NCBI GenBank assembly: GCA_964573185.1
Contig: CAZNIQ010000003.1
Coordinates: 1-32,000 of the forward strand
Reading direction: 5' to 3'
DNA from: Candidatus Woesearchaeota archaeon
GTDB taxonomy: Archaea > Nanobdellota > Nanobdellia > Nanobdellales > CAZNIQ01
Length of the DNA stretch: 32,000 bases
In this document: positions 1 to 32,000 of the stretch, one piece after another
How positions within the stretch are numbered: position 1 is the first letter of the stretch
Layout: every line of letters starts with the position of its first letter
Notes under the pieces: model-generated
What the model was told of the DNA's origin: nothing
The model's database searches: none
The model's input: only the letters and a program-made list of their open reading frames with translations
Made by a program: the position numbers and the translations under genes

Positions 1-647
1 TATACTATTTTTTAAAACATTTTGATGGAGATGGATTAATACTTTATATAGATTCACCCGGTGGCGGGTTGGAAACTTACAAAATTGTAAAAGCATTAAA
101 GAACTTATCCGTTCCAAAAGTTTGTTACATAAAGTACCATGGTCTTTCCGGTGCTTACTGGATTTGTTCTCAAGCAGATTATATAATTTCAGAAGATTAT
201 GCTTTAGTAGGCTCTATAGGTGGAATTTTGATGTATTTTAATTTTGCAAATCTTTTAGAAAGACTTGGAATAAACATAACTATTCTTAAAACAGGAGAAT
301 TTAAGGATACTCCTAATCCTTTCCGGAATTTAACTAAAGAAGATATTGAATTTTTAAAGAAAAAATTAGATTTGTTTGTCAATGAATTTAGGAAAGATGT
401 CTTAAGCAAAAGAAATGTTACAAATATAACAGATGTTTTTTCTGCTAAATGGTATTTTGGGAAAGAAGCTATTAAACTAGGCTTGGTTGATGAGCTAGGA
501 GATTTAGAAGAAGCTAAAAAGAAAATAAAAGAAATGTTAAATACAACAAATGTTATATTTATTGAGAAAGATTTTAGTAAAAAGAGAGGTTTCTTGGAAA
601 GCCTTATTGGCTCTTACCTTCTTTTCCCTTTAGCTCTTCTAATTTAA
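1..647 (+). CDS. S49-family serine peptidase (SppA / signal-peptide-peptidase-like), 5'-partial at window edge
   Basis: The listed ORF begins at a TTG at 69, but the frame is open back to nt 3 (YYFLKHFDGDGLILYIDSPGGG). It has the IDSPGG motif, a GLSGAYWI Ser-nucleophile-like motif and a hydrophobic C-terminal tail. The true start lies upstream of the window. Confidence 0.7.
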   Translation, partial: YYFLKHFDGDGLILYIDSPGGGLETYKIVKALKNLSVPKVCYIKYHGLSGAYWICSQADYIISEDYALVGSIGGILMYFNFANLLERLGINITILKTGEFKDTPNPFRNLTKEDIEFLKKKLDLFVNEFRKDVLSKRNVTNITDVFSAKWYFGKEAIKLGLVDELGDLEEAKKKIKEMLNTTNVIFIEKDFSKKRGFLESLIGSYLLFPLALLI

Positions 648-1008
648 TTTGTATTTCTGCAAGTTGTCTTCCAACTTCTTCCAATTCTTTTTCTAATTCT
701 TTCTTTTGATTTTCTAATTGATTTATTTGTTGATTCAATATATTTAATACTTCTTCCCTTTTCTTTTCAATATAAATATTGTTTCCTACATTCACTAAAA
801 GATTTTCAGTATCTAATATTTTTGCTTTAATAAAAACACCTCCTCCCAAATTTACATACCCACTCCCATCTTTTATTTCCTTTAATTCCTCTATAAATCT
901 TTTTAGTAATTCCAATTCCATCAAATTTTTGATCAATTCTTCATAATTGGCCTTTAGAACTCTATAATATTCATATAATTCTTGAAATTCTTTTAATAGC
1001 TCTTCCAT
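604..1008 (-). CDS. pfdA: prefoldin alpha subunit
   Basis: 134 aa with two long coiled coils flanking a beta-hairpin core (GGGVFIKAKILDTENLLVNVGNNIYIEK). It sits in the conserved archaeal L31e-aIF6-LX-PfdA neighbourhood. Confidence 0.85.
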   Translation of the reverse strand: MEELLKEFQELYEYYRVLKANYEELIKNLMELELLKRFIEELKEIKDGSGYVNLGGGVFIKAKILDTENLLVNVGNNIYIEKKREEVLNILNQQINQLENQKKELEKELEEVGRQLAEIQIKLEELKGKEGKSQ

Positions 1009-1256
1009 TAGAATCTTCCTTCTTTAACTAATTGCACAAATTGCCTTATGAACTGATCTTCCGCTTTTTCTGGTGGAACCTCCTCAACTTTCTCAATAAC
1101 TATTTGTTTTCTTTTGACTTTATGATTAGATCCTAAAATAGAATAGAGCTTCTCTAGAGCTCCTTCAAGTTTAACATCTAATATTTCTTTCTTAAACTTC
1201 ATTTTTAGAGAACCTTTCTTTATGTACCCAATAAACCTGAATACTTTCTTTTCCAT
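1008..1256 (-). CDS. rplX: 50S ribosomal protein LX (L18Ae/eL20)
   Basis: 82 aa with an LYSILGSNHKVKRKQIVIEKVEEV signature typical of LX. It lies between aIF6 and pfdA, and its stop overlaps the pfdA start. Confidence 0.8.
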   Translation of the reverse strand: MEKKVFRFIGYIKKGSLKMKFKKEILDVKLEGALEKLYSILGSNHKVKRKQIVIEKVEEVPPEKAEDQFIRQFVQLVKEGRF

Positions 1257-1275
1257 TCTCTAAAAATCTTAAAAA

Positions 1276-1935
1276 CTAATAAAAGGTTTCCTCTATTAGT
1301 GCTATTTCGTGTCCAGTAGTTTTATCCCCTATAATATATCCTTTGGAATTTAAAACTAAACCAGATCTTATAAATGGGCTTCCGAAGTTTACAGATCCAA
1401 CATTTATTCTTTCGGCTTTAAAGATTTCCTTTATTTTTTGTATGTCACTTTCTTTTGCAATATTTCCAACTAAAACCCTTCTATTGAATTCAACTATCAA
1501 TGCACCAATTATTCCATGCTTTCTGATTGTTAAATCATATACAGGTTTCTGGAATTCTTTTGCTAACAACTCTTTTATCTCTTGTTCCAATCTAGGGTTT
1601 ACAGCTATAGCTTCTTTACCAATTACTATGTTATTTCCCAAAGCATTCAATTTAGTTTCAAGAACTATAACATCTGTGATTCTTTCTAATTCTTTTAATT
1701 CATGCGGGTAAATTATTGAAGGAACAAGGAGTTTCTTTGAATTCCCCGTAACAAAAACGCCTATTAGGTTCGTACCCCCTATTGAAACCTTGTAAAAAGG
1801 TACCTCAAAAATTTCCTCCAATCTTTTAACTATTTTATCCTCTACATCAAAACCTATTAAACCAAAATCCTCTGTAAGAAAAATAAACAGACCTATAGAA
1901 GGATTTCCTTTTATATTTCCCTTCCAGACCTTCAA
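1276..1935 (-). CDS. eif6: translation initiation factor 6 (aIF6/eIF6)
   Basis: 219 aa with the pentameric repeat pattern GNPSIGLF...GTNLIGVF...GNNIVIG...IGALIV...VGSVNFGSPFIRSG, as expected for eIF6. Confidence 0.9.
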   Translation of the reverse strand: MKVWKGNIKGNPSIGLFIFLTEDFGLIGFDVEDKIVKRLEEIFEVPFYKVSIGGTNLIGVFVTGNSKKLLVPSIIYPHELKELERITDVIVLETKLNALGNNIVIGKEAIAVNPRLEQEIKELLAKEFQKPVYDLTIRKHGIIGALIVEFNRRVLVGNIAKESDIQKIKEIFKAERINVGSVNFGSPFIRSGLVLNSKGYIIGDKTTGHEIALIEETFY

Positions 1936-2177
1936 GGTAAATCTACATATGCAGTATCTTTCTCCTTTCTAACCTTTACAGTTATATGATGTGGTGGGTT
2001 CTTAGCTCCTCTTTTCCAGATTAGATTATTTACAGCATTAGATATTTTCACTACTTTTACATGTAAGTGTCTCATAACAAATTCTTTCAAAGCCTTTACA
2101 GCTTTTTTAGCTCTTTTCCATTTAGGAGCCTTTAACCATTCTCTTCTAAGATTAATAGTATAGATTCTTTCAATCAT
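1932..2177 (-). CDS. rpl31e: 50S ribosomal protein L31e
   Basis: 81 aa: IYTINLRREWLKAPKWKRAKKAVKALKEFV...NNLIWKRGAKNPPHHITVKV. There is a 4-nt overlap with eif6. Confidence 0.9.
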   Translation of the reverse strand: MIERIYTINLRREWLKAPKWKRAKKAVKALKEFVMRHLHVKVVKISNAVNNLIWKRGAKNPPHHITVKVRKEKDTAYVDLP

Positions 2178-2200
2178 AAAAGTTCTTAAGAAGATAAAAT

Positions 2201-3049
2201 TTAAAATCCTGCTAATTTCAGAATAAAGAAAGCTAGTGAAACTAAAACTAAAGAATGTTTTAAACCAGCTTTAATAGTTCCTTCGGACATCTTACCTATA
2301 GCTAATCCAGCAAAGAATCCTTGTATCATAGCTAAATGTAAATAAACTTCGGTATTTATTTTTGTTGTAGATCTTCCTAACATTGATTTAATAAATGAAG
2401 CCATTGAAAGATCTATAGAGGCTACAGCTTGAACGGCGGACATGCCGGATAAAAAAGGAATCAAGAATTTTACAGTTGCTATCAAAACTCCTAAGAAAAA
2501 TAAAAATATTATGTAACTTTGTATCACATTTTGGTAAACAGCAGTCTCTCTTTCTTTCTTTAATTGCTTAATCTCTTGCAAGGTTTTTACTATTGCTTCC
2601 AAAGATTCAACAACTTTTCCGCCAGATCTTTCAATTTCGATTATAGTATTTATAGTTCTTTTGATCAAAGGACTTCTCGTTTCTTCAGCAAAAAGCTCCA
2701 AAGCTTCTTCCAAAGGTATTCCCCAATCTACTTTGGCAGCTAGGGATTGGACATAAGGTGTTAAAGCGCCGTAATCATTATTAGAAATATAGATTATTGC
2801 TTTTGTTAATGGCATCCCAGATCTGACAGCTTCTACGAGATCCTCAACAAAATCTGGAAATCTTTCTTCAATTTCTTTCAATTCTCTCTCTTCTTTTATA
2901 ACTTTATATACAAATGGAAAAATTATTAATAGAATTGAGGTAAAAGTTAAAATTTCATTTTTTATTGATAAACTAAAAAGTAAAAGAATTATTCCTATAA
3001 AAAAAGGTATTAAATCTGTTAAAGAGAGGTCAAACCTCTGTATTAGCAT
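2201..3049 (-). CDS. type II/IV secretion system F-domain membrane protein (FlaJ/TadC-like pilus platform, single domain)
   Basis: Two N-terminal transmembrane helices, a cytoplasmic helical domain (FPDFVEDLVEAVRSGMPLTKAI...WGIPLEEALELFAEETRSPLIKRTINTIIEIERSGGKVVESLEAI) and three C-terminal transmembrane helices, matching T2SF/TadB-TadC architecture. No partner ATPase is in the window. Confidence 0.6.
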   Translation of the reverse strand: MLIQRFDLSLTDLIPFFIGIILLLFSLSIKNEILTFTSILLIIFPFVYKVIKEERELKEIEERFPDFVEDLVEAVRSGMPLTKAIIYISNNDYGALTPYVQSLAAKVDWGIPLEEALELFAEETRSPLIKRTINTIIEIERSGGKVVESLEAIVKTLQEIKQLKKERETAVYQNVIQSYIIFLFFLGVLIATVKFLIPFLSGMSAVQAVASIDLSMASFIKSMLGRSTTKINTEVYLHLAMIQGFFAGLAIGKMSEGTIKAGLKHSLVLVSLAFFILKLAGF

Positions 3050-3059
3050 TAATGATATT

Positions 3060-3698
3060 TTATTTTATGTACCTTTCTAAGACTTCTGGTTTTACGACCC
3101 CTCTTAAAATGATCTTATCATTAATTATAATTGTTGGAAACGTTGTTACATTATATTTTTTCTTTAAGTAATCTATTAATGGGTTATTTATCAATTTCCC
3201 TTCTATTGCAAAAACCCTTACCTTTGGCCAATGCTTGTATACTACATAATCTAAATATCTTCCTTGTTCTGCACAAGGTTCCCTATATTTTGGATCATTT
3301 GAATAAAAGTATAATATTAACGTCCAATTAAATTTACATTTCTGATTATATTCCTTTAGGCTCTCATACATCCTTATTAAGTTAATAATATAAAATTCCT
3401 TTAGTAAAAGAACTTTCTCATCATTATATCCATATTCTCTTTCTATAGCCGTTAAATATCTTCCTATTTCACCAATAGGTATTTGACTTAAAAGAACTCT
3501 TTTCTCATCACAAGACAAATTTTTAGATAGGTATAGCATTGTATTCAAAGTGTAAACGTTGTTAATCAATTTTAGGATTTCATTTTCAGTATTTAGGAAC
3601 ATCGACTGAGCAATGGCTTTCCCTATGAATATCCCTGAAAAGAACATCGCTAGAGATATGAAGAAAGCTATATAGAAAGCTTTAACTGTTTCTTTCAT
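3060..3698 (-). CDS. membrane-anchored thioredoxin-fold protein (monothiol C-x-x-Q variant), function unknown
   Basis: It has an N-terminal transmembrane anchor. The C-terminal region LILYFYSNDPKYREPCAEQG ... VTTFPTIIINDKIILRG resembles thioredoxin/DsbA beta1-CxxC and cis-Pro (FPT) motifs, with the second Cys replaced by Gln. Confidence 0.35.
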   Translation of the reverse strand: MKETVKAFYIAFFISLAMFFSGIFIGKAIAQSMFLNTENEILKLINNVYTLNTMLYLSKNLSCDEKRVLLSQIPIGEIGRYLTAIEREYGYNDEKVLLLKEFYIINLIRMYESLKEYNQKCKFNWTLILYFYSNDPKYREPCAEQGRYLDYVVYKHWPKVRVFAIEGKLINNPLIDYLKKKYNVTTFPTIIINDKIILRGVVKPEVLERYIK

Positions 3699-5295
3699 CC
3701 TTAAGCTTATGAAGGAAAATTAAAAAAGCTATTAATATTGAAATTAAATAATCTTTTAAGTAATTGTAAAATCGGAATTTTATAATATGTTTCCCTTCGG
3801 GTATGCAAACCTTTATTAATCCTTTATAAGAAGAGAAATTGACTTCTTTATTATCAACGTAAACTCTCATTAAGGGATGATATCCTATTGAGAAGATGTA
3901 ACAAGAACCATTGGAATTTAATTTAACAACGATATCTTTATTGAATTCAATTATTTTATATATGGTTTTAGGATAAACAAAAGTATAATTTTCTATGAGT
4001 AAAATAGCGTATTTTTTGTTTTTGTAGATTACATTCGCATAATTGCATTTAGAAGGTACAATTACATATTTTACAAACAGCTTTTCTATAAAAGGATCAT
4101 ATTTACATTGTAAAAATTCCTTTCTAAGCTTTGAGAATTCCCAGAATATTGGATTTGCTTCCCTAAACCATCCGTTCAGTACGGGTTTCTTTGTTATAAT
4201 AGGTAAATAAGCTATAAAGCTGTAATAATCCTCTACAATCCATATCCTATATAATCCATTATCGATATGTTTTAAAGCGTCTAAAAGATAATAAAAAGAA
4301 ATTTTTTCAGGTACAAAAATTAAAGAAAAAAATAATGAAATAAAAGTGGAAATTGAGAAAAGGATTTTCAGTGCTTTGTTTTTTATCTTTAAAGCACCCA
4401 AGAAAGCAAAGAACATTGATAATATAAGCCACCTATATTCTGGTATCCTATCTATTATTGGCAAGGTATATATCCATTTTATGCTTGCAGAAGCCAAGAA
4501 AACGAAAAGCAAAGATAGAACATTATATGGAAATGAAACAAACAATAAGGCAGGTCCAATATAATTGCTCCAATATCCTTTTATGGGAAATAAAAGACTT
4601 TCCGTTAAAGGAACCTTATAAAGATCCAATAGGTAAGGATCATCTTGGAATCTTAAGAAATATGCAAAATCTTTATACTTATAAAATAGAGAATAGAAAG
4701 GCAAGGTTATAATAATTGTTGAAAGAATTACAAAAAGAAATTCTGATATATCTCTTTTTTTATGAAAAAAGAAATAAATAAATGTGAAAGCAATTAAAGA
4801 AAATAAAAACGTTGAGATATGCGTATAACCGATTAAAGAAAGAGTTAAGATATTGATTAATGGATTATTGATTAGAAGCAGGGGTATTAAACCTGTAGAG
4901 AAAAATTGCGGAAAGTTCCCTTCAGGATTCAAAAGTTTTAATCTATAAAAGTTTAAATAGTAAAAGATGGTGATTATTAAAGCAAATTTCCAATCTGTGT
5001 ACTTTTTGGCAATATGATAAGTAATTACCATCAAAATCAGATTTGAAAGAAAAAGAAAAACTTTTATATCAAATAATAAAGAAAGATAATAAAATAAAGG
5101 TGGATAATATAGAAACGTTGGATATCCCACATACCAAAAGTTGTCCCAGTAAAGATTTATATCCTCTTTTAATCTTTCGATTTTATATAAATGTCCAAAA
5201 GCATCTCCTTCTGGAGAAAAATCAAATCTAAACAATAGAAGGAGATTAAGTAAAAATAAAATAAAATAAGGAAAATACTTTCTTATCTCCACCAT
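3682..5295 (-). CDS. polytopic GT-C-type membrane glycosyltransferase (YfhO / PTPS-related family-like)
   Basis: 537 aa with more than 10 predicted transmembrane helices. The N-terminal loop SPEGDAFGHLYKIERLKEDINLYWDNFWYVGYPTFLYYPPLFYY fits the D..H..r...L......W...G.P...YPPL pattern of YfhO/PTPS-related GT-C proteins, followed by a C-terminal soluble beta-rich domain. It overlaps both neighbouring genes. Confidence 0.55.
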   Translation of the reverse strand: MVEIRKYFPYFILFLLNLLLLFRFDFSPEGDAFGHLYKIERLKEDINLYWDNFWYVGYPTFLYYPPLFYYLSLLFDIKVFLFLSNLILMVITYHIAKKYTDWKFALIITIFYYLNFYRLKLLNPEGNFPQFFSTGLIPLLLINNPLINILTLSLIGYTHISTFLFSLIAFTFIYFFFHKKRDISEFLFVILSTIIITLPFYSLFYKYKDFAYFLRFQDDPYLLDLYKVPLTESLLFPIKGYWSNYIGPALLFVSFPYNVLSLLFVFLASASIKWIYTLPIIDRIPEYRWLILSMFFAFLGALKIKNKALKILFSISTFISLFFSLIFVPEKISFYYLLDALKHIDNGLYRIWIVEDYYSFIAYLPIITKKPVLNGWFREANPIFWEFSKLRKEFLQCKYDPFIEKLFVKYVIVPSKCNYANVIYKNKKYAILLIENYTFVYPKTIYKIIEFNKDIVVKLNSNGSCYIFSIGYHPLMRVYVDNKEVNFSSYKGLIKVCIPEGKHIIKFRFYNYLKDYLISILIAFLIFLHKLKDERNS

Positions 5296-6527
5296 TTCTT
5301 CTTTCTTCTAATCACATTTATTAAAGCCAATAGTTGTGATATTGCTAAAATCATCCAATAATATGCTAAGTAAATATAACTAATAATTACACTTATTCTA
5401 ACTTTGTTGTGTTTTTTAATTATAAAATGATAAATTAATGCCAATATCAAAGAGATTGTAAACAAAATCCATACTCTATTTGTAAGATTTAAATAAATGT
5501 ATTCAAAGATATTAAAGTCTCTGTAAGAATTTATTATATAAGATAAATCTATGTATTTTACGTTTGATAATGCCTTTGGAAAATCTCTTAATAGAAATAA
5601 AATAATGATTATTAGAAATGCTAGTAAATTATAGTAGAACGTTGTTAAAGCTAGTAAGAATAAATCCTTTTTGAAAATGTTTATATGTTCTAAAGTGTGT
5701 ATAAACCATCCGTAAAACCATCTTATTCTTTGCTTTATTAACTTCCTTAATGTATTAGGAACATCAGTTTTAATTTCAACATCCGGTAGATACTTTACTT
5801 TATATCCTTTTTCAATAATTCTCAATCCATAATCTAAATCTTCATTTATACTGTTCTTATTAAAGAAACCTACTATATCTAAAGCTTCTTTTTTAACTAG
5901 AGCGCCAGTATTTACAATATACCATGAATAGTAATAAGAGAAGAGATCTTTTAGAAAGTTGGATAACGAATACTCTAGTTTTTGTAATTTTTCAATCAAG
6001 TTTTTATCATTCCTTGGAAGGATTCTTGGAACTACTGCTAAAGTTCTTTCATCAAAGGCTAAAAGCAAGAGGGGATAATTTTTATCTAAATACGTATCTG
6101 CATCTATTATTGCAAAGAAATCAAAGTCTAAGTTTTTCAAAGCATAGTTTAAACCATAATTTAATGCGTCAGCTTTTCCACCATTCAGTTTTTTAAGGAC
6201 TATTAAATTATTATATTTCTTTGTTAACTCAAAAGCTTTTTCGAAAGTTTTATCCTTTGATCCATCATCCACAACTAAAATCCAAAACTTATCTCTAGGA
6301 TAATTTATTTTCTCTATGCTTTCTATTGTAGCTTGTATAGAATCCTCTTCATTATAAGCTGGAATAATGAATAATATCTTAGGAAGCCTTCCGTACTTCT
6401 TTTTAATCTCTTCTAAAGATAATCTTATCTTTTCATCTTTTTTTAATAAATATAAGACAAAGAAGTAATTAGATAAAAATATTAGGAAGAATGCTACTAG
6501 GTATAAATATATTTCAAAGACACTCAT
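5283..6527 (-). CDS. processive family-2 glycosyltransferase (IcaA/PgaC/NodC/chitin-synthase-like synthase)
   Basis: It has an N-terminal transmembrane helix and a GT-A core carrying all D,D,D,QxxRW motifs: VVDDGSKD, IDADT, NEDLDYGLR and QRIRWFYGW. C-terminal transmembrane helices follow. The 414-aa length matches IcaA/NodC-type synthases. Confidence 0.85.
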   Translation of the reverse strand: MSVFEIYLYLVAFFLIFLSNYFFVLYLLKKDEKIRLSLEEIKKKYGRLPKILFIIPAYNEEDSIQATIESIEKINYPRDKFWILVVDDGSKDKTFEKAFELTKKYNNLIVLKKLNGGKADALNYGLNYALKNLDFDFFAIIDADTYLDKNYPLLLLAFDERTLAVVPRILPRNDKNLIEKLQKLEYSLSNFLKDLFSYYYSWYIVNTGALVKKEALDIVGFFNKNSINEDLDYGLRIIEKGYKVKYLPDVEIKTDVPNTLRKLIKQRIRWFYGWFIHTLEHINIFKKDLFLLALTTFYYNLLAFLIIIILFLLRDFPKALSNVKYIDLSYIINSYRDFNIFEYIYLNLTNRVWILFTISLILALIYHFIIKKHNKVRISVIISYIYLAYYWMILAISQLLALINVIRRKKKWWR

Positions 6528-6822
6528 TGCAAATGATTATATATTTTCCATAACTTATCAAAACGCATTCTCTTGGTTTTAATTCAATCTTCCTTTCAAA
6601 TCTTACGTATTTTGGGACAATATCATAATTCCTACATCCAAATCTATTAACTTCAATTAAATTTCCTTCAATTAATACTTTCCTTTCCAAAAACCCCACT
6701 TCTTTAAAATTCAAGCATCCTTCTTTGAGTTCATCATAAACTTTAATTTTGCCTTTTTCTAAACAAAGACTCCCAGAACTTTTCTTAAAAGACCTTTCAT
6801 CAGGAATATATACCTCTACCAT
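6514..6822 (-). CDS. hypothetical small Cys-rich protein
   Basis: 102 aa with 7 Cys, including a C-terminal CNEC. I recognise no family. Its stop overlaps the GT2 start by 14 nt, which suggests translational coupling. Confidence 0.5.
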   Translation of the reverse strand: MVEVYIPDERSFKKSSGSLCLEKGKIKVYDELKEGCLNFKEVGFLERKVLIEGNLIEVNRFGCRNYDIVPKYVRFERKIELKPRECVLISYGKYIIICNECL

Positions 6823-6855
6823 TAAACTTTTTAATATAGAATAAAAATTTTAATT

Positions 6856-7302
6856 ATGAAGGTCCCATTGCAACCTCTGGGAAAACAAGACATACATTTA
6901 TTGGAAACAGCTTTGTTAGTAATGGCTTTATTTGATCCAGAAGTAATGAAAGAAATAAAGGATCCTGAAAAAAGAGTTACTTGGTTAGATTCCTTAGCAG
7001 TTGCCGCAGCTGCATTTGCAAGAAGAAAAGCTGGAATGTCTATACCTGAAATTGCAGAAGAATTGGGAAGAACAGAATCAACAATAAGAAATCATTTGGA
7101 AGGAAAAACAAAAGCTGGACAAATAATACAGAAGGTTTACGAGAGATTAGTAAAATCTGGAGGTGAGGTAGAAATAACAATTGGTGAGGAAGCTGTAGCC
7201 TCAAAGAAATTAGAAGAAATTAAGAAAAAATTAGAAGAGATGGAAGAACATCTTAAGAAAGTAGTAGAAATTTTTGATGAGGTAAAGAAAGCTCTTGAAT
7301 AA
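6856..7302 (+). CDS. HTH-domain DNA-binding protein with C-terminal coiled coil (putative transcriptional regulator)
   Basis: GMSIPEIAEELGRTESTIRNHLEGKTKAG is a classic helix-turn-helix. A KKLEEIKKKLEEMEEHLKKV coiled coil lies at the C-terminus. The gene is immediately upstream of rrp4. Confidence 0.6.
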   Translation: MKVPLQPLGKQDIHLLETALLVMALFDPEVMKEIKDPEKRVTWLDSLAVAAAAFARRKAGMSIPEIAEELGRTESTIRNHLEGKTKAGQIIQKVYERLVKSGGEVEITIGEEAVASKKLEEIKKKLEEMEEHLKKVVEIFDEVKKALE

Positions 7303-7311
7303 TTTTTTCTT

Positions 7312-8010
7312 ATGACTATTTTTGTAAAGAATAAGCAAATAGTTGTTCCCGGAACATTAATTGCTGAAGGAAACTATAATGTTGTAGGGCCATGTATCAA
7401 AGAAGGAACTAGGTATTATGCTACAACAGTATCTTTAGTAGAATTCAAAGAAAACGGAATAAAATTAACACCACTATCCGGAATATATTTTCCTAAAGTT
7501 GGCGATCTTGTTATAGGTAAAATAATTGAAGTAACACCTGTTGGATGGTTTGTAGATATAAATAGCCCTTATAGAGCTTTTCTAGCTTTAAAAGAAGGTG
7601 TTAATGAATTTGTAGACATAACTAGAACGGATATTTCAAAATATTATGATGAAGGAGAATATATATTATGCAAGGTAATAAATGTTTCTAAGAGAGGGAT
7701 AGTACATGTTTCCACTAAAGAAACAAAATTTAGGAAAATAAAAGAAGGACTAATAATTTCAATAACACCATCAAAAGTTCCCAGAGTCATTGGAAAAGGG
7801 GGATCTATGGTAAAGATGATTAAAGAAATTACAGGTGCACAAGTTATAGTGGGACAAAATGGAAGGGTATGGATTAAAGCTGAAAATCCTGAAATAGAAA
7901 CGTTAGTTGCACAGGCTATTCAGATGATTGATAAAGCCTCTCACATTTCGGGTTTAACTGAAAAAGTAAAAAGATTTTTAGAAGAGAATATAAAAAATAT
8001 TAAGAAATAA
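7312..8010 (+). CDS. rrp4: exosome complex RNA-binding protein Rrp4 (N-terminal + S1 + KH domains)
   Basis: VVPGTLIAEG... N-terminal domain, S1 domain (PKVGDLVIGKIIEVTPVGWFVDINSPYRAFL) and KH domain (KVPRVIGKGGSMVKMIKEITGAQVIVGQNGRVWI). Confidence 0.88.
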   Translation: MTIFVKNKQIVVPGTLIAEGNYNVVGPCIKEGTRYYATTVSLVEFKENGIKLTPLSGIYFPKVGDLVIGKIIEVTPVGWFVDINSPYRAFLALKEGVNEFVDITRTDISKYYDEGEYILCKVINVSKRGIVHVSTKETKFRKIKEGLIISITPSKVPRVIGKGGSMVKMIKEITGAQVIVGQNGRVWIKAENPEIETLVAQAIQMIDKASHISGLTEKVKRFLEENIKNIKK

Positions 8011-8497
8011 CTTTTATTTCTACAGATTCTATACCTTTCTCGAAACTAAATTTTGTGTGTATTAATATATCTTTCTTCTTTTCTAATGCAACTTTTATAG
8101 CCTCTAATATTTTTTCTTTAGGTGTTACCACCCACATTAAGCCATCTAATCCTATAGCAAATAAATCCAAAGCTGTTTTTGCCTTATAATTTTTTAATAT
8201 ATATTCATGAAAGATTTCCGAGCTAATTGCTCTAGAAGCTTCACCAGCGATTGTTCTTATTAGATTAATAGTATACTCTTCATTCAACATTTTATCTATC
8301 GGTTGTTCCTCCTCAGATATCTTTTCTCCTCTTCTCTTTTTCCAAATATTTAAAGCAGCTTCCCTTCTTTTTTCAAAATATCTAAAATCATAATCAAATA
8401 CTAAAACTCTTAAATTATGCCTTAAATTTATTGAATAAAAATTAACAAACTTCAAGTTTCCATTTTCATAAATTTCTTCGAGAATATATAAAAACAT
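8000..8497 (-). CDS. hypothetical protein (orphan), translationally coupled to L18e
   Basis: 165 aa with no recognisable motif. Its start codon overlaps the L18e stop by 1 nt. Confidence 0.5.
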   Translation of the reverse strand: MFLYILEEIYENGNLKFVNFYSINLRHNLRVLVFDYDFRYFEKRREAALNIWKKRRGEKISEEEQPIDKMLNEEYTINLIRTIAGEASRAISSEIFHEYILKNYKAKTALDLFAIGLDGLMWVVTPKEKILEAIKVALEKKKDILIHTKFSFEKGIESVEIKVIS

Positions 8498-8862
8498 TAG
8501 ATTATTATTTTTACAAATGATCCCTTTGGATTTCTTTTTACTAATTCTTCTATACTTATAGCTTCCCCTCCTATCTTTTCAATTTTCTTTTTAGCAGATT
8601 CAGAAAATCTCCAAGCAGCAACAGTAACTTTATGATCTAAAATTCCGCCTCCTAGAACTTTCCCGGGAACAACTACAGTTTCTCCTTCTTTTGTTAATCT
8701 ATTTATTTTTCCAATATTTACTTCAATTCTTTGCCTTGTAGGTTTATTTAATAATTCTGCTACATACTTCCATATTCTTGCTTTATATTGATTTGAAGCT
8801 TTTTCCAAGAATCTGATTAGCTTTCTTAAATGAACATTTGTTGGACCAGTTCTCTTAACCAT
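8497..8862 (-). CDS. rpl18e: 50S ribosomal protein L18e (eL18)
   Basis: [23 protein letters not shown]...[44 protein letters not shown] is typical of L18e. Confidence 0.9.
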
Positions 8863-8896
8863 TGAAAATGTTTAAAGATATTGTTTTTAAAGCTTC

Positions 8897-9718
8897 TTGA
8901 TGCATCAGTACAAAAACGCCTTACAATGGACAATATTCTTTATCTTGTTAGCAGTTGCGTTAGCGATGTTATTGTTCGGGAACATTATCCTAAAGATTTT
9001 AGGGTTTATTTTATTAATTTACGTATTATCTGGAATTAGAGTAATCTATGAATACGAAAGGGGAGTTTTATTTATTTTAGGAAAATACATTGGCTTGTTA
9101 AGTCCGGGTTTGGTCTGGATCATTCCTATTTTACAAGATTTAAGAAAAGTTGATTTAAGAATACAGTCTGTTGACATCCCACCTCAGGAAGTTATGACAA
9201 AAGATAACGTACCGGTTAAAGTTAACGGTGTTGTTTTCTTTAGGGTAGAATATCCTGATAAAGCAATTCTGAACGTAAAAGATTATAAGTTAGCAACCGT
9301 ACTATATGCACAAACAGTTTTAAGAGATATTATAGGAAATGTTGAGCTAGATGAATTACTACAGAAAAGAGAGGAAATTGGAGAGAGAATAAGAAAAGTA
9401 GTTGATGAAATAACAGATCAGTGGGGTATAGATGTTACAGGAGTTAGAATTCAAGATATAGTAATTCCTGAAGAAATAAAGAGAGCTATTGCTAGGCAAG
9501 CAGAAGCTGAAAGAGAAAAAAGAGCCGTAATTATAAAGTCTGAAGGAGAATTAAAAGCTGCAGAGAACTTACAGAAAGCTGCTGAAATTTTAGCAAAAGT
9601 ACCGGAAGCTATAACATTAAGAGTTCTACATACTTTAACAGATATTTCTGGTGATCCGAATCAGAAAGTAATAATATTATTACCTACAGATATCGTTAAA
9701 ATTTTGAAGAAAGAATAA
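8897..9718 (+). CDS. SPFH/band-7 protein (stomatin/prohibitin homologue)
   Basis: N-terminal transmembrane helices followed by an SPFH core (RVIYEYERGVLFILGKY...VDLRIQSVDIPPQEVMTKDNVPVKVNGVVFFRV...IQDIVIPEEIKRAIARQAEAEREKRA). The ATG at 8900 is a more likely start than the TTG at 8897. Confidence 0.88.
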   Translation: MMHQYKNALQWTIFFILLAVALAMLLFGNIILKILGFILLIYVLSGIRVIYEYERGVLFILGKYIGLLSPGLVWIIPILQDLRKVDLRIQSVDIPPQEVMTKDNVPVKVNGVVFFRVEYPDKAILNVKDYKLATVLYAQTVLRDIIGNVELDELLQKREEIGERIRKVVDEITDQWGIDVTGVRIQDIVIPEEIKRAIARQAEAEREKRAVIIKSEGELKAAENLQKAAEILAKVPEAITLRVLHTLTDISGDPNQKVIILLPTDIVKILKKE

Positions 9719-9721
9719 AAG

Positions 9722-11470
9722 TTATTTTTTCTTTTTTAATTCTTTATATTTTTGGTAAAGCTTGTATCCAATTTCCTTTTCTTTTTCTTTAATCTCAGAA
9801 CATGCTTGTAAAACAATTTCTTTTGCTTCCTCAATAGTTTTTTCTTTTAAATAAACTTTTCCCTTCTCAATTAAATGCAAATTCTTCTCTAACTTTCTAG
9901 TTAACTCCACAGAGAAAATTTCAGGAATATATTGCTCTAAAATTTCTATAACAACTCTCCCCAAAGTAGTTATCTGTATAGCCTTCCTTCCTTTTATATA
10001 CCTTCTTTTATAGAGAATATAAACTATCTGAGGTCTTGTAGCTTTTGTACCTAATTCCAATTCCTCTAATTTTTTAACTAAAGAAGCAGGAGAGTATCTT
10101 GGTGGAGGTTCAGTATACCTTTTCTCTATTTTTGGATATCCTCTCAAAATTTCACCTTCTTTAAATAAAATACTTTCAAACTCTTTAGAATAAATTTTCC
10201 AATAAACTCTTATCCATTCACTTTCTAGAAGCCTGTCTTTGAATTTATATTCATAAATAAAGGGTATATCATTGCTTCTAGCAAGAACTTTTATATAATA
10301 ATAGTAAGAGTGATCCAAAAATGTTGCAATAAATCTTCTAACAACTAAATCGTAAATTAAGAATTCTTTTTTATTAAGATTCTTAGGAATTTCTCCTGTG
10401 GGATGAATCGCTGGATGAACGTCATCTTTAGGTCCATTATTTGGAATTAATTTTTCTTTTCTCAAAGTTATAGCAATATATTCTTTATATAAGTTTATTT
10501 TACTTAAACTTTCAAAAATTTCTCTAAAATTTATTGTAAATGGCAATTTTTGAGATTCAGTTCTAGGATATGAAATATATCCTTGTTCGTAAAGCTTCTG
10601 GGCAATATCTAATGTTCTTTTAGGAGAAATTCTATACAATTTCCATGCATCTTGCTGAAGATCTGATAAATTATAAGGATAGGGAGGATTTAATATTACT
10701 TTCTTTTTAATTACTTTTTCTATTTTTAAATAATTATTACATCTATTTTTTAATTCCAAAGCTTGTTTATAATCTTTAATTATATTTGGATACATAAATT
10801 TAGCCTTTGTTTGGAAAAATAATAAATAATATGGTTCTGGCTTAAAGCTTTCTATCTCTCTTTCTCTTTCGTAAACTAATTTTAGTGTAGGTCCTTGTAC
10901 TCTTCCTATACTTAACACCACTTTTTTAACATAGTGTCTGATAGCTTTTGTTAATGCTCTAGAGAGATTTATTCCATAAATCCAATCAACGATATGCCTT
11001 GTTTCTCCAGCTAAAGCAAAAGATAAATTCATCTCTTTCAAATTATAGAAAGCATAAAGAATGTCTTTTCTAGTAATTGCAGAAAAAATCATCCTATAAG
11101 CATTATTTCTATTAAAGATAAACCTTAATATATTATATCCAATTAATTCTCCTTCTATATCATAATCGGTTGCAATAATTATTTTATTTTCATTTCTAAA
11201 TCTCTTTAGAATATTTATAAATTTCTTTTTAACATAAATTTTATCCTCTATATAAGCAGGAACCCATTTATAATTAAAAGAAGGATAATACATATCTTTT
11301 CTTAAATCAGATAAAGTAAAAAGGTGTCCTAAAGCAGAAGTAATGTAAACTTTTTCATTATTCAATTTAAAATAAATTAGAGGTGGAAATTTTGAAAGAA
11401 CTTTAAACTTATTAGATAAAAAACTAGCAATCTTCCTTGCAACAGAAGGTTTTTCTGCAATTATAAGCAT
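9722..11470 (-). CDS. topA: type IA DNA topoisomerase, Topo III-like core (TOPRIM + domains II-IV), no C-terminal zinc ribbons
   Basis: MLIIAEKPSVARKIA carries the catalytic Glu motif and is AEKPS-type rather than the VESP-type of reverse gyrase/Topo I. ATDYDIEGELIG is the TOPRIM DxD motif and GYISYPRTES holds the active-site Tyr. It is 582 aa and ends in a Lys-rich helix with no Cys clusters. Confidence 0.88.
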   Translation of the reverse strand: MLIIAEKPSVARKIASFLSNKFKVLSKFPPLIYFKLNNEKVYITSALGHLFTLSDLRKDMYYPSFNYKWVPAYIEDKIYVKKKFINILKRFRNENKIIIATDYDIEGELIGYNILRFIFNRNNAYRMIFSAITRKDILYAFYNLKEMNLSFALAGETRHIVDWIYGINLSRALTKAIRHYVKKVVLSIGRVQGPTLKLVYEREREIESFKPEPYYLLFFQTKAKFMYPNIIKDYKQALELKNRCNNYLKIEKVIKKKVILNPPYPYNLSDLQQDAWKLYRISPKRTLDIAQKLYEQGYISYPRTESQKLPFTINFREIFESLSKINLYKEYIAITLRKEKLIPNNGPKDDVHPAIHPTGEIPKNLNKKEFLIYDLVVRRFIATFLDHSYYYYIKVLARSNDIPFIYEYKFKDRLLESEWIRVYWKIYSKEFESILFKEGEILRGYPKIEKRYTEPPPRYSPASLVKKLEELELGTKATRPQIVYILYKRRYIKGRKAIQITTLGRVVIEILEQYIPEIFSVELTRKLEKNLHLIEKGKVYLKEKTIEEAKEIVLQACSEIKEKEKEIGYKLYQKYKELKKKK

Positions 11471-11499
11471 TAAAATTTTCTAGAGAATAAAAATTTATA

Positions 11500-11597
11500 G
11501 TGATGAAGACCCAGGACTCTGAGACCCCGGTAACCCCGAAGGGCCAGAGATCCCGTAAAGGGTTACGATGAAGGCCCGGTCCTTATCCGGGGTATCT
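11500..11597. ncRNA. GC-rich structured RNA candidate of unknown class, with a 5' C-box/12-nt/D-box half-module
   Basis: 57 of 100 nt are G or C for 11501-11600 by hand count, against a roughly 30% background. GUGAUGA (11500-06) is followed by a 12-nt spacer and CUGA (11519-22). Nested complementary segments are ACCCCGG (11524-30)/CCGGGGU (11587-93) and UAACCC (11531-36)/GGGUUA (11560-65), plus a small AAGG-CCCGGU-CCUU hairpin. The strand is not certain; the minus strand would present a cUUCGg tetraloop. Confidence 0.4.
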
Positions 11598-11645
11598 ATG
11601 ATGAGCGGTGAGGAACTGATTACTGATGATGGTGATCCGGACTGA
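11598..11645 (+). ncRNA. C/D box sRNA (2'-O-methylation guide)
   Basis: Canonical archaeal layout: C box AUGAUGA (11598-604), 11-nt guide GCGGUGAGGAA, D' box CUGA (11616-19), 3-nt loop UUA, C' box CUGAUGA (11623-29), 12-nt guide UGGUGAUCCGGA and D box CUGA (11642-45). It lies antisense to the last codons of the phosphoesterase gene. Confidence 0.6.
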
Positions 11646-12174
11646 TCTTGAATTTCACATCTATTTTATTTTTCTTTAATTCTAAAATAGCAACGCTTTT
11701 AGTTACTATTGGATATTCTCCGGAAGCAACACCCGTAGCTGTTCCAGGGTTTACATAGTAGATCCCTTGGTAATATGTAAACAGAGGTAAATGTGTATGT
11801 CCAAAGATTACTATCTTTGCATTTTTTGCTTTAGCATATTCATATATTTGATCTAAATCCCCCCTAGGATAGACTTCATCTGAGTGAAATACAAATATCC
11901 TCCATCCTTCTATATCTAAAACCAATTCTCTTGGCAGATCTAAGTAATCTGTATTTCCTTGTACAGCTTTGACTTCGGCAATCGTTTCTAACTCTTCAAG
12001 GACTTTTGGATCATTTATATCTCCAGTATGGATGATTAAATCTACCTTTTCTTTTTCAAACCATTCTAAGAATTCCTCCGGTATTTTGCTAGCTCTCCTT
12101 GGTATATGAGTATCCCCTATTAATCCTAATTTCATAAATACAATATATGCCGTTACATCCTTCAATTTTTCCAA
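11620..12174 (-). CDS. metallophosphoesterase, YfcE/MJ0936 family
   Basis: MKLGLIGDTHIP, HTGDI, GNTD, FGHTH and NPGT motifs are all present. The family N-terminus suggests the true start is Met14 at 12135. The C-terminal SPDHHHQ tail is encoded antisense to the C/D sRNA. Confidence 0.85.
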   Translation of the reverse strand: MEKLKDVTAYIVFMKLGLIGDTHIPRRASKIPEEFLEWFEKEKVDLIIHTGDINDPKVLEELETIAEVKAVQGNTDYLDLPRELVLDIEGWRIFVFHSDEVYPRGDLDQIYEYAKAKNAKIVIFGHTHLPLFTYYQGIYYVNPGTATGVASGEYPIVTKSVAILELKKNKIDVKFKISPDHHHQ

Positions 12175-12397
12175 TCAAATCTTCTATAATCTTCGTATCC
12201 CCCTCAATTTTTAGCATTTCTTCAAGTTCTGACTCTTTAATAATAATAGAAAGCATGCGATATTCTTTATTCTTTCTTGTAAAGAAAAAGTAAGATAGTG
12301 TACGTTTATCATTTCTAATGTTGTAACTGTATGAGTATTCTATGATTTCATATCCCTTGCTTTTTAAAGATTTGAGAAAAAGCTTAAGCATTTTCAA
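12089..12397 (-). CDS. hypothetical small protein, paralog B of a tandem pair
   Basis: 102 aa. It aligns by eye with the upstream ORF: L..L..LK..G, SYN, T..F, and a GKI..C....C.I.E tail. It overlaps its neighbours at both ends. Confidence 0.5.
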   Translation of the reverse strand: MKMLKLFLKSLKSKGYEIIEYSYSYNIRNDKRTLSYFFFTRKNKEYRMLSIIIKESELEEMLKIEGDTKIIEDLIGKIEGCNGIYCIYEIRINRGYSYTKES

Positions 12398-12689
12398 TTA
12401 AATAACATTTATCATCTTCACATTTTATTTTACCTTCAAAATACTTTTTTATAATTTGAATATACTTTTTAGGAAACTCTATACTTATTTTATATTCATC
12501 GTTTATTCGTGATGCTCTTATTTTTATAAATTCTACATCTTCATTTATTTTATATAATAAAGCTTCAAATACGTATGTCTTATGAATTCCGTTTAAGTTG
12601 TAGCTTTTCTGTTCTGAAATTGTACCCCTCCATCCTTCCTTTTTTAATTCTTCCAATAACGTTTTGATTCTACTCTCTAGTGATGACAT
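12384..12689 (-). CDS. hypothetical small protein, paralog A of a tandem pair
   Basis: 101 aa. It shares LLEELKKEGW...SYNLNG...T.VF...GKIKCEDDKCYLIE motifs with 12089-12397. Confidence 0.55.
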   Translation of the reverse strand: MSSLESRIKTLLEELKKEGWRGTISEQKSYNLNGIHKTYVFEALLYKINEDVEFIKIRASRINDEYKISIEFPKKYIQIIKKYFEGKIKCEDDKCYLIENA

Positions 12690-12722
12690 TTTATTTAATT
12701 CAAAATAAAATTTAAACTTTTA

Positions 12723-13703
12723 ATGAAGGTCTCAATACTAATAGGAACTATAATAGGGGCAGGTGTTCTGTCTTTACCTTACGTATATTCAAAATTAGGC
12801 CCTATTTTAGCAATTCTGTTAACCTTTCTATTTTCTCTTTTCTTTATTCTTATTGCAATAATTTATTCAAAAATAGCTTTAATGTACGGAAAGCATCAAT
12901 TCCCTGGATATGTTGAACTCTTTTTTGGCAAAAAAATAAAATATACCGTGTTATTGCTCTTGCTTATAACTTTATATGGAACTGTATTATCTTATTATAT
13001 TGCTCAAGCAAATGCTATCTACAATCTTACTGGGATACCAAAATATCTTGCTATTTTGTTATCCTTTCTTTTACTAAATCTAGCTTTAATAAAAAATATA
13101 AAAAGTGTTGAAGATTTCGAAAAAGCTAACGTATTAATTGTTATTTCTTTTCTGATAACGATTTCCTTCTATTTTTTAACATTTTACAATATAAATATCA
13201 ATAAACTATTTGAAATCCATCCGGAACATGTGGTTTATTTTATAGGGCCAATAATATTTTCTCTTTTTGGCCTAAATGCTATACCAGAATTAAGGGAGTT
13301 AATAAGTGATGAAAAGGAATTTAGGAATACTATAATCATTGGTTACTTAATACCTACAATTTTATACATATTGTTTTCACTATCTATTGTTTTAACTCAT
13401 AACGATATACCAAGCATAGCAACATTTCTTTTAGGACCATTAGGATATATCTTAACTTATATAATAACATTTAATCCAATGGTCTCTTTATCTTACGCTA
13501 TAAAAGAAATTTATCTCTTTGATTTAAAGCTAGATAATGAATTATCTCATGTTTTAACTGTTTTGCCGCCATTTTTGATCTCTTTTATTATAAATGATCC
13601 AAAACAATTTGTAGGAGTATTATCAATTGTTGGCTGGTTATCTTTTTTAATAAGTATTCCCTTGATAGTAGTAATGTATTTAAGAATGAGAACGAAAAGA
13701 TAG
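12723..13703 (+). CDS. amino-acid permease-like transporter (AAAP/HAAAP-type), short form
   Basis: The N-terminal IGTIIGAGVLSLPYV motif is typical of Aa_trans and hydroxy/aromatic amino-acid permeases. There are about 9-10 hydrophobic helices. At 326 aa it is shorter than typical members. Confidence 0.55.
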   Translation: MKVSILIGTIIGAGVLSLPYVYSKLGPILAILLTFLFSLFFILIAIIYSKIALMYGKHQFPGYVELFFGKKIKYTVLLLLLITLYGTVLSYYIAQANAIYNLTGIPKYLAILLSFLLLNLALIKNIKSVEDFEKANVLIVISFLITISFYFLTFYNININKLFEIHPEHVVYFIGPIIFSLFGLNAIPELRELISDEKEFRNTIIIGYLIPTILYILFSLSIVLTHNDIPSIATFLLGPLGYILTYIITFNPMVSLSYAIKEIYLFDLKLDNELSHVLTVLPPFLISFIINDPKQFVGVLSIVGWLSFLISIPLIVVMYLRMRTKR

Positions 13704-13705
13704 AT

Positions 13706-14299
13706 ATGTATTACAAAAGCAATGAGGAAGAGTTCTTCAATTTTTACAGAAGAGTAGCTGAAAAAATAAGACCTAAAATTTATATAGGGGTTTTAGGTGG
13801 AGGAACCCAACATATTTTCTTTTTGAAATACTCTAGAATCACTATTTTAATAGACTTAAACTTGAAGCAAATAGAATATATAAAAGATTATAGGGATAAA
13901 GATTGTTCCTATATTTCAGAAAAACATAGCAAATACCCTATTTTTCCAGAATATGTATATCAAATTTGCTTGAAGTACGGAGACGTCTTAAAGTTAACTT
14001 CTGAAGAAGAATTAATTAATGCAGATATTTGGAAGATCCCCGTAAGAAAGGCAGATTTGATTTATCTTTCAAACGTACCTGATTACTTGCTAGATAAGTT
14101 TTATAGAAGAAGGGAGTATCAGGAAGGAATTAAGACTTTAGTTAAAAAATTAGAAGAATTGCTGGAAATCTCGAATTACATTTTATTTGTCAATATGTAT
14201 ACACATTTATGGTTTTTGTATTCTAAGCTTCAAAGAATTCTAGAAAGGAAATATAAGGTTGTAAGATATAAGGATGCATATGTGGTTGGAAAAACCTGA
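13706..14299 (+). CDS. hypothetical protein, weakly Rossmann/class-I-methyltransferase-like
   Basis: IGVLGGGTQ (motif I-like), ILIDLN (acidic beta2 end) and ADLIYLSNVPDYL (motif IV-like). The assignment is tentative. Confidence 0.4.
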   Translation: MYYKSNEEEFFNFYRRVAEKIRPKIYIGVLGGGTQHIFFLKYSRITILIDLNLKQIEYIKDYRDKDCSYISEKHSKYPIFPEYVYQICLKYGDVLKLTSEEELINADIWKIPVRKADLIYLSNVPDYLLDKFYRRREYQEGIKTLVKKLEELLEISNYILFVNMYTHLWFLYSKLQRILERKYKVVRYKDAYVVGKT

Positions 14300-15791
14300 C
14301 ATTCATTGGAAAGCTTATGATGTTTTAGCTCACCAAATTGTAGGATTAACAATTGATTTCGGAGAAGCTGATATAGATTTTGTTTGGAGAACTATAAAAA
14401 GATGTTACCTGTATAAAGATTTAACTTATGAAGAATTCTTGAAATTGCTTGAATTTTTAGATTCTTTAAAGTTAATAAAGTTTGATAAAGAAAATAAAAA
14501 GATAACAAAAACTAGAAAGGGATTTTTCTATTATTTAGAAAATGTTTCAATGATTCCAGATGAAAAATCATATGATGTAATAGATATTAACACTAGAACA
14601 AAAATAGGTATTTTACATGAGGAATTTGTTGCTAAGCATGGGGAGCCAGGTACAATATTTATTTTAAGAGGTTTGCCTTGGAAAATAGAAAAAATAGAAA
14701 AAGATAAAATATATGTTTCATTGGAAAAAGATTTTGAAAGTGCTATACCATCTTGGGAAGGAGAATTAATTCCAGTACCTTTCGAGGTTGCACAACTAGC
14801 TACTGAATTAAAAAAAGAAAATTTAGAGAAATTTGAGGAATTAAAGAATCAAAAATATTGGTTTATACCTGATAAAAACAAAATCTTTATAGAATCATAC
14901 AAAGATTTTATAATAATCCATTCTCCTTTTGGTTCAAAAGTTAATGATACGTTATCAAGGCTATTGGCTTATATCCTTTCAAAAGAATATGGTTTAGTCG
15001 TTGGTTTAAAAACAGACCCTTATAGAATTATTCTGAAAGGAAACATATCTAAAGAAAAAGTGAAAGAAACTTTAGAAAGTTTACCAGAGGATATTGAAAA
15101 TATATTAAAAGAAGCTTTATTTTATATGGATTATTTTTTATGGAGGTTTAAGCATGTAGCTAGAAGATTTGGTATAATATCTAAAAAAGCAGAATATTCT
15201 AAAGGATTCTTAAGAAGACTAGCTGAAAGTTTAAAAGATACTTTTGTTGTAGAGGAAACTTTCAAAGAAATCTTTACAGAAAAGCTGGATATTGAGAGAA
15301 CTAAAGAAATTATAAAGAAAATAAAAGAAGGAGAAATAAAGATTGAAATTATTAATAAAGATAAGCCAAGTCCTTTAGCGATACTTGGATTGGAAACATA
15401 CATATCTGATATAATGTTAGCTGATAGATATAAGGAGATTATAAGGTTAGTTAAAGAGAGATTAGAGAACACCGAATTAATATTTGTTTGTATGAATTGT
15501 AAAAGAATATACAAAATGAAAGTAAAAGATTGGAAGCCATTTAAATGCGTATGTGGTTCAGAATATTTTGGAGTTGTGAAAAGAGAGGAAGATATCAAAA
15601 AAGAAGAAGTTCTTTATGCTACAGCGGATTTATTGAAGCAATGTGGTAAGAAATTCCTTTTAATATATGCAGGCAAAGGAATTAGTTATACTGTAGCAGC
15701 TCATTTATGCTCAAAGAAATACGAAAATGAAGAGCAATTAATTTTAGATATTATTGAGTTTGAGAAAAAGTTTTTGAAAAGAAGATTTTAA
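14274..15791 (+). CDS. Lhr-type large helicase-related protein, C-terminal half only (winged-helix + DEAD/H-associated domain + Zn ribbon)
   Basis: It begins with YDVLAHQIVGLTIDFGEADIDFVWRTIKRCYLYKDLTYEEFLKLLEFLDS, which matches the WH/DEAD_assoc segment that follows RecA2 in Lhr helicases. It has a C-terminal CMNC...CVCG zinc ribbon. No helicase motifs (Walker A, DEAH) occur in this ORF or upstream. Confidence 0.7.
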   Translation: MHMWLEKPDIHWKAYDVLAHQIVGLTIDFGEADIDFVWRTIKRCYLYKDLTYEEFLKLLEFLDSLKLIKFDKENKKITKTRKGFFYYLENVSMIPDEKSYDVIDINTRTKIGILHEEFVAKHGEPGTIFILRGLPWKIEKIEKDKIYVSLEKDFESAIPSWEGELIPVPFEVAQLATELKKENLEKFEELKNQKYWFIPDKNKIFIESYKDFIIIHSPFGSKVNDTLSRLLAYILSKEYGLVVGLKTDPYRIILKGNISKEKVKETLESLPEDIENILKEALFYMDYFLWRFKHVARRFGIISKKAEYSKGFLRRLAESLKDTFVVEETFKEIFTEKLDIERTKEIIKKIKEGEIKIEIINKDKPSPLAILGLETYISDIMLADRYKEIIRLVKERLENTELIFVCMNCKRIYKMKVKDWKPFKCVCGSEYFGVVKREEDIKKEEVLYATADLLKQCGKKFLLIYAGKGISYTVAAHLCSKKYENEEQLILDIIEFEKKFLKRRF

Positions 15792-16825
15792 GATTTTCCA
15801 GCCTCTTTCTTTAACTGCTCAAATCTTTCATCAATCATCTTCTTTAACTTATCACCAATGTATTTACCGGGTGAAAATGCATCCACTCTTGCAGCTATAG
15901 CTATTTTAGCTGCCAAAGTTCTTGCCATTCTACCTCTAAGTTTCTTTGGCAACCTTTGAACGTAAGGGTGATTAAATAATACTCCGTGTTTTGGTGGTGG
16001 AGAACCTTTTCTTAAGTGTCTGAACAAAGCTTTTTCTGCACCTAAGACCTGTATTGTAGAAGCTGGTAACATGGCTAAATCTCTTAATGATCCTGCTAAA
16101 GATATTAATCTTGCACCTACTAAAGGACCAGCAACTGCTGTAACATTTGGAGCAACTTTTTCCATCATTTCCTTTATATACTCTATCAACTTCTTCCTTA
16201 ATTCATATAGTTCCTTTATTCTTTTAGCATATTCTTTTAACATTTCTATTTCTTTTTCAGATAATTCTCCACCCATCGTTTCTTTTATTCCTAACTCTTT
16301 CATTATTTCCTCTCTAGTTTTACTCATCGCCAATTCTACCAATTTTTCGTGATCTTCTATTAACATTTCAACTTCTGGAGCATACAAGCCATACCACTCT
16401 CTAAACCTTTCAATCATCAAGTTAATAATCCTGTTTAAATCGTCTAGAGCATTTATAGCTTGTATTATCAATAAATCAGATGTTACTGACTTTGATATTT
16501 CTTTTCTAGTTACGGATACCATCAATTCTTGAACTTTGTTCCATTCTTCTCTCTTTACAGTTTTTCTTATAACTTCCATAGCTTTGTTTATCTTCTTAGG
16601 ATCATCATCAAACTTCAAATCCAAACCTTCTCTTTTTGGACCTAAATAAATCAATTCATCATATTTCTTTTTCAATTCTTCATAAATTTTCTTCTCTTTT
16701 TCAATTGCTTTTCCCTCTTTTATCTTTAATACTTCATCAACTGTTAAATCTAAAGGTATTCTTTCTTTTAGATTAAAATTTTCATCAAAAACATAGATTC
16801 CTGTTACATGTGTCAGTACGTACAT
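15788..16825 (-). CDS. nop5: C/D box sRNP core protein Nop5 (Nop56/58)
   Basis: NOP domain: AGPLVGARLISLAGSLRDLAMLPASTIQVLGAEKALFRHLRKGSPPPKHGVLFNHPYV. It also has a central coiled coil and an N-terminal fibrillarin-binding domain. Confidence 0.9.
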   Translation of the reverse strand: MYVLTHVTGIYVFDENFNLKERIPLDLTVDEVLKIKEGKAIEKEKKIYEELKKKYDELIYLGPKREGLDLKFDDDPKKINKAMEVIRKTVKREEWNKVQELMVSVTRKEISKSVTSDLLIIQAINALDDLNRIINLMIERFREWYGLYAPEVEMLIEDHEKLVELAMSKTREEIMKELGIKETMGGELSEKEIEMLKEYAKRIKELYELRKKLIEYIKEMMEKVAPNVTAVAGPLVGARLISLAGSLRDLAMLPASTIQVLGAEKALFRHLRKGSPPPKHGVLFNHPYVQRLPKKLRGRMARTLAAKIAIAARVDAFSPGKYIGDKLKKMIDERFEQLKKEAGKS

Positions 16826-16855
16826 TTAAAAAATTAAGAATGGTAATTTAAAAAT

Positions 16856-17020
16856 CTATTTCTTCTCAAGTAACTTCTCTATTTTCTCATCAATCTTCAA
16901 AATTTTCTCTTCTAATGAAATAATTTTTTCCTCTAAGATCAGAACTTTCTTTAAAGCAACTGCTATGGCTAGAACAGCCCCTAACGTCAAGGCTATTAAG
17001 ATTAAGATTGCGTACTCCAT
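16856..17020 (-). CDS. small membrane-anchored leucine-zipper protein (54 aa), not in supplied ORF track
   Basis: Hand translation gives MEYAILILIALTLGAVLAIAVALKKVLILEEKIISLEEKILKIDEKIEKLLEKK*. It has one transmembrane helix plus heptad repeats. It starts 14 nt after the S10 stop on the same strand. Confidence 0.45.
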   Translation of the reverse strand: MEYAILILIALTLGAVLAIAVALKKVLILEEKIISLEEKILKIDEKIEKLLEKK

Positions 17021-17034
17021 AAAAAAGAATTATT

Positions 17035-17343
17035 TTACCTTTTTATAACTTTCATTTCAACTTGTACCCCCTCTGGTATCGGAATTCTCATTAATTCTCT
17101 TATAGTTCTTTCATCCATTGCTATATCTATTAATCTCCTATGTATTCTTAGCTGGTATGTGACATAATACTTCTTTCCCCTAGTTCCAGTATTTGACATT
17201 GTTGAAATTCTCAATATTTTTGTTGGTAGTGGTATTGGACCTCTCATTTCTACTCCAGTTTTCTGAACAATCTTCTTTATTTCATCAATTACTTGATTTA
17301 ACTTACCAACATCGGTGGAAGTTAATTTAATGCGGATGTACAT
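17035..17343 (-). CDS. rps10: 30S ribosomal protein S10 (uS10)
   Basis: 102 aa: IRIKLTSTD...GPIPLPTK...HRRLIDI, downstream of tuf as in the str cluster. Confidence 0.92.
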   Translation of the reverse strand: MYIRIKLTSTDVGKLNQVIDEIKKIVQKTGVEMRGPIPLPTKILRISTMSNTGTRGKKYYVTYQLRIHRRLIDIAMDERTIRELMRIPIPEGVQVEMKVIKR

Positions 17344-17359
17344 AAGAAAAAAGAGAAGT

Positions 17360-18685
17360 TTATTTGATTTGTATTTCCTTCTTCTTGGTTACCTTTATAC
17401 ACATTCCTGCTGCAACAGTTCTTCCCATATCTCTTATAGCAAATCTTGCTAATTGTGGTATAAATGATACTTCTTCAATTACTAAAGGTCTTGTTGGTTG
17501 TACTGTTATTATTGCTGCGTCACCAGGCTTTATGAATTGTGGGTTTTGCTCTGCTACCTTACCTGTCTTAGGATCTAGCTTAGCATCGATAGATACTATC
17601 TTACAAGCTACTGCTGCTGTGTGGACGTGGAATACAGGTGTATATCCGGGAGCTATTACAGAAGGGTGCCATAGAACTATTATTTGTGCCTTAAATTCTT
17701 CTGCAACAGTTGGTAATGGTTCTCCTATTTTACCTATAACATCTCCTCTTGAAATATCTCTCTTTTCAACACCTCTTATGTTTATACCTATGTTATCTCC
17801 AGCTACAGCTTCTTCTAATGGTTGATGATGCATTTCTATAGATCTTACTTCACCTACAACTCCATTTGGCTTCTTTGAAGGTAATATAATTACTTTGTCT
17901 CCAACTCTTACTCTTCCAGTTTCTACTTTTCCTACAGGTACAGTACCTACACCCTTAATTGAATATACATCTTGTATTGGCATTCTGAATGGCTTATCTA
18001 TTGGTCTTGGAGGTTCTTCTAATAAATCAAAAGCTTCATATAATGTCGGTCCATTGTACCATGGCATCTTATCGGATTTTTTCACAATGTTATCTCCATA
18101 GTAGGCAGAAGCAGGTATTATAGCTTTAATAGCTTTTTCAGGGATTCCTAATAGTTTAAATATTTTTAATACCATATTCTTAACTTCTTCAAATCTCTTT
18201 TGATCATAATTTACTGTGTCCATTTTGTTTATTACAATAATGTATTGATTTATTCCTAGAACTTTTGTTAATATAATATGTTCTCTTCCTTGTCCTTCCG
18301 GTCCTAAAGCAGTCTCAGCTTCACCAGGTTTTGCAGATACAACAAGTACAGCAGCATCTGCTTGCTTTGCGCCAGTAATCATGTTCTTAATGAAATCTCT
18401 ATGTCCAGGAGCATCTATAATTGTAATTTCATATTTCTTTGTTTCAATCTTATAATGAGAAATATCTATTGTTAAACCTCTTTGTCTCTCTTCCTTTAAT
18501 CTATCCATGATAAAAGCAAATTCAAACGTTTCTTTTCCCAATTCTTGTGCTAATTTCTTTAATTCTTCCAAGGTTTTCTGGTCAATCAAACCCAAATCTA
18601 CTAATAATCTTCCAATTGTAGTTGACTTTCCGTTATCTACGTGCCCTACGAATACTATGTTCAAGTGTGGCTTTTGTCTAGGCAT
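17360..18685 (-). CDS. tuf: translation elongation factor EF-1 alpha (aEF-1A)
   Basis: GHVDNGKST, DAPGHRDF and NKMD GTPase motifs. 441 aa. Confidence 0.97.
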   Translation of the reverse strand: MPRQKPHLNIVFVGHVDNGKSTTIGRLLVDLGLIDQKTLEELKKLAQELGKETFEFAFIMDRLKEERQRGLTIDISHYKIETKKYEITIIDAPGHRDFIKNMITGAKQADAAVLVVSAKPGEAETALGPEGQGREHIILTKVLGINQYIIVINKMDTVNYDQKRFEEVKNMVLKIFKLLGIPEKAIKAIIPASAYYGDNIVKKSDKMPWYNGPTLYEAFDLLEEPPRPIDKPFRMPIQDVYSIKGVGTVPVGKVETGRVRVGDKVIILPSKKPNGVVGEVRSIEMHHQPLEEAVAGDNIGINIRGVEKRDISRGDVIGKIGEPLPTVAEEFKAQIIVLWHPSVIAPGYTPVFHVHTAAVACKIVSIDAKLDPKTGKVAEQNPQFIKPGDAAIITVQPTRPLVIEEVSFIPQLARFAIRDMGRTVAAGMCIKVTKKKEIQIK

Positions 18686-18715
18686 GAGAATGAATTAAAG
18701 AAAAAATTTATAAAG

Positions 18716-20938
18716 TTATACCAATTCTGCGTTTACGTCTAATCCTTTTCTCTTTCTTATTTCTTCAACTACTTTTGGTAATAATTCATCTGGAAGCTTC
18801 TCATAAGTCTGATCTACTAGATACCAGACACCCCTTCCGGATGTAGCAGATCTTAATTCATCTGTAAATCCAAACATTTCCGCTACAGGCACTTTTGCTT
18901 TTATCTTAGTAACATCCTCTTCCATTTGAACATCCAATACCTGACCTCTCCTTTTTGTTACTAAATTTATGGCTTCAGACATATAATCTGGAGGAACTAC
19001 TATTTCGATTATCTGTACTGGTTCATATAGAATTATACCTCCTTGTCTCATTGCTTCTCTTATGGCCATTCTAGTAGCTGGAATTATCTGTCCTGGGCCT
19101 CTATGTATAGGATCTTCATGTAATACAGCATCTACTAGCTTTACTTTTAGGCCCATACAAGGTTCTCTTGCTAATGGTCCCGCATCCATTACTGATTTGA
19201 ATCCTTCAATTATCATCTCAATTACTTCTCCTATATGTACTATACCTCTTGTCATATCTAAGAACATGTTATCTCTATAAACATACCTAACTCTTCTAGC
19301 TTCTTCTTTATCCATTCCCAATTCTTCTACAAATACTTTCCAAAGATCCGATCCTTCTTTTATTCTTCCTTCAGGTATTTTTCCTTCTTTAATCAATTGT
19401 CTTAGCTTATGTAATTGTTCTTCAGGTATGGGTTCAACAACAATATATAATTTGTTGTGCTTGTTCGGTGATTTTCCTTCTACTGGTCCTGCAGGTTTCC
19501 TTACAGATTCTCTATAAACAACTATTGGTGGAGATGTTTTTACGGGAATCTTAAAATCGTTCTTAATTCTGTATTCAATGATTTCTAAATGCAAATCACC
19601 TAAACCAGAAACAAGGATCTCACCAGTTTCTTGATTTATTTCTACCTTGATTGTAGGATCTTCTTTTTCAAGCAACTTCAGTGTTTCAATTAATTTGGGC
19701 AAATCTTGTGGGTTTTCTGGTTCGAAAGCTTTTGTAACAACAGGATCTAACCAATGCTTCAATTCTTCAAATGGTTCTATTTGTGGAATTTCTTCAGGAT
19801 TCTCTATTTTAACAATAGTTTCTCCCGGTCTTATTTCTCTTATACCTGTTAAAGCAATAATGTTTCCAGCTTTTACTTCTTCTACAGGTAATCTTTGAAT
19901 ACCTTTCCAGACAGCTAGCTGTTGAATTCTTACTTTCTTTTTGGCAGTAACTAAATAGACAAGATCTCCTTTTCTAAGAGTTCCAGACCAAATTCTTGCA
20001 GTAGCTATTAATTGTTTAGAAACCTTATCAATTATAACATTTGTAACGTTTATGACACAAGGACCGTTTGGGTCACAATTTAACATTGCTTGTCCATACT
20101 TTGAATTTATATCTCCTTTCCATATCTTTGGTATTCTATATTTTTGTGCTTCTACGGGGGAAGGTAAATGTCTAACAACCATATCTAGAACTACTTTATA
20201 CACAGGAGCTTTCTTTGCAGCAGCTTCTTTTAATTTCTCTTTATCATTTCCATATTTTTCATAAATCTCAATTATATCTTTAAATGAAACACCTGTTTTC
20301 TGCATGAAAGGCACAGATAAAGCCCAATGATATTTTGCTGAGCCAAAAGCTACAGAGCCGTCTTGAACCCTTACCATCCATTTGTCTTTAAACTCTGGAG
20401 GAGCATATTTTCTGATTAAAGCATTAACATCTTTTACTATTTTAGCAATTCTTTCCATTATTTTTTCGGGAGGCAATTGTAATTCAGTTATGGCTCTATC
20501 AACTTTATTTATAAATAGAACAGGCTTAACATATTCTTTCAAGGCAGTTCTTAACACAGATTCTGTCTGTGGCATTACGCCGTCTACAAAATCTACTACA
20601 ACTATTGCCCCATCAATAGCTCTTGCAGCTCTTGTAACTTGTCCAGAGAACTCAACGTGACCGGGAGTATCTATTAAGTTAATTAGATATTCTTTTCCTT
20701 CGTATTTATGAATCATAGAAACAGCAGCACCGTAAACTGTCATTTCTCTTTGCCTTTCAGTTTCATGCCACCAAGTAAACATCGCCTCACCTGCTAATTG
20801 TTCTGAGAGCATTCCTGCTCCAGCTAGTAGATTATCTGTTAATGTTGTTTTTCCATGATGTATATGTGCTATAATACCGATATTTCTTATTTGCTCAGGC
20901 TTATTCATAAGTTCCAATACTTTCTTCGTAAGATCCAT
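18716..20938 (-). CDS. fusA: translation elongation factor EF-2 (aEF-2)
   Basis: AHIHHGKTT, DTPGHVEF and NKVD motifs, with the diphthamide-region HEDPIHRGPGQ. 740 aa. Confidence 0.97.
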   Translation of the reverse strand: MDLTKKVLELMNKPEQIRNIGIIAHIHHGKTTLTDNLLAGAGMLSEQLAGEAMFTWWHETERQREMTVYGAAVSMIHKYEGKEYLINLIDTPGHVEFSGQVTRAARAIDGAIVVVDFVDGVMPQTESVLRTALKEYVKPVLFINKVDRAITELQLPPEKIMERIAKIVKDVNALIRKYAPPEFKDKWMVRVQDGSVAFGSAKYHWALSVPFMQKTGVSFKDIIEIYEKYGNDKEKLKEAAAKKAPVYKVVLDMVVRHLPSPVEAQKYRIPKIWKGDINSKYGQAMLNCDPNGPCVINVTNVIIDKVSKQLIATARIWSGTLRKGDLVYLVTAKKKVRIQQLAVWKGIQRLPVEEVKAGNIIALTGIREIRPGETIVKIENPEEIPQIEPFEELKHWLDPVVTKAFEPENPQDLPKLIETLKLLEKEDPTIKVEINQETGEILVSGLGDLHLEIIEYRIKNDFKIPVKTSPPIVVYRESVRKPAGPVEGKSPNKHNKLYIVVEPIPEEQLHKLRQLIKEGKIPEGRIKEGSDLWKVFVEELGMDKEEARRVRYVYRDNMFLDMTRGIVHIGEVIEMIIEGFKSVMDAGPLAREPCMGLKVKLVDAVLHEDPIHRGPGQIIPATRMAIREAMRQGGIILYEPVQIIEIVVPPDYMSEAINLVTKRRGQVLDVQMEEDVTKIKAKVPVAEMFGFTDELRSATSGRGVWYLVDQTYEKLPDELLPKVVEEIRKRKGLDVNAELV

Positions 20939-21138
20939 TGTGTAACGTACATAGCAAAATTTTTAAATGAAGGGTAAAATTATTTACTACCTATTGGTTA
21001 TTTTATTTTTAAAAATTTTGTTGTTCAGAAAAGCATAATCCTACATAAATTAACCTAGATTATTTTGATCAAATCTTTCAATTTTCCAAAAGAGGCATTC
21101 GAAATATAGAAAATTTTTAATAACTTTTGTAATTTTAG

Positions 21139-21168
21139 AAGGTCGTATAATTTTAGTTATACGACCTT
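21139..21168. other. candidate XerA recombination site (dif-like): perfect 12-bp inverted arms with a 6-bp spacer
   Basis: AAGGTCGTATAA-TTTTAG-TTATACGACCTT, with arms that are exact reverse complements. The architecture (ATAA-N6-TTAT inner ends) parallels E. coli dif GGTGCGCATAA-TGTATA-TTATGTTAAAT. It lies 1.2 kb upstream of xerA in the longest non-coding gap of the window. Confidence 0.45.
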
Positions 21169-21192
21169 ACCCAAAATAAATTTATTAAATTT

Positions 21193-21210
21193 TACTACTA
21201 GTTAGTAGTA
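21193..21210. promoter_or_regulatory. 8-2-8 inverted repeat abutting the start codon of the orphan gene (possible operator or 5' hairpin)
   Basis: TACTACTA-GT-TAGTAGTA ends 2 nt before the ATG at 21213. It sits between an A/T-rich TATA-like stretch (about 21173-21190) and the start codon. Confidence 0.35.
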
Positions 21211-21212
21211 AT

Positions 21213-22316
21213 ATGGAAAAATTAGAAAATACTCTTCAAAGGATGGGTTACCAAGTGATAGTTACACAGCGAGCAGGAAAGCATATAAAAGTACCCGGAC
21301 TACCAGAATTAAAAGAACAAGAGGTTATAAAGCTTTATTATAGATTAGAAAATATTGAGGACATAGAAGACGTTGAAGAAAAGCTACCTATTGTATCCAA
21401 AAGAATTCTAGAAATGATAAATAGGTTAAAACCTTTAATTGACAGTGGCAAAATTAGAGTTAAATATGATGAAAAGGGGAGGTTGCTATCAAAAATTAAT
21501 CTCCTCTTCGCTATATATGTGCCGGGATACCACTTTGTAGTTTACGTTCCTTATGATATAAACATTCTTAAAGAAACTCTGAAAAGGACGATTGATGCTC
21601 CTTACAGTAAATTGGTAATTAAGTTAGGAAAAACTTTAAAGCATCAAAGAATACCCTTAAAAGAAGAAGATCTAGAAGCAATTATAGATTTAGCTTTAAA
21701 TGAGATCAAAAGAGAATTGTCTTCTTTAAAAGAAAACTATAACTATTACAAAAGGTATGTAAACAATATAGAAAGATCTCCAGATTACAAAACGGAACTA
21801 ATAAAAATAGCGATAAGAAAAGTGGGAGCTAGTTTAAATAAAGGAAGAGCCTTAGAGTTTGGTAGGCTAGAAGGAGGTAGAGTTTGTTTTACTGAGGATA
21901 ATATTTGTGTAGAGCTTTCTAAAAAGGATTATGAACTTGCAAAGAAAAGAGTAAAACAGAATCTTGAAAAGGAGCTTCAAGATATATCTAATAAAATTAC
22001 TATATTAGAAAAGTATTATAAAAGGGTAACAACCCTCCTTGCTCAAAGAAAATATTTGGATGCTCTAAGAATGTTAAAAGAGTTATATCAAAGATTCTCC
22101 TATTTAGGATACTCCCGCTATATAGAATCTATAAAAATAGAGGGTAACAATGCGTACGTAACAAATGAAAAATATGAAGATGTACCAGATTCCTTAATTG
22201 ACACCATTTCTATTACAAAGAAAATTTCAGATAGAATTTATATAAGTTACATTCCTTCTAAAGAAGAATGGGCCAAGAAAATAGAAAAATTGTGTAAAGA
22301 GCAATTAAATCTTTAG
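21213..22316 (+). CDS. hypothetical protein (orphan), N-terminal alpha/beta region plus long coiled-coil segments
   Basis: 367 aa with no recognisable catalytic motif. Heptad-rich regions include EIKRELSSLKENYNYYKRY and KQNLEKELQDISNKITILEKYYKRVTTLL. The reading frame is clean and oligo-T tracts follow it. Confidence 0.6.
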   Translation: MEKLENTLQRMGYQVIVTQRAGKHIKVPGLPELKEQEVIKLYYRLENIEDIEDVEEKLPIVSKRILEMINRLKPLIDSGKIRVKYDEKGRLLSKINLLFAIYVPGYHFVVYVPYDINILKETLKRTIDAPYSKLVIKLGKTLKHQRIPLKEEDLEAIIDLALNEIKRELSSLKENYNYYKRYVNNIERSPDYKTELIKIAIRKVGASLNKGRALEFGRLEGGRVCFTEDNICVELSKKDYELAKKRVKQNLEKELQDISNKITILEKYYKRVTTLLAQRKYLDALRMLKELYQRFSYLGYSRYIESIKIEGNNAYVTNEKYEDVPDSLIDTISITKKISDRIYISYIPSKEEWAKKIEKLCKEQLNL

Positions 22317-22318
22317 TA

Positions 22319-22334
22319 TTTTTTGACCGTTTTT
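22319..22334 (+). terminator. oligo-T tracts (T6, T5), a candidate archaeal intrinsic terminator
   Basis: TTTTTTGACCGTTTTT lies directly after the TAG stop at 22314-22316. Archaeal RNAP terminates at oligo-T runs. Confidence 0.3.
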
Positions 22335-22386
22335 GTCCTATTAAAAAGCAAAATTAAAGAAATCTGAAAGTATAAAAAATATATTA

Positions 22387-23199
22387 ATGTTAGAAGAATT
22401 TGCTACTTATTTAGAACTTCAAGGTAGATCTAAGAATACAATAAGAACTTATTGTTGGATAGTTGAAAATTTCTTAAAATATATAAATAAAGATCCTTAT
22501 GCGATTTCTAAAGAAGATATCTTTAGATATCTAGCATACCTTAAGAAAAAATGGAATTATGATTCGAATAGCATAAGATTGGTAGTTATTGCCTTAAAAC
22601 AATTTTTTAAATTTATAGGGAGAGAGGACCTATTAATTTATTTGAAATCTCCAAAGATAGATAAAAGGTTACCGAAATTCATTACATATGAAGAGTTCTT
22701 GCGTTTAGTAGGAGCTTGCGATAATCCAAGAGATAAACTTATGATAAAGTTCCTTTTTTATACTGGTGTAAGAGTTTCCGAACTAGTAAATCTTAAAATA
22801 GATGATATTCTCTGGGAAGAAGGATTTGTAAAGGTAAAAGGAAAAGGAGGGAAAGAAAGAATAATACCCCTTCCAGAATCTCTATTAAAAGAATTAAAGG
22901 AATACGTTGAAACAAGAAAAATTAAGTCCGAATATCTTTTTCCTTCTAAAAGAGGTAGTAAACTCAGTACAAGGCAGGTACAAAGAATTATTAACAAAGC
23001 TAGGATAAAAGCTGGGATTCGAAAAAAGGTGACACCTCATATTCTAAGACACTCTTTAGCAACTTTTTTATTATCAAAAGGCGTAGATATAAGAATTATT
23101 CAGGAAATACTTGGACATTCTTCTTTAAGTGTAACGCAAATATATACACACGTAGTACCAAAGCAGCTTAAGGAGATATATAAAAAGGTTTTCGAATGA
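22387..23199 (+). CDS. xerA: tyrosine recombinase XerA (XerC/D family)
   Basis: N-terminal SAM-like core-binding domain. The catalytic set is complete: TGVRVSEL (Arg), KGKGGKERIIPL (Lys), HILRHSLAT (H-x-x-R) and LGHSSLSVTQIYTHV (His and Tyr nucleophile). 270 aa. Confidence 0.88.
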   Translation: MLEEFATYLELQGRSKNTIRTYCWIVENFLKYINKDPYAISKEDIFRYLAYLKKKWNYDSNSIRLVVIALKQFFKFIGREDLLIYLKSPKIDKRLPKFITYEEFLRLVGACDNPRDKLMIKFLFYTGVRVSELVNLKIDDILWEEGFVKVKGKGGKERIIPLPESLLKELKEYVETRKIKSEYLFPSKRGSKLSTRQVQRIINKARIKAGIRKKVTPHILRHSLATFLLSKGVDIRIIQEILGHSSLSVTQIYTHVVPKQLKEIYKKVFE

Positions 23200-23229
23200 C
23201 TTTAAAAATTTAACCTTAAACAGGTACTA

Positions 23230-23469
23230 ATGCCTAAAAAGGTTGATATCACTAAGCACATTTTAGTTCCAAAACATGAAAAACTTTCTGAAGAAGAGGC
23301 TAAGAAATTATTAGAACAACTTGGCATTTCAAAATTACAATTGCCCAGAATAAAAAAGAATGATCCAGCGATAAAACACTTAAATCCTAAACCAGGAGAT
23401 ATTATTAAAATTATTAGAAAGAGTCCTACGGGTGGGGAGTATGTTTATTATAGAGTTGTTGTAGAATGA
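23230..23469 (+). CDS. rpoH: DNA-directed RNA polymerase subunit H (Rpo5)
   Basis: [42 protein letters not shown]...[22 protein letters not shown]. Its stop overlaps the rpoB'' start (ATGA). Confidence 0.92.
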
Positions 23470-24953
23470 AGCCATACAGAATTCTTACAAAGGCATACTA
23501 TAGAGAATACTCTCCAGTAAGATCTCAAATAGAGTCATTTAATTATTTCGTAGAGTACGAAATGCAAAAGATTATTGATGAAATAGGAGAGGTAGAAATG
23601 ACAATAACGCCACCAGGAGTTAAAGAAGTTAAAGTAAAATTTGGCAAAGTATCTATAGGAAAACCAGATGTTGTAGAGCCAGATGGGATAAGAAGAATAA
23701 TTTATCCTCAAGAAGCAAGGATTAGGAATCTAACATACTCCTCTTCAGTTTATCTTGAATACGAAATGTACTATGATGATAACCTGAGAGAGAAAGGGAT
23801 TGTAGAAATAGGGAGGATTCCTATTATGGTTAGATCGAAGTATTGTAATCTTTATGGTTTATCTGAAGAAGAATTAATCAAATTAGGTGAGGATCCTACA
23901 GATCCAGGTGGTTACTTTATAATCAATGGTACTGAAAGAGTTGTCGTAATGACAGAAGAGTTATTTACAAATAGGTTATATGTTGAGGAAGAGAAATCGG
24001 GTTCTGCAAAATACGTTGGAAGAATCTTTTCTGAAGCAGGTATCCTAAACGTTCCGCATAAAATAGAATTAATGAAAGATGGTTTATTCATGATTTCATT
24101 TGGAAAAATAAAAAGAACGCCTGTTTTCGTTATCTTAAAGGCCTTAGGAATGGAAACCGACCAAGAAATAGCCCAAGCAATAGATCCTGAGAGACTCTGG
24201 GATGAGGTTTTAGTAAATCTATATGAATATCAAGAAATAAAAAATGCTGATGAAGCAGTAAAGTGGTTAGCAAATCATTGGCACATTCCTGGACCTGAAG
24301 AATTAAGAAAGGAGAGAGTATATGAAATTTTAGATAAATATTTATTGCCACATATAGGACAATCTCCTGCAGATAGATATGCAAAAGCTTGGAATCTCTG
24401 TAAATATATAAAGAAGATGTTATTAGTAGCTTATGGTGAATTGCCAGAAGATGATAAGGATCATTATATGAATAAACAAATAAGATTAGCAGGTGATTTG
24501 CTTTCAGAGATGTTTAGAGTAGTATTTAAACTTTTGATAAATGATGCAAAATACCAATATGAAAGATTAGTAAAGAGAGGAAAAATTCCAACTTTCCGAT
24601 CTGTCATAAGATCAAAAATATTTACGGAAAGATTTGAAACTGCAATGGGTACTGGACAATGGACAAGAAAAAGAGTAGGTGTTTCTCAAATGCTTGATAG
24701 AATGAATAAACTTGCTACGATATCTCATCTAACAAGAATTTGGTCTCCTTTAGAGGCAGAAGGAGAAATGTATGAAATACGTATGCTTCACGGTACTCAT
24801 TGGGGAAGACTTTGTCCTATAGAAACTCCAGAAGGAAAGAACGTAGGTTTAAGAAAGAATCTAGCTTTATTAGCAAGAATTTCACCTGAGGTTCCTGAAG
24901 CGGAAGTTTTAAATAAGTTAAAGGAACTCGGATTAGAACCTTACAAAAAATGA
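23466..24953 (+). CDS. rpoB2: DNA-directed RNA polymerase subunit B'' (N-terminal part of split Rpo2)
   Basis: 495 aa: [14 protein letters not shown], ...[11 protein letters not shown]..., [30 protein letters not shown]. It ends with an ATGA overlap into B'. Confidence 0.95.
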
Positions 24954-26764
24954 AGGCGGAAGTTTACTTAAATGATAAATTTGTAGGCTATGTAGAAAAT
25001 CCAGAGCAGTTCGTAAGAGCTATTAGGGAAGCTAGAAGGAGGGGCCAATTACCTCCAACAGTAAATGTATATTATGATGAAGAGTCCAATAGAGTATTCG
25101 TTTATTGTAATAAAGGAAGATTATTAAGACCATTGATTGTTGTTGAAAATGGAAAACCTAAGTTAACAAAGGAACATCTTGAGAAATTAGTAAAAGGAGA
25201 ATTAACTTGGGAAGATCTTGAAAAGCAAGGAATAATAGAGTGGTTGGATCCTGCTGAAGAAGAAAATGTTTATGTTGCTTTAGACGAGAAAGAATTAACA
25301 CCGGAACATACCCATTTAGAGATTGGTCCTCAAACTTTCTTTAGCATAGTTACTTCTTTAGCTCCATATGCGAATTATAATCAGACTGTAAGATTAAACA
25401 GAGGAATAAGACCTCAAAAACAAGCGTTATCTATCTACACATATAATTTCTTATTACGTTTTGATTCAGATGTATCTATTTTGTATTATCCACAGGAACC
25501 ATTAGTAAGAACTTTCACTCATGAGATTTTCAGAGATTATGATATCATTGGTCAAAATGTTGTAGTTGCTGTAATGGTTGGTCACGGATATAACATGGAA
25601 GATGCTTTAGTATTTAATAAAGGTTCTATAGATAGAGGTCTATTCAGAGGAGTATTCTTTAGACCTTATGAAGCTGAAGAATTAAAGTATCCTGGTGGTC
25701 TAAAAGATGAAATCAGAATTCCAGATCCAGATGTTAGGAATTATAAGGGTTCTGAAGCTTATAGGAATTTAGAAGAGGATGGAATAGTTTATCCGGAAGC
25801 AGAAGTAAAAGGAAAAGATGTTTTAGTTGGAAGAGTTTCTCCACCTAGATTTACAGAGATAGCAGCTTTTGAAACATTGACAGTTACAGGCTTAACCTTA
25901 AGAGATACATCCGTTACTGTGAGATCTGAAGAAAAGGGTATTGTTGATGCAGTGTTTATAACTGAAACAAAAGAAGGAAACAAATTAGTAAAAGTTAGAG
26001 TTAGAGATTTAAGAATTCCAGAGTTAGGTGATAAATTCTGTACAAGATCTGGACAGAAAGGAGTAATAGGTTTAATCTTACCAGAGTCAGATATGCCTTT
26101 TACAGCTTCTGGAGTTAAACCAGATATAATATTTAACCCAATGGGATTGCCTTCAAGACAGACTGTTGGTTATCTATTAGAAGCTTTAGCTGGAAAAGTA
26201 GGAGCATACTCTGGAAGATACATTGACGGTACTCCATGGGATGAAGAGCCGGAAGAAGCATTGAGAAAAGAATTATTAAAATTAGGTTTTAGAGAAGATG
26301 GAACTGAAACTATGTATGATCCTATATCTGGTGAAGAATTCAAAGTGAAAATATTCGTTGGAAACATCTATTATATGAGATTGAAACATATGGCTGCAAA
26401 TAAGTTGCATGCAAGAGCTAGAGGTCCATATACTTTGCTAACAAGACAGCCTACTGAAGGTAAAGCAAAAGAAGGAGGTTTGAGGTTAGGAGAAATGGAA
26501 AAGGATGTTATATTAGCTTATGGAGCACCAATACTATTAAAGGAGAGATTTTCTTCTGATAAAACTATAATTTATGTTTGTGAAAAATGTGGTGCAATGG
26601 CTATTGATGATACTATTAGAAAAAGAAAATACTGTCCTGTATGTGGAGAAACTGAAAGAATAAAGCCCGTAGAGGTTTCTTATGCATTTAAGTTATTCCT
26701 AGACGAACTGATCTCTTTGGGCATCTGGCCAAGGTTAAGGGTTAAACCGAAGTACGAAGAATAA
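24950..26764 (+). CDS. rpoB1: DNA-directed RNA polymerase subunit B' (C-terminal part of split Rpo2)
   Basis: 604 aa: GYNMEDALVFNKGSIDRG, GDKFCTRSGQKGV, NPMGLPSRQTVG, RLGEMEKD and a C-terminal CEKCG...CPVCG zinc ribbon. Confidence 0.95.
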   Translation: MKAEVYLNDKFVGYVENPEQFVRAIREARRRGQLPPTVNVYYDEESNRVFVYCNKGRLLRPLIVVENGKPKLTKEHLEKLVKGELTWEDLEKQGIIEWLDPAEEENVYVALDEKELTPEHTHLEIGPQTFFSIVTSLAPYANYNQTVRLNRGIRPQKQALSIYTYNFLLRFDSDVSILYYPQEPLVRTFTHEIFRDYDIIGQNVVVAVMVGHGYNMEDALVFNKGSIDRGLFRGVFFRPYEAEELKYPGGLKDEIRIPDPDVRNYKGSEAYRNLEEDGIVYPEAEVKGKDVLVGRVSPPRFTEIAAFETLTVTGLTLRDTSVTVRSEEKGIVDAVFITETKEGNKLVKVRVRDLRIPELGDKFCTRSGQKGVIGLILPESDMPFTASGVKPDIIFNPMGLPSRQTVGYLLEALAGKVGAYSGRYIDGTPWDEEPEEALRKELLKLGFREDGTETMYDPISGEEFKVKIFVGNIYYMRLKHMAANKLHARARGPYTLLTRQPTEGKAKEGGLRLGEMEKDVILAYGAPILLKERFSSDKTIIYVCEKCGAMAIDDTIRKRKYCPVCGETERIKPVEVSYAFKLFLDELISLGIWPRLRVKPKYEE

Positions 26765-26793
26765 ATTTAAACTTTACTTTTTAAACTTTCATA

Positions 26794-29409
26794 ATGACCA
26801 CTCCTTTTAAGCTTTCTGAAATTACCTTTAGATTGGTAGATCCTGAAACAATAAGAAATTTTGCTGTAGTTAAGATTGTAACTCCAGAACTTTATGATAA
26901 AGATGGATTTCCAGTAGAAGGGGGCTTGATGGATCCCAGAATGGGTGTTATAGATCCAGGATTAAGATGTAGGACTTGTGGTAAAAGATTTGGAGAGTGT
27001 CCCGGACATTTTGGATATATAGAATTAGCAAGACCTGTAATACACGTTTTGTATGCTGAATTAATTTATGATATCTTAAGAATAGTTTGTCATAATTGTG
27101 GAAGGATAAAATTACCTGAAGAAAAAATAAAAAGATACCTCAAAAGATTTGAATATTTAAAGAAAGTATACGGTCCAGTTACGGCTTTTCAACAGTTAAG
27201 AAAGAAATTGTTAGAAGAAACAAAGAACGTTACAAAGTGTCCTCATTGTGGATACGAAAATCCAAAAGTAGAATTCCAAAAACCATATAAATTCTTTATT
27301 TATGAAAAAGAAGGAAAGAGAAGATTAACTCCCATTGAAATAAGAGAAATATTAGAGAAGATACCTGATGATCATGCTAGGGCTTTAGGTTTTGGAAAAG
27401 ACGTTAGACCAGAATGGATGGTATTAACTGTTTTACCAGTTCCTCCTCCAACAGTAAGACCCTCTATAATTTTGGAAACAGGAGAGAGAGCAGAAGATGA
27501 TTTAACACATAAATTAGCAGATATAGTTAGAACAAATCTTAAATTGCAAGAAGCAATAGCTACGGGTGCTCCTGAAATTATAGTAGAAGACTTATGGGAT
27601 TTGTTACAATACCACGTTGCCACGTACTTTTATAATAATCTCCCAAATGTTCCAAAAGCTAGACACAGATCTGGTAGACCTTTGAAATCTCTTGTTGAAA
27701 GAATATCTGGAAAAGAGGGAAGGTTAAGATACAATCTTTTGGGTAAGAGAGTAGATTTCTCTGCAAGAGCAGTAATATCTCCTGATCCAAGAATAGAAAT
27801 AGATGAGGTAGGAGTTCCTATAGAAGTTGCAATGGAATTAACCGTTCCGGAAAGAGTTACTGAATGGAATATAGAGTGGTTAAGGAAATTGGTTTTGAAT
27901 GGTCCAAATAAGTATCCTGGTGCGAATTATGTTATAAGGCCTGATGGAAAGAGGTTCAGAATTACTGATGAAAACAAAGAAATGTTAGCAAACGAACTAC
28001 AACCTGGATGGATCGTTGAAAGACATCTAATGGATGGAGATATTGTACTATTCAATAGATATCCCTCTGTACACAGGATGAATATGATGGCTCATAGAGT
28101 TAGGGTTTTACCGGGTAGGACATTTAGAATAAATCCCTTTATCTGTACTCCATATTACGCTGATTTTGATGGAGATGAAATGAATATACATGTTCCACAG
28201 ACCGAAGAAGCTAGAACAGAAGCGAGATTATTGATGAATCCAAGATATCATATTGTCTCCCCAAGATATGGTTTAGCAATAGTAGGATTAATACAGGATG
28301 CTATATCCGGATTATATCTCCTAACACAAGATGATACGAAATTGTCTTTTGATGAAGCAGCACAATTGTTATATGATGCTGGAATACCTTTGGATAAGTT
28401 CAAAAGATTAATGGAAAAAGCTAAGAAAGAGGGAAGAGATTATTTAACTGGAAAAGAAGTATTTTCATGTGTTTTACCGGATGATCTTAACTTTGAATAT
28501 GAAGCAAAAGGAATAAGATTTGTAATTGAAAATGGAATGTTAAAAGAAGGAGTTGTAACTAAAGATATTGTAGGTGCAGAAAAGGGACATTTGATAAGAT
28601 ATGTTTATGAGAAGTACGGACCGGACTTTACAATCAAGTTTATACACCAATTAGGCTTACTAGGTATTGAATATCAATGGAAACATGGATTGTCTTTAAG
28701 CTTATCTGAATGGGATCTACCTAAAGAAGCTGAAGAGGAGATAAAGAGGATAAAAGAGGAAGCTAGAAAAGAAATAGAGAAGCTAATTGAGAAATACAGA
28801 AAAGGAGAAATAACACCTATGCCAGGTAAAACCGTTAAAGAAACATTTGAAACAATGGTTTTGCAAGTATTAAATAAAGTAAGAGATGAAGTAGGAAAAA
28901 TTGTTGAAAAATATCTAAAGAAAAATACAAATACGTTTATAATGTTAAAATCTGGAGCTAGAGGTAATATATTAAATATAGCGCAGATGGTTGGTGTTGT
29001 AGGACAACAAGCTTTAAGAGGACAAAGAATAGAGTTTGGATATAAAGATAGAAACTTACCAATATTTAAGAAAGGAGATCTTTCACCTGAAGCAAAAGGT
29101 TGGATAGATGTTGGATACAGACATGGATTAAGACCTTGGGAATTCTTCTTCCAGTCTATGGTAGGAAGAGATGCTTTAATGGATACTGCCGTAAGAACAG
29201 CTTATTCCGGATATCTATATAGAAGATTGGTTAACGCAACATATGATGTAAAAGTTTGGTATGATGGTACTGTTAGAGACTCATGGAACAGATTGATACA
29301 ATTCTTGTACGGAGAAGATGGATTGGATGTTCAGAAAACAGAAAAAGGAAAATTAAATATTGATAGAATAATAAAGGAAGTCTTAAAAGAATATCAACAA
29401 AAGAAATAA
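26794..29409 (+). CDS. rpoA1: DNA-directed RNA polymerase subunit A' (Rpo1N)
   Basis: 871 aa: zinc motifs CRTCGKRFGECPGHFG and the catalytic YADFDGDEMNIHVPQ (NADFDGD variant). Confidence 0.97.
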   Translation: MTTPFKLSEITFRLVDPETIRNFAVVKIVTPELYDKDGFPVEGGLMDPRMGVIDPGLRCRTCGKRFGECPGHFGYIELARPVIHVLYAELIYDILRIVCHNCGRIKLPEEKIKRYLKRFEYLKKVYGPVTAFQQLRKKLLEETKNVTKCPHCGYENPKVEFQKPYKFFIYEKEGKRRLTPIEIREILEKIPDDHARALGFGKDVRPEWMVLTVLPVPPPTVRPSIILETGERAEDDLTHKLADIVRTNLKLQEAIATGAPEIIVEDLWDLLQYHVATYFYNNLPNVPKARHRSGRPLKSLVERISGKEGRLRYNLLGKRVDFSARAVISPDPRIEIDEVGVPIEVAMELTVPERVTEWNIEWLRKLVLNGPNKYPGANYVIRPDGKRFRITDENKEMLANELQPGWIVERHLMDGDIVLFNRYPSVHRMNMMAHRVRVLPGRTFRINPFICTPYYADFDGDEMNIHVPQTEEARTEARLLMNPRYHIVSPRYGLAIVGLIQDAISGLYLLTQDDTKLSFDEAAQLLYDAGIPLDKFKRLMEKAKKEGRDYLTGKEVFSCVLPDDLNFEYEAKGIRFVIENGMLKEGVVTKDIVGAEKGHLIRYVYEKYGPDFTIKFIHQLGLLGIEYQWKHGLSLSLSEWDLPKEAEEEIKRIKEEARKEIEKLIEKYRKGEITPMPGKTVKETFETMVLQVLNKVRDEVGKIVEKYLKKNTNTFIMLKSGARGNILNIAQMVGVVGQQALRGQRIEFGYKDRNLPIFKKGDLSPEAKGWIDVGYRHGLRPWEFFFQSMVGRDALMDTAVRTAYSGYLYRRLVNATYDVKVWYDGTVRDSWNRLIQFLYGEDGLDVQKTEKGKLNIDRIIKEVLKEYQQKK

Positions 29410-29410
29410 A

Positions 29411-30538
29411 ATGTTACCGAAATCTATACAAGAAGAATTGGAAAAGAAATTAAAGGAACTTAATGTTCCTGAAGAAGTAAAAGAAGAGATTAGAAGAAGG
29501 GTTATAGAATTATATGAAAAATCTAAGATAGAACCCGGGGAAGCTGTTGGCATAGTTGCTGCACAATCCATTGGTGAACCTTCAACACAGACAATTCTTA
29601 GGGCTTTCCACTGGGTCGGTATGGCAGAATTCCAGGTCACTTTAGGTTTGCCAAGATTAATAGAAATCTTAGATGCAAAGAAAAAGCCCAAATTCCCAAT
29701 GATGCGAATATACTTAAAGGAGCCTTATAAGAATGATCCAGAAAAAATAAAAGAAGTTGCTTTAAAGATTAAAGAGCTAAGATTAGAAGAGTTGATGAGA
29801 GAAGTAACGATAAATCTTTTAGATAATACTATTGAAGTATATTTAGATCCAGAGAAATTAAATAAAAATAAAATAACTTTTGAGGAGGTAGTTAAAGGAA
29901 TTAGGAAAAGTTTTAGATCAGGTTCTATAAAAGATTATTCAGAAAAAGAGTTAAAAATAGTTATTAAGCCTAGAAAGGAAAAACCTACATTAAAGGATTT
30001 ATATCAATTAAAGCAAAAAGTAAAAGATATTGTTGTGAGAGGAATTAAAGGAATAAAAGACGTTTTACCTATTTATGATGATAAAGAAGGAGAATATGTT
30101 ATTTTAACTTATGGTACAAATCTAAAGGAAGTTTTGAAATTAGAAGAAGTTGATGAAACAAGAACTATATCTAATGATATACACGAAGTTGCGAAGGTTT
30201 TAGGAATTGAAGCTGCAAGGAACTTGATTATACAAGAAATAAAAAGAGTTTTGGAAGAACAAGGTTTAGAAGTAGATATTAGACATATAATGCTGTTTGC
30301 GGATCTTATGACTTGGTCTGGAACTGTAAAAGGAGTAACAAGATATGGTATTGTTAAGGATAAACCTTCCGTATTATCCAGAGCAGCATTCGAGACTCCT
30401 ATAAAGCATTTCTTAATAGCTTCAATAATTGAAGAAAAGGATGAGATGAAAGGAGTATTAGAAAATGTAATGGCAAATCAAATAGCACCTTTAGGAACAG
30501 GTATTGTAAAGCTTGCTTGGAAAGAAGAGAATAAATAA
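29411..30538 (+). CDS. rpoA2: DNA-directed RNA polymerase subunit A'' (Rpo1C)
   Basis: 375 aa: EPGEAVGIVAAQSIGEPSTQ (trigger-loop region) and the C-terminal ...NVMANQIAPLGTG. Confidence 0.95.
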   Translation: MLPKSIQEELEKKLKELNVPEEVKEEIRRRVIELYEKSKIEPGEAVGIVAAQSIGEPSTQTILRAFHWVGMAEFQVTLGLPRLIEILDAKKKPKFPMMRIYLKEPYKNDPEKIKEVALKIKELRLEELMREVTINLLDNTIEVYLDPEKLNKNKITFEEVVKGIRKSFRSGSIKDYSEKELKIVIKPRKEKPTLKDLYQLKQKVKDIVVRGIKGIKDVLPIYDDKEGEYVILTYGTNLKEVLKLEEVDETRTISNDIHEVAKVLGIEAARNLIIQEIKRVLEEQGLEVDIRHIMLFADLMTWSGTVKGVTRYGIVKDKPSVLSRAAFETPIKHFLIASIIEEKDEMKGVLENVMANQIAPLGTGIVKLAWKEENK

Positions 30539-30558
30539 CTTTTCTTTTTATATTTCTC

Positions 30559-30831
30559 ATGGTCGATCAAAAATTCATTGAAGAGTTAAGAAGATTGGTT
30601 AAGGAAAAGAAAGCAATTGTGGGATCAAATAGAACAATAAAGCTGTTGAAATTAGGAAAAATAGCAAAAGTTGTAATGGCAAGAAACGTTCCAGAAGATA
30701 TTAAAAAAGACATAGAGTATTATGCTAAGCTAGCTAACGCAGAAGTGGTCCAATTAGAAGTAGATAACGTTGAATTAGGAGCCATGGTTGGAAAACCGTT
30801 TAAAGTAACTGTTATAGGGATACCCAAATAA
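30559..30831 (+). CDS. rpl30e: 50S ribosomal protein L30e
   Basis: 90 aa: GSNRTIKLLKLGKIAKVVMARNVPEDIKKDIEYYAKLANAEVVQLEVDNVELGAMVGKPFKVTVIGI. It follows rpoA'' as in other archaea. Confidence 0.88.
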   Translation: MVDQKFIEELRRLVKEKKAIVGSNRTIKLLKLGKIAKVVMARNVPEDIKKDIEYYAKLANAEVVQLEVDNVELGAMVGKPFKVTVIGIPK

Positions 30832-30862
30832 TTTTTAAATAAAATTTTATATTCAATTAACA

Positions 30863-31291
30863 ATGCCTAATGGTCTCTTTGCTGGGAGGAAGTTAAGAAA
30901 AAACAGGAAGAAATTCAGATGGGCCAAAAAAGAATATAGAAGAAGGATGCTTAGATTAAAAGAAAAATATGATCCATTAGAAGGTGCCCCCATGGCTTCT
31001 GGTATTGTATTAGAGAAAGTAACTGTTGAAAGAAGACAGCCAAACTCCGGATTGATTAAATGTGTTAAAGTTCAATTAAAGAAAAATGGAAAGATAGTAA
31101 CAGCTTTTGCACCTGGTGATAAGGCTATAAAATATATAGATGAACACGATGAAGTTTTAATTGTAGGTATTGGAGGAAGAAAAGGAAGATCCTTAGGTGA
31201 TATTCCCGGAGTAAGATATAAAGTTGTACTTGTTAATGGGCAGCCATTAGAATTGTTAAGAAAAGGAAAGATAGAAAAAGCAAGAAGATAA
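30863..31291 (+). CDS. rps12: 30S ribosomal protein S12 (uS12)
   Basis: 142 aa: [49 protein letters not shown]...[11 protein letters not shown]. Confidence 0.93.
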
Positions 31292-31293
31292 AA

Positions 31294-31728
31294 TTATCTT
31301 ATCGGTACCCTCTTTTTTCTATATTTCGCTTCTTCCTTTTTACCAATTCTAATTATTAACACACCATCCCTGTATTCTGCATCAATCTTTTCAGGATCAG
31401 CATCTGGCGGTAATGGGATAAATCTTTGATAACCAACATAAACTCTTTCTCTCCTAATCCATCCTTCTCCTTTTTCTTCCTTTACACCTCTTCTTACTGC
31501 TCTTATCTCTATCCCCTCCGGAGAAACGTATAGTTGTATATCTTCTTTTCTAACACCAGGTAAATCCAATTCTATAACATAATAATCTCCTTCATCTCTA
31601 ATATCCATTAGAGGTTCTATCATTTCTCTTTCCAATGGAATCCTCATTCTTTCTAGCATTCTGCGCGTTTCTTCTAATGTTCTCATTACGGACCTTTCAA
31701 TTATTTTGAAGATGTCGTCGATGTACAT
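31294..31728 (-). CDS. hsp20: small heat-shock protein (Hsp20/alpha-crystallin family)
   Basis: Alpha-crystallin domain: YYVIELDLPGVRKEDIQLYVSPEGIEIRAVR...YQRFIPLPPDADPEKIDAEYRDGVLIIRIGK. Confidence 0.88.
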   Translation of the reverse strand: MYIDDIFKIIERSVMRTLEETRRMLERMRIPLEREMIEPLMDIRDEGDYYVIELDLPGVRKEDIQLYVSPEGIEIRAVRRGVKEEKGEGWIRRERVYVGYQRFIPLPPDADPEKIDAEYRDGVLIIRIGKKEEAKYRKKRVPIR

Positions 31729-31764
31729 AATTTTTATTTAAATTCTTTCTTTAAAAACCTTTGA

Positions 31765-32000
31765 ATGATAACAATATATATTTACAGATTTGCAGAAGCT
31801 TGGATAGGGATAGCTATTAGAAACAACAAAATTGTTGCAATATCCTTTACTTTTGAAGATAAAGAAAAATTAATTAAAAATATTGAAAGAATTCTAAAAA
31901 TAAGAAAAATAAAAGATGAAATAGAAATCAAAGAAGAGAAACACCCATGGCTTTCCTTGATTTATAAAATATTTAAAGGAAAAGAAAATCCACAAAAGAT
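31765..32000 (+). CDS. 3'-partial ORF, possibly the N-terminal domain of a methylated-DNA-protein-cysteine methyltransferase (Ogt/MGMT-like)
   Basis: The frame is open from the ATG at 31765 to the window end: MITIYIYRFAEAWIGIAIRNNKIVAISFTFEDKEKL...PWLSLIYKIFKGKENPQK. The pattern resembles archaeal Ogt N-terminal domains (..IG.I...N.iv.i.f... then l..yF.G). The catalytic PCHR region would lie beyond the window. Confidence 0.35.
   Translation, partial: MITIYIYRFAEAWIGIAIRNNKIVAISFTFEDKEKLIKNIERILKIRKIKDEIEIKEEKHPWLSLIYKIFKGKENPQK

Follow-up and report, generated by a model that had tools for sequence, protein, structure and literature searches.

A GC-rich intergenic island of a nanoarchaeon as a putative compact cassette of RNA-modification guides

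Described guide RNAs and the setting of the island

Nanoarchaeota have tiny genomes and retain a large RNA-modification apparatus. To our knowledge, guide RNAs are almost unannotated in this group outside N. equitans. The 26 C/D sRNAs of N. equitans have a compact layout, consisting of a C box, a guide of 11-12 nt, a D′ box, a 3-nt linker, a C′ box, a guide of 12 nt and a D box (Randau 2012, PMC3491384). Some of their genes are transcribed from the C box onwards, downstream of a TTTAAA-type box, and overlap protein genes, and some are located beside other RNA genes, in variable positions; for the genes of sRNA12, sRNA13, sRNA15 and sRNA16, which start at the C box, TTTAAA or TTTATAA is found at approximately −28 to −21 (PMC3491384). 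The single H/ACA sRNA of this organism is 159 nt long, is encoded between NEQ389 and NEQ392, and forms two hairpins. In Pyrobaculum, H/ACA-like guides are known that are single K-turn hairpins with a degenerate or missing ANA box (Bernick et al. 2012; PMC4652768). Eukaryotic U85-type scaRNAs join both classes of guide in the order C, guide, D′, H/ACA-type domain, C′, guide, D.

The window analysed here (the whole stretch of DNA, 32,000 nt) contains a GC-rich island between two genes of the − strand, namely topA (Toprim and Topoisom_bac domains; 9722-11470) and a gene encoding a phosphoesterase (Metallophos_2; 11620-12135/12174). The G+C content is 81/150 (0.54) at positions 11500-11649 and 0.60 in the core (11523-11597), versus 0.306 for the whole window; a preliminary description of this DNA had counted 54% against a background of about 30%, and its count was exact. 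Sliding windows gave values of 0.57 and 0.50 over the island and of approximately 0.2-0.3 on both flanks. The island is the longest stretch of at least 50% GC in the window and the only such stretch located between open reading frames. None of the 26 C/D sRNAs of N. equitans is identical to it, nor is the H/ACA sRNA.

The + strand of 11500-11645 is best explained, with a probability of roughly 0.5, as a compact and probably co-transcribed cassette of RNA-modification guide RNAs of an uncultured, Nanopusillaceae-like nanoarchaeon; its layout is unusual and its parts are known. Three guides for methylation and, probably, one for pseudouridylation would then share 146 nt behind one putative promoter. 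The element TTAAAATT (11470-11477, + strand) resembles an archaeal box A/TATA sequence, overlaps the start codon of topA on the opposite strand, and is located 23-30 nt upstream of G11500; a promoter role is ascribed to it by analogy. Transcription would start at about G11500, with this box at −30 to −23, and would end at a T-rich run after 11663 (TATTTTATTTTTCTTT, 11663-11678, + strand), a possible archaeal terminator placed 18 nt beyond the last D box. A scan for promoters and terminators of the bacterial type, which is unsuited to archaea, gave no matches. Since no A/T-rich promoter-like element is present inside the GC-rich island, its three parts (a first C/D-type module, a hairpin and a C/D sRNA) most likely belong to one precursor.

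The box motifs and the K-turn consensus described below can be read on the + strand only, which is the strand that had been proposed. Folding energy is unexceptional in comparison with shuffled sequences, with z values of −0.7 (island) and −1.2 (core). An element of the − strand, either a structured leader on the 5′ side of topA or else a terminator or 3′ untranslated region of the phosphoesterase mRNA, would suit a block that fills the gap between two co-oriented genes of that strand, and the near-palindromic stems P1 and P2 of the core would allow similar stems to form there. However, the motifs are absent from that strand, its fold is no better than that of shuffled sequences (z = +0.5), and the closest relative has the same two genes without the island sequence, so this reading is extremely improbable. 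The expected antisense overlap with the 3′ end of the phosphoesterase gene does exist, although it is shorter than the approximately nine codons previously given: it covers the stop codon and the last seven codons (SPDHHHQ*), and corresponds to the third module together with the TTA linker that precedes it.

Methylation guide modules and their candidate targets

Three modules composed of a C-type box, a spacer and CUGA had been noticed in the island, and all three were confirmed on the + strand. Module 1 (11500-11522) contains the C box GUGAUGA (11500-11506), a 12-nt guide, AGACCCAGGACU (11507-11518), and a D′-type CUGA (11519-11522). Module 2 begins with the C box AUGAUGA (11598-11604), followed by an 11-nt D′ guide, GCGGUGAGGAA (11605-11615), and the D′ box CUGA (11616-11619). 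A UUA linker (11620-11622) separates it from module 3, which comprises the C′ box (C)UGAUGA (11623-11629), a 12-nt D guide, UGGUGAUCCGGA (11630-11641), and the D box CUGA (11642-11645).

Judging from its boxes and from Rfam matches obtained in E-value mode, the segment 11598-11645 (modules 2 and 3, + strand) is a canonical archaeal C/D sRNA, as had been suggested. It carries the terminal C (RUGAUGA) and D (CUGA) boxes, its guides of 11 and 12 nt and its 3-nt D′-C′ linker reproduce the spacing of the N. equitans sRNAs, and it is the sole full C/D pattern within the window. The pattern TGATGA-N11-CTGA occurs once in 64 kb (both strands), versus 0.05 occurrences expected. Positions 11594-11647 were matched end to end, below threshold, by about a dozen archaeal sR families of Rfam, including sR2, sR1, sR3, sR5 and sR12. 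The best match to 11598-11645, that of sR2 (24.7 bits, E = 1.4e-3), does not reach the gathering score of 42 bits, as is to be expected because the sR families represent lineage-specific guides. Of the proteins of C/D sRNPs, Nop5 is encoded in the window (Pfam Nop, 214 bits; 15788-16825); neither fibrillarin nor L7Ae was seen within it. L7Ae would bind the C/D and C′/D′ motifs of this sRNA, and methylation of the rRNA nucleotide opposite the fifth base of the guide would be carried out by Nop5 and fibrillarin.

The first module had been regarded as an orphan half module, and its presence is not due to chance: RTGATGA-N12-CTGA matches only this site in 64 kb (both strands), compared with 0.03 matches expected from shuffled sequences. 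By these motifs, 11500-11522 is a real extra C-guide-D′ module located at the probable transcription start. An extra 5′ half module, and a hairpin of 70 nt between a D′ and a C box, have not been described for any N. equitans sRNA.

Candidate targets were searched for in the rRNAs of E. coli and in the 16S rRNA and the 3′ half of the 23S rRNA of N. equitans (supplement of PMC4644070). The D guide UGGUGAUCCGGA can form 10 contiguous pairs (one of them G·U) with the universal 3′ end of 16S rRNA, which places G1530 at the fifth position, and may direct methylation of this nucleotide. Gm1530 has been measured in the 16S rRNA of N. equitans (PMC5389701). The D′ guide of N. equitans sRNA20 has 9 of 12 bases in common with UGGUGAUCCGGA and points to the same nucleotide; the guide is in the D′ position in sRNA20, and in the D position here. 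The D guide supports conservation of methylation around 16S helix 45 among nanoarchaea.

The D′ guide GCGGUGAGGAA forms only 8 bp, at two 16S sites of N. equitans, and its target is probably a 16S site containing CUCACCG (E. coli position 981 or 1396). The guide of module 1, AGACCCAGGACU, has a GC content of 58% in a genome of 31% GC. Its exact 10-nt complement, UCCUGGGUCU, is found in the M. maripaludis version of 23S rRNA (E. coli positions 2519-2528) and is absent from the scanned 3′ half of N. equitans 23S rRNA. With N. equitans rRNA, the longest runs of pairs of the guides were no better than those of shuffled guides.

The hairpin between the first and second modules

The hairpins of the N. 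equitans H/ACA sRNA consist of a lower stem, a pocket, an upper stem of 5-7 bp and a GA...GAUGA K-turn, with an upper module of 37 nt, an apical hairpin of 16-18 nt and a 3′ box located 15-16 nt past the upper stem. The core of the island contains a hairpin whose predicted geometry matches. On the basis of sequence and predicted structure, 11524-11593 (+ strand) is best read as an H/ACA-like hairpin and not as the nested helices drawn in the preliminary description.

The lower stem P1 (7 bp) is formed by ACCCCGG (11524-11530) and CCGGGGU (11587-11593), and the upper stem P2 (5 bp) by GGGCC (11541-11545) and GGCCC (11573-11577). Between them lie the two strands of the pocket, UAACCCCGAA (11531-11540; 10 nt, 50% GC, single-stranded in the predicted fold from 60 °C upwards) and GGUCCUUAU (11578-11586; 9 nt). 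The K-turn and the apical hairpin (11546-11572) were assigned by comparison with the K-turn consensus of a C-stem, a 3-nt bulge, tandem G·A/A·G pairs and an NC-stem. A11546 faces A11572, G11547 and A11548 are the sheared-pair partners of G11570 and A11571, and the 3-nt bulge is composed of G11567, A and U11569. The 18-nt apical hairpin (11549-11566) has G11549-C11566 as its closing pair, a CCC/GGG stem and a GUAAA loop. This K-turn, a predicted L7Ae site in the upper stem, agrees in motif and spacing with those of both N. equitans hairpins, and in hairpin 1 the element has the same length (GA, 18 nt, GAUGA). The CGAUGA element noticed earlier was correctly taken for a K-turn strand, but its partner is GA at 11547-11548 and not an AAGG/CCUU hairpin.

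Pair probabilities at 37 °C are 0.94 for P1 and 0.66 for P2; at higher temperatures they are 0.88 for P1 (75 °C) and 0.94 for P2 (60 °C). At 70 °C, the H/ACA-like fold is the one of minimum free energy, and it prevails in the ensemble at all temperatures examined. The earlier proposal had added two inner helices to P1, TAACCC/GGGTTA (11531-11536 with 11559-11564) and AAGG/CCTT, and all of these complements exist. If they formed the main fold, a three-way junction, the core would be a structured RNA of an unknown, non-H/ACA class, co-transcribed with the C/D modules. This nested fold is indeed the one of minimum free energy at 37 °C (−28.7 kcal/mol), the core is recognized by no Rfam family and by no model derived from N. 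equitans, and an ACA box is absent. However, the inner helices have probabilities of only 0.30 (the pairing of the pocket strand 11531-11540 with 11559-11564) and 0.12 at 37 °C and of about 0 at 60 °C and above; the relatives are thermophilic, and from 60-70 °C the H/ACA-like fold is predicted. By our estimate, a 6-bp complement arises by chance within 75 nt about half of the time. The nested fold would also bury a perfect GA/GAUGA K-turn that is placed as in the N. equitans H/ACA hairpins, and we regard such an RNA as distinctly unlikely.

A descriptor of the H/ACA-like hairpin (lower stem, pocket, upper stem and GA...GAUGA K-turn), composed after the sequences had been seen, gave one match in 64 kb, at 11524-11593, compared with a mean of 0.05 hits per shuffled window; when the island itself was shuffled 5000 times at matched composition, 4 of the shuffles gave a hit. 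The K-turn/upper-stem part of the descriptor fits both N. equitans H/ACA hairpins, and the upper module measures 37 nt in each of the three hairpins. The statement that the core could not be matched to H/ACA features is not supported, as the descriptor fits the core once in the window and its upper half fits the N. equitans hairpins. The best local alignment of the core with the N. equitans H/ACA sRNA falls in the K-turn/apical segment (UCCCGU.A.GGG.UA.GAUGAA; 18 identical positions in 22 columns), with a score equalled by 50 of 3000 shuffles (p ~0.02). Other searches gave no such likeness. No H/ACA family of Rfam reached its threshold, and the match to HgcE (12.3 bits, E = 3.6) was lost in a narrower search. 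The two N. equitans hairpins could not be aligned in a structure-consistent way by MAFFT, and a covariance model was built from hairpin 1 alone; the core was not among its matches in the window and scored 0.4 bits when searched directly.

The hairpin also differs from described guides. AUC is found where the ACA box is expected (11594-11596, + strand; 16 nt past the upper stem, the distance also seen in N. equitans hairpin 1). ACA (ANA) boxes stand 14-16 nt past the upper stem; here AUC occupies +17 to +19, the place of ACA in hairpin 1, and no ANA triplet occurs from +14 to +22. The GA stem has 8 layers only (5 bp, A·A and two G·A pairs), compared with approximately 10 under the rule of PMC4652768 and with 8 and 9 in the N. 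equitans H/ACA hairpins. In Pyrococcus guides, the lower stem has 8-9 bp and the GA stem 10 layers (PMC4652768), versus 7 bp and 8 layers here. The Pyrobaculum guides likewise do without ACA, but they have lost the lower stem and have a GA stem of about 10 layers. The pocket strands have alternative partners within the molecule, and the hairpin departs from at least three of the four criteria that PMC4652768 gives for a productive fold. Relative to the N. equitans H/ACA sRNA, the island has one hairpin in place of two, AUC in place of ACA, and an unrelated pocket, and is directly flanked by C/D boxes.

Typical archaeal single-stem-loop guides can dispense with ACA both in vitro and in vivo, and function without it if the target UN is located at most 17 nt from the box position (PMC7075261). 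By its architecture, 11524-11593 may be a single-hairpin H/ACA-like guide with an L7Ae-binding K-turn, which would recruit L7Ae and Cbf5-Nop10-Gar1 for the pseudouridylation of a U. Genes for Cbf5, Nop10 or Gar1 were not found within the 32-kb window. The best sites for the pocket in N. equitans rRNA (16S rRNA and the 3′ half of 23S rRNA) are 23S GGGCC-UG-UUCGG (5 + 5 bp; 3′ of helix 93) and 16S U954, both weak; the top score of 10.5 is marginal, as 18 of 400 shuffled pockets reached it. Should the hairpin be active, its lineage would be a further one in which the ACA box is naturally dispensable, which would fit the data from Haloferax and Pyrobaculum.

Several other identities were considered for the core. 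A tRNA or split tRNA was rejected: ARAGORN found none in the window, the Rfam tRNA model gave no match at E ≤10 (the same model does detect an intron-containing tRNA in locus L077), and the motif GTTCRAATC occurs on neither strand. A cloverleaf and a T-arm-like CCCGG/UCCUUAU/CCGGG hairpin, drawn by eye, were likewise rejected on account of the wrong loop motif, a missing acceptor partner and an ensemble probability of 0.0. A splicing-endonuclease motif around the hairpin was also dismissed, since just one 2-nt bulge is present and no bulge-helix-bulge is formed. Rfam reported no family at gathering score in the whole window. Of the earlier verdict of an unclassified core, the exclusion of tRNA stands, and the lack of H/ACA features is not supported.

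Maturation and origin of the locus

Both a structured RNA accompanied by a C/D sRNA and a three-guide composite with a D′-C′ insertion had been put forward for this locus, and both are possible. In the proposed cassette, module 1 would be an additional methylation module, the CUGA of which forms a K-turn with the C box at 11598; G11523-C11596 and A11524-U11595 would extend the lower stem as the C-stem of this K-turn. Because this D1/C2 K-turn would sit on P1, the hairpin would be an insertion in the D′-C′ linker of an sRNA made of modules 1 and 2. Without 11524-11593, the sequence reads C-12 nt-D′-GAUCU-C′-11 nt-D, a canonical sRNA.

It is conceivable, although rather unlikely, that the whole cassette is a single mature three-guide C/D RNA of approximately 146 nt (C1-g1-D1-hairpin-C2-g2-D2-UUA-C3-g3-D3). 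Its six boxes would combine into three K-turns: C1 with D3, D1 with C2 across the hairpin stem, and D2 with C3 as a K-loop. The hairpin would serve either only as an L7Ae-binding structural insertion or as a pseudouridylation domain embedded in the C/D RNA, in the manner of U85. The box order fits such an RNA, each guide having a C-type box on its 5′ side and a D-type box on its 3′ side; P1 joins D1 and C2, with the two flanking pairs completing the C-stem of the K-turn; removal of the hairpin leaves a canonical sRNA; and the island has no internal promoter-like A/T stretch. On the other hand, modules 2 and 3 alone are complete, with the usual 3-nt linker, and therefore do not need module 1, and C1 has no pairing flank for a terminal stem. 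In the archaeal sRNP, a Nop5 dimer bridges two K-turns, not three, whereas the composite would need three.

In U85-type scaRNAs, the embedded domain has two hairpins with H and ACA boxes, and the RNAs are proven single molecules. In the island, an H/ACA-type domain is nested between D′ and C′ by sequence order only, this domain has a single hairpin lacking ACA, and the locus continues into a third C/D module; the comparison concerns an order of elements and not one mature RNA. We found no archaeal composite C/D-H/ACA RNA in the literature, and consider it unlikely that the locus yields one mature composite with three guides, an ACA-less H/ACA-type hairpin in a D′-C′ linker and four L7Ae-binding K-turns. 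If it does, an archaeal composite C/D-H/ACA guide, and likewise a C/D RNA with three guides, would be seen for the first time. Such an RNA would be the archaeal equivalent of the eukaryotic C/D-H/ACA scaRNAs, or would have been invented independently of them, with a C/D RNP geometry based on three K-turns instead of two. It would bear on the way in which sRNPs measure guide spacing and on the origin of the eukaryotic composite scaRNAs.

Searches for homologues of the island covered several collections. Among JGI metagenome contigs, the pocket and K-turn pattern gave 59 matches, of which 58 were random GC-rich bacterial DNA and one was the source contig, and no homologue was found in IMG/VR. 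A topA protein search of genome contigs returned two bacterial loci, through low-complexity peptides. Eight contigs of relatives, with topA 52-88% identical, were compared, and no related hairpin was detected in approximately 170 kb of related nanoarchaeal loci by BLAST and descriptor scans. The nearest relative (phosphoesterase 93% and topA 88% identical) has an unrelated stretch of 835 nt in place of the island. The island is therefore represented by a single sequence.

The absence of the island from the closest relative, and borders that coincide with gene ends, would suit a different origin, in which module 1 and the hairpin would be functionless leftovers of mobile sRNA genes, duplicated or rearranged, beside one functional C/D sRNA. 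Mobility and rearrangement of C/D sRNA genes are known from N. equitans (PMC3491384), the assemblies of one sample break inside the island, and neither the guide of module 1 nor the pocket has significant rRNA targets in N. equitans. However, decay of functionless sequence towards A/T would be expected in a 31% GC genome, whereas the boxes of module 1 are perfect and its guide is 58% GC, and the hairpin has a GC content of 60%, its stems being intact and its K-turn perfect. The island sequence is also identical across independent assemblies (ENA and Logan; L003/L006 and L004), and the partial contigs L005, L007 and L008 of a further dataset are identical to it over the part that they cover. 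An origin as debris is therefore very unlikely.

The GC-rich islands of the relatives' loci are tRNA-Leu genes or lie inside called genes. In one of these loci (L076), the tRNA-Leu gene is preceded by a C/D sRNA, and in another (L009) three C/D sRNA genes are located near topA. C/D sRNA genes are frequent in the relatives and are fused to other RNAs; the same pattern of C/D sRNAs joined to other RNAs is found in N. equitans (PMC3491384). The dicistronic units of this type, tRNA-Val-sRNA8 of N. equitans and sRNA-tRNA-Leu of L076, place a C/D sRNA a few nucleotides from a structured RNA of approximately 70-85 nt, as in the island, where the structured partner is not a tRNA.

A GC-rich island between topA and a phosphoesterase gene

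The gap between topA (9722-11470, minus strand) and a Metallophos_2 phosphoesterase gene (11620-12135, minus strand) is filled by an island (11500-11649) whose G+C count of 81/150, made by hand in the preliminary description, was exact on recounting. Its core (11523-11597) is 60% GC, and the G+C content of the window is 30.6%. No other stretch of the window with at least 50% GC is as long, and none of the others is located between ORFs. The leading interpretation, to which we assign a probability of about one half, is that of a guide-RNA cluster containing an ACA-less H/ACA-like hairpin. The preliminary description was partly right: what it observed holds, and the core that it left unclassified is most likely an H/ACA-like hairpin.

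The island overlaps the 3′ end of the phosphoesterase gene in antisense, as reported previously, by the stop codon and seven codons instead of about nine codons. The tail SPDHHHQ (11620-11644, minus strand, with stop) is antisense to the C′ box and D guide of the third C/D-type module, its His run deriving from the C′ box, and the stop codon is antisense to the UUA linker that precedes this module. In a relative without the island the phosphoesterase ends three residues past the point where it ceases to be alignable with the window protein. These two features together indicate that the sRNA gene supplied the phosphoesterase C-terminus.

Metagenomic contigs in ENA, JGI and Logan encode proteins with 100% identity to the window topoisomerase I. 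Its identity is 88% with a single MAG protein and 52-60% with proteins that carry the names Nanopusillus, Nanopusillaceae, Nanobdella or Nanoarchaeota. The source is thus a nanoarchaeon that has not been cultured and is distinct from Nanoarchaeum equitans. A Nop5 gene (Nop56/58-type; Pfam Nop, 214 bits; 15788-16825, minus strand) lies approximately 4 kb from the island, with a 210-nt gap upstream (16826-17034); no adjoining fibrillarin gene was found in the window. The ORF at 14274-15791 (plus strand) encodes the C-terminal Lhr domains (WH_Lhr, DEAD_assoc) but no helicase core, and may represent a split Lhr gene, as Nanoarchaeota typically have. The closest relative, L009, shows this arrangement too. 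A tyrosine recombinase gene (Phage_integrase, Xer-like; 22387-23199, plus strand) is flanked by an unannotated ORF on one side and by the RNA polymerase B operon on the other.

C/D-type modules and their predicted guides

All box positions reported for the three modules were confirmed. The second and third modules (11598-11645) had been called a canonical C/D sRNA, which the Rfam alignments and the layout bear out, and taken alone they very probably constitute one. The pattern TGATGA-N11-CTGA occurs once on both strands of the window (0.05 expected), and the order C, 11 nt, D′, UUA, C′, 12 nt, D is that of the sRNAs of Nanoarchaeum equitans. In E-value mode, about a dozen archaeal C/D families of Rfam aligned end to end with 11594-11647, the best being sR2 (24.7 bits, E = 1.4e-3); none of them reached the gathering score, which is expected because guides are lineage-specific. 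Neither the 26 published C/D sRNAs nor the H/ACA sRNA of N. equitans are identical to any sequence in the window.

Between the D guide, UGGUGAUCCGGA, and the universal 16S 3′ end, (C)UGGAUCACC, there are ten contiguous pairs, with G1530 at the fifth position. In N. equitans 16S rRNA, Gm is present at G1530, within the fragment (Um)G(Gm)AU, 1528-1532 (PMC5389701), and the D guide shares 9/12 bases with AGGUGAUCCAGC, which is the D′ guide in sRNA20 of N. equitans. The D′ guide, GCGGUGAGGAA, gives an eight-base pairing at two sites in 16S rRNA of N. equitans: with CCUCACCG (E. coli 981) and with CUCACCGC (E. coli 1396). In a shuffle control, runs of such length were frequent for shuffled guides, so target assignments rest on biological context and not on statistics.

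The first module (GUGAUGA-AGACCCAGGACU-CUGA, 11500-11522, plus strand) is too good for chance: RTGATGA-N12-CTGA occurs once on both strands of the window (0.03 expected). Its guide is GC-rich, and ten of its bases are exactly complementary to 23S helix 91 as present in M. maripaludis, UCCUGGGUCU (E. coli 2519-2528); the N. equitans sequence differs there. In a published 23S alignment, sRNA labels of several archaea cluster near this site. Upstream, at -30 to -23 relative to G11500 (plus strand), there is an TTAAAATT element, whose spacing to the C box is that of N. equitans sRNA genes starting at the C box. As there is no A/T-rich element within the island, which is followed by a T-run (11663-78, plus strand), one transcription unit is the economical inference.

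The predicted hairpin of the core

For the core (11524-11593), the most probable structure is a K-turn hairpin of H/ACA-like build that has no ACA. On the plus strand it would comprise a lower stem, P1 (ACCCCGG 11524-30/CCGGGGU 11587-93), unpaired pocket strands UAACCCCGAA and GGUCCUUAU, an upper stem, P2 (GGGCC 11541-45/GGCCC 11573-77), a predicted K-turn of consensus GA/GAU-GA type (A.A, then G11547-A11548 facing G11570-A11571; bulge GAU 11567-69), and an 18-nt apical hairpin closed by G11549-C11566. The complementary segments of the nested helices proposed earlier (UAACCC/GGGUUA and AAGG/CCUU) are present, but the nested fold is the minimum only at 37 °C; the H/ACA-like fold is the minimum at 70 °C and predominates in the ensemble throughout the temperatures tested. 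The pair probability is 0.94 for P1 and rises from 0.66 at 37 °C to 0.94 at 60 °C for P2, while those of the inner helices (0.30 and 0.12) fall to 0. Folding energy alone is unremarkable (z = -0.7 for the island, -1.2 for the core).

The core had been considered unmatched to H/ACA features, yet an H/ACA-like descriptor fits it and it shares the build of both hairpins of the 159-nt N. equitans H/ACA sRNA (PMC3491384), with an upper module of 37 nt in all three. In hairpin 1 (ACCUAU-GA-(18 nt)-GAUGA-AUAGGU) the ACA stands 16 nt past the upper stem, and the core has AUC at exactly that place. A simple upper-module descriptor matches all three hairpins. Extended to the lower stem and pocket, the descriptor has one match in the window (11524-11593), against 0.05 in shuffled windows and 4/5000 island shuffles, but it was composed post hoc with the sequences already known, which makes these figures too favourable. 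When the core is aligned locally with the N. equitans RNA, the top alignment pairs structurally equivalent segments, UCCCGUAAAGGGUUACGAUGAA against UCCCGU-CAGGGAUAGGAUGAA (score equalled by 50/3000 shuffles).

Several findings weigh against membership of the H/ACA class. The core hairpin has no ACA or ANA box, its GA stem has 8 layers versus 10 in characterised guides, its pocket strands have alternative partners inside the hairpin, and it would not rate as productive under the criteria of PMC4652768. A covariance model of N. equitans hairpin 1 did not detect the core (0.4 bits), and an Rfam HgcE match was weak and not reproducible. The best pocket sites in N. equitans rRNA, 23S GGGCC-UG-UUCGG and 16S U954 (E. 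coli 981), are not convincing, the top score being equalled by 18/400 shuffled pockets. U954 is both the best-scoring 16S pocket target and one of the two best D′ guide sites (chance expectation about 2 in 197); both matches are imperfect. The H/ACA reading remains plausible because typical single-stem-loop guides of the Haloferax/Methanocaldococcus system do not require ACA (PMC7075261) and because Pyrobaculum has ACA-less H/ACA-like guides (PMC4652768). On balance, the hairpin would “work like” an H/ACA guide and is not filed as a member of the class.

P1 would bring together CUGA 11519 and the C box at 11598, and G11523-C11596 and A11524-U11595 would complete a canonical K-turn C-stem, as read from the sequence. 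With 11524-11593 removed, the remainder is C-12-D′-GAUCU-C′-11-D. The locus can thus be described as two canonical sRNAs with a common middle module, the hairpin interrupting the D′-C′ linker of the first. The cell could process three products from it; a single composite RNA is improbable, and if it were real, the locus would become important.

The 5′ pocket strand and P2 start, UAACCCCGAAGGG (11531-11543, plus strand), resemble in the same sense a hairpin in 23S rRNA of N. equitans, CUAACCCCGAAAGGGGG, near E. coli 2200; the likeness may be fortuitous or may reflect where the element came from.

The locus in related genomes

A search for the pocket and K-turn pattern gave 59 matches in metagenome contigs, of which the source contig was the only real one. 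In L009 (phosphoesterase 93% and topA 88% identical), the topA ATG and the D box mark the limits of homology, and 11472-11645 is replaced by 835 nt of unrelated sequence that contains a 233-aa ORF. In more distant relatives the genes upstream of topA are different ones, among them tRNA-Leu. Partial contigs covering the window break inside the island, at 11588 (end of L005) and 11613 (start of L007 and L008). They come from JGI assembly 3300026488 and Logan contigs of run SRR7968109, apparently one dataset, and the breaks hint at a repeated 26-nt segment (C box and D′ guide) or at strain-level variation or rearrangement.

Three C/D sRNA-like genes of L009 lie within 1.5 kb of the topA 3′ end (5744-5791, minus; 5827-5875 and 7167-7215, plus). 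None of the three has a guide in common with the window modules, which points to a rapid turnover of guide-RNA genes around topA.

An intron-containing tRNA of Nanobdella aerobiophila AP019769 (21579-21676, minus strand of L077; Rfam tRNA model, 62.5 bits) was missed by ARAGORN, and a tRNA-Leu(UAG) of the Nanopusillaceae MAG GCA_038823625.1 was found by ARAGORN and missed by Rfam at gathering score, so one cannot rely on just one of the two tools for nanoarchaeal tRNAs. This tRNA-Leu follows a C/D sRNA (AGATGATGA...CTGA; the pair at 9831-9970, plus strand of L076), from which only TTTT separates it, directly upstream of topA. ATAAATGAAGA, in the D′-C′ region of the sRNA, lies about 26 nt upstream of the tRNA 5′ end and could double as its TATA box; this lineage is thought to make leaderless tRNAs.

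Follow-up and report, generated by a model that had tools for sequence, protein, structure and literature searches.

The closest described systems are archaeal dif sites, each served by a single, homomeric Xer recombinase. The dif of P. abyssi reads ATTGGATATAA-TCGGCC-TTATATCTAAA (PMC2958812), and that of T. kodakarensis, which was found as a ChIP-seq peak of XerA, reads TTTTGATATAA-TGTACC-TTATATGACAA (PMC11840125). These two sites, and dif2 of T. acidophilum, are 28 bp long and have near-palindromic arms of 11 bp, ending in TATAA and TTATA, on either side of 6 bp (‘11-6-11’). TAA-N6-TTA is the most conserved feature of archaeal dif (PMC11840125). In the Thermococcales, dif and xerA are unlinked, and dif lies at 122-142 degrees, which shows that a terminus position is no strict requirement in archaea (PMC2958812). 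Predicted dif sites of the Sulfolobales are close to xerA (Cortez et al. 2010, PMC2958812), dif-like elements of H. volcanii and H. salinarum lie upstream of the xerA operon (Yamaura et al. 2025, PMC11840125), and xerA/dif modules are mentioned in a 2017 review (PMC5357621). Bacteria, too, have systems in which one recombinase is linked to its own dif—XerS/difSL in streptococci and lactococci, and XerH/difH in Campylobacter and Helicobacter (PMC5357621). These differ from the archaeal kind in belonging to other recombinase subfamilies, in the lengths of their sites (31 bp for difSL), and in their dependence on FtsK. We know of no FtsK in archaea.

In this report, we describe a palindrome from a 32-kb stretch of archaeal DNA with a G+C content of ~30%. 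We refer to the whole of this stretch, as it was analysed, as ‘the window’. Judged by its sequence and its relatives, the palindrome is very probably the dif-type recombination site of a nanoarchaeon’s single Xer recombinase, XerA. We favor this reading because the arms are conserved, the core occurs once per genome in many archaeal lineages, adjacency to xerA recurs, and the site resembles validated archaeal dif sites. It shares the 28-bp, 11-6-11 plan, the TATAA/TTATA ends and the single homomeric recombinase with the P. abyssi, T. kodakarensis and T. acidophilum systems. Unlike the dif sites of P. abyssi and T. kodakarensis, it has an outer arm of GTCG rather than GGA or TGA, and its arms are perfectly symmetric. 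And unlike those of the Thermococcales generally, it is linked to xerA. In this last respect it resembles the candidates from the Sulfolobales, H. volcanii and H. salinarum, which likewise lie near the xerA gene or operon or upstream of it; it differs from them in that a 1.1-kb orphan gene stands between, although the arrangement is compact in a close relative. The site would be a credible dif for a lineage of uncultured Nanoarchaeota, a group with tiny genomes in which chromosome maintenance has been little studied. It leaves the current understanding of Xer and dif unchanged; dif is expected on archaeal chromosomes, and dif beside xerA is a known arrangement.

Anatomy and setting of the palindrome

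The palindrome occupies positions 21139-21168 of the window and reads AAGGTCGTATAA-TTTTAG-TTATACGACCTT, two fully complementary arms of 12 nt around a spacer of 6 nt. The first-pass annotation had described it in these terms, correctly. No other perfect 11-6-11 or 12-6-12 palindrome exists in the window; the numbers expected per window, as means of 400 first-order Markov simulations, are 0.0325 for the shorter form and 0.0125 for the longer. Near-palindromes with no more than two mismatches number 21 besides this one, and are mostly A/T-rich sequences of low complexity. The arms of the present site contain 4 G/C in 11, a count that only one of those 21 equals or exceeds. The window contains the site once, and no second site at one mismatch or fewer to the arm. 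A stable cruciform or hairpin is predicted here (DNA fold, -11.5 kcal/mol; z = -5.6).

Viewed as a dif, the site consists of two inverted arms of ~11 bp and a 6-bp center, AGGTCGTATAA-TTTTAG-TTATACGACCT. The predicted left XerA-binding arm, AGGTCGTATAA, spans 21140-21150, and the predicted right arm, TTATACGACCT, spans 21157-21167; pairing runs one base beyond, to 21139 on the left and to 21168 on the right. Between them, at 21151-21156 and read on the plus strand, lies TTTTAG, an asymmetric 6 bp that we presume to be the region of strand exchange and so to give the site its polarity. Each arm has a 9-bp core (GTCGTATAA on the left, TTATACGAC on the right), and the inner ends, TATAA-N6-TTATA, contain the TAA-N6-TTA (ATAA/TTAT) typical of archaeal dif. 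The first-pass annotation had suggested a comparison with known archaeal sites, and this comes out in favor of dif. Besides the common 11-6-11 plan and the common ends, the right arm matches the right arm of the T. kodakarensis site (TTATATGACAA) at 8 of 11 positions, and that same T. kodakarensis arm, written as its reverse complement (TTGTCATATAA), has one mismatch to the core GTCGTATAA.

The site lies in a gap of 274 bp (20939-21212) between two divergent genes, aEF-2 on the minus strand (18716-20938) and an ORF of 367 aa on the plus strand. Two other apparently long gaps, 1009-1275 and 1936-2200, are occupied by ORFs of 81-82 aa, which makes this the longest non-coding stretch of the window. 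The sole ORF of at least 40 aa that touches the gap, 20855-20977 on the plus strand, overlaps the start of aEF-2 and stops well before the site. Both facts, the long non-coding stretch and the lack of an ORF at the site, had been reported at first pass, and both hold. Leftward, the minus strand carries aEF-2, EF-1alpha, S10 and Nop5; rightward, the plus strand carries the 367-aa ORF, xerA, rpoH, a split rpoB, rpoA’/A’’, L7Ae/L30e and S12. Cumulative GC skew, computed over these 32 kb only, has its minimum at ~21000, exactly where gene orientation switches. Because of this match with the change in transcription direction, local skew is uninformative at the 32-kb scale. Diverging neighbors and a local skew minimum are unlike a terminus of the bacterial type; to our knowledge, archaeal dif sites do not lie reliably at 180 degrees from the origin. 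Two other identities were considered and dropped—an RNA gene or tRNA, since ARAGORN and Rfam matched no tRNA and no RNA family anywhere in the window, and a replication origin (oriC, with ORB repeats), since none of the 20 larger proteins of the window has an Orc1/Cdc6 domain and the motif is unrepeated there.

A dif presupposes a cognate Xer recombinase in the same genome, and one is encoded nearby. The xerA gene (22387-23199, plus strand) specifies a tyrosine recombinase of 270 aa, presumed to be the enzyme of the site. It contains Phage_integrase and SAM-like domains (Pfam; PF00589, PF13495 and PF02899), and in the PDB it matches P. abyssi XerA (4A8E) best, over the full length, at E = 8.6e-72. 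T. acidophilum XerA (5HXY) follows at E = 1.1e-54. The active-site motifs R, K, HxxR, H and Y all align with these PDB matches, so that the gene, which had been placed 1.2 kb downstream of the site at first pass, is indeed there and is a true xerA; the distance is 1,218 bp, with one gene between. The nearest named relatives of the protein, at 57-61% identity, are those of Nanopusillus, Nanobsidianus and Nanobdella, with Pyrococcus at ~50%. Since these closest relatives are nanoarchaeal, we assign the DNA to an uncultured member of the Nanoarchaeota.

Conservation among relatives and across genomes

Three metagenome contigs that encode an identical XerA also carry the site, and in a lineage-restricted scan of metagenomes the source population turned up in a single context. 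In contig L001 the site reads AGGTCGTATAA-TTTCAG-TTATACGACAT, one change from the window in the spacer and one in the outer arm. All of L001-L004 share the 9-bp core GTCGTATAA without change. Over 11.4 kb, L001 and the window differ at 37 positions, 16 of which are concentrated inside 21123-21172, a strain-variable patch that surrounds arm cores that are themselves intact. Between the two, the 16 bp that adjoin the arm on its left have been essentially replaced. In the window, the inner arm end, together with the spacer, is directly repeated within the patch as TAATTTTAG (21130-21138 and 21148-21156). The clustering may result from gene conversion or from repair at the site.

The closest distinct relative (L004, GCA_054017035.1), the XerA of which is 79% identical, has ATGTCGTATAA-GTTTCA-TTATACGACAC in the same divergent gap beside aEF-2. 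The distance from the site to the start of aEF-2 is 203 bp in L004, compared with 201 bp in the window. On its other side, the likely GTG start of xerA follows the L004 site after 68 bp (86 bp if the annotated ATG is used), and the orphan gene is absent between the two. An alignment of window and L004 shows three peaks of conservation, namely the aEF-2 promoter, a block around 21055-21085, and the site itself; the rest of the intergenic DNA is much less conserved, and similarity drops to background right after the right edge of the site. The block, common to window and L004, lies 115-145 bp upstream of the aEF-2 start, and may serve in regulation or as an accessory sequence to the site.

A more distant relative (L138; XerA 72% identical) has AGGTCGTTTAA-TGTCGG-TTATACGACCT near xerA, with a different left neighbor. 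Here the site is followed by an unrelated ORF of 114 aa and then by xerA, ~500 bp from the site. An isolated arm, AAGGTCGTATAA, is present in L138 at 871-882, 2 bp before the ATG of xerA. Since L138 pairs site and gene in a different genomic context, the two evidently stay together through rearrangement. Among all of these relatives the arm cores are kept (in L001-L004 and L138), while spacers and outer positions vary, and the changes in the outer arms are not compensatory. This combination indicates a protein-binding site in DNA rather than a hairpin in RNA, and it answers favorably the question of conservation in related genomes that the first-pass annotation had raised. Conserved arms with a freely varying spacer, the pattern of a dif, are found in L001, L004, L138, and 57-61 further archaeal genome loci, to which we now turn.

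An exact scan for GTCGTATAA-N6-TTATACGAC, in the genomes of 185,579 species, one per species (596 Gb), found 101 loci, against ~9 expected in 596 Gb of uniform base composition. The source genome and that of L004 are not among the 101, both presumably being outside the collection. By record title, 57 loci are archaeal; four more have archaeal-type flanks, in bins that are probably mislabelled, hence the figure of 57-61. Archaea, we presume, form a small minority of the collection, and so the enrichment of the core in archaea is large. The archaeal loci come from the Poseidoniales and other marine group II, Thermoplasmata, Methanoperedens, Methanosarcinales, ANME-1, a Halobacteria MAG, a Nanoarchaeota MAG and a Thermoproteota MAG. 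Each of 56 archaeal MAGs has one site; L017 and L092, which look like a duplicate, are one site seen at two contig ends. A bin labelled ‘bacterium’ (DX1.bin10) has two different sites of Thermoplasmata type with the same spacer (L053 and L070); either more than one organism was binned together, or the genome has a pair of dif-like sites, a situation reported for T. acidophilum. The flanks of the loci lengthen the motif to A-T-GTCGTATAA (A in 65%, T in 56%), and the spacers are clade-specific, none of them palindromic.

In ~20 loci the start of a Xer-type gene lies 19-230 bp from the site. Ten of these loci are archaeal, with the xerA start 19-121 bp away (L012, L019, L033, L042, L069, L075, L080, L091, L097 and L098), and the 5’ end of the gene invariably faces the site. 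The first-pass annotation had thought the linkage to xerA worthy of note if confirmed, which overstates its novelty, given the Sulfolobales, the haloarchaea and these ten MAGs. In the Poseidoniales and most Thermoplasmata, the same single-copy site is found away from xerA. A site ~0-250 bp upstream of the recombinase gene is the form a linked module would take; beside the ten archaeal loci and the 68 bp of L004 stand the ~500 bp of L138 and the 1,218 bp of the window. Site and xerA would form a loosely linked module, and in the present lineage the unrelated orphan has come between them. The core GTCGTATAA is common to single-copy sites in several archaeal phyla, often beside xerA, and could be a practical key with which to search archaeal MAGs for dif.

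Bacterial records contain the core as well. Bdellovibrionales and CPR (Patescibacteria, Moraniibacteriota) MAGs have an identical site, inclusive of the spacer (GTTACA/TGTAAC), and in several Firmicutes MAGs the core lies 36-95 bp from a Xer-like gene. The loci of these two side groups are L028, L030, L051, L082 and L109, and L024, L041, L062, L067, L076, L102, L104 and L105; they may be single-recombinase modules or mobile elements. Viral contigs gave 14 exact-core matches, none with a Xer gene and none like this lineage. A full-text literature search for the motif returned nothing relevant.

Proposed action of the site and rival explanations

By homology with the XerA/dif systems of P. abyssi, T. 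acidophilum and T. kodakarensis, one XerA monomer would bind to each 11-bp arm. Two sites on a chromosome dimer would synapse in a XerA tetramer, and the catalytic tyrosines would cut where the arms meet the 6-bp TTTTAG spacer. Strand exchange by way of a Holliday junction would then convert the dimer to monomers. Identical arms would suit a homomeric enzyme, and the asymmetric spacer would set the polarity of the site. It was as the target of a single XerA that the palindrome was interpreted at first pass, and the comparative evidence sustains this much of that interpretation. It does not sustain the alternative offered with it, an operator for the orphan gene, which is contradicted by L004, where the site is kept at the orthologous position and the orphan is missing.

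The orphan itself (21213-22316, plus strand; 367 aa) is lineage-specific and probably stands outside the recombination mechanism. In a search of 5.8 billion protein clusters it matched itself only; among 1.84 billion cluster representatives it has one homolog, 33% identical, that belongs to another MAG and an unrelated context, with neither a dif-like site nor xerA nearby. Pfam gave a sub-threshold match only. A single-sequence AlphaFold model is confident for a helical region alone (150-300), and Foldseek found nothing significant in the PDB with this model. Neither Pfam, nor homologs, nor the model, nor Foldseek revealed a functional link between orphan and site. Immediately upstream of the gene is a second perfect palindrome, of 9-2-9 form (TTACTACTA-GT-TAGTAGTAA, 21192-21211), which ends 1 nt before the ATG and is present in L001-L003, too. 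It is plausibly an operator or 5’ hairpin of the orphan gene, and for the role of orphan operator it is a better candidate than the 12-6-12 site.

How the orphan came to lie where it does bears on a further explanation, that dif is an insertion hotspot at which XerA captures foreign genes, in the manner of IMEX or cassettes, and that the orphan is such an insert. The content of the interval does differ in the three lineages: nothing in L004, the unrelated 114-aa ORF in L138, the orphan in the window. Synteny with L004 goes no farther than the right edge of the site, the lone arm of L138 sits at the far end of the insert there, and strain differences cluster around the site; were capture the explanation, the lone arm and the variable patch would be scars of insertion events. 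The situation also recalls the IMEX found at bacterial dif sites (CTX phage, GGI and TLC), where foreign DNA lies beside dif and varies in content among related lineages, but this likeness is speculative, for an IMEX insert is enclosed between dif and a second site or pseudo-site and has recognizable element genes. In the window no second site, full or degenerate, flanks the orphan (the best sequence in 22317-22386 is AAAGTATAA, 6/9 of the core) and no such genes are recognizable; L138 offers its lone arm only, which has no recognizable partner. The sole homolog of the orphan is not beside a dif-like site or xerA, no viral contig combines a related site with a Xer gene, and, with three lineages only, deletion in L004 explains the data equally well. 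We therefore doubt that the orphan was acquired in this way. That the dif-xerA interval is, throughout the clade, a Xer-dependent slot for gene capture, an archaeal counterpart of bacterial IMEX, strikes us as similarly unlikely. Of all that is described here, only this variable interval might have a wider meaning, as a sign of Xer-mediated gene capture among archaea, support for which is weak at present.

It is rather improbable that the site is instead an operator to which XerA binds to regulate its own gene, and here the orphan as well, with the true dif for dimer resolution elsewhere. Such autoregulation would account for a site 5’ of xerA, as in L004 and the ten further archaeal loci, and for the extra arm so close to the xerA ATG in L138; in the window, ~13 bp separate the end of the site from an A/T-rich, TATA-like stretch of the orphan gene downstream. 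An operator would not explain why the distance to xerA is unconserved, ranging from 19 bp to 1.2 kb and an intervening gene, nor why a full two-arm site with a 6-bp spacer, the geometry of a recombination substrate, is present. And because the Poseidoniales (like most Thermoplasmata) have their single-copy site elsewhere than beside xerA, it is not merely an element of the xerA promoter. The site may double as dif and operator.

That the palindrome is the operator of an unrelated transcription factor, serving the orphan or aEF-2, or a chance or structural hairpin, is very improbable: the divergent promoter region and the stable predicted cruciform speak for it, but the site persists in L004 without the orphan, lies ~200 bp from the aEF-2 start and well beyond the conserved TATA-like region of that gene (~20955-20968), has a core that numerous unrelated archaea carry in one copy per genome, frequently next to xerA, shows no compensatory changes in its outer arms, and competes, for the orphan, with the 9-2-9 palindrome, a better candidate.

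Other Nanoarchaeota and the xerA neighborhood

Among Nanoarchaeota, site and xerA are linked in this clade and in L069; the linkage was not seen in the Nanopusillaceae or in the other neighborhoods examined. In Nanopusillaceae (XerA ~60% identical), no such site occurs within 10 kb of xerA, which counts against the XerA/dif reading. The xerA flanks of L006, L007, L009, L139, L141, L143, L145 and L146 contain no site at five or fewer mismatches to the 22-nt arm consensus, the flanks covered being 10 kb on each side in three near-complete genomes and less in the other contigs. Nor do the three genomes that were read around xerA (N. acidilobi, N. aerobiophila and AP031373), whose membership in the scanned collection is unconfirmed, appear among the exact-core matches.

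A second point against that reading is a DPANN contig from a sister sample (L113), which the lineage-restricted scan also picked up and which has AAC-GTCGTATAA-TTTCCG-TTATACGAC-ATT at 4490-4513, right after an ORF without an assigned function. The core is the same, spacer and outer arms are different, and there is no xerA within 10.6 kb. We considered whether this might be a second copy in the same organism; by tetranucleotide signature the contig is probably from another. Its tetranucleotide r is 0.89-0.94, compared with 0.96-0.99 within the clade, and it is no closer to the window than are unrelated DPANN contigs. The named proteins that best match an ATPase on L113 come from Nanoarchaeota and Aenigmatarchaeota, and the rest of the gene content is uninformative. 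About 90 bp downstream of the L113 site, at 4596-4668, is a G+C-rich stretch that looks like structured RNA and has no Rfam match. Upstream of xerA in Nanopusillus, a different G+C-rich element is conserved (L006, 9821-9942, minus strand; L145, ~2640-2800), with the inverted repeat CCCTACCTG...CAGGTAGGG; the L006 copy has a sub-threshold match to a C/D-box sRNA (snoR9, 33.6 bits, E = 2.6e-6).

Across 17035-31291, the canonical archaeal cluster rpoH-rpoB-rpoA-L30e-S12-S7-EF2-EF1a-S10 is broken: its EF2-EF1a-S10 part has been turned around and now adjoins the dif/xerA/rpoH side. Elsewhere in the Nanoarchaeota (L006, L007, L009 and L139), xerA is found at the S7 or the EF-2 end of the same cluster. 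Breakpoints of rearrangement thus fall at the xerA locus. Farther to the left in the window, the ORF at 14274-15791 encodes only the C-terminal parts of an Lhr-type helicase (WH_Lhr and DEAD_assoc), without the helicase core, and may be part of a split gene, of the kind common in Nanoarchaeota.
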